64,000 nucleotides of DNA, taken from positions 1-64,000 of the forward strand of contig CAUYUJ010000169.1 of NCBI GenBank assembly GCA_963575745.1. Reading direction: 5' to 3'. Both the position numbers and the translations under genes were made by a program. Positions 1 to 64,000 of this stretch are shown here, piece by piece. Numbering within the stretch: the first letter of the stretch is position 1; the number at the start of each line of letters is the position of its first letter. This stretch comes from Prorocentrum cordatum. Lineage: Eukaryota. Under the pieces are notes generated by a model, which did not search any database, was not told the DNA's origin, and worked only from the letters and a program-made list of their open reading frames with translations.

Positions 1-532
1 GTGTGTGTAAGTGTGTGTGTAAGTGTTTGTAAGTGTGTGTAAGTGTGCGTAAGTGTGTGCAAGTGTGTGTAAGTGTGCGTAAGTGTGCGTAAGTGTGTGT
101 AAGTGTGTGTAAGTGTGTGCAAGTGTGTGTAAGTGTGTGTAAGTGTGTATCAGTGTGTGTAGTGTGTGTAGTGTGTGTGTGTGTAAGGGTGTGTAAGGGT
201 GTGTAAGTGTGTGTAAGTGTGTGTAAGTGTGTGTAAGTGTGTGTGTAAGTGTGTGTGTAAGTGTGTGTAAGTGTGTGTAAGTGTGTGTAAGTGTGTGTGT
301 GTGTGTAAGTGTGTGTAAGTGTGTGTAAGTGTGTGTAAGTGTGTGTAAGTGTGTGTAAGTGTGTGTAAGTGTGTGTAAGTGTGTGTAAGTGTGTGTAAGC
401 GTGTGTAAGCGTGTGTAAGCGTGTGTAAGTGTGTGTAAGTGTGTGTAAGTGTGTGTAAGTGTGTGTAGGTGTGTGAAAGTGTGTGTGAGTGTGTGTGAGT
501 GTGTGTGTGAGTGTGTGTGTATGTGTGTGTGT
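1..532. repeat. (GTGTGTAAGT)n / GT-rich simple repeat
   Basis: Directly visible 10-bp unit derived from (GT)n. Confidence 0.95.
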
Positions 533-599
533 CCCGGGGCCCCTTCACCGAGGCAGTTCCTGGCCCCGAGCGGCAGCCCTTGTGGCTGGGCGCCCCCAG

Positions 600-3500
600 G
601 TGGGCCGGCGGAGATGCGTGAGCCGAAGGATTGGCATCCAGACCGATGCAGCCCCCGGGTTTCTCGGGGTGGAATCCCGTAGGGTTAAGTCGGGCCCGTC
701 CCTCTGCAGGAGGGATATTCAAAAGCAGTGGGGCTATGCTTGAGCATGGTTTGGCTATATATGTGTTTTATATATATATGTATATATATATATATATATC
801 GTAAAAAAAATCCGCCTGCAGGGGGGGGGCTATGGGTGCGTGTGTGTGTGTGTGTGTTGTCGGATAGGCCCCCCGCTCGAAAGGCAGCCCCCTTCTCGGG
901 GCCCGACAGCCCGCACCCATGCCTGTAGCTCCTTCATCCCCTTGCCCTTCCCCGTTCCTTCTCCCCACAGGTTTGAGCATGTGTTGCTCCTTCATCAGAT
1001 GTGGAGTCAAGAGGAAAGGGAGATCCTAGGGAGCAGGGGGGAAACCATGAAGCGCTAGCTGCTCCTGAGCAGATCTCCTCCCACTGGAAGCCACACTGGG
1101 ATCCCCTTCGGGCCCTGTTGGGCCTGGTTGGGATCACTTTTCGCCTTCGTCGCCTTGCCCTTCCCCACTCCTCCTCCCGATAGGTTTAAGTCGGGCATGT
1201 CCCTCTACAGGAGGAATATCCAAAAATAGTCAAAAATAGCCTAGGGACGATTCTTTGATTATTTTTCGGTTATCCTTGGGCATGTTTAGAATCTTTCTTA
1301 TTTTTCCTTTGAAATCTGCAGGGGGACATGCCCGACCTGACCCCTGGAGGTCTTGACCCATTCCCCTGGACCGGTTTTTCATCCTGAGTTGTTTTCTGAC
1401 GGCCCGAGGGCCGGCGAGGGCCCCCAGAGGGCGACAATATCACAAGCCATTCGTCACGATTTTTTCATTGTTGCCATATGGGGGTCGAAGCAGGTTTGGA
1501 TTTGTAGAAGACGGACTACTGCGAAAGCATTTGCCAGGGATGTTTTCATTGATCAAGGACGAAAGTTAGGGGATATACCGTCCTAGTCCTAACCATAAGC
1601 CATGCCGACTAGACATTGGAGGTCGTTATTTATACGACTCCCTTGAGCGTGTGCTGCCCGTTGGCCAAGACGGGGGGGGAGGGGGGGGGGGCCTGCGGCC
1701 CGCGTGGGCGAGCGAGGCGTCCGCCCCCGCCGTCCTCCTCGCCCTCGGGACTGCGCGGTGCGCGCGTTGCTGCCCCGGCCGCGCACGGCGCGGCCGAGAC
1801 CGGCGTCGTTCGTTGGAGGTGCAGCGCTGCCTGGTGCAGTCGTATGCGGCAGGTGGAGCGGCACGTAGCGCGGCCGCAGGCATGCAGCCCAATGCCGCGT
1901 CTTCTTCTTGTTATCATTATTCTTCTTATTATTATTATTCTTCTTATTATTATTTTTATTATTATTCTTCTTCTTCTTCTTGTTTTTCGTCGTATTCAGT
2001 GTTGCTAGTATTTGTAGCGTTGGCATCTTTATGTATATCATTCGTATTCGCATTGGTATTTGCATTGTTGGTAAGATTAGCATTCGCATTATTATTACTA
2101 GTACTCGAATTACTCTTATTGTAAGTATTCGTATTATTACTATTCTGGGCCTGTGGGGGATGGGGCGCGTCGCCCTTCTGAGGCCGCCCGCGTCCGCCCT
2201 GTCATCCTTCCCATCTCGAAGAAGAACAAGACGCATAAGCATAAATGTTCGGATAACGCTTATAGCCCCCACGAGGGGAAGCGGATCTGTCTGATGCTGG
2301 ACGAGCATCGCTTCATTTCAGAACGTGCTGTAAGTCACCCTAAGGCCTTTCAGGGGAGAGAAAAAAAAATGTTCGGAGCTCCGCGCGGAGTTCTTGGATC
2401 GGCGCCAGGCCCCGCCAGCGGCGTCCCCAGCGCAGTCCCTGGCGCGCTCCGCGCGCCAGGGAGGGAGGTCCAGCGCCGATCCAGGAACTCCGCGCAGGGC
2501 TCCGAAAGTTTATGCTTGTGCCGCACGCTGCTCCCCAGATCCTCTCCTGGCCCTTCTGCGGGGGGACCTCGCCGCCGCGGCTGGTGCCGCATCGAGCCCG
2601 GGGCCAGGAGGCGCTCCGGTGGAGGTCCGAGGGGCGAGGGGCCCAGTGGAGCCTGGAGCGGCCAAGGCCATCAGCTTCCTCGCGAGCTCCGCCGGTCGCC
2701 CCGGGACCCCTTTTCTGAAGCGGGAGCAGCCCCGAGAGAGTGTCCCAGATCGCCCCAATGTTCGGCTAGACGCAAGAGCGACCTTTCGCCGGAGTGACCG
2801 TTGGTGCGGGCACAGATGGGCCCCCAGATGGCCGAACGCGATGCGATAGTAGCGTCTTGCGCGATTGTCCTGGGCCCCCCCGCGGCCCCCAAGAAGCCGC
2901 GCACCAAAGGTCACTCTTACCCAAGGCCACTCTTGCGTGTAGCAGAAATGTAATCCCAGGACGCCCAGATGAGCTGCGGAAGAAGGCGGGGTCGTCTTCG
3001 GCGGTATGGGCGCGTGAGCTGCCCGCGTCGGTTCTCGCGCGCAGGCGCCGTCGCTTCCAATGCAGCCCGCCAGGCGGGCGGCCCGCGTCTGCTGCGGCGT
3101 AAGGCCGGTATGCCATCTCGCGTGAGTTTTTCCCAACCATCCTGTGGTGTTGGGTCCTCGTTTTGAAGAGACGGTGCCCCGCGTCTCCTCTCCTCTCCTC
3201 TCCTCCTCCTCCCCCTCCTCCTCCCTCCTCCCCCTCTTCCCTGCGCTTCACCCACCCAGTACAGCGTTTCGCAGCCCCATAGGAGCTCCACCGAAGGCAC
3301 CAGTACCCGCGCCCGCATGCGTCACCCACACCCAATTCGGCACACCCCTCACACGCTTCGTGGCTCCATAGGGAGCTCCACCGAAGGCCCCAGTGCCCGC
3401 GCCCGCATGCGTCACCCACACCCATTTCGGCACACCCCTCACACGCTTCGTGGCTCCATAGGGAGCTCCACCGAAGGCCCCAGTGCCCGCGCCCGCATGC

Positions 3501-4682
3501 GTCACCCACACCCATTTCGGCACACCCCTCACACGTTTCGTGGCCCATAGGAGCTCCACAGTAGGCCCCAGTGCCCGCACCCGCATGCGTCAGCCACACC
3601 CAGTTCGGCACACCCCTCACACGTTTCGTCGTGGCTCCGATAGCGGACACCCCTCACACGCTTCGTGGCTCCATAGGGAGCTCCACCGAAGGCCCCAGTG
3701 CCCGCGCCCGCATGCGTCACCCACATCCATTTCGGCACACCCCTCACACGTTTCGTGGCTCCATAGGGAGCTCCACCGAAGGCCCCAGTGCCCGCGCCCG
3801 CATGCGTCACCCACACCCATTTCGGCACACCCCTCACACGTTTCGTGGCTCCATAGGGAGCTCCACCGAAGGCCCCAGTGCCCGCGGCCGCATGCGTCCC
3901 CCACACCCATTTCGGCACACCCCTCACACGTTTCGTGGCTCCATAGGGAGCTCCACCGAAGGCCCCAGTGCCCGCGCCCGCATGCGTCACCCACACCCAT
4001 TTCGGCACACCCCTCACACGTTTCGTGGCTCCATAGGGAGCTCCGCCGAAGGCCCCAGTGCCCGCGCCCGCATGCGTCACCCACGCCCATTTCGGCACAC
4101 CCCTCACACGTTTCGTGGCTCCATAGGGAGCTCCACCGAAGGCCCCAGTGCCCGCGCCCGCATGCGTCACCCACACCCATGTCGGCACACCCCTCACACG
4201 TTTCGTGGCTCCATAGGGAGCTCCACCGAAGGCCCCAGTGCCCGCGCCCGCATGCGTCACCCACACCCATTCGGCACACCCCTCACACGTTTCGTGGCCC
4301 CATAGGGAGCTCCGCCGAAGGCCCCAGTGCCCGCGCCCGCATGCGTCAGCCACACCCATTTCGGCACGCCCCTCACGCGTTCCGTGGCCCCATAGGGAGC
4401 TCCGCCGAAGGTCCCAGTGGGTGTGCCCGCATGCGTCCCGCACACCCATTTCGGCACACCCCTCACACGTTTCTTGGCCCCATAGAGAGCTCCACCGAAG
4501 GCCCCAGTGGGTGTGCCCGCATGCGTCCCGCACACCCATTTCGGCACACCCCTCGTACGTTTCGTGGCCCCGTAGGGGGCTCCACCGAGAAGATATTCAC
4601 AATTGCAGTATTCACAATTGCATATGGTTGGGTCCTTCGCCAGGATAATTTGTTACGTCGCCCAGATGGACACAAGATGTGA
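600..4682 (+). CDS. Possible 3' exons of an unknown gene (600-658, 971-1013, 2282-2344, 4644-4682)
   Basis: Unique islands with AG acceptors and GT/GA/GC donors join in frame: VGRRRCVSRRIGIQTDAAPGFEHVLLLHQMWSQE-RICLMLDEHRFISERAVSHPK-DNLLRRPDGHKM*. No recognisable domain, so this may be chance. Confidence 0.25.
685..830. mobile_element. MITE family A, degenerate copy with internal (TA)n
   Basis: Left TIR TTAAGTCGGGCCCGTCCCTCTGCAGG; partial right TIR CCTGCAGGGGG. Confidence 0.65.
1186..1340. mobile_element. MITE family A copy
   Basis: TTAAGTCGGGCATGTCCCTCTACAGG ... CTGCAGGGGGACATGCCCGACCTGA with AT-rich interior. Confidence 0.85.
1341..1430 (-). repeat. Interspersed repeat family B, partial (core GACTCGGGATGAAAAACCGGTCCCGGGGAATGGGTC)
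   Basis: Same core recurs near 10891-11025, 43622-43745, 45953-46060, 47085-47175, 49468-49595 and 49702-49905. Confidence 0.8.
1496..1648 (+). pseudogene. 18S (SSU) rRNA fragment, dinoflagellate type, decayed
   Basis: GACGGACTACTGCGAAAGCATTTGCC..GATGTTTTCATTGATCAAG..CGAAAGTTAGGGGAT..ATACCGTCCTAGTC..AACCATAA.CCATGCCGACTAGA.ATTGGAGGTCGTT matches the conserved SSU segment after V4 (recalled, not aligned); 13-nt deletion and isolated context. Confidence 0.92.
2370..2516. mobile_element. Foldback/MITE family C copy
   Basis: TTCGGAGCTCCGCGCGGAGTTCTTGGATC ... GATCCAGGAACTCCGCGCAGGGCTCCGAA inverted arms with central CCTGGCGCGC-TCC-GCGCGCCAGG hairpin. Confidence 0.8.
3127..4591 (-). mobile_element. 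Satellite-carrying element (family D): stem-loop terminus, CT tract, about 14-15 x 90-bp tandem units
   Basis: Terminus TTTTTCCCAACCATCCTGTGGTGTTGGGTCCTCGTTTTGAAGAG; 90-bp period (e.g. 3671, 3761, 3851). Confidence 0.8.
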
Positions 4683-4919
4683 ATCCGGGGGGGGGGAAGG
4701 GCGTCGTGTGTCGCCCCGGGGAGAGCCTCCAGAGGCTCCCCAGAGCCTCGCCAGCACACCCTGTGGTCGCGACCGACTGTGAAAACACATGTGTTCCTCC
4801 AGCAATGGGTGGCGACACCGTCGCGAAAAATACACACACACAAGCGCACACACACAGCGAGGTGGCGGCACCGTAGCGAGTCGAATATATATATATATAT
4901 ATAGAACACACACACACAC

Positions 4920-5003
<84 letters not shown>

Positions 5004-5431
5004 TTACGTTTTTCGTCGCGGCCCTGCGCGCGGCGGTGCGGCGTAGGCAGTCGAGCGGGAGCACGCGCGCGGCCGGGCCAGAGGGGGAGTGGGGACACAC
5101 ACAACACAACACCACACCACACCACACCACACCACACCACAACACAACACAACACAACACAACACAACACAACACAACACACACACACACACACACACGC
5201 GAGCAACGCAAAAGCACGGGGTCGTCTGCGCCGACATTGGCGCGGAAGCTGCCCGCCGAGGGTCGCGCGTAGGCGCCCTCGCTTCCGATGCAGCGTGTGG
5301 CGCGCGCGGCCCGCGTACGCCGCGGCGCAAGGTCGCTACGCCACCTCGCCCAAGACCGCTTTCTGATCGTCGCTCACATGATGCTGCCGTGCACCCATGA
5401 TTACGCACGATGTCTTCGGGCAGCGCACCCC

Positions 5432-5468
5432 TCCGCAGCCACTGTGGCTCAAGCCATCCTGGCCGAGG
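5432..5468 (+). other. Relict dinoflagellate spliced leader, full copy plus degenerate second relict
   Basis: TCCGCAGCCACTGTGGCTCAAG is 19/22 to DCCGTAGCCATTTTGGCTCAAG; the next 15 nt CCATCCTGGCCGAGG are 10/15 to the relict CCATTTTGGCTCAAG. Confidence 0.85.
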
Positions 5469-5907
5469 CGGAGCTCGCTCGCGCCGAAGTTGCGGGGGGT
5501 GGGCCCGCGACACGCCCGACGGGCCAGGTGTCCTTCCTTGGGCGGCGGCGCACCGAGGAGGCCCCGTGTAGGAGTCTTCGATCTTGGAGCCGGCTGGGGG
5601 TCGGAGGCGGCTGGGTATAGGCTCTGGCGAGCAGGAAGGGGGGGCGGGAATCAAGGCTCTGGGCGCGGGGAGGTTTCACTCATGCCCCTTTCGGTCTCCA
5701 GGGACCGTTCTTGGGCCTGGGGGCCATTCGAAAACGGAGCCGGGGCGAAAAGCTGCATGCCCAGGGACCGATCTTGGTCGGATTTGCCTTCGTCCCCCTT
5801 TGCTTGGTCGCTGTCCCTGGGGCCCCATCCAACCCGGACCCTCGGCCGCCCCCCAGCTTCGATCACGCAGCCTCCGCGCGAATGCTGGCGCCCTGCGCCG
5901 GGGCGCC

Positions 5908-8614
5908 ATGAGCTACCAGCGCCTCCTGGAGGCCGACGGGCGCCTGCTGGCCGTCCTGGAGGAGCGCCTCGCCGCCGCCGCCGCCGCCCGCGGCGGCGGC
6001 CGCGCCGACGCAGGCCACACCCAGCGCCAGAGCCTGGAGCCGGACCTCTCCGGCTCGGCGTGCTGGGAGGGGCTGGGCACCGCCGCCGCCCGCGGCGGCG
6101 GCCGCCCCGACGCAGGCCACACCCAGCGTCAGGGCCTAGAGCTGGACGTCTCCGGCTCGGCGCTCTGGGAGGGGCTGGGCACTGCCGCCGCCCGCGGCGG
6201 CGGCCGCGCCGACGCAGGCCACACCCAGCGTCAGGGCCTGGAGCCAGACCTCTCCGGCTCGGCGCTCTGGGAGGGGCTGGGCACCGCCGCCGCCCGCGGC
6301 GGCGGCCGAGCCGACGCAGGCCACGCCCCGCGCCAGGGCCTGGAGCCGGACCCCTTCGGCTCGCCGATCTGCCGCGCCCGGGAGCCGCCGGAGGAGTCCC
6401 CGCGGAGTTTCGCGAGCTCGCTGCCGCTGCCGACCGCGAGCGGAGGCGGCAGCGCTGGCGCGCAGGTGCGCCGCGGCGCGCACGCCGCGGGGCACCTGCA
6501 GGAGGCGCAGGAGGGTCGGGCGGGCGGCAACGGGGGGAGGACAAGAAGCGTGGGGCGGGGGGGTCGAAGGCTGCAGGAGGGTGGCTCTAAAGGTGCCCCA
6601 CTGAGCGGCCCCTGAGCTGCCACCGTGGGCCCAAGAGTTGCACCAGATCGCGCACGCTGCTTCGCCCCACGGCTCTTGCCCCCCCGCTGTCCGCGGGCAC
6701 GCCCGAGAGGGGATGCTGGCGCACGGGCGGCGCTTGAGGTCGGCGGAGCGGGCCAGCGGCGAGGCGGAGAGGTTCACAGAGTGCACGCACGGCGAGGCGG
6801 AGAGCGCCCGCAGGCGCTGGGAGCAGGCCTCGGAGCGTGCCGAGGGGGCCCACGGGGAGCAGCAGTGGCGTGCCCGCGAACGCGCGCAGCGGGCCCTGGA
6901 GGGCCAAGAGGCGGTCGTGGCAGAGGCCCTCGCCAGGAAGGTCCGCGCCCTGGAAGGGGCGCTCCACGGAGTGGCGGGCGCGCGCGAGGCGCTGGCCGCG
7001 CCGCCAGTCGAGGGGGCAGGAGCCGCAGTGGGCTGGCTAACAGCCGAGGCGAGAGCGCTGCGCGCCCTGGCGGGCGCCGACGCGCGCACAGTCGTCGGCG
7101 GCTGCCCGCAGCCGCCGAGCGAGCCGCGCGAAGCCCAGCGCCTGCAGGATCTGCTGGCGCGCGTCTTCGGGCGCCAGGCGGAGTTCGCGGCCAGGGCATG
7201 CTGGGGCGCGTGGAGGCGGTTGTCGCGGGAACGCGGGCACATGCAGGGGCTGCTGTTGCTCGCTGTCAGGTGCCAAGGGCGGCGCGCGGCCAGGTGGTGC
7301 TGGGGCGCCTGGGGGGTTGTGTCGCGTGAGGCCCAGTGGAGGCGGAAGCTGCAGGAGCGCGTGGCCGAGCACCACGGCAAGGCAGCGCGGCGTGCCTTCC
7401 TCGCCACATTTTGGGCAGCTTGGTTCAGCCTCCCGCGGGACGGCGGACGCAGGCACATGCTGGGACTGTTGGCGCACGCCATCAGGTGCCAAGAGCGGCG
7501 CGCGGCCAGGTGGTGCTGGGGCGCCTGGGTCGTTGTGTCGCGTGAGGCCCAGTGGAGGCGGAAGCAGCAGGAGCGCGTCGCCAAGCATCACGGCAAAGCA
7601 GTGCGGCGTGCCTTCCTCGCCACATTTTGGGCAGCTTGGTCCGGCCTCCCGCGGGACGGCCAGCTGTGGCAGGAGCGCCACCGCGTCATGAATTTGGTGT
7701 TGGTGGGCAGTTCCCTGGACCGGGACAAGATCTCCCGGAAGGAGCAGGAGGTTCTGTGGAGGTGCTGGCGCTGGGTCGTGGAGGGCCGGCGCAGGCGAGA
7801 GGCCTACCTCGTGCAAAGCTCGCGGTGGCAACTCTGCGGCTTCGCGCTGCGGTGCTGGCTGCTGTGGTCGGTGCCCACGCGTGCGAGACGCCAGCTGCGG
7901 CACCAGGGGCTCGCTGGGCCCCGCCTGGCCTTCTGCGGCGAGCCGACAGGCGAGGGATGGCAGGCGGCAGGGCAGCAGGTCTGGGCCTCCGGCGCCAAGC
8001 GGCGCCCGAGCGGCGCACTCGGCCCCAGCGGGGCGCGCGAAGGGCAGGCACCCCAGCTGGGCCCAGCACCCGAGGGGGGCCTGCGCGCACCGTCGGAGGA
8101 GGCCCTGGCGCAGGATCGCCTGCTGGTGGCAGAGGAGGCTCCACTGGCTCCGTGCCGTGCAGCACACTCGCGGGGCCGCCCGCACCTCGATGCGGCGCTC
8201 CCGGAGAGCCGGAGGCTCCCAGCGTCAAGCCACCCGGAGTGGAGGCGCACCTCTGTCTGCAGCGGCGGTTGGCAGAGCGCCGGCATCGCGGGGCCCGTGC
8301 CGCCCGCCTTGGCCTCCAGCGCGTGGAGCTTGGGGGCGGTCCCGGCAGGCCCAGAGCCAGCACCGCGCCCCGCGGCGCCCTCAACCGAGGGGGCGGGCGC
8401 AGAAGCGGTCGGGGCGGCGGCAGACTCGACAGCGATCGCCCCAGCCGATCCCAGCCTGGGAAGGGCCGCCGTCCCAGGCGGCCGAGCCAAGCCCGGCAGG
8501 CCCGCCCTGACCGTAGTGTGGCCTGCGTGGGGGCGGCAGGGGGGCGGCAGTACGGCCCAATCTCCCCACCCGGCGGCCGCCGTCAAGCATCGGCAGGGCG
8601 GCAGTCCAGCATGA
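5908..8614 (+). CDS. Coiled-coil / Trp-repeat (Sfi1-like) protein, intron-poor probable retrogene
   Basis: GCGCCATG start (MSYQRLLEADG); 102-bp tandem repeats; probable intron about 6511-6709 joining to the 6638-8614 frame; repeats RACWGAWRR, RWCWGAW, FLATFWAAW, LWRCWRW; 216-bp internal duplication. Confidence 0.6.
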
Positions 8615-9906
8615 CGATGTCCAGCGAGGAAGAGGCTTGCGCCATTCAGCAGGGAGGCCGCAGTCCAGCAGTCAGCGTCGTCGCAGACGCGGGGCGGAGC
8701 AGCTCGCGTCGGGCAGCGAGGAGGCGGTATAGTCCAGCCGCCAGCCTCTCCTGCTGCCGAGCGGGCACAGCCGCAGACGGAGCAGTTCGCGCCGGGCATC
8801 GACGAGACGGCGGTCCAACCTCCACGACCGCCCGCTGCCCTCGAGGGCAGAGGAACAGCTCGCGCCGAGCAGCAAGGCGGCGGCAGTCCAGCTGCCAGCG
8901 CCTCCCGCTGCCGAGGCCCGAGGAGAAGCCGAGGATGGAGCACGGCGAGCAGGCGGACGTCCAGCCGCACGCGTCCTCCGCGCGCCCCTCGCTGGAAGCG
9001 TCCACGCGCGGGCTCCCGGGCGGCAGAGGCGGCTCTGCGGCGCGCTCACGGCTGGTGACGGGCAGCGCCTTCCGCAGCTGCGCGGTCCGCGCGCGCTTCG
9101 CTTCGTGGATCGTAGAGCGGTGGCTGCCAGCTGCGCGCGACAGCGGCTGCGCCCGCCGGCTTCACCGCAGGGGGCGCTCTTTCGTCGTGACCGGGCCGCG
9201 CCGCGGATGAGGCGCTTCCGCAGGCGGCCTCGCTCGGGCGGGGACCAGGACGAGGACATGAAGATCCGTTCCAGGGCAGTCCGGGACGCTTTCTCGGGCG
9301 CCCGAGAGAGCCTCTGGAGCCGCCGGAGCTCAGAGCTTCTCGATGTATCCTCACCCAGCGTTTGTCCTCTCAAGCAGTGGCGAAGCGTCCGGGCTCGCCT
9401 AGAGCCCTGCCAAACAATGTTCTGAGAACCTTTTTTATGGTTGCCACGGCATGTTCTTAGAGCATGTCTGGCGGAGTCTGTCTTGTGTTGAACACATCGG
9501 GTTCATGCTCTAAGAACACTGTTTGTTTTTGTGCTTAGAACAGTTTGGGGTTCTAAGAACACTTCGTGGTAGGACTATAGGAATGCCGGGACGGTCGGCC
9601 CTTGCTCAATCCTCGTCCTGGCTTCGTTCTTGCGTTGATGAGGCTTTTGGGTTCTATGAACATTTCGTGGTAGGACTATAGGAATGCCGGGACGGTCGGT
9701 CCCTGCTCAATCCTCGACCTGGCTTCGTTCTTACGCTGATGAGGCGAGCCTCGCCAGCGGCGCAGCGAGCTCGGCCGGGCCAGCGGTCTGAAGGAGCAGC
9801 GCGGCCCCTGCGGGAGCGCGCGGCGGCCTACTCAGCAGGCGAAGGCCGCCTCCGACAGCCGCATGTTCCTCCAGGAGAGGGGAGCCTGCGGCCCGGGAAG
9901 CGAGGC

Positions 9907-10059
9907 TTAGGTCGGGCATGTCCTCCTACAGGCAGATTTTGGAGGAAAAAAAGATCCAAACATATTCAAAAGTTGTGATGAAAAATACAAGTCGTCCCAA
10001 GATGATTATTTGACTAGTTTTGAGTTTCCCTCCTGTAGAAGGACGTGTGCCCGACTAAA
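9907..10059. mobile_element. MITE family A, TSD AGCGAGGC
   Basis: TIRs plus identical 8-bp flanks. Confidence 0.85.
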
Positions 10060-10288
10060 AGCGAGGCCCGCCTCGCATCCCTGCTCAATCCTCGTCCTGG
10101 CTTCGTTCTTACGCTGATGAGGCGAGCCTCGCCGGCGGCGCAGCGAGCTCGGCCGGGCCAGCGGTCTGCAAGAGCGCTGCGCGTGCCGCCGCGGGAGCGC
10201 GCGGCGGCCTACACAGCAGGCGAAGGCAGCCTCCGACGGCCGCACGCCCTTTCCTGGGAAGGGGCGCCCGCGGCCGGGGAAGCGAGGC

Positions 10289-10548
10289 TTAGGTCGGGCA
10301 TGTCTTCCTACAGGCAGATTTTGGAGGACAACTAAAACATATGGAAAATATACCAAAATGCTCAAACATCTGATTTCCCGTTTTTTCTGACAAACATACA
10401 TCATAATGAAAATAATCATACTAATAATAATCATACGACTAATAATCAGAATCACGAGACAAATAATAATAGTGATAATAATAATATTAGTATTAATAAT
10501 AATAGTAATAATAACATTAATAATAGTAGTAATTCTACTACTACTAAA

Positions 10549-10585
<37 letters not shown>

Positions 10586-10764
10586 GCAATAACAATAACA
10601 ACACCAATAATAATAAGACGACTACAAATACTAATAATAACAACAATAGCAATACGAATACTTATAATAACAAGAAGAAGTATGCTAACAAGTTTTGTTT
10701 TTAACAAAAAAAACCCCATGCTATCATTTGACTATTTTCCTGTAGAGGGACGCGCCCGACATCA
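10289..10764. mobile_element. MITE family A, duplicated copy expanded by internal (AAT)n, TSD AGCGAGGC
   Basis: Same flanks as the 9907 copy inside a local duplication (about 9700-9945 vs 10078-10330). Confidence 0.85.
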
Positions 10765-10814
10765 AGCGAGGCCCAGGAGGCTGCTCCGCCAGCAGCTCTA
10801 GCGCCGCGTGGAGC

Positions 10815-11025
10815 CCATGTGCCCCCTCTCGAGCCTTGAAAGAAAACCAAAAAACACGACGGGAGTTTTTTTTTTCGCTGTTTTCGGCGTCTGGGGGCCC
10901 TCACCGGGCCTCGGGACGGTCAGAAAACGACTCAGGATGAAAAACCCGTCCCGGGGAATGGGTCAAGGACCGTGGGGGGCGACGGGGTCGGCGTTCTGAA
11001 CAAATCATGACGTCGGGGGTCTGGG
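10815..11025 (+). mobile_element. Family B element (probable MITE, end CATGACGTCGGGGGTCTGGG)
   Basis: Core motif plus terminus; inverse terminus CCCAGACCCC seen at 41063 and 47022. Confidence 0.7.
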
Positions 11026-11549
11026 TACAGCAGTGAGCAAAGTACGTAGGCGGTTGCACTGGCTATTAGCGACCTGGTGTAGCCGATCGGCACGATGCAA
11101 TTGCAGGTGTGTGTGTGTGTGTGTTTGTGCGTGTGTGCGTGTGCGTGTACGTTTCGAACCGCCCTCGGCATGCTTGAGAATCGGTCTCGATCTGCCCGAG
11201 GCGTGATGTGCGTGCCTCAGCTCAGCCTCGTGTCCTGCGGCGGGCTCGTCATCCGCAGCTGGTGGATGTCATGTAAATACATTTGCCTGTTCGCTTGAGG
11301 CACTCCAAAAAGGGCGTTGCCTTCACGGGGTGAAGAAGTTGCCATTTCTTCCTCGGCGGAAGGCGGCGGAAATATAACGAGGTTGCCTCAGCTTGCGGAA
11401 GTAAGAATCGGTTTCCCAAGTGACGGCAAGATTTTGATGCTCAGGGTTTCTCGAACTCGCCATTTGCCCTGGTGTTACACAGTAGATGCACATTTGATCT
11501 ACCCAGCGCAGCCTTGATTAGAGGTGATCATACCGCGGAGGAGATATAT

Positions 11550-11906
11550 ACGCAATGATATGCGCTGATGCGTCACACTATGTAGCGCAAAAACATGTAT
11601 GTCATAGCAGTGCGTGCATAGCTGCGCTTGACATTTGGCACAGCACATGGTTTAATGCTGCATGCCACTGTAGACGTTGCGTGTGTAGCACAGCATGGCG
11701 TAGCACGGCACAGCGTTGCATGGCATGGCATTCGCATAGCATCGCATTACGTACAATGGCGTAGCATAGCGCATCGGAGTACGACATCGTGTTGCGTAGC
11801 ATCGAATTGGACACAACAGCATGGCATTGTAGAACAAGTGGTAGCATTGCACAGCATAGCATCACGTTGCAGCGCATGGCATCGCACAGCATGGCATAGC
11901 ATGGCA
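11550..11906. repeat. Degenerate (GCATR)n pentanucleotide repeat
   Basis: GCATGGCATAGC-type units. Confidence 0.75.
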
Positions 11907-12282
11907 CCCGTGAACCAGGTGCCTGAGCGACCCCACAGCCACTCCTGTTACAAGAGGCCGGGCGCTCTTGGCGCCCCAGGAGGCCAGATGGTCACGGGGT
12001 TTTCTGCACGGAACCATTCAGGATCAGCTGGGCACTCGGAGGTAGGAAGTGCGTGGCAATCGCCTCCGCGGCGCCGCGCCCCCGAGCACCCGCCTGCGAC
12101 CTCGTCCCCCTCCTCCCTGCGGTCGCCCCCTGTGCTGCTGCCCGCGCATCCGCCCCGCCTGCCTCGACCGCCTCCTGTGCCCCTCCTCCCTCGAGGGGCT
12201 GCTGCTGCGGTGGAGCTGCCGCCGCCCTTGCCCCTCGCGTCCTCGTCGGCCAGCCTCTCGCATCCTTGTCGGCCAGCGAAAC

Positions 12283-12314
<32 letters not shown>

Positions 12315-13704
12315 TGACGATGGCGAGAACGACGACAATGACGACGACGATTACGACGGCGACGACGACGACGACGATGACGACGACGATGGCGGTGACG
12401 TGCAGCGCAGCGCCGCACGCCATGGAGCTTCAGCTCCGGCCCTGGCGGCCCAGTGCCGCGGCGGACGGCGCAGCCGAGCTGGCCTTCCCTTCGCGAGCGT
12501 GGCTCCCAAGGGGCCCCCGCGGCGGGCCGGCGGGCCCCACCGAGGGCCAACCGACGCACAAGTCGCAGCGAGCCCTTCTCTCACAGCTGGGCTGGTTGGA
12601 GGGAGCCCCTCTCCTGCAGAGGGGCGGGCGGAAGAACACGCTGTCACTCTATTCCGGCTTTAACAGTTGGCCCAGATTAGGTCGACCCTGCCAAATCAAG
12701 GGCACCCTTGTGCCCTGTGTCTCGCGACCCATGCTTCCTGCATTCCTGTGGCAATGTGGCCCTCGGAAGGGTCTTGTGTCCTCTCGCGTGTCCTGTCCAA
12801 TCGAGTCCGACCGTAGCGATTGCGGAGGCACTCGCCGGCGGCGGGAAAGCCCGCCTTGGCCCATCGCCCGCTGCTGCTTGCCCCCTGCCGCGGCCCCGGT
12901 GCCGGCGCTCGCGCGCGGCCGTCTGGTCTGTCTGGGCCAGGCCTGGCCGCGGCTCGTGCCTACAATCAGGGAGTCCCAGCTGCGACGCCAGCTGGGGCAT
13001 TCTCGCGCGGTCGCCACCCCCTTTTTGTTGCCCACACTTGGCACGTTTCGCGCCCAGCATGGGGGCCCGAGTTACCACCCCTTGCGCGCTCTGCGCGCCA
13101 CAGGGAGCCCAACTACGGCCCTAGTGAGGACATTCGCATGTGGTCCGTGCAACCGTGCTGGCCCACCACGCACACGTCCGGCGCCCCAGAAGGAGTTCCA
13201 GACGCGCCGTGGGTGGGTGGGGTGGGGGGGGGCGTTTGCATGTGGCCGTCGCAAACGCTTTGGCTCTCCTTGCCAGCTTCTCGTGCCACATAGGGGTTCT
13301 CAACTGAGGCCCCAGAGGGCTCGACCGCATCGTGCTCGGAGGCCCATCGCCCAATCCCCAGTGAGGACGTTGCACGTGACCGTCGCATCCAGCTTGGCTT
13401 GCCCCATCGCGCGATTCGCGCCCCGCAGGGAGAGTCCAATCACGGCCCATGTAAGGGCGACCGCGCGAAATCGACGCGCCCAAAAAAAACGTGCAAGAGG
13501 AGAGAAAGTGGGCGATGACGACAGCGGAAGACAATGAGGGTTGCGAGAGCAAGCGCAACGCAACGACAACAGTGTGGACAGCATGTGGTGCTGACGGCGG
13601 TCTGGCACAAAGCGTCAGCACTCATGCACAAGATGTGACGACTGTCGCATCGTGCATCCCCACCAGCCCGTCCAGCAACGATGCCCAGGCGAGCTGCACT
13701 GATC

Positions 13705-13860
13705 TTAAGTCGGGCCTGTCCCTGGAGATATATTCAAAAATAGTCGGACACATAGTCTTGTGATGATTTTTCGAATCTGCTTTTGACCACTTTGTTTTTG
13801 TTCGACTATGTTTTATTTGTCGTCCAAAATCCCCCCTGTAGGAGGACAGGCCCGACTTAA
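13705..13860. mobile_element. MITE family A, best-preserved copy (156 bp), perfect 8-bp TSD CACTGATC
   Basis: CACTGATC|TTAAGTCGGGCCTGTCC ... GGACAGGCCCGACTTAA|CACTGATC. Confidence 0.93.
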
Positions 13861-13989
13861 CACTGATCAGGGAAGTGTGGGAGCATGCAGAGGGACAAAA
13901 TGCGGAGAGGGGGGGGGGCATCCGTCAACCTGAGCAGGCCCAGGGGTCAATTATTATAACTACAACTTCGCGGACCTCTCGATGTCGGA

Positions 13990-14310
13990 GTGTGTCTTGG
14001 GAGCTTCTTTGGGCCTCGCCGGGGCCATGTTGGAAACCTGTTGGAGCCTTCTTGGGACCCTCTTGGGAGCTGTGGGGGCGCTCTTGGGACCATCCGGGAA
14101 GGCATCGATCTAAGAAGGGGGGGTCCTAAATTGGGGCCCCCCCCCTTCGGAGTCCCAAGAATCGCCCAGGGGGGGGGCCTCTTGGGGCGCTCTTTGAGCT
14201 CTCTTGGGCTCTTGGGGCTGTTTTGGAGCCCTCCTAGAGCCCTTTCAGGGCCCTCTTGGAGCCATATTGGACCCATCTTGAGGCTTCGAAAGCCCGTCGG
14301 AAGAGAAAAA
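13990..14310 (-). repeat. CCCAAGAGG-rich repeat family (family E)
   Basis: CTCTTGGG subunits; related tracts at 29300-29760 (-), 37975-39560 (+), 40560-40720 (-). Confidence 0.75.
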
Positions 14311-16208
14311 ACGAGAGGGCAGACCCCCCCGTCGAGACCAAGGGGGAGGGTATATCGGGAGGGGCCAAGCTACCCCAAGCCGCAAGTCGTGTCGCTCACT
14401 CCCAGGCGCCCTCCCAACACATAGGCAGCATTCAAGCCTGGGGCCCCGTCGAAGTTCATGAGTCAGGGCCGCGTCGGATGCGCAGTGCCGAGCAGTCAGT
14501 GAGACGGCTGGAGCCCGAAGCTCCAGCACCAATTGACAAATCGTGCAAAGTGCACTGTGTGCTGAGGTTTGTCAGGGATGGTGAGCCTGCACGGCGCAGT
14601 CAGTAGGAGGGCCCCCTCGCCGCCCCCCGGGCAAAAAGAAAGGAAGCGTGACCGCGGCGGGCCCGCGCATATGAGCCAGATCTTGCTGCACAGTGCACTT
14701 TTGCACTGTGTGTTGACAGGGGTGTCGGGCCTGCGCAGAGCGGACAGTCGGGGGTTCACCGCCGCCACGCCTGTCCAAAACCGTTGCGAAGTGATCGTGG
14801 GTGGGGCGCCCGCGCGCGGCCGCAACTTGCCGCAGAGTGCATGCTGCATGGTGTTCTGGCAGGGGCGGCGGGCCCGCGCAGAGCAGACACTAGGAGAGCA
14901 CCCCCGCCGCCCCTGCCAGAGGAGAAGGAGGAGGAGAGGGAGGAGAGGGAGGAGGAGGAGGAGGAGGAGGAGGAGGAGGAGGAGGAGTGAGGAGGAGGAG
15001 GAGGGGAGGAGGAGGAGGAGGAGGAGGAGGAGGGGAGGAGGAGGAGGAGGAGGAGGAGGAGGAGGAGGAGGAGGAGGAGGAGGAGGAGGATGGCGCCCGC
15101 GCCCGGCTCGGATTCTGGCGCACAGCGTCTTGCGCACTGTGTTCTGAGAGGGGTGGTGGGCCTGCGCAGGGCGGACAGTACGAGCGCACCCCCGCCGTCC
15201 CTGTCAAGAGCCAGCGCGAAGTGCTCACGGGGTCTCCGCGCACGGTCCAAATTTTGCCGCAGCGCGCACGTTGTATAGCGGGGGGGGTTAGTGGCGGGGG
15301 ATAGCGGCGGGGGGGGGTTAGTGGCCCGCATGTGTGGCCGGTCGGGTGGGGGAAGGGGTAGATATAAACAAGGAGCAGTGATAGACCCTTCCCCGAAGGG
15401 GAAGAAGGACAGATTTTGAGGAAACGCCCTAAGCCACCGCCGCCCCAAAGGGCTGGTGGGATTCAAGCTCCACCCCTGCACGACATTCAAGACAGAATTA
15501 GAGATCGGCTGCGCCGCAGGTTGCGCCGACTACCTCGCGGGCAACCAAAGTGCATCTGGCCTAGCTAGGTCGGTAATCGGCTGCGCCAGACACCCCGTGG
15601 GCGACGAAACCGCCCGTTGCCTCGAAGGGTCTGCCACATGTTGCGCCGTGCGCGGCCCCAGGCAGCCGTGTGCATCATGGCCCACGCACCGCGCAGGCAC
15701 AAAAATGTTCTGGCGAAGGGCCCAAGCGCATGCGCGCGTGAGTACCGCAAGGCGGGCGAGACAAAGGAAGAGGAGCTCCCGATGGTGCCACAGGCGTGCG
15801 AGAAGTGCGCCGAAATGGGTCGGTGCTGCCATGCGGGCGCTGGCGCCGGCGCCGTTGGTGGAGCTCCCTGTGGGGCCACTGACGTGCGAAAGAAGCGCCA
15901 AAATGGTCGCCTCGACGATACCGCCATCGTCCGCTGCCGCCGCCGCCACGTTCTTTCTTCTGTCCCGGCCAAGGTCTGCACCTCCAGGTGCAGCCGCCTC
16001 AGAGCGCAGAGTGTGGCTCAGAGTCGCCCGAAAGAAGCAGCACAGCCTTCTAACGCCACCAGCTCCGCCGTAAATGTAAATATCGGCCCTAGCACGCCCC
16101 CGAATTCTTCCCCGGGACCAGCCTCCTGTCCCGAGTCGATTCTTGACGGTCCGTAGGCCAAGCGACGGTCTTAGAGGTGGAGAATTGGATAAAAAACCGA
16201 CCATCCTG

Positions 16209-16875
16209 TTTTTCCCAACCATCCTGTGGTGTTGGGTCCTCGTTTTGAAGAGAGCGCCCCGCGTCGCCTTCCCTCCCGTTGCCCTCCCCCTCCCTCATCG
16301 TCATCGTCACCATCCCCGTTTCCAACCATCCTGTGGTGTTGGGCCCTCGTTTTGAAGAGACAGCGCCCCTCGTTCCTGCTCCTCCTCCTCCTCCTCCTCC
16401 TCCTCCTCCTCCTCCTCGCCCCCCCTCCCCATCCTCCCATCCCTGCCTATGCCCTCCGCGCCCAGTGCAGCGTTTCGTCGCCCCATGGGGAGCTCCACCG
16501 AAGGCACCAGCGGCTCTGATTAGATGCGTCCGCGCCACCAATACAGCGCTTCGTGGCCTCATAGGGAGCCCAACCGAATGCCCCAGCGGCTGTGATCACA
16601 TGCGCCCCGCGCCACCCAGTACGGCGCCTCGTGGCCCCTTAGGGAACTGCACCGAAGGCCCCAGCGGCAATGACCACATGCGCCCCGCGACACCCAGTAC
16701 GGCGTTTCGTGGCCCCATAAGGAGCTCCACCTACGGCCCCACTGGCTGTGATCACATGCGTCCGCGCCCGAGAATGCATCGTTTCGTGGCCCCACAGGGG
16801 GCTCCACCGAAGGTTCCCGCGGTTGTGATCACATACGTCCGTGCCACCCAGTACGGCCTTTCGTGGCCCCATCGA
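16209..16875 (-). mobile_element. Family D element, doubled terminus and diverged satellite units
   Basis: Terminus at 16209 and again at about 16318; units TTTCGTGGCCCCATAGGGAGCTCCACCGAAGG related to the 90-bp satellite. Confidence 0.75.
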
Positions 16876-16887
16876 GATTACAACATG

Positions 16888-17200
16888 CCCCGGCGCTCCC
16901 AGGCGGTCGACCAGGCGCCCCCACTCGCTCCCAAGCGCTCCCGGGCGTTCCCAGGCGCCCCCAAGCGCTCCCTGGCGTTCGCCAGCGCTCCCAGGCGGTC
17001 CTCAGGCGCTCCCAGGCGTTCCTCGGGCGCCCCACTCGCTCCCAAGCGTTCCCAGGCGTTCCAGGCGCTTCCCAGGTCTCCCAAGCGCCTCCCCGGCGCT
17101 CCCAAGCGCTCCTGGCGCTCCCAGGCGCTCCCAAGCTTTCCCAGGCGTTCCCCAGCCGTTTTCCAGGGGTTCCCACAGGTATTCCCACAGGCGTTTTCCA
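16888..17200. repeat. (CCCAGGCGCT)n 10-bp degenerate repeat
   Basis: Visible tandem units. Confidence 0.8.
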
Positions 17201-17436
17201 GCGGCTATGGTCGCGGCGGTATCCAAAGGTCTCCCTCCCCGCCCATGTCGGCATACCCCTTACACGCCCCGTGGCCCCATAAGGAGCTCCCCTCGTTCGC
17301 CCCACCTGCCTTGAGGTATTGACCCTTGCATGTGGCTGGGCCCCTCGCCGGGCCACTTCCCCCCACGAGGCGGCGAGGTGGGGGCCCCCGCAGATGACTC
17401 CCCCCATCCGGGGGCCCGCCGCTTGACCCCCCGCAG

Positions 17437-17528
17437 CCCTGCGGCGGGTCGTGTGCTTCGACATGGCCTACCTGGACGAGGAGGAGGGCCAGGGCGGCTG
17501 GGAGGCGTGGGCCGAGGACGTCGAGGAG
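17437..17528 (+). CDS. Candidate upstream exon of the EngB-family gene (LRRVVCFDMAYLDEEEGQGGWEAWAEDVEE)
   Basis: CAG acceptor, GAG|GA donor, strong GC3 codon bias, in phase with next candidate. Confidence 0.5.
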
Positions 17529-17541
17529 GACGCGCGGCCTC

Positions 17542-17648
<107 letters not shown>

Positions 17649-18797
17649 TTCTTTTTTCAGGGGGTTCGAGGGAAAGCGGGAGTGGGCGGCGGCGGAATTC
17701 CACCTCCAAACAGCTCGTCCTGTTGTAGTTTTCTGAGGGGTTGGCCCTGAGGGGTTGGCTGGGCAGGTTCTCTCGAAGGCGCAGGGCCTGGAGGCGAGAG
17801 GGGGGATGGCCAGGGAGGGGAGGGGAGGAGGGGCGGCGGAAAGGGGGGGCGCGGGAGGCACGGAGGAGGCGGTGGGCAGAGGGCGGCGGGTCGGGGAGGG
17901 GGGGCGCGGGAGGGGGGGCGCGGGAGGGGGAGGCGGCGGATGGGGCGGGGGGGGGGCGCGGGAGGGTATAGGAGAAAGCGTCACAACACAAGCGCGACGG
18001 AATGTTAGCCAGCGCGGGCCCAAAACATGAAGTCATTGCATTGTGGATGAATACACTGCGTGGTGCAGCTTACGTGGTGGAAGTCAGAGGCGGCCACGGG
18101 CGGCAACTTGGCGAATCCTCGCCGGACCCAGTCAGCCCATGAGGCTTCAGCGAGGCGGCAACGACCGGCAACGTCGCGAAATTTCGCCGGACCCACCCAC
18201 TGCACGAGGCGGCAAAGATGCGGCAACGGGCGGCAACGTCGAACAATTTTCGCTGCACCAAATTAATTCTTTAGTGAGACAAGAAAGAGCCCCTTAGTAC
18301 AAGCACGATTGCGAAGGCCATGCGGCTGGCGCCGCCGACCCTGGACCTCCCCGGGGACCCGCTGGCAACTCCCCCCAGGATTCGCCGGGACCCGAAGGGG
18401 GGCGGCATTCTGACCCCGGACCCCTTTTCCTCCAACCCCGCCCCACCAACTCCTCCACCCCACCCCCCACCCCCCCAGGAGGGAAGGGATACAGGGAAAG
18501 CAATCGACTTAGCTACGACGTTCCTTCCCCTTGTTTTTCAATTTCTTTGGGACTGACGACGACGACGACGACGACGACGACAGCGTATCTCACACGCCGA
18601 AGGGTCGGCAGATGTGGAGAAAACGAGCAGTTGTCCAAATGGACGGATGGTTCTTCCCTGTCACGCCCCAGGGGGCACGCAAACTTGACGCGCATGGGCG
18701 CTCCCCGCAGCGCAATGCAGTCTGGGTCCCAGTCCATCCTCCATCTTCCGCCCCCCCCTCAGCTTGCTGGTCTGGCCGCCGCACTCCCCCTCACAAG

Positions 18798-18851
18798 GTG
18801 TTCGAGGGCACTGGCACCGAGCCACGAGCACTCGGAGCTCTGAGCTGCGAG
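18798..18851 (+). CDS. Candidate exon (VFEGTGTEPRALGALSCE)
   Basis: AAG|G acceptor, GAG|GC donor, phase 0/0. Confidence 0.45.
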
Positions 18852-20214
18852 GCCGTGGCCGAGCAGCTGCCGCCGCAGCGGCAAGGCGGGCGCCCGTCCG
18901 CCTCAGGTTCCATTCCATTCCATTCCATCCCATTCCATCTCATTCCCGCCCCCCCTTTTCCCTCCCAGGTATAGCCAAGAACCTAGGTAAGGGGAGTCCG
19001 TCAGCGATTGGGTTTCGAAGCCCCTTTTTCCTTAACCAGAATCATTGAACCAGGGCCCCTCGAACCAGGTCCCACTAATAAACCCAGTCATGCCAATGCT
19101 CGATCCTCTTCCGCCCGTTACCCAGTATTCCTCCCGCTCCGACCCCTGCCCACTACTCCTCCCGCTCCGCTTCCTGCGTCGGGGAGGAGGAGCAGGACGA
19201 GGAAGAGGAGGAGGAGGAGGAGGAGGAGCAGGAGGAGGCGTCGGCGGCGGCGACGCCGTCGCCGCCGCTGTCGTCGTTGTTTGCCGGGGGGCGCGGGCCG
19301 AAAATGTCTAGGAGGGGCGCGCGCCGTCTTCTCTGAGGGTCGAGGCTCGAGGAGCACGGGTGTGAAACAGCTACGTTAACCGCCTGAGGCCCCCGCATGG
19401 GCTCGCCCAGGGTCCCCGTGCGACGGCGGTGGCGACGGCGACGTTGCCGCCGCCGTCCTCTGCGTCGCCGCCAGGGCCCCAAGGGTCAAAATGAATCAGG
19501 GGTGGACATTGGGCCAAGAGGGACCCTGGGACGAGGCTGCCGACGACGTCGTGGATGACGCGCGCCTACCGTCGCCGTCGTCATCAATGGCGTCGTCGCT
19601 GGCCCCGTCGGCGTTATCGCAGTCGCCGTCGGCGTTGGCGCCGTCGTCGTCGCCGCTGGTGTCGTTTTCGCGGTTGGGTTGTCGTCAAGCCAAGTAAGCG
19701 CATCAGAGAGGAGCTCGGCCTGAAAGCAGGTGCCCCGCTGAAATGTGTTGTCCTTTGATGGCCCCAAGGACCCACAGGTACCCTGGGGCACCTGGGGGCG
19801 ACCTTCAAGAGACGACGAAGAGTCCGCCCCAAGATCTCTCACAACAACACTTTTTTTTTGTTTATCGCATGTGCCTACTGCACGGGGTCGGCGGGCCGAG
19901 GACGTCGAGAAGTGTGCCGGGGGCGGCGCGGGGGAAGGATGGAACCCCCAAGGAGGGAGGCGGGAGGCGAGGGCCCTGCCCACCAAGGCTCGAGTTCAGC
20001 GGTGTTTTGGCGACTTCGTGGGCCGTTTTCGTCTTGACCTCGTTCACCAAAAGCAACACGAACGGGACACACGGCTTGGGTCGAGCCCCTACCGCGTCGA
20101 CCTTCGGGGATCGACCTGCGGCCACTGCCACGGCGACGGCGACGCTGCGGCGGCGACGTACTGCGACGTGGTTGCCACGTGTTGCGACGCTGGCCCACCG
20201 GCCGGGCGTCGCAG

Positions 20215-20277
20215 GAGCTGCGCCGCTGCAACCAGGAGCGGGAGCACTTCGCCGCCCGCACTCGGCAGCTCGAGGAG
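20215..20277 (+). CDS. Candidate exon (ELRRCNQEREHFAARTRQLEE)
   Basis: CAG|G acceptor, GAG|GA donor, phase 0/0, GC3-biased. Confidence 0.55.
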
Positions 20278-21164
20278 GATCGGCCTGCGGAGCGCTGCGT
20301 GGCGGGGGAACGATGGGCGAAGGGGGGCGACCAGCGAACAGCACACACCCATACCCACGGAAGGGACGGAGGGGGCTATGGGGCGCGGAGGGGGCGCCCG
20401 CTCGAACCGGAGCCTCCCCCAGGATCTGACAACCCGCACCCATGGCCGTAGCCAGTCCTCCTCCCTCCGACACCACTGGGGGCATGGGTGCGTGTTGCTT
20501 GTGCGCCTGGGGGGGGGGTGATCGAGGCCTGCGGGGGCCACGATTCTCGGCGCACGGAAGTTGCTCCTTCCCCATGAGGCAACACCCGAGAACTGCGGGC
20601 GCGCGGGGCCCCCGAAGGGTGGGGGGGGGCGCGGCGGCCTCGCCAGCCGCCCTTCACCCCGCACGATGGTCGATGCTCAGTTGTTGGTTTCAAGTTGTCG
20701 GCAGCACTCCCCGATGGTCTGCACGAGCTGAGCGGCTCCTTCTGCCTCTCGCTTCGTTCGGTGGTTCCTCGTCTTTGGTACCCTGATCTGCTTCGGCGCG
20801 CCCCGCCTCTGGAGCCCGACTGGCGCCCGACCGCCTCTTGCGCCCTGGCGCCCGCTGGCTTGAAGCATCGTTATTCTGCGATGTAGGCCTGTGGGGAGGG
20901 GGTCCGTGTTCGGCCCCGCGGCCGTCAGGAATCGATGGCCACGGTGGAAGACAGGCAGGTGTGATAAAAACACAAGTGTGATAAAAAACAGTGTGATACA
21001 ACAAGACGTGTGATACCTAGCAGTGTGAATGAGGACGTGCTGTATCACACTTGTGTTGTATCACACTTGTTGTTTATCACGTTCGCTGTATCAGATGAGT
21101 GCTTCTATCACACTTGTTCGTTTCTCACACCTGTTGTTTAGCACATGTTTTTATCACACTTGGT

Positions 21165-22794
21165 TTAAGTCGGGCCTGTCCCCTACAGAGGGATATTCGA
21201 CGAAACATTAAACAAATACACCAAAAATAGTCCAACTAGACTCCAAAAATAGTCTGGGGACTATTTCTGTTAGTATGTTTTGACCTGTGGGGGGTATTTT
21301 TGGGGTATGTTTTATTCCCAACCCTCCTGCGTTGGGTACTCGTTTTGAATAGAGCACTGTGGTCTCCACCTTCCTCCTCCCGCCTCCTCCTCTCTTCTCT
21401 TGCTCTTACCCCTCCTCTTCTCCTCCCTTCCTCCCGCCTCCCGCCTCCTCTCTTCGATCCTCCTCTCTCCTCTCTTGCTTCCCCTTCTCCTCTCATCGCT
21501 GTGCTACCCTTCTCCTCTCATCTCTCCTCGTCTCCTCTCTTGCTTCCCTTCTCTCCTCTCTTCGCTCCTCTTCTTCTCTCTTGCCTGTTACGTCATCTCT
21601 TTGTGGGGCTGCGATCTGTGAGATCGTCGCCACTTTCGGGGGGCTGCTGGGGTGCCCAGCGGAGTGACGCCCTACGGGGACTCAGATTAGACCTCGCCAT
21701 CCCTGGTGGGGCTGCGATCTGTGAAACTGTCGCCACTTTCGAGGGCTGCTGGGGGGCCCAGCGGAGTGACGCCCTACGGGGACTCAGATTAGACCTCGCC
21801 ATCCCTGGGGGGCTGCGATCTGTGAAACTGTCGCCACTTTCGAGGGCTGCTGGGGTGCCCAGCGGAGTGACGCCCTACGGGGACTCAGATTAGACCTCGC
21901 CATCCCTGGGGGGCTGCGATCTGTGAAACTGTCGCCACTTTCGAGGGCTGCTGGGGGGCCCAGCGGAGTGACGCCCTACGGGGACTCAGATTAGACCTCG
22001 CCATCCCTGGGGGGCTGCGATCTGTGAAACTGTCGCCACTTTCGAGGGCTGCTGGGGGGCCCAGCGGAGTGACGCCACGGGGACTCAAATTAGACCTCGC
22101 CATCCCTGGGGGGCTGCGATCTGTGAAACTGTCGCCACTTTCGAGGCCTGCTGGGGGGCCCAGCACAGTGACGCCACCGGGACTCAAATTAGACCTCGCC
22201 ATCCCTGGGGGGCTGCGATCTGTGAAACTGTCGCCACTTTCGAGGGCTGCTGGGGTGGCCAGCGGAGTGACGTCATACGGGGATTCAGATTAGATCTCGC
22301 CATCCCTGGGGGGCTGCGATCTGCGAAAGTGTCGCCACGTTCGAAGGCTGCTGGGGGGGCCAGCGGAGTGACGCCCTTCGGGAATTCAGATTCGACCTCG
22401 CCATCCCTGGGGGGCTGCGATCTGTGAAACTGTCGCCACTTTCGAGGGCTGCTGGGGTGGCCAGCGGAGTGACGTCATACGGGGATTCAGATTAGATCTC
22501 GCCATCCCTGGGGGGCTGCGATCTGCGAAAGTGTCGCCACGTTCGAAGGCTGCTGGGGGGGCCAGCGGAGTGACGCCCTACGGGGAGGAGGAGACGGAGG
22601 AGGAGGAGGAGGAGGAGGAGGAGGAGGAGGAGGAGGAGGAGGGAGGGAGGAGGAGGAGGAGAGGAGGAGGAGGAGGAGAGGGATGAGGAGTAGGAGGAGG
22701 AGGAGGAGGAGGAGGAGGAGGAGGAGGAGGAGCAGCAGGGGGTCAACTGTTTCGTCGTAGTCGTCGTCGTCTCGTCGCTGTCGTCGTTGTTGTT

Positions 22795-22854
<60 letters not shown>

Positions 22855-23632
22855 TGGGTCGTCGTCGTCGTCGTCGTCGTTGTCACGTCAGGCGTCGTCG
22901 TCGTAGCCGTCGTCGTCTGAGACCACTGTCCTCCTCGTTCCAGTCCTCGTCGTCGTCGTCTGGGGGTCAACTGTTTCGTCGTAGTCGTCGTCGTCTCGTC
23001 GCTGTCCAGGGCGAACGACGATAGACAACCTACTGATGGTGCGCGACCCCGGCCTTGAGTTTCTTTCCCGCGGCCCACCGGCAGACCTTGCAGAGAAACT
23101 GCGGAGGTTCAGTTCCCGCGCTGCAACATGCAGGACGGAGGCAGAGAAGCTGGCGCGCGAGCTAGATCTCGATCGCTTCCTGCACTAGATATAAACAGGT
23201 ATGATCCTGTGGACAGGCAGCAGGCATGCGTTGACCGAGCTCCTGCAAAAACGAAACAGTCTCTTGCTTCCTCCCTCCTCTTTCATCATCGCCGCCCTAG
23301 TCCTCCTGTCACCTTCTGCATTCATGCTGCTGCTGCTGCGATGGCTCTTCGCCCCTTCCTACTGGGTTCGTCCTTCTCCTGTCCCTCGTTCCCGCCCCCG
23401 CTATTGTTTAAGGAGCCTTGAGACCGACTCCTCGTCTTATCGATTGCTGTTCTGTGAGTCGTGCAACATTACGCATCCCATGTAGGTCGCACTACAAATC
23501 GCCGCGCCTGCACTGTCACGGTTCCTGCTAATGTTTCCCTACTCCTCTTGCCACGTGACGCCATCGGGTTGGGTACGTCGCAGGGTAATTTTTCGTCGAG
23601 AGCCCCCCTGTAGGGGGACACGCCCGACATAA
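21165..23632. mobile_element. MITE family A split by a ~2.3-kb nested insert
   Basis: Left TIR at 21165, right TIR ending 23632, flanks CACTTGGT / CAGTTGTT (6/8). Confidence 0.75.
21310..22585 (-). mobile_element. Family D variant: stem-loop terminus, CT tract, about 9.5 x 101-bp satellite
   Basis: TTCCCAACCCTCCTGCGTTGGGTACTCGTTTTGAATAGAG terminus; period 101 (21714, 21815, 21916). Confidence 0.8.
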
Positions 23633-23897
23633 CAGTTGTTTCTTATCAGACCTGGGTGGACCCCGAGAGGGGCCCCGAGGGCCGACCTCGAGCGGATGCG
23701 GGGCGCCAGGGGCCGGCCTCCTGACGAGGCGCGGGGTTGGGCCCCTCGGAGGGGCCCAGCGATATGGGCGGTTGCGGCGGCCCCCTTCGTGGTCCGCGTG
23801 CCGTCGAGAGGCGCGGCTCGGGCGCTCTCCTGGGGCCGCTCGTCAGAGAAGGAAGTTCGACCTGCCAGCAGGTGCCTCCTCTTCGTCGTCGTCCTCC

Positions 23898-23929
<32 letters not shown>

Positions 23930-24241
23930 CTCCGTCCCCCTCCTCCCCCTCGTCCTCTCCCTCGTTTTCCCCTTTTTAGGCCTCCTGAGAGATCCTCGTC
24001 GCCACGGCTGGATTCGCCTCGAAAGCCTGGTCAGGACGCACCCCGGGAGAGGTCCGAGGGGGTAGCGGTATCGGTACCTTCTGGTTTCCCCAGCTCACGC
24101 ACTCGACGGTCGTGGCCCCGAAGGTTCTCGTGCCACCCGAAGGTTCTCGCAGTGGGGCCCGCGCGCTCGTGGGTCTGATCTTCGAGCCTCGGGGGCTGCC
24201 CCGCCGCCGAGCGGCGGCGAGCCCTCTCTGAAGGCATGGGA

Positions 24242-24400
24242 TCAAGTCGGGCGTGGCCCTCGCACAGGAGGGATATGCAAAAATAGCAACAAAAAACGTA
24301 TGGGGGCGTATTTTTTGTATTTTTGTTTATGTTTGAATGTTTTGGGGTCTGTCTCATTATTCGCCCAGAATCCGTCCGTAGGGGGACACGCCCGACCTAA
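24242..24400. mobile_element. MITE family A, inside a family F remnant
   Basis: TIRs; flanks GCATGGGA / ACATAGGA. Confidence 0.8.
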
Positions 24401-25189
24401 ACATAGGACGTCTCAGAAAACCTGAGGGTGTCTGAGAAGCCCCGCCGCCCTCTGAGAAGGCCTGCGCCCTCTCTCTGCTCGCACAGCCCCGAATCCTCGG
24501 GGCTGCAGGTCGCCAGGGGTGGTTCCTGAATCGTGCCTCGGGGACCAAGCCAGAGCTGTCCCGGATCGATCGTCCCCCGAAGATTTCGGGCGTTCAACCA
24601 CTCCCGAATCCTCGGGGCCCGTCGGGAGCCCAAGCCAGAAGTGTCCTGGACCGAGGTTTTCCCGGACAGGGCGGGCGCCCAAACCATTCCCGAAGCATCG
24701 GGGCTGGGGGTGGTCGCTCGGGCCCCGCGTGGCCGTGATTGGTTGGGGCCAGGGAGGAGGAGGAGGAGGAGGAGGAGGCGGAGGAGGAGGAGGAGGAGGC
24801 GGAGGAGGAGGAGGAGGCGGAGGAGGAGGAGGAGGATGGATAGGAGCTGGAAGAGGAGGAGGAGGAGGAGGAGGAGGAATTCTTGGTTCGTGCGTCGGGG
24901 GCCCACACAGGAGTTGCCCCAAACTGGAGCTGTCCCAGATGAGTCGGGCGTCCGAGTCCTCGGGCGTCGGACAGGAAGGGGGGTGCGACAACTGTGGGGG
25001 TGAAGAAAGGTGCACCCTTTGTGCCTCCTCCTCCTCCGCCTCCTCCGCCTCCTCCTCCTCCTCCGCCCGCCTCCCTCTCTCTCCTCCCCTCCTCCTCCTC
25101 CTCCTCCTCCTCCTCCTCCTCCTCCTCCCCCCTCCTCCTCCTCCTCCTCCTCCTCCTCCTCCGCCTCCTCCTCCTCCTCCTCCCGACAG

Positions 25190-25285
25190 GCGCACGCTTC
25201 TCTCCCCCCCCACTGGTCGCCCTCCCGTGAGTTCACGCGCCGCCGGGCCGAGGAGGTCGCCCTCCTGCGGAGCCACATGAAGCAG
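25190..25285 (+). CDS. Candidate exon (AHASLPPHWSPSREFTRRRAEEVALLRSHMKQ)
   Basis: Polypyrimidine then CAG|G acceptor, CAG|GT donor, 96 nt phase 0/0. Confidence 0.6.
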
Positions 25286-25388
25286 GTGTCCCCGCCAGAG
25301 CCGTGTCGGCGCGCCGCCCGCCCCGCCCCGCCCGCGAGAGAGGGGGGGGGGAGAGGGCGAGCATCGGCTGCGGCCGCCTGCTGCTCTG

Positions 25389-25407
25389 CACGACGACGAC
25401 CACGACC

Positions 25408-25451
<44 letters not shown>

Positions 25452-26404
25452 ATCGTCGTGGTCGATGACGATGACGATGGCGATGATGATGACGATGACG
25501 ATGGCGACGACGCTGGTGCTGACGATGACGATGGTGCTGATGATGATGATGGTGATGATGAAAGGGATGATGATAATGAAAGGGATGATGATGATGATGA
25601 GTATGAGTATGATGATGATGATGATGATGATGTTGATGGTGAGGACGATGATGATTGGTGATTGATGATGTTGATGCTGATGACGGTGATGTTGATGGTA
25701 ATGATGATGACGGTGGTGGTGGTGGTGGACGTCGTGGTGGTCGTCGTGGTGATGGTGGCGGTGGTGGTGATGGTGATGATGAGATGGTGGTGGTGACGAC
25801 GATGATGATGGTGATGCTAATGATGAGGCTGATGGTGATGTTGATGATAATAAGGTTGATGGTGATGATGATGATGGTGGTGGGTATGATGATTGTGGTG
25901 TTGATGACGATGATGATGGAGGTGATTATGATGTTGATTGTGATTATGATGGTGATGAGGATGACGGTGATGATGGTGATGGTGATGGTGATGGTGATGG
26001 TAATGATTAAGATGATGATGATGGTGATGATGATGGCCGTGATGATGGTGATGGTGATGATGATGATGATGGTGGTGGTGGTGATGATGATTTGTTGGTG
26101 GCGCTGGTGATGACGGTGATGATGATGATTATGGTGATGCTGATGATGGTGATGCTGACGATGCTGATGACGATAGTGATGGTCAAGGTCATGGTGATGA
26201 TGATGATGATGCTGATGATGATGATGCTGCTGAAGATGATGATAATGATGGCATGGGGATGGAGATGGGGATGGGAATGTGGACGGAGATGATGGTGATG
26301 ACTATGATAGCGTTAATACTGATAATAATGATGATGGGGATGGTGGTGCTGCTGATGATGAAGATGCTGATGATGATGGGGATGATGATAATGATGACGA
26401 TTAC

Positions 26405-26450
<46 letters not shown>

Positions 26451-26690
26451 GCTGTGATGGTGATGGTGATGGTGGTGATGATAATATGGTGGTGGTGATG
26501 CTGATGATGATGGTGATGCTGATGATAATAAGGCTGATGGTGATGATGCTGATGGTGGTGGGGATGATGATTGTGGTGGTGGTGATGATGGCGGTGATGG
26601 TCATGGTCATGGTCATGGTGATGGTCATGGTGATGGTGATGGTGGTGGTGATGACGGTGATGGTGATGGCGACGATTAAGATAATGATGG
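25389..26690. repeat. Long degenerate (GAC)n/(GAT)n/(GGT)n microsatellite
   Basis: Visible trinucleotide tract. Confidence 0.95.
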
Positions 26691-29600
26691 AGGCGGGGAC
26701 CGAAGTACGCCGCCCCCCTCGGACCCAGCCCGATGGGAGCGGGGTCGGGCCGCCCGAGCCTGCCACGGAAGGAGGAGGGAGCTCTGACCCAGGCCTTCCC
26801 CGCGCCGTGGGAGAGGGCACGGTGGCAGCTGCCTGCTCGTCACGCGCTGCTCCTCGGAGCCCCTCACGCGACTCCGGGACCGTGAAGAGAGTGCTTCCTT
26901 CCCTCCGGGCCATAACGAGCGTTATGCGTTACTCTTTCCCCCTCCCCCACCCCCGTGCCCCCCCCCCCCCCACACGTGACAGAACGCTCCTTCCCCAGTG
27001 CGTCCCCAGCACCTCCGCAGTGCGTCCGGCTCCACGGTCTGTGGTGTCGACACACACGGCGGGCGAGAGGGGGGCGTTACGTTAATTATGCCTGCCCCCC
27101 CCCCTTCCCCATAACGTCCGTTACAGCCGCGAATCACCAAACGCTCTCAAGGAAACGATCCAGGCCGAGAAGCCCGTCCCAGCGAAGTGGACGAGACTTC
27201 CTTGGGGTCGACGCTGCGAGAAAGACATGGCATCGGAGGTCGCGTCCTGAGGGAAGGGAGGCTTTTTTTGTCGAATGTTCTCTTTGGGTCTTTGGGCGTT
27301 TCTGAAGGTTCTAGTCGACTCGGCTGGACGTGGCTCGAGAAACTGGCAAAGACGGACCGCGGCAGTAGTCCGTGACCGGTTTGGGGCGGGCGTTGCAGCG
27401 GGCGCCGTGAAGAAAGGCAGGGTGAGAGACGAAGAGAAATAGGCAGAGCGGGATGAACGATAGCTTGGGAGCCTCTGGCATAACCCCACCACGTCGCGAT
27501 CGATGTCATTTTGGGGATGGCGTTCCGTGAAGAAAGGAAGCGGGTGAGAGGGTGCGCGGAACGAGACAGAAGACAAAGGACAGAAGCCCGAGGATGTCAA
27601 GAGCAAGAGGGGCGGTGGAAACATGCGCAACACATCGCATGGTGGGGATATCACCGAGATGGCCCGAAACAAAGTCAAGCCAGCGCTAGGGAGCGCCAAA
27701 ACTAAGACGCATCACAAGATTGTCCCAACGCCCGATTACCTACAGCGCCTTCGGCATCGATGAGAACCTGATCGTGCGCCTCGCGCGCGCGTGGTTCTGG
27801 CGCAGTCTGTCCGATGAGACGAATGTGGCGAAAGCTATTTGGTGCAATACGCATGGTGCATTTTCTGGTGCAGCATGTGGGGCGCAGTTCACGCTGCTGA
27901 CATCCGCGCGTGACCACCTCCAACGCTCATGCAAACGTCCCACAAGACCTCAACTGAGGAGGATGGGGAGGAGAAGGAGGGGGAGAAGGGGGAGGAGGGG
28001 GAGGAGCAGGAGGGGGAGCAGGGGGTGGAGGAGGAGGAGGAGGAGGAGGAGGAGGAGGAGGCGGCAAAACCCAACTGGCGTGATGGCGCCAGGACCCTTC
28101 TCGTGCAGAAACCCACGGCTCGGGCGGGCGAGGGTGTTGATGATTAGTGGTGGTGGTGGTGGCGTCGACGACGCGGGCGACGACAACGACGATGACAACG
28201 GTGATGTTGATGACGACGGTGGGGATGGTGACGACGACGATGGTGATAATCACCGACGATGATCACCGACAATGGTGACAACGACGACGATGACAACATC
28301 ACCGACAATGGTAACAATGTCACCGACAATGGTGACATCGTCAACACCGTCGACGACGGCTACGACGACAACATCACCGACGATGGTGACGACGACGATG
28401 GCGGTGGTACAGTAGCGAAGGTGATGGTGATAATGGCGGCGATGTTGACGCTGGGGGTGACGGTGACGATGGTGCCGAGGGCGACAGCAAAGGAGATGAC
28501 GACGATGATGTTGACGACGACGGTGGAGATGATGACGACGACAGCGACGGTGTTGATAATGCAGATGATGGTGATACCGGTGGCAATGACAGCGCTGACG
28601 ATGATGGTCATGATGATGTTTGTGGGAATTAGAAGGACGCTGCGCGCGCAGTTATTCCAACCACTCCATTGGTCGTCCATGTGTTTGAGCGCCTCTTGTT
28701 TGAGGTGCTCAGCAGAAGAATAAAAAGGTGCTGGCAGGATTTCGACGTGCGCGCGCGGAGACGCGCGCCAGTGGCCCGCACTGTACTTGTTGACAGAGCT
28801 GGCGGGCGCGCGGTAGTTGTTCAACCTGCTCGCGCGTACGGCCCGCCTGGTCTCTCTCGGCAGAATTCACCATCTACCAAGCCACCCCAACTCAACCCGA
28901 AGGCCTCAATTTGCCCTCCATTTCCAGTGGGGGGCTGGGTGGGGAACATAGATAGAACACGTATGGAACCCGTACCGCCCCCCCCAACCCGAAATTCGGG
29001 TCTTCGGGTTTGGTTGGGGTGGTCTGGTAGGTAGTCAAGATGGTGGTGCATACAGAAAAGTATGGGACACACTTGTTATTCCAGCGAGCGCGCGCACAGA
29101 CATCTTGCGCTTGCGTCGGAAAACACAAGGGATACTTCAGTTTGTCTGCGTCTAGAGGGAAAAGGAGAGAGATCATAAAAAAACACACACACACACACAC
29201 AAGAAAAACACAAACCTCAAATGTCTTGTTGTCGAAAGTCAGTTTCGACAGATTTGAGTTGCGCACGGGGGGGCGCGCGCATGCGGCCTTCATCATCGAA
29301 TGGGCCTCTGTGGGGTGCTCCTGAGGCCTCTTTGGGGCCTCTTGGGGGCCTCTTGGGGCCTCCTGCTGGGGGGGGCTCTTGGGGCGGAAGGCTCGGATTG
29401 TCGGTTCGTGTTCTCTCTTTTGGCCCCTTTTGGGGGCCATCGTGGGACCCTCTTCGGCCGTTTTCGGGCGCCTCTTGAGCCCTCTTGGGTTGTGTTGGAG
29501 GCCTCTTGGGTCGTCATCGGGCGGCCTTGGGGGCCTCTAGGGCCGCCTGGGAGCGTCGGGAAGCCGAAAAGGCGAGAACGCCCAAAACCAATGATGTTGG

Positions 29601-30759
29601 CCTCTTGGGGCCCCCGTGGGAGGCCTCTTGGAGGCCTCTTTGGGCGTCTTGGAGGCCTCTTGGGCCGCCTGGTGGCCATATTGGGCGTCGTGGGTGGATC
29701 TCTGGGCGTCTCGGGGCCCTCTTGGGCCGTCTTGGGGGCCATTGGGGACCCTCTTGGGCCCGAACAGGTCACGCGGGGACACTCGGCAAGGCCCAGGGGA
29801 ACACCGCGGCCTTCATTACGTACACGAGTCGATGCGGGATCTGGCAAAACGCACTTGCTATGCCAGCGCATGTGCCCCGCATTGCCTTGCATGACGGAGA
29901 TGGTGTGGGGGCGATGCCGCATCAGTTGGAATTGTGTAGCTTTTGATATCTTAATGAGCGGTTGTGCAGAAGAGGTATTGAAAGAAACGCGGGGGGGAGG
30001 GGATACATCCAGCCTCGGCATTGGGGGTAGAGTATCTACTGGACGCAAGTCATGTGGGGGGGGGCAAGGTACATGGTGCAAGCTATGTCCCGCAATCCAC
30101 GGGATGAAGGCTGTGATGTACAATCTCTGGTGCAAGCCATGCGGTGCAATCGATGCGTGCATCCCGAATCGCCAGCCAGCGCACAAGGCACAACATTCTC
30201 CCTAGTAGCGTTTCGCAAGAGGGCTCTCACATCAAAAAATAGTCCCACAGGGGGAACGGGGATCCAGGGACCGCCCTCCTTGATCGTCTGGTCCGGCAGC
30301 CGTTTTGTTTGAGATTTCCTCATATCCCTAAGGACCGCCCTCTGCCGCCGGCCCCCTCGCTATCAGAATGGGACATATCAGAGCTATGTTGGAGTGTCTG
30401 GGCGCCGCGTTGAAGACATCTGCGAGCATCATGCGAGGACAGATGAGAATCATCAAAACATATTAACATCTCGGGGTTAGTATTCAACGCGATGTTGCCT
30501 AACTGGGGCGCCCCCCTCGTGCTATGCATGAGAAGCCCCCTCGGTACACTTGCCGGTTGCATGAGGTCATCTTGAACCGAATCGCGTTGTTGGAGCGGCC
30601 TCCTGTTTCCTTGCATCCATCGCTATGTTCGAGGATTCGCGGCTGCGGGTACACCGCCGAATGTTCAAGAAACTGCAGGGGGGGCTGCAAAAGCGACCAC
30701 CGAACACATGTCCCAGTACAGAAAACTTCTGTTGTTCTGCTGTGGAGAGGGGGTGGCGC

Positions 30760-31890
30760 GTTTGGGCAGCCTCAGCGAGGTTGTTTCGTGGCTTTGGGGC
30801 GCGAGCGTGGCACATTTTTCTTGGCGTGGTGGCCTGGGAGGCGCGAACGTGGCGCATTTTACAAGGAATCGTGGCCTCGAGGGCGCGAGCGCAAAGTATT
30901 TTCGTGACCTTTGGGACGCAAACATGGTAATTGTGCAAAAGATCGTGGCTTCGGGGGCGCAAACGCGGTATGTTACGAGGGATCGTGGCTTCTCGGACGC
31001 GAAAGCGATGCATTTTGCAAGGGATCGCGGCCTCGGATGCGCGAATGTGGCGCCTTGTGCAGGGATCGTGGCCTCTGGGGCTGAATCCTTATACATTTTA
31101 CGAATGATCGTGGCCTCGAGGTCACGAACGCGCTGTAGTTTTGCTAGGGATCGTGGCTTCGGGGGCGCGAATGCGGCGCATCTTGCAAGGGATCGTGGCC
31201 TCGGATGCGCGAATGCAGCGTATTGTGCAAGGGATTGTTGCCTCGGGGACGCGATTGTGGTGTAATTTACACGGGCTAGTGGCCAGGGGGTTGCAAACGT
31301 GGTGCAATTTAAAAGAGCTCGTGGTGTAATTTAAAAAGGGGGCGGGCACGTGGCCTAATTTAATGTCTGGGGGATCCTGGCGCAAATTACGAGGGATCTT
31401 GGCCTCGGGGACGCGAGTTTGAATAATTTGCAAGGATTATTGTCACGGGAAAGGATTCTGGCTTCGGGGACGCGAGCATTGTATGAGAGCGTTGCCTCGG
31501 GGACGCGAACGTTGTTTAATTTACAAAGGAGTGTTGCCTCGGTGGTGGGAACGTGGCGTCATTCATAAGGGATCGTGGCCTCGGGAGCGCGAATGTGGGG
31601 TGAATCTACCCGGGGATATGGCCTCGGGGACGCGAGTTTAGCGTAATTCAACAGGGTTTATGACCTCAGGGACGCGAGTCTGTATTTTTCGGAAGGAGTG
31701 GCCCCGGAGGACGCGAACGTCGCATATCCTACCAAGATGTATTGTTTCGCGGGCGCGAATATTGTGTAAATTGCCAGGGATCGTGGCCTCGGGGGCGCAG
31801 ATACCATGTAATTTAAACAGGATTATGGCCTCGAGGACCCGAATCTGTTGTGATTAATTCGGGCTTGTGGCTTCAGTGAAGTGACGCGAG
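30760..31890. repeat. Degenerate ~41-42-bp minisatellite (AGGGATCGTGGCCTCGGGGACGCGAA core)
   Basis: Core recurs at about 30979, 31020, 31061 and onward. Confidence 0.85.
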
Positions 31891-32739
31891 CTTCTCTTAG
31901 GTGAAATGGCGCCAGGGGAGCGACTGTCGGGTATTGTCGCGCGTCCCGCGGCCCCGCAGGAGTTCCGAGCACGCGGCCCGGGCGTGGCAGCAGGGCCCTC
32001 TGTCGCCCCCCCTCCCCGCGCGGACTTCAGCAATCAACAGTGCCGTTTTTAGTACATGCTCCGCGTGCGGATCATGTATTAGAAATGCAGGGATTTAGAA
32101 TTAAAAACAACGATGAATTCATGCATAAATTCATTCATAGTACATGAATCATGTGTTAAAATCATAGATGTAAAGAATCAGATGTATCAAAAACTGCCCT
32201 GTGCAAGAGCAAGCCGAACGTAGGACTTTCACATGGGAGGCCTGAGACAGGAGCCGGAGCACGGAGCAGCAGGCCCGACCCGCGCAGCCTGGTGGCCCCA
32301 CGAGGGGGGGCCGGCGGATGTGCCAAGGAGTCGTGCCCTCGGCCCATATGCCAGCTGCATGTTGGATCGGGACGGCCACGATCCCGCGTGAAGAAACAGC
32401 CTGGGGTGCACATGGCCGTGTTCTCACCCTTGTCCTGGCTGCCCCTTCCCATTGGAATCCCTTGAAGCACTTCTCGCTGGCCGACCTCCTCCTCGACCCG
32501 CGTCCGCACTTCAGGCTGCTGTCAGGGTGCTCTGCTAGGGTAATCTGCTGTCTGAAGAAGTGAACGACTCAGGAAAACGGCGTCGCGCTCACAGACATTG
32601 GCGCGTAAGTTGTTTGGGTAAGGCCGCGCGCAAGTGCCTTGGTTTCCAGTGTAGCGTGCTGCGCCGGCGGCCGGCGTAAGCCACCGCACAAGGTCGCCGT
32701 GTCGTCTCGCGTGATATCCGTTTCCATTCGTCGCCCACG

Positions 32740-32935
32740 CTCGGCGGCGAACCAGGGGGGAAACGAGAAAGGCCTTCTCAGCAGGCTCGAAAGGCCCTCC
32801 GATTTTCGAGAAGTGTTGTCAGCCTTCCCCGAAGACATGGAAGACTTCTCAGAAGGCGCGAGGATTTCTGAGAAGTCCCGCCGCCTTCTGAGCAGGCCAT
32901 CTCCTTCTCACTTCCGCCCCTCGCTCGCCGCCGAG
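32740..32935. mobile_element. Foldback family F (AAGGCCTTCTCAG ... CTGAG.AGGCC)
   Basis: Inverted arms CTCGGCGGCGA ... TCGCCGCCGAG; second copy 34704-34902. Confidence 0.75.
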
Positions 32936-33479
32936 TGGCCGACCTCCTCCTCCTCCTCCTCCTCCTCCTCCTCCTCGCTCGCTCGTCGCCGCCAAAGTGC
33001 TTGCTTTCGCTTCCTTCTGCTTGACTTGAGACGCTTGCCTCCCAGATGTGTCTGCCGGCGCGACGGGCCCCCGCCCGGGCGTTCTCTCGGCCGGCGGCGG
33101 CTCGGCCGCGGGCGCAGGCCAGGGCCGCATGGCGGCGGCGGCGGCCCGCCCGCTGCTGGCTCGCCCGTGGGTCTGCTTCTCCATCGCCCTCCTCCTCCCT
33201 CCTCCTCATCCTCCCTCCCTCCCTCCTCCCTCCTCCTCCCCCTCCCTCCCTCCTCCTCCTGCTCCTGCTCCTCCTCCTCCTCCTTCTCCTCCTCCTCCTC
33301 CTCCTCCTCCTCCTCCTCCTCCTCCCTCTCCCTCTCCTCCTCCTCCTCCTCTCCTCCTCCTCCTCCCCTCCTCTCTCCCCCTCCTCCCTCCTCCTCCTCC
33401 TCCTCCTCCTCCTCCTCCTCCTCCTCCTCCTCCTCCTCCTCCTCCTCCTCCTCCTCCTCCTCCTCCTCCTCCTCTCCCG

Positions 33480-33525
33480 GTTTACATCCACAACCCGTCC
33501 GACTTGACGCACGTCCGCTGGCGAG
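33480..33525 (+). CDS. Candidate exon (VYIHNPSDLTHVRWR)
   Basis: GAG|GC donor in phase 1 joins 35031 to give RWRAWPRIPSW; acceptor reads CCCG|G rather than CAG|G. Confidence 0.5.
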
Positions 33526-34192
33526 GCTCGGGGTCCCAGACCTCCAGTGTCACGAAGAGATCTGAGCTTTCATGTTTTCTGTGTCTCTGGGAGGGTCCTC
33601 GCCGTCGCGGCTGGATTCGCCTTGGACCTCTGGTCAAAATGCGCTCCAGAAGGGGCCGGGGGCGCAGTTTGAGCGGCAGCGGATGGGTCGACCCAGGCCG
33701 TTGAATCGAGGATCGAGGTTCTGGGATGTTTTTCAGCTTCTGGGGGCCCCCCAGAGCGCCCTCGGTGGCCACGGCTGGTTCCGCCTCGAAATGCTGGCAA
33801 GGGGGCACCCCGCGACGGGTCTCTGGGGGTCGACTTGAGTCGCGCTCGCGCCACGAAGCAGAAGTCTGGGCGGCCAGCTTCTTCTCGGATTGGGCCTCCG
33901 GGGGGGGCGCTGCGGGCCCTGGGGGACCCATCACCAAGAATCCTTGGGATGAAACATGGGTCTCCCGGACGGGGTTGGGGCGTCCAGGGGCCCGCGTCAG
34001 GAAGACCGCATGACGTCGGAGGCCTGCCTCAACGGGCCCTCAGGGCACGGCCAAGGCGCTGAGACAAGGACCTCTCTGGGTTCGGACTGGCTTCGCTGCT
34101 CTCGGGGTCCTTGCGTGGTTGTTCCTCTGGTGCTCCACGTGCACCAGGGCGCTTTTGGGGGGTTACATGGGGGCTTCGTTCCTGTCGTAGCG

Positions 34193-34351
34193 TTGAGTCG
34201 GGCCTGTCCCTCTACAGGAGGAAGATTCAAAAATAGTCAAAAAATGTCTGGGGACGAACTTTCTATGATGTCTTGACAGTTTGGGCGTATGATTTGACTA
34301 TTTGTTACATTTCGTCCAAAATCCCCCTGCAGGGGGACCTGCCCCACCTTA
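34193..34351. mobile_element. MITE family A
   Basis: Flanks TCGTAGCG / GCGTAGCG. Confidence 0.85.
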
Positions 34352-34502
34352 GCGTAGCGTTCCTGAGGATAGCAGTTCGACTGCATAGGCGCGGTCTCGA
34401 GGTCCCTCGCCGAGCCCAGGCCTCACGTCCTGGGCGCGGGCGAGCGGGCCTCGAAACCGCCATGGGATGCCTTGAAGGGGGGGTGGCCTGTTGAGACCAG
34501 CC

Positions 34503-34663
34503 TTAAGTCGGGCCTGTCCCTCTACAGGGGGAATATTCAAAAATAGTCAAAACAAAAACATATGGGGACGATGTTTCGATTAGTGTTGGCTATTTCTGTT
34601 GTTGTTGCGTACTTTTAAATTTTTCCTCCAAAATCCGCCTGTAGGGGGACATGCCCGACCGAA
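34503..34663. mobile_element. MITE family A
   Basis: Flanks GACCAGCC / GTTCAGCC. Confidence 0.85.
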
Positions 34664-34703
34664 GTTCAGCCTGGACCACCTCGGGGGGGTCCAGCCGTGC
34701 GTA

Positions 34704-34902
34704 TCGGCGGCGAGCGAGGGGGGAAATGAGAAGGAGAAGGCCTTCTCAGAAGGCGGCGGGACTTCTCAGAAGCCCCCGAGCCTTCTCATAAGTTTGTGTC
34801 TGCCTTCGGGGAAAGCTCTGAAAGCTTCTAGAAGGCTTGGGGACTTCCGACCCTTCTGAGAAGGCCTTCTCCTTCTCACTTCCCACCCTCGCTCACCGCC
34901 GA
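34704..34902. mobile_element. Foldback family F copy
   Basis: TCGGCGGCGAGCGAGGGGGGAAATGAGAAGGAGAAGGCCTTCTCAGAAGG and its reverse complement at the right end. Confidence 0.85.
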
Positions 34903-35030
34903 AGCTTGGACCACCTCGGGGGAGGGGGGGCCGGTTTACCTTGGGCACCTCCCTTCGGGTTGTGTCGCCCGGGTGTTCTGTCCGGACACCAAGAAAATGG
35001 GAGGGGGGGCCGGCCGTGAGTAGCCCCAAG

Positions 35031-35437
35031 CCTGGCCGCGCATCCCCTCCTGGCTGAGCGAGAAGCAGCGGCTCTACTGCCAGACGCTCTTCGGCAAGGG
35101 CGTCCAGGGCTACCCAGTCCTCATGACCGAGACGCTGCGCGAGATGAGGAACTCGACCCCGCAAGTGGCCTTCGCAGGACGGTCCAACGTCGGTAAGTCC
35201 ACTCTGCTGAATAGTTTGATCCATCGCAGGCCAGACCCATTGCAGGGCCAATTTCTCGGCGAGAGGCGAAAGCTGAAGTCTCCCAAGGCAGCCCCAGTGT
35301 CCGACAAGCCTGGCCGCACCCGACACCTTTTCCGGTTCGAGCTGGGGGGCGAGGTCACTTTCGTGGACCTCCCAGGGTACGGCTACGCGCAGGTGTCCAA
35401 AAAGGTGAAGGAGGGCTGGGCCTCGCTGATCAATGAC
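35031..35437 (+). CDS. engB: EngB/YihA/YsxC-family GTP-binding protein, exon with G1-G3
   Basis: PQVAFAGRSNVGKSTLLNSL (G1), VSDKPGRTR (G2), FVDLPGYGYA (G3), then W..LI: diagnostic YihA pattern. Confidence 0.93.
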
Positions 35438-35531
35438 TCAAGAGGCTTACGCCATCTTCCGCCTGCCCCCTCCCGAAGGGAGAATGAACGAATGTATTGG
35501 TTTACACGTCCCGTATCTCAAAGAAAAAAAT

Positions 35532-35687
35532 CGGCATAAACGTAAACTTTTGGCGCTTCGCGCGGATTTCTTGGATCCGCGCTGGGGCCCCCCGCGCAGC
35601 CCCTGGCGCGCTCCGCGCGCCAGGGAGGAGAGTCCAGCGCGAATCCAAGAAATCCGCGCGGAGCGCCAAAAGTTTATGTTTATGCCG
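35532..35687. mobile_element. Foldback/MITE family C, best copy
   Basis: CGGCATAAACGTAAACTTTTGGCGC ... GCGCCAAAAGTTTATGTTTATGCCG with ~55-bp arms; partial copies at 39965-40090, 42405-42445, 42900-42975. Confidence 0.88.
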
Positions 35688-35923
35688 CTCTTTCTGCTTC
35701 TAGTATCCCAGGCAGCCCATCGACACATCTGGGAGCATTCCTTGGAGGCCTCCGGGAGCCTCAATCGGAGGCCTCGGAGGTCTCCTGGGCGCCGCCCTGC
35801 GCGAAGGCAGCCGGCTGTGATCCCTGTGCCGGGGACGGCTCGTCTGACGTGGACGGACCGTGCGGCCCTCGTGGCTTTGACCCTAAATGCTCACTCTCCG
35901 TAGACGGGCGAGCGGCGATGCAG

Positions 35924-35957
<34 letters not shown>

Positions 35958-37284
35958 AGGGCCTCCTCCTCCTCTTCCTCCTCCTCCTCGAGCGTTGGGG
36001 TACGCTCGAGAAGGAGGAGGAGGAGGAGGAGCAGGAAGAGAAGGAGGAGGAGGAGGAAGAGGAGCAGGAGGAGGAGGAGGAGGAGGAGGAAGGTGACGAC
36101 GATGTAGAGCTTGCGGCAGTGTGGGAGCGCGCGGCTCGCGCTGTCCCTGCGGTTCGCTGTGCCCTGCGCGCTCGAGCCATTCGCAGACTGGAGCTGTAGG
36201 ACAGTGCGGTTCGTGATTTCTTACGACGCGGTGCCCAACATCACCGTCATATCGCAGGGTTAGAGATTGACACCAACACCAATTTCAGCGGTGTGCCTCC
36301 TCCGAGTGAAGAAGATCCCGATCTCGGTGATGGTGGTAATACTCTGGCTTCCAAGGTGACCGAACTAGTACCACCAACACCGGAAATCTAGGATCATCTT
36401 CCCCCTGTGGAGGCAACCCCTTGTGTTGGTGTTGGTGCCAATTTCCAGGCCTCCAATTAGAAGCAGCATCGCCGTTGGAGGCCAGCCTTGGCCTCTGCAG
36501 GCCGGCCGTTCCAAGCAACGTCGCCGTCGCCGCTCGGGGCGTCGGCCCCTCCCAGCCGCCTGCCCGGACGAGGCGGCCCGGTCGCTCGCACGGCGGCGGA
36601 GTGCCGGGTGGTCTCGCTGTGCTGCGAGCAGTGCCCCATTGGCCCAAGGTGCCCCAACGATTTTTCCAAGGAGGCCCCCACGCCCTCGAGAGGGCCCCCT
36701 CGCGAGGCCCAGAGGGCCCCCCAGGGGCACCTTTCCAGCAGCCCACGATTGTGTCTTTTGAGCAGATGAATCAGGAGGGGGAAAACTCACAGACACGAGT
36801 AATCGTCGACTCCCAGGAAAATGTGGGAACATATGGGAAGTGGACGGGAATACGACAGTCTAGAAAATATGGAAAAACATAGGGGAATCCTGGGATGTGT
36901 GTGAATTTATTTGTGTGTGTCCTTGGGCCTCTTGGATAAAGACTCGGGCGTCTTGCTGCTGTGCATCCTGCGTGTGGGCGCGTGTGGCTGGTCGTGGCTG
37001 CCCGCCCCCCATGCCTCGAGCAGGGATCGTACAGAATTAGTGTACCACAGCAGTGATTTTCTCGTCGGGTCTACAACAATGCGCAGGATGCTCGCAGATC
37101 TACCATAACATTCCACGTCGTCTCCATGGGCTCGACGGACAAGTTTGTGTTGGGGTGCATCAATCCTGTAGTCGACCCCTTCCTCGAATGCCTCCCCCTC
37201 CCCTCCCGCCTCTTCTCCCCAGCGGCCAGGGTTGTTCGGATGCAACTCCTGGGAGGTCAAATTCTGTTTTTGCCCTGGTCCGAA

Positions 37285-37370
37285 ATCCGGCTTAATCCAG
37301 GTTAATCCGGTTTAATCCCGCTTAATCCGGCTTAATCCCGCATAATCCCGCGCAATCCGGCTTAATCCGA
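37285..37370. repeat. (CTTAATCCGG)n 10-bp tandem repeat
   Basis: About 8 visible units. Confidence 0.85.
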
Positions 37371-37615
37371 GGCCCACTCCGGCATAACAGCCCCCCAATG
37401 GGGTTTAATCCTTTTATTTTTTCCGACGAAAACCTCCCAGTAGTTGCCTCCTAAGGGTTGCCCTTGATCGTTGTGTCGCGCTCGGCTGCACTTTGCGCCG
37501 GCCGGCCGCTGGTGCTGATCGATGCAATGATCGCTGTTCGCAAGGCCCTCGTCAGGGGAACATAATGACTTAAATGCTCGTTTGGGGGATCTTCCTGGGG
37601 CCCACCTAACGGATC

Positions 37616-37730
37616 GGTTCGACTCTAGTTCGACCCCAGTTCGATTCAAATTCGACTCAAGTTCGATTCAAGTTCGACTCAAGTTCGACTCAGATTCGAC
37701 TCAGGTTCGACCCAAGGTCGGCTCAAATCG
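37616..37730. repeat. (GTTCGACTCAA)n 11-bp tandem repeat
   Basis: About 9 visible units. Confidence 0.85.
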
Positions 37731-37974
37731 ACAGACGTTCGCCGCAGCTTCGACGCACAAGTGGAGCGAGTGTCTCCAGGAAGGTCCCCAGAATGCGCAT
37801 CCAGAACGACATAAACACAACAATTCGGCGGTACGCGCAGGTGATCATTGTCTTATACATATAACGGCGCACCGGGTCCGGGGGCCCGGGGCCGGGACCC
37901 CGACCGCAAATGTGCACCCCGGGGGGCCCGGAGGCTCGTCGGGGCTTGCCGGAGGCCTCCCCAGTCAGACAAGA

Positions 37975-39560
37975 CGGCCCAAGAAGCGCCCAAGACGGCC
38001 CAAGAAACTTCCAAGAGGCCTCCAAGAGGGCTCCGAGATACTGAAGATGGCCTCCAGACGTCCAAGGACGCCCCCAAGAGGCCCCAAGAAGCCTCCAACA
38101 TGCGTCCCAAGAGGGCCCCTAGACGCAAAAATTGGCCCATTCCCTTCGTAAAACGTACATTTTCAACAAAGTTGTCTTTTGGGCTTTCCGACGTTACAGG
38201 ACGGCCCAAGAGGCGCCCAAGACCGCCCCAAGACGGCCCAAGAAGCTTCCCAGAGGGCCCCAGGACAGCCCAAGAGGGCCCCAAGACGGCCCAAGAGGCG
38301 CCCAAGATGGCCCAAGAGGGCCCCAAGACGGGCCCAAGAGGGGGCCCAGAGGGGGACCACGAACCGCAAGCTCGAGCCTTCCGCCCCAAGAGGCCGCCAG
38401 GAGGCCCCCAGGAGGCCCCTCAAGAGGCCCCGGGAGACCCCAGACGTCCAAGGACGCCCCCAAGAGGCCCCAAGAAGCCTCCAACATGCGTCCCAAGAGG
38501 GCCCCTAGACGCAAAATTGGCCCATTCCCTTCGTAAAACGTACATGTTCAACAAAGTCGCCTTTTGGGCTTTCCGACGTTACAGGACGGCCCAAGAGGCG
38601 CCCAAGACCGCCCCAAGACGGCCCAAGAAGTTTCCCAGAGGGCCCCAGGACAGCCCAAGAGGGCCCCAAGACGGCCCAAGAGGCGCCCAAGATGGCCCAA
38701 GAGGGCCCCAAGACGGGCCCAAGAGGGGGCCCAGAGGGGGACCACGAACCGCAAGCTCGAGCCTTCCGCCCCAAGAGGCCGCCAGGAGGCCCCCAGGAGG
38801 CCCCTCAAGAGGCCCCAGGAGACCCCAGACGTCCAAGGACGCCCCCAAGAGGCCCCAAGAAGCCTCCAACATGCGTCCCAAGAGGGCCCCTAGACGCAAG
38901 AATTGGCCCATTCCCTTCGTAAAACGTACATTTTCAACAAAGTTGTCTTTTGGGTTTTCCGACGTTACAGGACGGCCCAAGAGGCGCCCAAGACCGCCCC
39001 AAGACGGCCCAAGAAGCTTCCAAGAGGGCCCCAGGACAGCCCAAGAGGGCCCCAAGACGGCCCAAGAGGTGCCCAAGATGCCCCAAGAGGGCCCCGAGAC
39101 GGGCCCAAGAGGCAGCCCAAGAGAGGCCCAAGAAGCACAAATCGTGCATTCCTATGGGAAAACGTATATTTTTCGCATGTTCGCCTCTTGGGCTTTCACC
39201 GCGTCCAAGACGGCCCAAGAGGCGCCCAATACCGCCCCAAGACGGCCCAAAAAGTTTCCCAGAGGGCCCCAGGACAGCCCAAGAGGGCCCCAAGACGGCC
39301 CAAGAGGCGCCCAAGATGGCCCAAGAGGGCCCCAAGACGGGCCCAAGAGGGGGCCCAGAGGGGGACCACGAACCGCAAGCTCGAGCCTTCCGCCCCAAGA
39401 GGCCGCCAGGAGGCCCCAAGGAGGCCCCTCAAGAGGCCCCAGGAGACCCCCAAGAGGCCCGAAGGAGGCCCCGAGAAGACCCAAATCGGCCCCCAAAATG
39501 CTTCGAACCTGCTTCCAGGAGGCCCCCGACAGGTTCAGAGGCTCCCGAGAAGCTACGTCA
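37975..39560 (+). repeat. ~385-bp tandem repeat of CCCAAGA subunits (family E), about 3.5 copies
   Basis: CAGACGTCCAAGG at 38055, 38441, 38826. Confidence 0.9.
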
Positions 39561-41475
39561 AACTCCCAGCGAGCGGCCAGACGAGGCCCCCCACAAAATC
39601 ACAAGAGGGTTCCAATATTTGTATCCTTCAGCGCTCTCTGGCCTTTTTCCCCCTGCCCCCTTCCCTGCGACTTTCGTTGACTCAAGCTCGCCTCCTAGCT
39701 AGAACCTAAGCGCGCGCGAAGCGCGCGCGTGGTTCTAGTATTCATTGCTTTGCCGATCGGCGCGGGCTCTCGCATCCCCCCTCCACCCCCCTCGTGGAGT
39801 AGGTCTTGGCTGTTTTTGGTGCCTGTTTCAAGCAGGGGGAGTCTGCCCCATACGACGCACCGTTGCAAACAGTCGCATAAAGCAGAAGTCCGGAGCCAGA
39901 CACCCCCCCTCCCCCTCCCCCCTTCCGCCCAATGTCGAAACGCCGAAAAAGACAACATTGACCAGGTTTCTCGGATCGGCGCTGGAGCCCCCTGGCGGCG
40001 CCTCCAGCGCCGCCCCTGGCGCGCTCCGCGCTTCTAGGGAGGAAGGTCCAGCGCCGATCCGAGAGATCCGCGCGGACCTCCGAGTTTGTTTGTGTCTGTA
40101 TTTGTGTCTGTGTTTGTGTTTGTGCTTGTGTTTGCGTTTGTGTCGTTATTGGTTCCCCTGCTCGTGACGCCTTGTCGCTGCCATCCACGCGGCGGCGGCC
40201 TCTCACAGCGACCACGGCGCCGGCATCGTGCTGCGGAGCATCATGTGTGGGCAGTGCGGGCCTTCTTGGAGCCATGCTTGAGGCCATCGGTATAGAAGCA
40301 GGGGCTCCTTCGGTAGCACATTATGGGAGCCTTGTGTGCTTCGCAAGTCTGTCTTGAGAGTGCACTAGCGTCGAAAAGCGTTTGGTAATCTATGGGATAG
40401 CGCCGATTCAGCATCGACCAGCGTCGATTAGCGTCGATTCAGCGTCGAATAGCGTCGTTTTGCAAGTGCCAACAAGATGGTATGGGAGGCCCCCATGATT
40501 TTCCACTGAAGGGTCTTCAGTAAAAAAAATGAGTCCCCCAGCTTGGCGCCTGGAAGCCAGTTTATTGGGCCCGTTTGGGGCGCTCTTGAGGCGCTTTGGG
40601 GGGCATCCGGGGCTGGTCTGGTGCGCTTCTGAGCCCCTCTTGGAGCTCTCCTGGGCCGATCTTGGAGCCATGTTGAGGCCTCAGCAGCCCATCGAAAGCG
40701 GTTATGCTGCACCGATTTGGGCCTCACAGGCTTTCAACATGTATGAAGTGCGTAGTTATGGTGCTGCACGGGGTTGGGCCTCTCGTGGGCAGCCTTCTGG
40801 GGCTCGGTGGGCCACTTGGCGCTGTCTCTGGGCGCCTTGGCCGCGCAGGACCCCCCTTCCTGGAGCCGTCTTGGCGGGCATATCTTGGTCACCTTGGAGG
40901 AGGGAGGCATCCGCGCGGGTGGAGCCGGAGGCTCGGAAGGCGGGGAGCTCGCCGCCCCTCCCGAGCGGCACTCTGGACACCTGGGGGCGGGGCAGCGCTG
41001 GAGCCGCCTCTGGGGGTCCGAGGTGGCCCATAGCACCGGCTCCGGCCAGCAGGAATGGGGGACCCAGACCCCTTCTGGTCATGCAAAAATCGCGTCGTGA
41101 GGGTTTTTTGTTGCTATGTTCGGCCTCCCGGGGCTCTCACTGGGCCTCGGGACCATCAGCAAACGGCTCAGGAGGACAAGCCGGTCCTGGGAGGTGGGCC
41201 GAGGCCTCTGGGGGCCGACGCTGCGACACAGATCATGACGTCGGGTGCCTGGGTGCGGGGGGCAGGCTCGAGGTTCTGGGTTCGAGAAGGCTGTCTGGCC
41301 CTTTCTGGCCTCCGGAGGCCGCGTGCGGGCCCCAGGGCTGCGAAGGACGGATCCGGGGTGAACAGTTGCGCGCCAGAGTTCAGAATCCACAGCCGCCTCC
41401 ACGACAGCGTGGGGGGGCGGACAGCCAACTGCCTCACACGTCCTCTCACCCCTGGCAAACGCGGGGTCGGTGGAG

Positions 41476-41631
41476 TACATCACGGAGGCGAGGCTACTTA
41501 ACAGGGTCATATCCCTCGTGGACACGCGCGTCGGCGTGAAGGAGAGCGACCAGCAGCTCTGGGAGATGCTGCAGGGCAGCAAGAGGCAATTGATGGTCGT
41601 GCTCACAAAGGTCGATCAAGTGCCCCCCGAG
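41476..41631 (+). CDS. engB: EngB-family exon with G4 (YITEARLLNRVISLVDTRVGVKESDQQLWEMLQGSKRQLMVVLTKVDQVPPE)
   Basis: LVDTR.G.K.SD and VVLTKVD motifs continue the YihA alignment; AG acceptor, GT donor. Confidence 0.92.
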
Positions 41632-41787
41632 GTCCTCCAGGGCGCGCAAATGGTGCCAGAATAGAGAGGGGCCTCTGAATTGTGTCGAGTCGCCGACACA
41701 TTCAGCGATGCGGCGCGATTCCTGGCCCAGGTTTTTTTGTCCGCTGCGGCGACGCCGACGCGCCGCCCCATGTGGGTGCCCCCCGAG

Positions 41788-41850
41788 GTCCTGAGCAGGA
41801 CCATGGCCAGCGTTATCTCTCATCTCGAGGCCCTCGACCGCAACCATCTG
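41788..41850 (+). CDS. engB: EngB-family exon (VLSRTMASVISHLEALDRNHL), 3' boundary uncertain
   Basis: In-frame AG|G acceptor; helix expected between G4 and G5. Confidence 0.75.
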
Positions 41851-41979
41851 GGGGCCCTGTGGACGGGGACATCGCCGCCAACTGGGAGGGCCCATCGATC
41901 GACACCTGCCGCTCTTCCCCCCAGGAGTGCAGCCAGCGGCCGGACCGTTCCCCGTTCCCCTTGACTGTTGACGGGAGTG

Positions 41980-42153
41980 TTAAGTCGGGCATGTCCCTCT
42001 ACAGCTCTACAGGAGGAATATGCAGAAACAGTGTTTAAACAAATAGTCTGGGAACGATGCTCTGCCTGTTTTTGATGATGTGGGGGGGCATGTGTTTGAG
42101 TATCCCTTATTTCCCGCCATGAATCCTCCTGTAGGAGGACATGCCCGACCTGA
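41980..42153. mobile_element. MITE family A
   Basis: Flanks CGGGAGTG / CGGGAGCG. Confidence 0.88.
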
Positions 42154-43169
42154 CGGGAGCGGTCCCAGCGCGAGGCGTTCCCGGGGCCGCCCCACGGGGG
42201 AGGCCGCGCGGGCGCCCAGTCGGCGTGCCCCCCCCCGGGGGGGAGGGCCGAGGATAGGGGCGGCCGGGGCCCCCATGGGGAGGGGTCCGAAGGCGGGCGC
42301 TGCGGGCACCCGCGGGCCGCCGGCAGGGCGGGGGGCGGGGGCCGAAGGCGGGAGTGCCTGCGGGACCTGCTCTGATAGGGGAACAATAAGTGACACAGAC
42401 AGAAAGACTCGGAGGTCCGCGCGGATTTCTCGGATCGGCGCTGGGGCCGCAGACGGGTCTGCCCCGCTCGGGGGCGGCCGGCGAAGAGGGGGGTGATGGC
42501 TAGGGGGGGAACATTATCCTGGCGTGGGCCATGGTATATTTCCCCTGATCTCATGGCGCCTCGTCTTGTCTCATCCCGTCCTTGGCCCCCCCCCCCGGGC
42601 CGCGCACACGCCGCCGGCCACGATTCGCACCCCCCCCTCTCGGACGCGCCCCCCTCCTGGCCGCCCCCGAACCGCGCCGAACGCAACGGCCACGTTGTCC
42701 ACAGACGCATCCACCCCGAAAGTGCCTGTGGACGCCACGACACCCAAAGCTTCCTGCCCATGGACGCTTCTGGCCAGGACGTGAGAGCAGTATTTCGTGG
42801 CATCGGCCCCAGATGTGGGCTTTCTGGAAGCCGGTAGGCCTGGCCCTCCAGCCCAACGGCGAAAATGAGCGAAAAGCATCGGCGGCTGCATGCCTCTTCT
42901 AGGCGCGCTCCGCGCGCCAGGGAGAGGGGCCCAGCGCGGATCCAAGAAATCCGCGCGGAGCGCCAAAAGTTTCTGTTCATGGCGTTCGTTCTTCTTCTCC
43001 CTGCCCTCTTCTTCCCCTCCTCTTCCCTGGGAGAGGGAGGGGGCGAGGGAGGTGGTGGTGCTGGTGTATGTGCTTGGGCCCCCCTGGGGGTCCCCGGGGT
43101 AAAATACGCGGGCAGAGCAGCGGCGGCCGCGTGCCTGTCTGGGCCACACCCCGGGGCGCGGCTGCAGCT

Positions 43170-43364
43170 TTAGGTCGGGCCTGTCCCCCTACAGAGGGAT
43201 TTTGTGGACGAGAAATCAAAGATACCCAACAAATGCGCAAAAGATGCCCCAAAAATGTTCAAAAAATAGTCCCCGGAATATTTTTTGACTACTCTTGGAT
43301 CTTCCCCCTGTAGATTTGGACTATTCTTGAATATCCCCCCCGTAGGGGGACAGGCCCGACTGAA
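43170..43364. mobile_element. MITE family A
   Basis: TIRs intact; flanks CTGCAGCT / GTGTCGCT are diverged. Confidence 0.8.
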
Positions 43365-44456
43365 GTGTCGCTGGCCGCGCCCTGCGCGCACTGCGGCCCC
43401 GGCCGCCGAGCCCTGGCCCTCCCCCCCCGGGGGGGCGGCGCGGCCCCGCGCGGCGCGGCTCCGCGAGGCGCAGAGTGGGGCGGCCCAGCTCCCCAGGCGC
43501 CCAACGCATTGACAACAATCGAGGCGGAGGTTTCTCTCGAAAAAATCGCCTTTGGAAAAATCAAATCAGCGTCTCGAAAAAAATCGAGACAGAGGTGTTT
43601 CATCGCTTGCGGCCTCTATAGCGGCCCTCGCTGGGCCCCGGGACCGTCAAACAACGACTCGGGATGAAAAACCGGTCCCGGGGAATGGGTCGAGAGTTCC
43701 AGGGACCCCGTATTGAAAAAAACACGACATCGGATCTCTGAGCTCTGCACCGTCCCTGAGATCCTGGCGAGTCCATGTTGCCGAGCCGGGCGTTTTCGCG
43801 TAGCGTCGGGGCCCCGGGACCCTCACGGACCGGTCCGGCGCCGAACACGGCGCAGAAAGGCAGGGTCCAGGGCTCCAGGCTCGACGTTTCGCGGCGTCTC
43901 CATTTTTGGGGGACGTCGGATCTCAGGGCTTGCCGCCGAGCTGGCCCTGCCCCAGGGGGCGGCGCGAGTGCCCGCGCGCAGGCGCGCAGGCGCGCAGCGG
44001 GACGGCCCGGCTCTTCCCAGGCATGCGCTGTTTGTTCCGGCGCGCTCCGGGCATGCTCGTTTTGTTCAGTTTCTGTCATCGTGCTTGTTTTCTGTCTGCC
44101 CCGGGTGTTTGTCGTGGTGTCTTCAGAAGTTTGTTTTCTCCGCGAGCTCTCCGGGAGTCCGGACCCCTTGCCCCAGGTCCTCCTTGCCAGAGCCCAAACA
44201 AAAAACAGAGGAGGAGGACGGAGGAAGGAGAGAGGAGAGAGCACAACACAAAGACAGAGGAGGAAGGAGAGAGCACAAACAAAAAACATCACCCCGAGTC
44301 GTTATTCGACGGCCCCAGGGCCCGGCAGGGGCCACTGGGAGGCCGAACACGGCCAGGCATGTGGCGCCGTGCCACGGGCCGCGGCGGGAGCAGGGCTGGG
44401 CCCGCTGCTGCGCAGAGGGCGATGGCGCTGTCCCCATTCACAGGGGCTCCGGCCGT

Positions 44457-44514
44457 GTGTGGCCGTACGTGCACGCCGTGAGCGGGCTCCACGGGCACGG
44501 GATGGATGAGCCTC
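44457..44514 (+). CDS. engB: EngB-family exon with G5 (VWPYVHAVSGLHGHGMDE)
   Basis: Matches the P.v..vSa..g.GideL pattern; boundaries uncertain. Confidence 0.8.
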
Positions 44515-45489
44515 GTGGTCGCTGGGCCGGCCTTGGGGCCGACGGAGGGACCCAGGCCCAGGACCATCGCCGATCGGGCAGGGGCCCTCCTCCTCCTCCT
44601 CCTCCTCCTCCTCCTCCTCATCATCATCATCAGCATCATCAGCATCAGCATCAGCATCAGCATCAGCAGCATCCTCATCATCAGCAGGAGCATCGTCATT
44701 AGCAGCATCATCATAATCGGCATCACCATCATCATCACCACCATATCATCATCATCAGCAGAATCATCATCAGAATCACCATAACCATCATCACCATCAT
44801 CACCATTACCAGCATCATCGTCATCATCATCCTTCTATTCCACCTCCTCCTCCTCATCATCATCATCATCTTCATCTTCATCGTCATCATCATAGCCTCC
44901 TCACCTCCTCGTCGCTCCTCGACCGTCGATCCTTCTCCTCGACGGCCAGGCGAGGCGGGCACCTCGAGAGAAGTCGTCGAGGTGGACGCCTCGCCCACGG
45001 GCGGGGGCGGCACGGCCCGCGGGAGGCCGCGGACGCGAGTGTAGCCGTCGGAGGCAGCGCCTCCGTTCCAGCATCCGGGCCCCCCAGACCCAGACGTGCT
45101 CGCGTCGTGAACAAACTCAAGACGGGGATGGCTTCGAGGTTCTATAGGCTTGCGGGCGATGTTCATGAGCTCTTGCCGGTGTGCCGCCCTCGGGATGCGT
45201 TCCAGCGGCTGCGCCTCGCCGAGAGCGTTCCGGGGATGGATGCCCGGATCGTCCCGAGCGGCCGCCGGAGACCCGAGCTACGACAAGGAGAATTGAACTC
45301 GGCGGTGGGGGAGCGCGTCGTCGTCGCGAACAAGAAAAATCGGCGACGGGGAAAACTGAAAAAGACATGCTCGCGTCGTGGAAAAAAATCAAGACGGGGA
45401 TGGGGGGGGGGTCGACGACACAGGAGAGTGGCCCTTCCCCAGGGAGTGACCTTATGGTGCGGGCCCAGTGGGCCCCTCCGACCGCCGAG

Positions 45490-45561
45490 CGCGAGGCGCT
45501 GGCAGCGGCCTGCGCGCTCGAGACTGGCCCCCTCGCGCCCCCCAAGAGCCGCGCACCAGAG
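45490..45561 (+). CDS. Probable EngB-family C-terminal exon (REALAAACALETGPLAPPKSRAPE)
   Basis: Completes GMDEL-REALAA if one extra C at 44511-44512 is removed; AG acceptor, GAG|GT donor. Confidence 0.4.
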
Positions 45562-45567
45562 GTAGTA

Positions 45568-45727
45568 TTAAGTCGGGCCTGTCCCTCTACAGGGGGAATA
45601 TTCAAAAACAGTCAAAACATAGTCTTGTGATTATTGTTTGAGTATGTTTTGACCATTTGGGGGTATTTTGGGAGTATTTTTAATTTTTCGTCGAACATCC
45701 CCCTGTAGGGGGACACGCCCAACTTAA
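45568..45727. mobile_element. MITE family A
   Basis: Flanks AGGTAGTA / AGGTAATA. Confidence 0.9.
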
Positions 45728-46084
45728 AGGTAATAGTTGGCGCTCGCGTAAATTGACCCGGCTCGTTCGAAGTTGTTTCGCAGATGGTCCCGGGAACCTC
45801 GCGCAAATTAAATTCCGACCTTCCATGCCTCCAAGCTCTGCCGCAGGCGCCCGGAAGAATAATCATTTCGAATTGCGGCCGTACCCCCATACCCCCCTGC
45901 GTTGCCCTGGGGCACTCTTGCGTGTAGCCGGGTTTGGGGCCACTTTGGCATTCCAGGGGCCTTCACCGGGCCCCAGGACCGTCAAAGACGATTCAGGGTG
46001 AGAAACCGATCCCGGGGACAGGATCGAAGCATCCGGAGACCACGTATTGAAAAAAACAAGGCGTCGCATGTGTGGGGATCAGGT

Positions 46085-46243
46085 CCGAGCAGATGGGGCC
46101 AGAGAATCGCGCAGCATCGCCGATGCATCGGCAACGCGGCTCGATGTGGTGCCTGACCTTCTCCACGCCGACGTCACCGATGCATTGCCGACGTTTCCGA
46201 TGCATCGGCGATGCGGCGCGATCCTCCGACCCCATCTGCTCGG
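46085..46243. repeat. ~160-bp long inverted repeat (foldback)
   Basis: CCGAGCAGATGGGG..ATCGCGC.GCATCGCCGATGCATCGG and its reverse complement. Confidence 0.85.
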
Positions 46244-46731
46244 CCCCATCTGGGAGGCCTCTGCTGTACAACAGGCTCCCAGAGCCAGCAGCCCGACGGA
46301 GCCGACCGCCTCAGCTCCAGTGTTGCTCGCAGTGGTCCTGGCCCAAGGCGGCCCCAGCTTTTCGCACCATGTTGGAGCTCCTAGGGCCTTCTTCCTCATC
46401 TTCCTCCTCCTCCTCCTCCTCCTCCTCCTCCTCCTCCTCTCCTCCTCCTCCTCCTCCGCCTCTCCCTCCTCCCCTCCTCCTCTCCTCCTCCTCTCTCCTT
46501 CCTCTCCTCCTCCTCCTCCTCCCTCATCCCTCCTCCTCCTCTCCTCCTCCTCCTCCTCCTCCTCCTGTTCCTCCTCCTCCTCCTCCCCCATCCTCCTCCT
46601 CCTCCTTCACCTCCTCGAGCCCTCGCTCCCAGCGTGCGGAGTTCGCGCCCCAGGCCGTCCCCGTCGCTCGCTCCTAGTGGGCCCGCGGGGGGGCCCCCGG
46701 GGCGGGCCTCGGGATCGGCGGCACGCAGGGC

Positions 46732-47020
46732 TTTCGTCGGGCATGTCCCTCTACGGGAGGAATAATCCAAAATGGTCTAAAGGAATAGTCTGGGGACGAT
46801 GTCCTATTATCTTGGACCATTGTTGGGCATCTGGTTAACCGTTTTCATGCTTTCTCCCGGAATCCGCCTGTAGGACTAAGTCGGGCATGTCCCTTCACAG
46901 GAGGAAGATTCCAAAACAGTCAAAAATTGTCTGAGGACGATTTTTCTTCTATGGTTGACAATTTGTTCCTGTTTATTTGTCTCACCAAAATCCGCCTGCA
47001 TGAGGACATGCCCGACCAAG
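46732..47020. mobile_element. Two adjacent MITE family A copies (46732-46875 truncated; 46876-47020)
   Basis: Two left TIRs, one complete right TIR. Confidence 0.75.
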
Positions 47021-48932
47021 ACCCAGACCCCCGCAAGTCGTGACAAAAATTACGACGGGAGTTTGTTCTTTATTTTCGGTCTCCAGGCGCCCTTATTGGG
47101 CCTCGGGGCCGTCAACAGAACGGCTCAGGATGAAAACACGGCCCCGGGGAATGGGTCCAAACCCTTGCGGGTCGACGTCATGGAAAATCAGGAGGAGGAG
47201 GAGGAAGAGGAGGAGGAGCAGGAGGAGGAGGAGGATGAGAAGGTGGTGGTGGTGTGGTTGGTGGTGGAGGAGGAGGAGGTAGGAGGAGAGGAGGGAGGAG
47301 GAGGGAGTAGGATGAGATGAGGGAGGATGGGAGAGGAGGAGGAGGAAGAGGAGAGAGGAGGAGGAGGAGAGAAGAGGAGGAGGAGAAGGAGAAAAAGGAG
47401 GAGGAGGAGAGGAAGGAGAGGAGGGAGGAGGAGGAGGAGGAGCAACCAGGAGGGAGGAGGAGGAGGAGGAGGAGGAGGAGGAGGAGAAGGAGTGGCCCTC
47501 CGCCAGAGTGGCCTCCTCTGGCGCTGCGGCCTTCGGGGGGGCCGCCCGGGGAGGGGGGTGCCGAGCCCAGGCACTCGCGGGCCGCTGCCGCCGCATCGCG
47601 CGATAGGCGATCGGCAGGCCGCCGCCTGCGGCCACGTCCCGCGCGCGGCCGGCCAGGGGCCACAGCGCTCGGGGAGGCTGGCCGCCGCGGCCTCCCTCCT
47701 CCTCCTTCCCCTCCTCCTCCATCCTCGTTTTCCTTCTTCTCGTCTTCCTCCTCTTCCTCTTCCTCGTACTCTCCCTGCTCCCCCTCCCCCTCCCCCTCCT
47801 CCTCCTCCTCCTCCTCCTCCTCCTCCTCCTCCTTCCCCTCCCCCCCTTCTTCGTCCCCCTCCTGGAGCACGCGCTGCTCACTTCCGCAGCGCGGGCGCCT
47901 CGGCGCTCGGGGGAGGGGCACCGAAGGCCTGGACACGCGACGTCGTGATGTTGTTCGCCACCGTGGCTGCCCTGACGCGCGCGTGTGGAAACGCAGCACG
48001 TGTCGTGTTCAGAGCGGCCGCGTCAACACGCCGCGTGTTGGCTCGGCGCGTGTCGGCCCGCGCTGTGGCGAAGGTATCGCGCCAGACCTGCGTGTTCAGT
48101 CTACGCGTTGAGCTCCGTGTCAACGCGTGTTGATCCCCAGAGGTTCGGACCCCTTCACTGGGGCCGGCTTCTCATCCGCAGCCGTCTTTTGACGGCGGGG
48201 CCCGATGAGGGCCTCGTGAGTCGACTGCGCGCAAGGGTGGCCTTCCGCAGGAGTGGCCTTCGGTGCGGGCCCGCTGTGGTTCCCATGTCGCAGAACGCGG
48301 TGCGACAGCAGCGGCTTGCGCGCTCGGGTTTGCCTCCCCCCCCGCAGCCCCCTGGACCAAGGCCACTCGTTGCGTGCAGCCGGCCGACCCTGAGATCCCA
48401 CGTCGCAGCATCGAACAACATCGCGAGAAATTCCGACCGAGCGGCGTTTTTCGAGCCGGATCGATCTGTGAGGGCCCCGGGGCCCGAAGCACGGCGAGAA
48501 GGAGGAGGAGGAGGAGGAGGAGGAGGAGGAGGAGGAGGGGAGGAGGAGGAGGAGGAGGAGGAGGAGGAGGAGGAGAGGAGGAGAGGAGGCAGAAGTGTGG
48601 AAGAAAGGAAGAGGAGGGTTGTGGGAGGGTGTGGAGGGGAGGAGAGGCGGAGGATGAGGAAGGAGGAGGATGAGGTGGAGGAGGAGGAGGGGAGAGGAGG
48701 AGGAGGAGGAGGATCCGACGGGGGCGAGCCGCAGCGGGCCCGAATAAGGGGCGCGCGAGGGCCGCCGGCGAGGGGGGGCCCAGCACGACCACGGGACAAG
48801 CTCTGCGGGTCCCTCAACCCTCAGCGCGGTGGCCTCGGACTCGCGGGCGGCAGCGCGCGCCCGGGGCGCGCGCGCGCCGCGCGCGCCGGCGGAAATCGGC
48901 CGACGAAACGGGGGGGATTGGGAAAGGGGGGG

Positions 48933-49130
48933 GTACGGTTAGGTTTTTTGAGTCGTGTCGACCAGCGGCGACCCCAGCGCGGGCGTTCAAGGTTGAACGC
49001 CGCCGGCGACCCAGAATCGATCGATGTTGAACGATCGGACGTTGCGGCAGCGGCCGATCGTTCAAGGTTGAACGATCCCTGCGGTGTCAAAAACCAACGC
49101 TGGGGTCGGCACGACACGAACCTGCCGTAC
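48933..49130. repeat. Foldback with internal CGTTCAAGGTTGAACG palindromes
   Basis: GTACGG..AGGTT..GTCGTG..GACCCCAGCG vs CGCTGGGGTCGGCACGAC..AACCTGCCGTAC. Confidence 0.6.
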
Positions 49131-49974
49131 GACATTTCCTGCATGCGGCAGGTTTCGGCCTCACCGAGGGGCCCATGAGCTCGATACATCGTCGCCTCCG
49201 GCGCCGGGAGGCACCGGGAAAATCAGCTACGTGAGCTGATTCTCAAACCCCGCCCTTTGCTATCCCCCCCTTTCGCCCGACCCGACGGGAGCGCGGCGCG
49301 ACCGCGAGCCGGGCCCCGGGAGCGGGGCCGCGCAGCGGAAAGCCGGGGCGACAGCGCAGGGCAGCAGCCGGGGACCCCTGGCCGGAGCGGCCTCCCCGGA
49401 CCCCCTATCGGGCAACGGAAGGAAGTCATGCCGGGAGGCTTTTTGGCTATCTTGTTCGGCCTCGGGGGGGCCCTCACCGACCCCTCGGGACCGACAAAAC
49501 ACGACTCGGGATGAAGAACCGGTCCAGGGGAAGGGGTCGAGACCTCCAGGGGTCGACGTAATGAACAAACCCTGACGTCGGGGGTTCTGGGTCCAGTGCG
49601 GGCCCACGGGTCGTTCCCTCGAAGCCGGGGGCGTGCCAGGCCCCCTCGAGCGATGCGCAAGAAGCACGGCGGGAGGTGCTGCTCGCTGTGTGCGGCCTCC
49701 GGGGCCCCTTTGCCGGGCCTCGGGGCCGTCAGGAAGCGACGCAGGATGGAAAACGGGATCTTGGGGAATGGGTCGAGGGTTTTTGGGGTCGTCGCTGTAT
49801 CATAACAAAAAGTATCAACAACGAAAACAACAACAAAAACAATAACAAAAGCAAAAAACAAAGACAATGACCAAGACAGAAACATGACGTCGGGGGTCTG
49901 GGCCCAGAGCCGCCGGATCTCAGAGAGCCCCGATCTGTTCTGGTCCGACAGTGTCCGTTCCCGGTCTCGCCCGT

Positions 49975-51172
49975 GTGTCATTCAAAACGAGTTCCCCACA
50001 CCCTCGATACCCGTTCTTCTGTCTTCGATCACGCCCCCGTTGGGGGAATTATTTCTCTCTGCGGGGGGCGGCGGGCTTAGACAGGTGGGCAAACCTGAAC
50101 GGGCGGACAATCCTTCGTGGGCGTACGCGTGCCCGCCATTGGAATTGGTGTGGGCCCTGCCAAAAAGAGGAGGGGGAGAACGAGGGAGAGTGGGAGGAAG
50201 GGGGGGGACGAAGTAAGAGGGAAAACGCCAGGAGAGAAGGAGCGAAGAGGAGGCGGTTGATTAGAGGCAGAGAGATATAGAAAGAGAGAGAGAGAGGAGA
50301 AAAAAGAGAGAGAGAGGGGAGAGAAAGAGAGAGAGAGAGAGAAAGAACAAGAAAGAGGGAGGGAGGAAGCAGGAGAGGGGAGGGAGAAGGGAGGAGGGAG
50401 AGGGGGGAGAGGGGATAGGGCAGAGAGGCATCAGGATGAGGGAAGACAGGAGAGAGAGAGAGAGAGAGAAGGGAGGAGAGGAGGGAGAAAGGAGGAGGGA
50501 GAGGGAGGAGGGGCAGGAACGTAAGAACGTGAACGTTCGAGGAAGTCCTAGGCGAAAGCGCCGCTCCTGAAGGAACCCCCCGGCGGGATCCCACGACGGG
50601 CGGGCGATCCCATGACGGGCGGGTCGGGCGGGTGGGACATTCAAGCGGGATGCTTGAGTATGGCGAGAGCGCGATTCCTACGTAAATTGTGACGGCGTCT
50701 TTGGCGCAGCGTGTTTCCTGAGCGTCGAAAGCGCGATTTCTCAATAAACTGCATGGCAACAGGCGAGAGCGCAACTCCTGAATAAAAGGGTTCTCTGGTG
50801 GGAGTGGGAGTCTTAATAAAATTACGAAGAAGTCCTGACTCAATTGCGAGGAAGTCTCAAGCGGGAGCGCCGTTCTTGAGTAAATTGTAAGGAAATCTCA
50901 GATGGGAGCGGGGGTCCTGACTAAATTGCGAGGAAGTCACAGGCGGGAACACCGATGTCTCAGGCGGGAGCGGGGGTCCTGAGTAAATTTGGAGGAAGTC
51001 TCCGGCGGGAGCCGTTGTTGTAATCCGGGGGGGCGAGGGGCCCAGTTTGAGCATCAATATTTTCCTTGTCAAAAACAGGGTGCGAGCGTCGACGGGCACA
51101 TGTTGATTTAGAAAAAAACAGTATGCACCGGTGGGGGGATCAACAACAATTATTCTGCAGAAATGAGAATTC

Positions 51173-51218
<46 letters not shown>

Positions 51219-53352
51219 GCAACAGCAACAACAACAACAACAGCAACAACAACAATCATTTTAAGACTGTTCGCTCTTACTCGCCCGCGCGCCATGCAAC
51301 GTGTATACCCACGCCCTCGATACCCGCCCCCTTCGTCTTCGAGCATACCCCCTTCTGGGGGGGATTTTTTCTTTTTGCGGGGGCGGGCGGGCTTAGACAA
51401 GCGGGCGTGAACGGGCGGAGAATTGTTCGGAGGATGGGGCACGCATCTCTTTGCCCACCATTGGAATTAGCGCGGGCCCTGCAATAAGAGGAAGGGGGAG
51501 AACGAGGGAGAGTGGGGGGAAGGGAAGGGGAGGGACGAGGCTAAAGGGGAACACGCCAGGAGAGAGGGGGCGAGGAGGGGGGGGGGGGACGATTGGAGAT
51601 AGAGAGACAGAAAGGGGAGGAAGGAGGAGGCTGGAAAGGGGAGGGCGAAGAGAGGAGGGAGGAGGGTTATGGGAGGAGGGTGAAGGGAGAGAGGAAGAGG
51701 GAGGAGGAGGGTGGATATGAGGGAGAGGGGAGGGAGGAGGGAGGTTGGATGGGGAGGAAGGGGCAGGAGGGTAAGAGTGTGAACGCTCGAGGAAGTCCTA
51801 GGCGAGGGCGTATTCCTCAAGGAAGAGTTGGCCGGGAGCGGGGGTCCCGAGTACATTGTCGGACGTCTCAGGCGGGAGCGCCTGTCGGGCGGGCGGACCC
51901 TGGCGGGCGGGTCGGGCGGGCGGGACATTCATACGGGATTTTTGTGTAAATTGCGAGGAGCGAGAGCGCGATTCCTAAGTAAATTGCGAGGGCGTCCTTG
52001 GCGCGAGCGTGGTTCCTGAGCGTCGAGAATGCGACGCTGCAATAAATTGCCAGGAAGTCCTAGGCGAGAGCGCCATTTCTGAATAAATTATGAGGAAGTC
52101 TCGGGCGGGAGCAGGGGTCCTGATTAAGGAAGTCTCAACCGGGAGCGCCGCTTCTGAGTAAAATGTGAGAAAGTCTAAAGCGGGAGCGCCCTTCCGGAAT
52201 AAATTGTGAGGAAGTCTCAGGCGGGAGCGGGGGTCCTGAGTAAATTGCGAGGAAGTCTCAGGCGGGAGCCGTTGTTGTTGTACTCCAGGGCCCAACAACG
52301 CAATCTGATCCGCAATGCTTTCCCTGTCAAAAAAAACAGGGTGCGAGCCCTGGAGGAAGCACTTCAATTGAAAAAACCAATGGGCACCGGACAGGGGGGA
52401 TCAACAATAATTATTCTTCAGAAATGAGAGTTCAACAACAACAGCAACAACCATTTTAAGGCTGTACGCTCTTACTTGCCCGCGAGTCATTCAACACGTA
52501 TACCCTACACCCTCGATGCCCGCCCTCTTCGTCTTCGATCACACCCCTTTCGGGGGGATTATTTATCTTCTGGGCCGGCGGCTTTAGACGTAGGGCAACA
52601 ACGGAACGGGCGGGACAAGACAATTTCCTTTTTTTTTTTGTTTTTTTTTCTTTTTTTTTTTTTTTTTTTTTTTTCTCTTTTTTTTTTCGGGGGCGTACAT
52701 CTCTCGGCCCGCCATTGGAATTGGCGCGGGCCTTGCAAGAGGAGGAGGGGAAGAACGAGGGAGAGTGGGAGGAAGGGGAGGGGGAAGGACGAAGGAAGAG
52801 GGAAGATACCACGTTGTGAAGGCGTCCTTGGCGCGCGCGTGGTTCCTGAGCGCCGAAACGCAATTCCAGAATAATTTGTGAGGACGTCTCACGCGAGAGC
52901 GCAGTCCTGAGTACATTGTGAGGAAATCTCAGGCGGAAGCGGGGGCCCTGACTAAGTTGCGAGGAAGTCTCAAGCGGGAGCGCCGTTCCTGAGCAAATTG
53001 CACGGAAGTCTCAGGCGGGAGCGGGGGTCCTCACTAAATTGCGAGGAAGTCTCAGGCGGGAGCGCCGTTCCTGAGTCAATCGCGCGGAAATGTCAGGCAG
53101 GAGCGGGGGTCCTGAGTAAAATCGCCGGGGGGGTGATTGATACATTGCGAGGAGTCTCAGGCGGGAGCGGGGGTCCTGAGTAAAAATCAAGGAAGTCTCA
53201 GGCGGGAGCCGTTGTTGTTGTAGCCCGGGGGGCAGGGGCACAGTTTGAGCAGGAAGACTTTCCTTGAGAAAAAGCAAGGTGCGAGCCCCGGGGGTGGCAC
53301 TTCAATCTAAAAAAATGAATGTGCACCGGTGGGGGGGATCAACAATAATTAT
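49975..53352. repeat. ~1.2-1.3-kb tandem repeat (about 2.7 copies) containing ~40-bp subunits CTGAGTAAATTGCGAGGAAGTCTCAGGCGGGAGCG
   Basis: Landmark GTCTTCGA.CA..CCCC at about 50021, 51335, 52531; GGGGGATCAACAA at about 51134, 52395, 53333. Confidence 0.85.
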
Positions 53353-53451
53353 TCACTGCGTGGGGATCCCCATATGTGCATATCCTTGCTGGCGCTCCCT
53401 TGGTGGTGGGACTCGGTGAGGACGAATCTGGATTTAAGTGTGACTGAGCTG

Positions 53452-53689
53452 CCTCTCTCTCTGCTCTCTCTGCTCTCTCTGTCTCTCTCTCTCTCTGCCC
53501 TCTCTCTGTCTCTGCCTCTCTTTCCCTGCCTCTCTCTCTCTCTGCCTCTCTCTCTGCCTCTGTCTCTCTGCTCTCTCTCTCTCTGCCTCTCTCTCTGTGC
53601 CTCTCTCTCTCTCTCTCTGCCTCTATCTCTGCCTCTCTCTCTCTCTCTCTCTCCTCTCTCTCTTCTCTCTATTATCTCTCTGCTCTCTC

Positions 53690-53720
<31 letters not shown>

Positions 53721-53870
53721 AGATCTGAGATACTCTATATTCCTTCCGTCTCTTTCTCTCTCTGTCTCTATTCTCTATCTCTCTCTATATTTCTCTCTCG
53801 CTCCATTCTCTCTCTCCTTCTCTCCCTCCTCCACTCAGCCCTCTCTCTCTTTCTCGCTCTCTCTCTCGCT

Positions 53871-53930
<60 letters not shown>
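53452..53930. repeat. (CT)n microsatellite, left flank of large element
   Basis: Visible; pure CT next to the element. Confidence 0.95.
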
Positions 53931-53933
<3 letters not shown>

Positions 53934-54071
53934 AGCACTCAGACCGCAGCCGCGACGCGAAGCGCCCCGCCTCGGAGTCAGTCTCCCAGGCCTCGCGAGA
54001 CCGGAGGGGTCCCAGCAGGACCCTACTGATTCGCGTCACCTCCTACCCCCCCCACCAGAGTGGCCGCCGCA

Positions 54072-56639
54072 ATGGCCCCCGCCAAGCCGGAGCGCCGCCG
54101 CTCTTCCAAGCAGCCGCCGAGCTCACGTCCTGCAGCTGAAGGGTCTCTCCTCCAACGCAAACAGGACTGCATTGCAGCTTTCAAGCAAGCGGGGTCTGAC
54201 CGCCCCACGGCCGCGTACAACGGGCTCGCCGAGCTGAACGCGGACGAGCTGCAGGCCACGTACGACATGCACAAGACCAACACAAAGAAGCTCGGCAGTG
54301 CCTTGATCCGCATGTGTGCCGCCAACCAGATCAGCTACACGCTGGAACACCACCAGCGCAGCAAGCCTAAGCGCATTGGTGGTGACACATCACACCCACC
54401 AGCTGCGTCCGCACGTCTTCAGGCTGCGGACGCCCAATTCATTGCCTTGGACCCGGCCTTCTGGAAGGTCCCAGTCCTGGCCGAACCCACCTCACTCGAT
54501 GACGGCAAGACGTACAAGCCCAGCATCAGCCTCCACGACTACGAGAGCGGTGAACGGCTGCTGCAGCACCATCTCGAGCAGGGTAAGCGTACCACGGGTC
54601 AGCTTGCGATTGCTGTCATGGGCCCCAAAAACGACAACTACGTCGGTACCGAGCTCGCCGTCCCCGTGCTGAAGCGTCACCCCAAGGCGCCCAAAGTGGT
54701 CCACACGCACGTCCCCGTGACCGTGTACCAGCTGGGCACCAAGGAAGTCGCCTGCACGGAAAAAGTAGCCGTCGCCACCATCGACCCTGCCGACCACGTA
54801 TGCTGGATTCGGGTGACCATACATGAAACCGAAGCCATCGCCGCAGTCCCCTCCAGGCATCAGGCCTTCGAGGATCAGTTTTCGGGAGGCGCCCCCGTGA
54901 ACGGTGGTCCACGCGCCAAGGGTCCTTTCCGAGGGGATTCCGCTCCACAGGACAAGGCGCGCCAAAACCAAAAGCACAGGGAGTCCAAGAAAGATGCTCG
55001 CCGCCAGGAGCTCGATAGTCAGCTCCAGGACACCTTCAAGGCCCTCTTCCACGGCAACTTTAAAGCCGTCACCATCCTCGAACCCTGCAAAAGCCTAGGC
55101 AGGTTTGGATCGGGCGTCGGAAAGAGGTCCCTGGCTGCCGCCTTCGGCGTCAGTCTTCAAGCGGTCGACAAGGTCTTGGCGGGTTCAGGGCAACTCGGCG
55201 CCACCTACGACCTCAGCAACGTAGGTGCAGACGAGCCCACTGCAGACAAGTACCAGACCGTGTGGTTCCCTGAGGACCAGCCCATCACGATGGCAGATGC
55301 GTTCCAGAAGTCGGTGGATTTCAAGGCCCTAGGAGTCGTCAGGCACGGCAAGTCAGGCTTTTTGGGGATCCGTGTTGCACGAGGGTCAGACGCCGCCAAG
55401 GCTGCTGCCGTCAGCATCCGCGGCTGTGAAGCCACCCTCGCCAAGACGCGATACCGCATTACTGGCATTGCGGCACGCCACGCCACGCTGACCCAGCTTG
55501 CTAAGACTCTCACAGGCCCGTCCGTCAAATGGGACTGTGAGGTCTACCACACCGCCTGGGACCCAGCCACTTCGGCTCAGTTTGCCTTAGTGCGCGCCCA
55601 TCGTCCCCCACCCACATATACGGTACAGGTCGCAGGGTGCCCCATCCCGTGGAGCATCACCGAGGCCCCGTTTGCTGAGGTGGTGCCGAAGAGGGACAAC
55701 GTTACCATTGTCACCCCTACCACTATCACAGAGCCTGCGACGCCGCCCGCCCGCGGTGGCGGCTTCAGCCCCGCCACGGGCACACTCCTAACCAAAGCGG
55801 CCCAGAGCCCCTACCTCCACGACCTCATGACTGCCACGCCCAAAGGCAAGGGCGTCGCACCGCTCCCGATCCCCAAGGAGGAGCCTCTAGCCAAGCGCCA
55901 CCGATCCTCCAGCGGGAAACGCGACGCCACGCCGCACGCAAGATCACACGGCGCCCCAGGCCGCAGCTCCTCTGCACCCCCGCACGGCACGGATGGAGCT
56001 GCCGAGCAGACGGCCGTCCAAGGACCAGGTGGGGACGGTCATGACCCGCAACCTGGCACGGTGGCGGCCGAAGGTGGGGGCCACACGGAAGGGCACGCTG
56101 ACGCAGCCGCCGAGGTACCAGGCGACGTCGAAATCCTATCATCAGAGGATGAATTCAGCGTGGCATCGCGCGAAGTGAACACCCTCGGCGAACGCTTCGC
56201 TATGGCCCCTAAACTGTCACATGCCGCTACGACCCGCATCCAACACATGGAACAACAGCACGAGCTGCTCGCCAACACGGTGGACAACATGCAGGTCCAG
56301 CTCGCGGGCGTTCTCTCATCCCAGGCCACACTCACGGAACACGTTTCAGGCTTGGAACGGGGGCTTGCCACCGTCGTCACTCAGCAACAGACGGCAACTA
56401 CCGGAGCTGCGGCACTGCGCGGCGACATCCAGGCCCTCCTCGGGCACCTCACGGGGGGTACCATCCACCTGCCCCAGGTGGCCACCCTCGAAACAAAAAA
56501 GGAGGAAGCTGCACCAGTTGCCGATCCCGTGGCGGTCTGCGGGTGGATCGACCAGCCAGGCCAGGTCACCCCAGGGACGGGGCCCCCAGGGGCTGACAAA
56601 GGCAAAGACAAGGGGCGGGTCACACAGGAACCCTATTGA
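54072..56639 (+). CDS. ORF1-like protein resembling those preceding RT in dinoflagellate LINE-type elements (855 aa)
   Basis: Intact intronless ORF; YQTVWFP..ALGVVRHG..LGIRV..YRITGI..W..LVRAHRPPP pattern recalled from such ORF1s; C-terminal coiled coil. Confidence 0.65.
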   Translation: MAPAKPERRRSSKQPPSSRPAAEGSLLQRKQDCIAAFKQAGSDRPTAAYNGLAELNADELQATYDMHKTNTKKLGSALIRMCAANQISYTLEHHQRSKPKRIGGDTSHPPAASARLQAADAQFIALDPAFWKVPVLAEPTSLDDGKTYKPSISLHDYESGERLLQHHLEQGKRTTGQLAIAVMGPKNDNYVGTELAVPVLKRHPKAPKVVHTHVPVTVYQLGTKEVACTEKVAVATIDPADHVCWIRVTIHETEAIAAVPSRHQAFEDQFSGGAPVNGGPRAKGPFRGDSAPQDKARQNQKHRESKKDARRQELDSQLQDTFKALFHGNFKAVTILEPCKSLGRFGSGVGKRSLAAAFGVSLQAVDKVLAGSGQLGATYDLSNVGADEPTADKYQTVWFPEDQPITMADAFQKSVDFKALGVVRHGKSGFLGIRVARGSDAAKAAAVSIRGCEATLAKTRYRITGIAARHATLTQLAKTLTGPSVKWDCEVYHTAWDPATSAQFALVRAHRPPPTYTVQVAGCPIPWSITEAPFAEVVPKRDNVTIVTPTTITEPATPPARGGGFSPATGTLLTKAAQSPYLHDLMTATPKGKGVAPLPIPKEEPLAKRHRSSSGKRDATPHARSHGAPGRSSSAPPHGTDGAAEQTAVQGPGGDGHDPQPGTVAAEGGGHTEGHADAAAEVPGDVEILSSEDEFSVASREVNTLGERFAMAPKLSHAATTRIQHMEQQHELLANTVDNMQVQLAGVLSSQATLTEHVSGLERGLATVVTQQQTATTGAAALRGDIQALLGHLTGGTIHLPQVATLETKKEEAAPVADPVAVCGWIDQPGQVTPGTGPPGADKGKDKGRVTQEPY

Positions 56640-56900
56640 AGGTGCCTCAGAGAGCCCGCCTCAGCCCTCCGAGGAAGCGCCTTCAGAGGCATCTCTTCTC
56701 ACTTCTCGTCGTGCCTCCTCCTTGCTATATCATGTCATTTTTGGCAGCAGCACGAGCAAGCTAGCTGGTGTAGGGACACCTGTCATCTTGCTGTGGGTGT
56801 GTTTGTTGCAATGTACATGAGCATGCAGGGGTACCTAAAGATGCGTGCTGACATGCAGCTTTTGGCTCATCGCTCGCGCCGCCCGCCAGGCCTCGCCATC

Positions 56901-58723
56901 ATGTGGCGCCTTGCCTGCAGCCTGGCCCTCCCCTCGCTCGCTGGAGCACACCCGTCTTCAGGAGGTGCGCCCCAGCATGGAGGTGAGTTTCTCCTGCGAC
57001 ACGCTGAACGTGGGACCCTTTTCTACCTCTACGATGACAGCATCTACAAGTACGATCACTGCACCATTTTGGACCCGATCGTGAACGGCACCGTTGCCGC
57101 GGGTCCGTGCGGCATAGGCCAGGCACACAGTGGCGGCTTCAGCCCCGCTGTTGTGCCCCGCTATCGCCCTACGGGTCTCACCACCCCCCTGTGCGCTAGG
57201 GGCGAACCCGAGGAGGACCCTGCTTTCTGGCACCTGATGATGATCCGCGCCCGGCTCATACCGTGTGCTGCGGCGTGGCACCAGGTGAGGACAACCAGGA
57301 CATGTTCTGGGCATGGCTCGAGGACTGCGTCCCGTACATCCTGGCGACGCTCCATCTGCCACAGTACGATCACCTCTTTCAGGAGGAGTCTGAGGACACA
57401 ACCGACGCCCTGCGTCAGCGCACCGCGGTCGACATGTGCGAGGACATCTGGCACAGAGCGGGCCCCGACAGGCGGCGCATCAACCGCAACCTCACTCGTA
57501 TCCAGAGCAGCCGCGAGTACGCCACCCGCTACTTTGGCTTCCTTCTGGAATACCAGGGCGCTCGTGCCACTCTCGTCGGCCCTGAGGCTTTCACGGCACC
57601 TTTGCCGCCATACCTCTCACGGGCCCATGCTCTGCTGCCAAGAGGCCTCCCTCCACCCGACCAAGACGCCATTGCGTACCTCGCCGACGTGATCCTGCAC
57701 CAACCGCCAGACATGCTGCCGCTCGTCGAGGCGGAGCTCGCCGCGGCGCCGATGGACGGCACCGATCAGGCCGCAGATGACCCTGTATCATGGCTGCTTC
57801 AGCACATCGCGGCCAGCGACATCGGCAACGCATCCATGGACTCGTTCCACGCGTCGGAAGATAGCCAGGACGGCATCGATACCCAGGATCGAGACGGCAC
57901 GATAGCACCAGGCAGCTCGGCCCAGAGTGACCGCAACAGTGAACCCTACTTTGGGCACACCTCGGGGCAAAGCAGTTCGCCCCACACCTCAGCTCAGGCC
58001 GACCCCAGCGCTCGGCTCAACGACGCTGAAGGCGTCACTGCCGCTGACGTGCCAAGCCATTACACTGCATCGCCAGCTCATGCCAGCCCGTGCAGTGGCG
58101 GCTTCAGCCCCGCTGCACCACTGGCTAGACCTGGACATCCCCAAACCGCAGGCGGCAGCACCACGCCCTTCACCTCCGTGCACCGCGACAGCGTGACTGA
58201 CTCCAACTCCAGTGCCACTGACCACGGGCAGGCCGACATCGACAACGATCCCATCGATGATGAGTACCCAGATGCCAGCGGTCCCCACGAGCCCCAGCAC
58301 AGCGCAGCGGCATCACGACACTGTGGCTGCCTCATCTGCCTCTTGGTGGCCACGTACGTCATCGCGATAGCAATGCCGTACAAGGACCAGATCGATGGGT
58401 ACTTGCCGACACCGAGCCGAGACCCCAGCTACAAACAACGACGACGACGCCAAGCGACGGCACCAGGCCCATCGGTGTCCACCACACCCCGACGCAAAAC
58501 GACATACAATGTCACGTCCACATTGAGGGCCACTCTCAAATGGACCAGCGTCAAACTCAGAGATAGCGTCTCGGGCGGAGCCACTGCAGTCGGGGTCGGC
58601 CTCGGGGGTGTCCTTAAATGGGCCAGCGGCAAGCTAGGGGCTATTGCCACGGGTGGAGTAGTGTGTGGTCTTCTACTCGTCGGTGCCAAACTTCTTGCCC
58701 AGGGAGCTGTCGGACACGTTTGA
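56901..58723 (+). CDS. ORF2: hypothetical, possibly membrane protein; one apparent frameshift near 57263
   Basis: MWRLACSLALPSLAGAH signal-like start, hydrophobic CLICLLVATYVIAIAM, Gly-rich hydrophobic C-terminus. Confidence 0.5.
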
Positions 58724-58822
58724 GCCCGCATCTGTGCGCGGGCCCTGGACTCATCCACTGCCCAGTGGTGCCTCCGCTGTTGCCAGCCGAGCAGGAGGCC
58801 GAGGGACGAGGTCACATACAAA

Positions 58823-61800
58823 ATGCCGTGCACGCTCGCCGACGAACACGACGACCAGCATGTGCACGCACTCCGACATCCGCTGCTACAGGAACACTAC
58901 GCCGCAGCAGTTGCCGCCGCAGTCGCCGACGTCACCACCGCCACCACCGCCGCCATCGTCGAAGTCACCGCCGCCGTATCGCGAGCCTCGTCTGTCACAC
59001 AAAGATCGACCAGCCCGACTCCACGAGACGGCTCCAAGAGCGGCGCCACATTCGGTAACCTACCGACTAACGAGGATGCCACAGCACACGGCAGCGACAC
59101 CGAGGCAAGGGAAACGCGTGAGCGCACCCATGATAGCCCGTGGTCTATCTTCCGACACGCTGACGCTCGTGGTTCATCCCCCGACGCGGACACCCACCCA
59201 CCACGACGGCGAGCACGCTATGCATCCCCCGACAGGCCCCAGGCGCCTTCAGGCCCTGGTATGCCTTACACTGCCCTCAAGCCACCGACACGCAACATAC
59301 GCAACACCATCCAGCGCGACCCTCGTCCTCCGAGAGGTAGGCGAGAGTAAGAGCCGAGAAGTCATAGCATTTCGAGTGAAGCTGGTCGAGGTGCGAGAAG
59401 TTCGTGTAAGATGAGTGAGTGTGTCGATTTGGGAAGAATGGAGAATAGGAGTCGATTTGGGAGAGAGTAGGTAACGAGGTTGGAAATTTGCGTAGCATTC
59501 GACTATGGGGGGAAGTGATCGAGGGTAAGTCAGCTAGCTGAGTGATTGCCCAGTAGCCGCCGAGGAGCATACTTAACGCCCTGTACCAAAACGGCTTTGC
59601 GCTAGGAAACAGTGGCGTGTCTACAGAGGACATCAACGACGCTCTACGACTCCACGACCATCCTCGATTCACTCATGATCCAACACTCCAAGCGCTGGGG
59701 CCGTGGACGGACATCATGCAGAGGCCACCGAACCGCCTCACTTGGTGCTGGAAGACTCGGGCGGGAACTCGGGCGAGACTATCTTCCCATACCTCACGTG
59801 GGACCTCCGCCAACCCATCTCCGACGCGCCCACTGTCTTCTGGCATGGGACCCGCGGCGACCTTGCGGCCCGTCTTGCTGCCAGTGGAGGGCACCTCTTG
59901 CCAGGCCCCCGCCGTGAAGCGAAGGGCCGAACTGGCCCCAACGTTGGCCGCACGTACGCGAGCGTGCACCCTTCGCTGGCCGCGTGGTACGCAATGCCGC
60001 CCCACCCGCCTTACAGTCTCGAAGATGACACCCTCGCGTGGGGACCCATCGCACTCTGGATGTGCGAGGCCACCCAACCACCGCGCGGGGAAAACAGGCA
60101 CAACGTTGTGAAAGGGGAGGCCCACGGAGCGCGTCTCATTTACCCTCGGGTCCTGAGCCTCCTCATCCGCATGGAATGGTGCGCCCCCACAGAAGCTGCT
60201 TCCAGGTGCCGTGCCCTACCACACGCCTATGGCATGGGCGACTGCGCGCACGCCCTTCACATCGCTGGCTACGATCATCCAGATCTCCGTGAGGCGGCTG
60301 AAGCTCACGACCAGGAGGCTAGCACCAGGCGCAGACCAGCCATCGCGGCAGCGTGGCCACCGCCGCAGGCACTATACTCGCCAGAGGCAGCGCGAGTATG
60401 GGCCAAACAGCACTACGACACGGAAGCAGCCACCAGGGATGACCCTAACCAGCCCCGCCCACGCGACTCGCTTCACATACTCCAGCTGGACCCGAAACCA
60501 CTCATCGACCTGGTGTACACTGGCTTGCAAGCTGTCCCCGTGCGGGGGCACCCTGACGCACGCGGGTCGCGCCCCAGCGGCTCCAGCCCTGGGGCCGCGT
60601 CGGGCCCTCCTCGCACGTACAAGTCAGGCACAGCCTTAGCGTACAGTCCAGACCGCTCATCGACGTCATCTGGAGTCGACGAACGCCGTACGCCTTCCCT
60701 CATCAGCGCGGCCGCCGCCCTCGCCCGAGGCCGTGCCCGTCCACGACGATCTGCCTCTCGCTCGTCACGACAGAGTGACGGGAACTCCACCTCAGACAAC
60801 CGCGGCATCGAGACGTGGGAGCACATTGTGACGGAGGAGGAGCCGACTGCCTACCACGTCCTCGCCTACCACGTTCGTGATGTGCGGTCCCGTGTCAACG
60901 CCCCTGGCATCGAGGTCTGGCTCGACCCTGGTGATCACCACGATGGCGCCTACTTACCGTGGGGGACGACAGTCATGGGCTACCGCGTCATTGACCCTAC
61001 GGTGGACGGGCGTGACGGCTGGGTCATCCTCCACCATGATCACGGCGACACCACTACTAGCTCTGGGCACCGACCCAAGTCCACGTTAAGGGGGACGACT
61101 CCTGGCGCACCGTCATGGTACCAGCGGATATGGGGCCCCAGTGGATCAGGTGCCATGCCGAGGACGCACGCCTCCCCGCCGAGGTTGTCCGCACTACAGG
61201 CCAATCCTGGTTTGCTGACGTCTGGCCCTTGTGGGATCGCCCGGGACCCCACCCAGACGACCCAGGCACAAACGAGCATGCGCTACCGCCTTTACCAGGA
61301 CGCTGGTCTTGCCTACAGTGTCGATTCCAATGCTGCCAATATTGCGCGGCTCGCCGCAACACACAGCTTGGCACCTCGGGCCAACCAACGTGCCCAGACT
61401 GCGTCCGCAGCGGACTGCGTACACTTATGGACTGGTCCACGGACTACTCGTGCAACAGTTGGACGTGTGCTTACAGCACCAACAACAGGGACTCCGACAC
61501 ATGCTGCCTGTCCAGCAGGTGCCCCCACCCCCCCAGGCCACACAACCTTCTCGACGTCCGTGCCACAGGGATGCCGCCGCACATCCTTGCCCGCCAATTC
61601 GGCAACGCGCCAGCCCTTCACGACCTCAAGGAACCCCCCCGAGCGCCTTCAGGCCCCGGGGGGGAACCTCCACAACCAGGGAAAGCAGGCTACCAGGGTC
61701 AATGGTACTTCCCACCGCAGCCGCGGCGCGTCCCCAGGCAGGGACTGCCTGACGGCACAAGGCGGCCACCTGGATTCACAGGAACGGGGATGCCCGAAGA

Positions 61801-63463
61801 ACCTTCCCTCGACCAACCGCTTTGGAGGGAAGGCTTCGTGCTCTTCAGTCCCCACCAGGCCCTCAAGGAGGAACTCGCCTTCAACAAGACGGTCCGCCGA
61901 CCCTACTCCCTAGCCATTACTAACATGTACAGGGATCGTGTCACGGTCAGGACCGTCTGCGAGTTGATCGCTGAGCGCATCCACATTACCCGCACCCGTT
62001 GGCGAGATGTGGTACTGTACTGGGACGCCGAGGGTGGTCCTGGGCCTCAGGCCCTCGACTACGGCATCGACCTCGGGCTCATCGGGCCCATCGCGGAGGA
62101 GTTCAATCGTCAGGCTGACGCCCTCGCCACAACGGCGGCACGTACTCATAACCTTCCAGACGACATTGTCGAAGCTGCCAAATCACGACATCGCCAAGCG
62201 ACCGTGCTGCATGGAGTCGCTGTCGCCATCTACGAGCGTAGACACCGTACACTCCCCCTCCCACACCGCAGGCCTGGGTTCACAGCTGCGGAACTCAACA
62301 AAATGGAACCAAATCCCCTGCTGTCTGACCAGGCACCACCCGCGGCTGGACCAGACATCCCACAGAACCCGGACGCGCTCTGGGCCGAGGCCCAACGGGC
62401 GATATTCGACGAACAGGAGGACGACCCGTTCGGCTTTGGTGGGGGCCTGGACTTCCTGGGCGACGGGCCAGCCAGCGCCAACCCTGCCCCGTCGGTTACC
62501 CGCACGGCGCCCCCGACTCCGCCATTGAGAGCGGCAGCGCACCCACATGACAACGCCGCTCATTTTCAAGACGCTGACGAACAGGAGGATGACCTGTTCA
62601 GCTTCGGTGGGGGATCGGACGCTTTGGACGACGGACCAGCCAGCGAAAACCCCGCCCCGTCGGGAAACCTCTCGATCCCTACTGCGACTCCGTCCCCGAG
62701 AGCGATATCGCCCACATACGATGATATCGGCCACCGCCAAGACGCCGACCATGACCTGGGTGACCCCCGCGGACTGAGTGGCATGGAGGACGCACCGCCG
62801 ATACCACACGCTGCCGACCATGCCGCCCTACCGAGACGCCAACCTTCTACGCGACCGACCTCAGAACCCTTGCACGGCATCACGACTGGTCCCACCGCGC
62901 AAACCACTCCGCCCCCCCACCGCCGGCAGCCCGCGGGGGCGGCTTCAGCCCCCCCGCAGGGTACTAAACCAGACAGGCCCTCGTGCCCCATCCACGCTTC
63001 CATCGTTGCTGTGCGAGAGGAAGCGGCTCTCCCGACCTCTCGGGGCGTGGCCCTAGCGGCTCCAGCCCTGGGGTCGCGTCGGCCCCTCCAGTCACCCTTC
63101 AAGGGTGACGGACGTCAGCGTACAGGGACCCGCACTACGCTAGTCCACCATTTGGACAGGCGTACCGAGGACCTCGCCTCTGTCTCGAGGCCCTCGGCTG
63201 CTGGCACTGAGCAGCCACCCCGCACCGACCGCGAAACCGAGCTGTCACAGGCTATGGCTGCCCTCCAGCAGAGGTGCTTAGCTCTCGCCGCGGACCTCGC
63301 CGCCGCCCAAGCTCGTCAAGGCCCTCTTCTCCAGCGCCTCCACAGTGCTGGGCGAGCCTTCGCCGAGCTGCTCACGGCCTCGCCCGATGGTGCCGTGCCG
63401 ACACTCAACATCCAAGCCATGTTGTCATCGTTCCGCGGCGCTCCACCTGGTGCCCCGCGCTAA
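58823..63463 (+). CDS. ORF3: interrupted multidomain protein (PARP-like ART motifs, Cys-rich Zn fingers, ubiquitin-like segment, acidic repeats, coiled coil)
   Basis: Overlapping frames 58823-59350, about 59556-59700, 59703-about 61120, 61115-63463 each read as protein-like in turn. Confidence 0.55.
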
Positions 63464-63830
63464 TCTCCTCCTTTCTGCCTGCCCGTGTGTACGCGTGGCT
63501 CCGCGTCCACGGTGTCAGGGCGCGGGGGCGGGGGGTGCCCCGTCACTGCGCGCCGCTTAGCGGCCAAGCGCCCAACTGGCGGTCTGCCAAGCCGCCTAGC
63601 CACGTGTCAGCACGTCGCCTTTCTTGTTGGGGCCTCTTTCTTTACGCGGTCTGACAGGTGAGATCATCATCGTCTGTCCGCCGTCTGTAGCGTCTGTCGC
63701 ACTGCGCCGGGGGAGGGTTTTTTTGTTGCCCGCCCTCGTATCTAAAGGCTGCACCGCCGCAAATAGTGCATGCGAGTTGTCGCACTGCAGTGCGCCTCGC
63801 GGACGGACCCTGGTCCGCCTACTTGTCCGA

Positions 63831-63852
63831 TCTCTCTCTCTCTCTCTCTCCT

Positions 63853-63907
<55 letters not shown>

Positions 63908-63942
63908 TATAATATATAATATATATCTTCCTCTGCTCTCTC

Positions 63943-63984
<42 letters not shown>

Positions 63985-64000
63985 CCCTCCCCCCTCTCTC
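63831..64000. repeat. (CT)n microsatellite, right flank or tail
   Basis: Visible. Confidence 0.95.

What the first reader, a model, noticed from the sequence alone, without database searches (positions are those of the whole stretch)
53931..63830. 9.9-kb (CT)n-embedded element with LINE-ORF1-like gene, no RT, and large cargo ORFs
Seen: a 9.9-kb block unlike the rest of the window (no microsatellites, no MITEs, all long ORFs on +), starting and ending abruptly at pure (CT)n, with no TIRs, LTRs or poly(A). No RT YxDD, APE or RLE motif is visible in any listed frame. Known: some Tx1-clade non-LTR elements target TC repeats, and HAL1 elements encode only ORF1p and move in trans. Inference: a young, microsatellite-targeting, HAL1-like non-autonomous retroelement whose pol was replaced by effector-like cargo; I know no description of this architecture in dinoflagellates.
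Basis: partly seen in the sequence, partly recalled or inferred. Interest (0 to 1): 0.85.

Follow-up and report, generated by a model that had tools for sequence, protein, structure and literature searches.

The report
RT-less LINE derivative in (CT)n repeats
This 9.9-kb block is one damaged copy of a very abundant, recently multiplied retrotransposon-like element that sits in CT microsatellites and has lost its reverse transcriptase by an internal deletion, so it probably spreads using enzymes from a relative.

Summary
A 9.9-kb block with no internal repeats lies between (CT)n arrays. It has no LTRs, TIRs or poly(A), and no Pfam domain in any frame.

It is a repeat family, not a single-copy host locus. 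In one sequencing run 48,159 contigs lay on it, 16,619 of them at 99% identity or more.

ORF1 (855 aa) is intact and conserved. Its differences from another copy are 33 synonymous to 7 non-synonymous. A weak model gives it an RRM-like fold plus a coiled coil.

The "cargo ORFs" are pieces of one roughly 2,100-aa ORF2. In this copy it is broken by three 1-nt deletions, one stop codon and a 232-nt replacement.

At window ~62065, ORF2 joins a truncated upstream domain to the last motif of an RNase H. Relatives carry a whole RNase H there, preceded by a zf-RVT-like finger. In two runs, contigs diverge on both sides of this point, which shares a 5-nt microhomology.

So pol was most likely deleted, not replaced by cargo. 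No sequence containing both the upstream ORF2 modules and an RT was recovered, so that link is inferred.

The 3' (CT)n tail has interruptions shared between copies, and one contig shows copies head to tail.

Verdict: a new variant of a known kind, namely a non-autonomous, microsatellite-associated LINE derivative.

The parts
53449..53931 (.). Upstream imperfect (CT)n array with TGC interruptions. Presumed target microsatellite, not part of the element.
   Evidence: Nothing upstream of it resembles the element.
53932..54071 (+). 5' UTR. Sequence shared with other copies starts at about 53936. This copy lacks the first 18-23 nt (AGTCTCGGCTCGAGAGTG...) that follow (CT)n in other copies.
   Evidence: L002. 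Loose ends before 53931 in X1 (22), X2 (4) and X10 (1).
54072..56639 (+). ORF1, 855 aa, intact. It has an N-terminal helical domain, an RRM-like region at about residues 390-540, and a coiled coil at about 717-794.
   Evidence: 7 homologues at 25-99% identity by the best local alignment; 6 of them align at 41-86% over the full length. Against another copy: 33 synonymous, 7 non-synonymous codon differences. Model pLDDT 43.9. RRM matches at Z 6-7.7.
56811..57276 (+). ORF2 segment A. First ATGs lie at 56811-56853. It ends at a 1-nt deletion after 57276.
   Evidence: +G after 57276 in other copies.
57278..58723 (+). ORF2 segment B, with two hydrophobic TM-like stretches (58307-58387 and 58625-58714). 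TGA at 58721-58723 is GGA in another copy, where the frame stays open.
58724..59322 (+). ORF2 segment C, in the same frame as B.
   Evidence: L001 frame 1 is open throughout. tblastn of P0008.
59323..59554 (+). 232-nt piece that other copies replace with about 11 nt (AGCGGTCCCCG). It breaks the frame here. No GT-AG boundaries restore the frame.
   Evidence: Joints and loose ends.
59557..59743 (+). ORF2 segment D. It ends at a 1-nt deletion (GG versus GGG).
59745..61058 (+). ORF2 segment E, with no recognisable domain. It ends at a 1-nt deletion after 61058.
61061..62065 (+). ORF2 segment F1. It contains a Cys-rich zinc-finger-like module at about 61270-61500 and a conserved C-terminal domain that is cut short at the breakpoint.
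   Evidence: P0009, P0014, P0021, P0026, P0030, P0033 and P0034.
62063..62067 (+). Deletion joint. GGCAT is shared by both parental sides, and relatives diverge on both sides of it.
   Evidence: Loose ends at 62063 and 62067 in X10 and X9. Sequence.
62066..63463 (+). ORF2 segment F2: the last RNase H motif (NRQAD) and a conserved helical tail, then acidic DDPFGFGGG repeats, a Pro-rich region and a C-terminal coiled coil. Stop codon at 63461-63463.
63464..63831 (+). 3' UTR with a precise end (...CTACTTGTCCGAT), 93% identical to another copy.
   Evidence: The predicted fold is no better than shuffles (z -1.49).
63832..63908 (+). (CT)n 3' tail whose interruptions (CTTTTCT..., CTTTCT) are shared with another copy. 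Treated as part of the element.
63909..64000 (.). A 21-nt AT-rich stretch, then more imperfect (CT)n running off the window. Presumed remainder of the target array.

Best explanation
The block is one dead copy of a high-copy, recently amplified, non-autonomous derivative of a non-LTR (LINE-type) retrotransposon.

Its layout is 5' UTR, ORF1, ORF2, 3' UTR, then a (CT)n tail. ORF1 is a putative RNA-binding, multimerising protein. ORF2 is about 2,100 aa in this deleted form.

An internal, microhomology-flanked deletion at window ~62065 removed the pol core. The lost part runs from the end of an upstream domain through the presumed endonuclease and RT to most of the RNase H. The conserved RNase H tail, the C-terminal region, the 3' UTR and the tail were kept.

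Inferred mechanism. The RNA is transcribed and coated by its own ORF1p. A related autonomous element supplies endonuclease and RT in trans, which copy the RNA into DNA by target-primed reverse transcription. The (CU)n 3' tail pairs with nicked (CT)n/(AG)n microsatellite DNA. This would explain the CT flanks on both sides and the head-to-tail copies.

Shown: multicopy status, recent amplification, constraint on ORF1, the lesions in this copy, the RNase H remnant, and RNase H plus a zf-RVT-like finger in relatives.

Inferred: the deletion happened within a single ancestral element, an RT partner exists in this genome, and the element moves by target-primed reverse transcription into (CT)n.
For: - Multicopy and young. 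X1 had 48,159 contigs laid, at 16,619/19,836/10,611/1,093 in the identity bands 99+/95-99/90-95/<90%. X2 had 4,035, X10 648 and X9 432. 20 of 24 listed runs from 15 studies hold 18-68% of its 31-mers.
- ORF1 is real and constrained. It has 7 homologues. Against L002 over 481 codons there are 33 synonymous and 7 non-synonymous differences, with changes by codon position of 2/4/36.
- ORF2 is one gene. L001 is open in one frame across window 58661-60302. P0009 bridges 61058.
- The window's three frameshifts are 1-nt deletions relative to other copies, shown as depth with the extra base over total depth:
  - +G after 57276: X1 1027/2417, X2 5825/8876, X10 40.9/40.9, X9 14.2/14.2.
  - +G after 59743: X1 2281/6465, X2 3168/5728, all depth in X10 and X9.
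  - +A after 61058: X1 1716/3477, X2 2713/2713, X10 27.5/34.9, X9 11/17.9.
- Retroelement ancestry. A phmmer search with window 61061-63460 found 50 proteins at E<=1e-3. Many match only from query residue ~333, which is the joint.
- Of 26 of those proteins scanned, 7 hit RNase_H PF00075 just upstream of the joint. 5 are above the cut-off (P0040, P0036, P0038, P0054, P0042) and 2 below (P0012, P0058). P0040 and P0058 also hit zf-RVT below the cut-off.
- P0012 is 63-73% identical to the window's tail and has a whole RNase H.
- The P0040 model matches human RNase H1 by Foldseek at E 5.6e-8.
- The ESM Atlas places P0040 residues 1-440 beside clusters carrying RVT_1 (10% of members) and zf-RVT (39-63%), at scores 0.93-0.94 (a lead only).
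- Deletion joint. Loose ends at 62063 and 62067 in both X10 and X9 read EKVASHQGDM| on one side and |RLCDAMVSRA on the other. These match P0010/P0012 and P0030/P0009 respectively. GGCAT is shared by both sides.
- LINE-like ends. There are no LTRs or TIRs. The 3' end is precise and the CT tail has interruptions shared between copies. The 5' end here is short by 18-23 nt. L002 shows 3' end, about 90 nt of CT, then a 5' end.
- ORF2 pieces also show a third-position excess against L001: 16/7, 4/2 and 8/7 synonymous/non-synonymous.
Against: - No RT or endonuclease was seen in any sequence proven to belong to the same element as ORF1 or the upstream ORF2 modules.
- The RT-proximal relatives with zf-RVT (P0040, P0058) are only 29-39% identical in the tail, and their zf-RVT hits are below Pfam's cut-off.
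- RVT_1 itself did not hit P0040 even at E<=10, and the RT part of its model is low-confidence.
- About half of the X1 depth shares each frameshift. Copies with a dead ORF2 have therefore multiplied, which DNA-level duplication explains as easily as trans-mobilisation.
- Most copies share one 5' end after (CT)n instead of showing the scattered 5' truncations typical of LINEs.
- The upstream ~1,700 aa of ORF2 match no known LINE domain.
- No target-site duplication can be read in a microsatellite.
Confidence: 0.62

Rival explanations
1. A satellite-like unit amplified at the DNA level. On this view a dead LINE-derived 10-kb unit with its (CT)n spacer multiplied by unequal crossing-over or segmental duplication, without retrotransposition.
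For: L002 shows a 3' end, about 90 nt of CT, then a 5' end, i.e. head to tail. The CT spacer's interruptions are inherited between copies. Roughly half of the X1 depth carries each ORF2 frameshift. Most copies share the same 5' end.
Against: The window copy is preceded by unrelated DNA and by a 480-nt CT array of a different structure. Its 5' junction also differs from that of L002. ORF1 and parts of ORF2 show a synonymous excess between copies, which implies selection on coding capacity during divergence. Related forms with different internal deletions exist, such as P0019.
Confidence: 0.2
2. A chimera. On this view unrelated 'cargo' genes were fused by recombination or template switching to the 3' part of a LINE. 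The element then hijacks that LINE through the shared 3' end, and the cargo was never part of a pol-bearing ORF2.
For: No sequence in hand carries both the pre-joint modules and an RT/RNase H. The pre-joint 1,700 aa match no LINE domain. The 5-nt microhomology also fits template switching.
Against: Both kinds of continuation across the joint occur in the same two runs, X9 and X10. The reading frame is kept across the joint. Relatives of the pre-joint modules are themselves repeated and diverged, at 33-79% identity, like element genes.
Confidence: 0.12
3. An endogenous viral element, or an ordinary host gene pair in a tandem gene array.
For: The ORFs have no known families. There are two TM-like segments. 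The sequence is present in many metagenomes. Tandem arrangement and one-strand gene order are common in some protists; this last point is recalled, not tested.
Against: No capsid, polymerase or integrase was found. The element carries an RNase H remnant with zf-RVT-bearing relatives. There are hundreds of diverged variants per position and disabling lesions.
Confidence: 0.05

Closest known systems
HAL1 ('half-a-LINE') and other internally deleted, ORF1-retaining non-autonomous LINE derivatives. This comparison is recalled; one search gave a search listing only and no paper was read.
   Same: It lacks RT, keeps an intact ORF1, is multi-copy, and is presumed to be mobilised in trans by a related autonomous LINE.
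   Different: It is not L1-derived: there is no Transposase_22 hit. At 9.9 kb it is far larger. It keeps about 2,100 aa of ORF2, including the RNase H tail and C-terminal region. It has a (CT)n tail instead of poly(A).
Microsatellite-targeting APE-type LINEs: Kibi (TC)n, Koshi (TTC)n, Mino (AC)n, Waldo (ACAY)n and Dong (TAA)n (PMC3812793; passages read).
   Same: Copies are embedded in a specific microsatellite. Here that is TC/CT, as for Kibi.
   Different: Those elements are autonomous, come from animals, and are placed by RT phylogeny. This element has no RT to place, and its relatives carry an RNase H and a long C-terminal tail. Clade membership is untestable here.
RNase H-bearing non-LTR retrotransposons with a zinc finger after the RT (the Pfam zf-RVT plus RNase_H architecture).
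   Same: Relatives P0040 and P0058 show zf-RVT followed by RNase H followed by a tail homologous to the window's ORF2 C-terminus.
   Different: The window copy keeps only the last RNase H motif. The conserved helical extension after RNase H and the acidic DDPFGFGGG repeats are not features I know from described clades; that statement is from recall.

Membership tests
Autonomous non-LTR retrotransposon (LINE) | Reverse transcriptase domain encoded by the element | tested here: not met
   No RVT_1 or any other Pfam family in the 6 long ORFs or in 70 of the 75 frames of 70 aa or more on both strands.
Autonomous non-LTR retrotransposon (LINE) | Endonuclease (APE or restriction-like) | tested here: not met
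   No Exo_endo_phos or RLE-type hit. No PDB sequence hit. Fold-level tests of ORF2 were not done.
Autonomous non-LTR retrotransposon (LINE) | No LTRs or TIRs, a defined 3' end with a simple-repeat or poly(A) tail | tested here: met
   No terminal repeats. Precise 3' end plus a (CT)n tail with interruptions shared between two copies.
Non-autonomous LINE derivative (HAL1-like in the functional sense) | Descent from a pol-bearing LINE, with a pol remnant | tested here: met
   The last RNase H motif and tail are retained. Relatives have a whole RNase H (7 of 26 scanned, 5 above the cut-off) and zf-RVT (2 of 26, below the cut-off). Breakpoint with loose ends on both sides.
Non-autonomous LINE derivative (HAL1-like in the functional sense) | Intact ORF1 retained, and many copies | tested here: met
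   ORF1 is open for 855 aa, with 33 synonymous and 7 non-synonymous differences against L002. 48,159 contigs laid in X1.
Non-autonomous LINE derivative (HAL1-like in the functional sense) | An autonomous partner in the same genome that shares ORF1 or the 3' end | not testable with these tools
   No genome is held for the window. Undeleted forms were seen only as loose ends in X9 and X10.
L1-type ORF1p (Pfam Transposase_22) | Sequence match to the family; coiled coil, RRM and CTD architecture | tested here: not met
   No Pfam hit. An RRM-like fold at residues 456-540 scores only Z 6-7.7 on a model of pLDDT 43.9. The coiled coil lies C-terminal to the RRM, not N-terminal; the L1 domain order is recalled. 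Foldseek found nothing at E<=1e-3.
Kibi / Tx1-group (TC)n-specific LINEs | RT phylogeny within the clade; APE endonuclease; insertion in (TC)n | tested here: inconclusive
   (CT)n flanks are present on both sides. There is no RT or APE available to place the element.
   One 21-mer with 3 mismatches at 5433-5453, with 0 of 100 shuffles reaching it. The 15-mer core with 2 mismatches is reached in 22 of 100 shuffles. No other marker was tested.

The most novel reading that the evidence does not exclude
The family may represent a LINE lineage whose ORF2 carries about 1,700 aa of extra modules upstream of pol. These modules are maintained by selection and include two membrane-spanning-like segments, a Cys-rich finger and a small conserved domain. 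None is known from any described retrotransposon.

On this reading the RT-less form is a successful parasite of that lineage. It has kept exactly these modules plus ORF1 because they act in cis, for example in RNP assembly or trafficking or in recognition of (CT)n targets. It would be the dominant young repeat of a protist genome in which LINEs are otherwise described as ancient relics.
Probability: 0.15. Interest if true: 0.75.

Novelty: new variant of a known kind. Interest (0 to 1): 0.45.

Why it matters
If the reading is right, a 10-kb element without a polymerase has become one of the most abundant young repeats in its host. It would provide a natural system for asking what a LINE RNA needs in cis to be copied by another element's enzymes: ORF1, the RNase H tail, the 3' UTR and a microsatellite tail.

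It also flags about 1,700 aa of conserved ORF2 protein with no known relatives.

There is a practical point as well. Its contigs are mis-binned into a bacterial MAG and are annotated there as bacterial hypothetical proteins.

Tried and rejected
- Whole-genome census: impossible, because no genome is held for the window.
- MAG G001: only two contigs belong to the family. Its 9 RVT_1 hits lie on 55-58% GC contigs that gave no tblastn hit to the nine family proteins tried. The two whose RT frames were read look like bacterial group II intron/retron-type RTs, which is my reading from recall. P0012 was not found there.
- Earlier findings of the scan: nothing.
- ESM Atlas for ORF1: best score 0.76, not informative.
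- PDB sequence searches of ORF2 pieces: nothing below E 0.1.
- NCBIfam and PHROGs: nothing.
- PARP-like idea: a recalled resemblance of 'FWHGTRG...' at about 59900 to a PARP motif found no support in Pfam or PDB and is dropped.
- The 232-nt piece as an intron: no GT-AG pair restores the frame (by eye). DNA contigs without it exist. It is treated as an indel.
- 3' UTR structure: z -1.49, with 15 of 200 shuffles folding as well, so there is no evidence for a special fold.
- No RNA holder was listed among the runs, so nothing can be said about expression.
- Depth per bin comes from contigs and cannot rank parts of the element. The higher last bin and the lower 59221-59551 bin are not used as evidence.
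- The X10 joint 55775->63477 rests on one contig with a 21-nt side and is ignored.
- Literature searches (listings only, apart from passages of PMC3812793 and PMC8045281) turned up no description of this family. This is not an exhaustive check.

Full report
**Observation**

The block is as described. Pure (CT)n ends at 53931 and restarts at about 63831. Tandem Repeats Finder finds no array between them. A self-comparison on both strands shows no LTR or TIR, and the block has no similarity to the other 53 kb of the window. There is no poly(A).

The window is 50-75% GC in 2-kb windows, and the block about 63%. Minus-strand ORFs of up to 212 aa are therefore unremarkable, and every ORF of 249 aa or more is on the + strand.

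No Pfam family matched the six long ORFs at E<=0.1. Scanning 70 of the 75 stop-to-stop frames of 70 aa or more on both strands at E<=0.01 also gave nothing relevant. The 5 frames left out lie mostly in the CT flanks. The only row was a below-cut-off Atrophin-1 match on a minus-strand frame over the CT flank.

**It is a very abundant, young repeat family**

No genome is held for the window, so I used public runs.

- 20 of 24 listed runs, from 15 studies, hold 18-68% of the block's 31-mers. They include three coded organisms and marine, freshwater, estuary, urban and salt-lake metagenomes.
- I laid four runs on the block; all are kept as contigs. X1 may be the source sample. It gave 48,159 contigs, split 16,619/19,836/10,611/1,093 across the identity bands 99+/95-99/90-95/<90%.
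- X2 gave 4,035 contigs, X10 gave 648 and X9 gave 432.
- The listed X1 contigs are only 106-160 nt long. That number of them on 9.9 kb implies several hundred sequence variants per position. This figure is my inference and is not a copy number.
- A bacterial MAG (handle G001) holds two mis-binned contigs of the family at 95-97% identity.

Single-copy host synteny is therefore excluded.

**ORF1**

ORF1 runs from 54072 to 56639 (855 aa) and is intact.

- It has 7 homologues, at 25-99% identity by the best local alignment. Six of them align at 41-86% over the full length. They share its start (MAPxxxxxRR...) and its end (...PY).
- Against contig L002 over 481 codons there are 33 synonymous and 7 non-synonymous codon differences. 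Changes by codon position are 2/4/36. The gene has therefore evolved under purifying selection.
- It has no Pfam, NCBIfam or PHROGs match.
- An AlphaFold model from the 7-sequence alignment is poor overall (pLDDT 43.9) but moderate at residues 26-97 and 390-530. It predicts a long helix at 717-794.
- A search of 48,161 PDB representatives that does not depend on Foldseek returned almost only RRM domains for residues 456-540, at Z 6.1-7.7. Some tandem-RRM entries reached back to about residue 390.
- Foldseek found nothing at E<=1e-3, although its top rows are also RRMs.

An RNA-binding domain plus a coiled coil is what LINE ORF1 proteins are made of (recalled). This is a lead and does not establish membership.

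**The "cargo ORFs" are one broken ORF2**

- MAG contig L001 is open in one frame across the equivalent of window 58661-60302.
- Protein P0009 bridges 61058.
- Three frame changes in the window are 1-nt deletions relative to many other copies, shown as depth with the extra base over total depth:
  - +G after 57276: X1 1027/2417, X2 5825/8876, all depth in X10 and X9.
  - +G after 59743: X1 2281/6465, X2 3168/5728, all depth in X10 and X9.
  - +A after 61058: X1 1716/3477, X2 2713/2713, X10 27.5/34.9, X9 11/17.9.
- The TGA at 58721 is GGA in L001.
- The 232 nt at 59323-59554 are replaced by about 11 nt in L001 and in contigs of X1, X2 and X9.

Read through, ORF2 would run from an ATG at 56811-56853 to the stop at 63461-63463. 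That is about 2,100 aa. This copy is dead in ORF2.

About half of the X1 depth shares each frameshift, so defective lineages have themselves multiplied. Even so, ORF2 pieces compared with L001 show a third-position excess: 16/7, 4/2 and 8/7 synonymous/non-synonymous.

ORF2 contains two hydrophobic TM-like stretches, a Cys-rich module and a small conserved domain. It matches nothing in Pfam, NCBIfam, PHROGs or PDB sequences.

**The missing pol**

I ran a full phmmer search of window 61061-63460 against 1.84 billion representative proteins. It found 50 proteins at E<=1e-3.

- One group matches only upstream of query residue ~334. Its members (P0009, P0026, P0030, P0033, P0034) run on for about 80 aa more of the same domain, which the window lacks.
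- A second group matches only from residue ~333 onwards. Immediately upstream these proteins carry an RNase H.
- 7 of the 26 proteins scanned hit PF00075, 5 of them above the curated cut-off. P0040 and P0058 also hit zf-RVT, the zinc finger that follows the RT in non-LTR elements, but below its cut-off.
- P0012 is 63-73% identical to the window's tail and has a complete RNase H. The window keeps only the last motif...AEEFNRQADALA.
- A model of P0040 is confident in this part and matches human RNase H1 at Foldseek E 5.6e-8 with TM 0.68-0.74.
- The N-terminal 340 aa of P0040 contain ...FIDD... followed by motifs that I recognise from memory as LINE RT palm motifs.
- The ESM Atlas places P0040 residues 1-440 beside clusters carrying RVT_1 (10%) and zf-RVT (39-63%), at scores 0.93-0.94 (a lead).
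- Pfam RVT_1 itself did not hit P0040, and that part of the model is unreliable.

In runs X10 and X9, contigs leave the window sequence on both sides of 62063-62067. One continuation reads |RLCDAMVSRA and matches the first group. The other reads EKVASHQGDM| and matches the RNase H end of the second group. The five bases GGCAT are common to both sides.

The simplest reading is a microhomology-mediated internal deletion, or a template switch, that removed the pol core. No well-supported loose end at this point was listed for X1 or X2, which suggests that the deleted form dominates there. This is a weak inference because the table was cut.

I have no single sequence that contains both the upstream ORF2 modules and an RT. 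The alternative, that two different elements were joined, therefore stays open.

**Ends and target**

- The 3' end is precise (...CTACTTGTCCGAT) in both the window and L002.
- The CT tract that follows shares the same interruptions in both copies. At least its first ~75 nt therefore travel with the element.
- In L002, about 90 nt of CT lead straight into the 5' end of another copy. That 5' end starts AGTCTCGGCTCGAGAGTG..., and the same start follows (CT)n in 22 X1, 4 X2 and 1 X10 loose ends.
- The window copy lacks these 18-23 nt.
- The window copy is preceded by a 480-nt imperfect CT array with TGC interruptions, and before that by unrelated DNA. Similar imperfect CT sequence resumes after the tail.

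This pattern fits insertion into a pre-existing CT array by target-primed reverse transcription, with the (CU)n tail pairing to the nicked target. It also resembles the (TC)n-specific Kibi LINEs of fish (PMC3812793; passages read). Tandem amplification at the DNA level is not excluded.

**Host**

The only pointer to a dinoflagellate is a 21-mer at 5433-5453 with 3 mismatches to the spliced leader. 0 of 100 shuffles reach it. The 15-nt core with 2 mismatches is reached in 22 of 100 shuffles.

LINEs of the dinoflagellate genomes compared in PMC8045281 are described as ancient and highly diverged (passages read). If the host is such an organism, a family with many copies at 99% identity or more would stand out. 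I could not test this.

**Verdict**

This is a real element and its description was correct. Its nature is a non-autonomous, (CT)n-associated LINE derivative that lost pol by internal deletion. It did not swap pol for cargo. It is a new variant of a known kind.

Its unusual points are its size, its abundance, and a long ORF2 of unknown function that shows a synonymous excess between copies.

Noticed in passing
window 5433-5453 (+): CCGCAGCCACTGTGGCTCAAG matches 18 of 21 positions of the dinoflagellate spliced leader (0 of 100 shuffles reach this). It lies just inside the start of a 397-aa ORF (5397-6590). It may be a relict of a retroposed, trans-spliced mRNA.
   Followed up: partly
window 50832-50948, 52127-52269, 52865-53120: Three arrays of one 41-nt minisatellite (consensus ...GAGTAAATTGCGAGGAAGTCTCAGGCGGGAGCGCCG...) lie just upstream of the CT array.
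   Followed up: no
window 35024-35536 (+): This is the only clear host-type domain in the rest of the window, among the 119 of 176 frames of 140 aa or more that were scanned: MMR_HSR1 GTPase, E 8e-13, above the cut-off. It is probably one exon of a host gene.
   Followed up: no
G001 contigs C329 (L002) and C731 (L001/L003): Two short contigs of a bacterial MAG are 95-97% identical to this eukaryotic repeat and are annotated there as bacterial hypothetical proteins (P0003, P0008). This is a binning artefact of a GC-rich, high-copy element.
   Followed up: partly
whole element (runs X1-X20): Runs labelled marine, freshwater, estuary, urban and salt-lake metagenome hold 18-43% of the element's 31-mers. 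The one freshwater run that was laid has 61 contigs at 99% identity or more. This could reflect a cosmopolitan host, several hosts, or carry-over between data sets; which one is not resolved.
   Followed up: partly
window 62408-62495 and 62576-62663: An 88-nt internal direct repeat at 82% identity encodes the acidic DDxFxFGGGxD motif twice. The motif recurs in distant relatives P0012, P0015, P0058 and P0010.
   Followed up: no
P0019 (relative): This is another RT-less variant. Unrelated sequence is joined to ...IASHLDDDGIDEG..., a different breakpoint inside the RNase H end. It suggests repeated independent deletions that all keep the tail.
   Followed up: no
window 52629-52687: A 59-nt T-rich run between the minisatellite arrays.
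   Followed up: no
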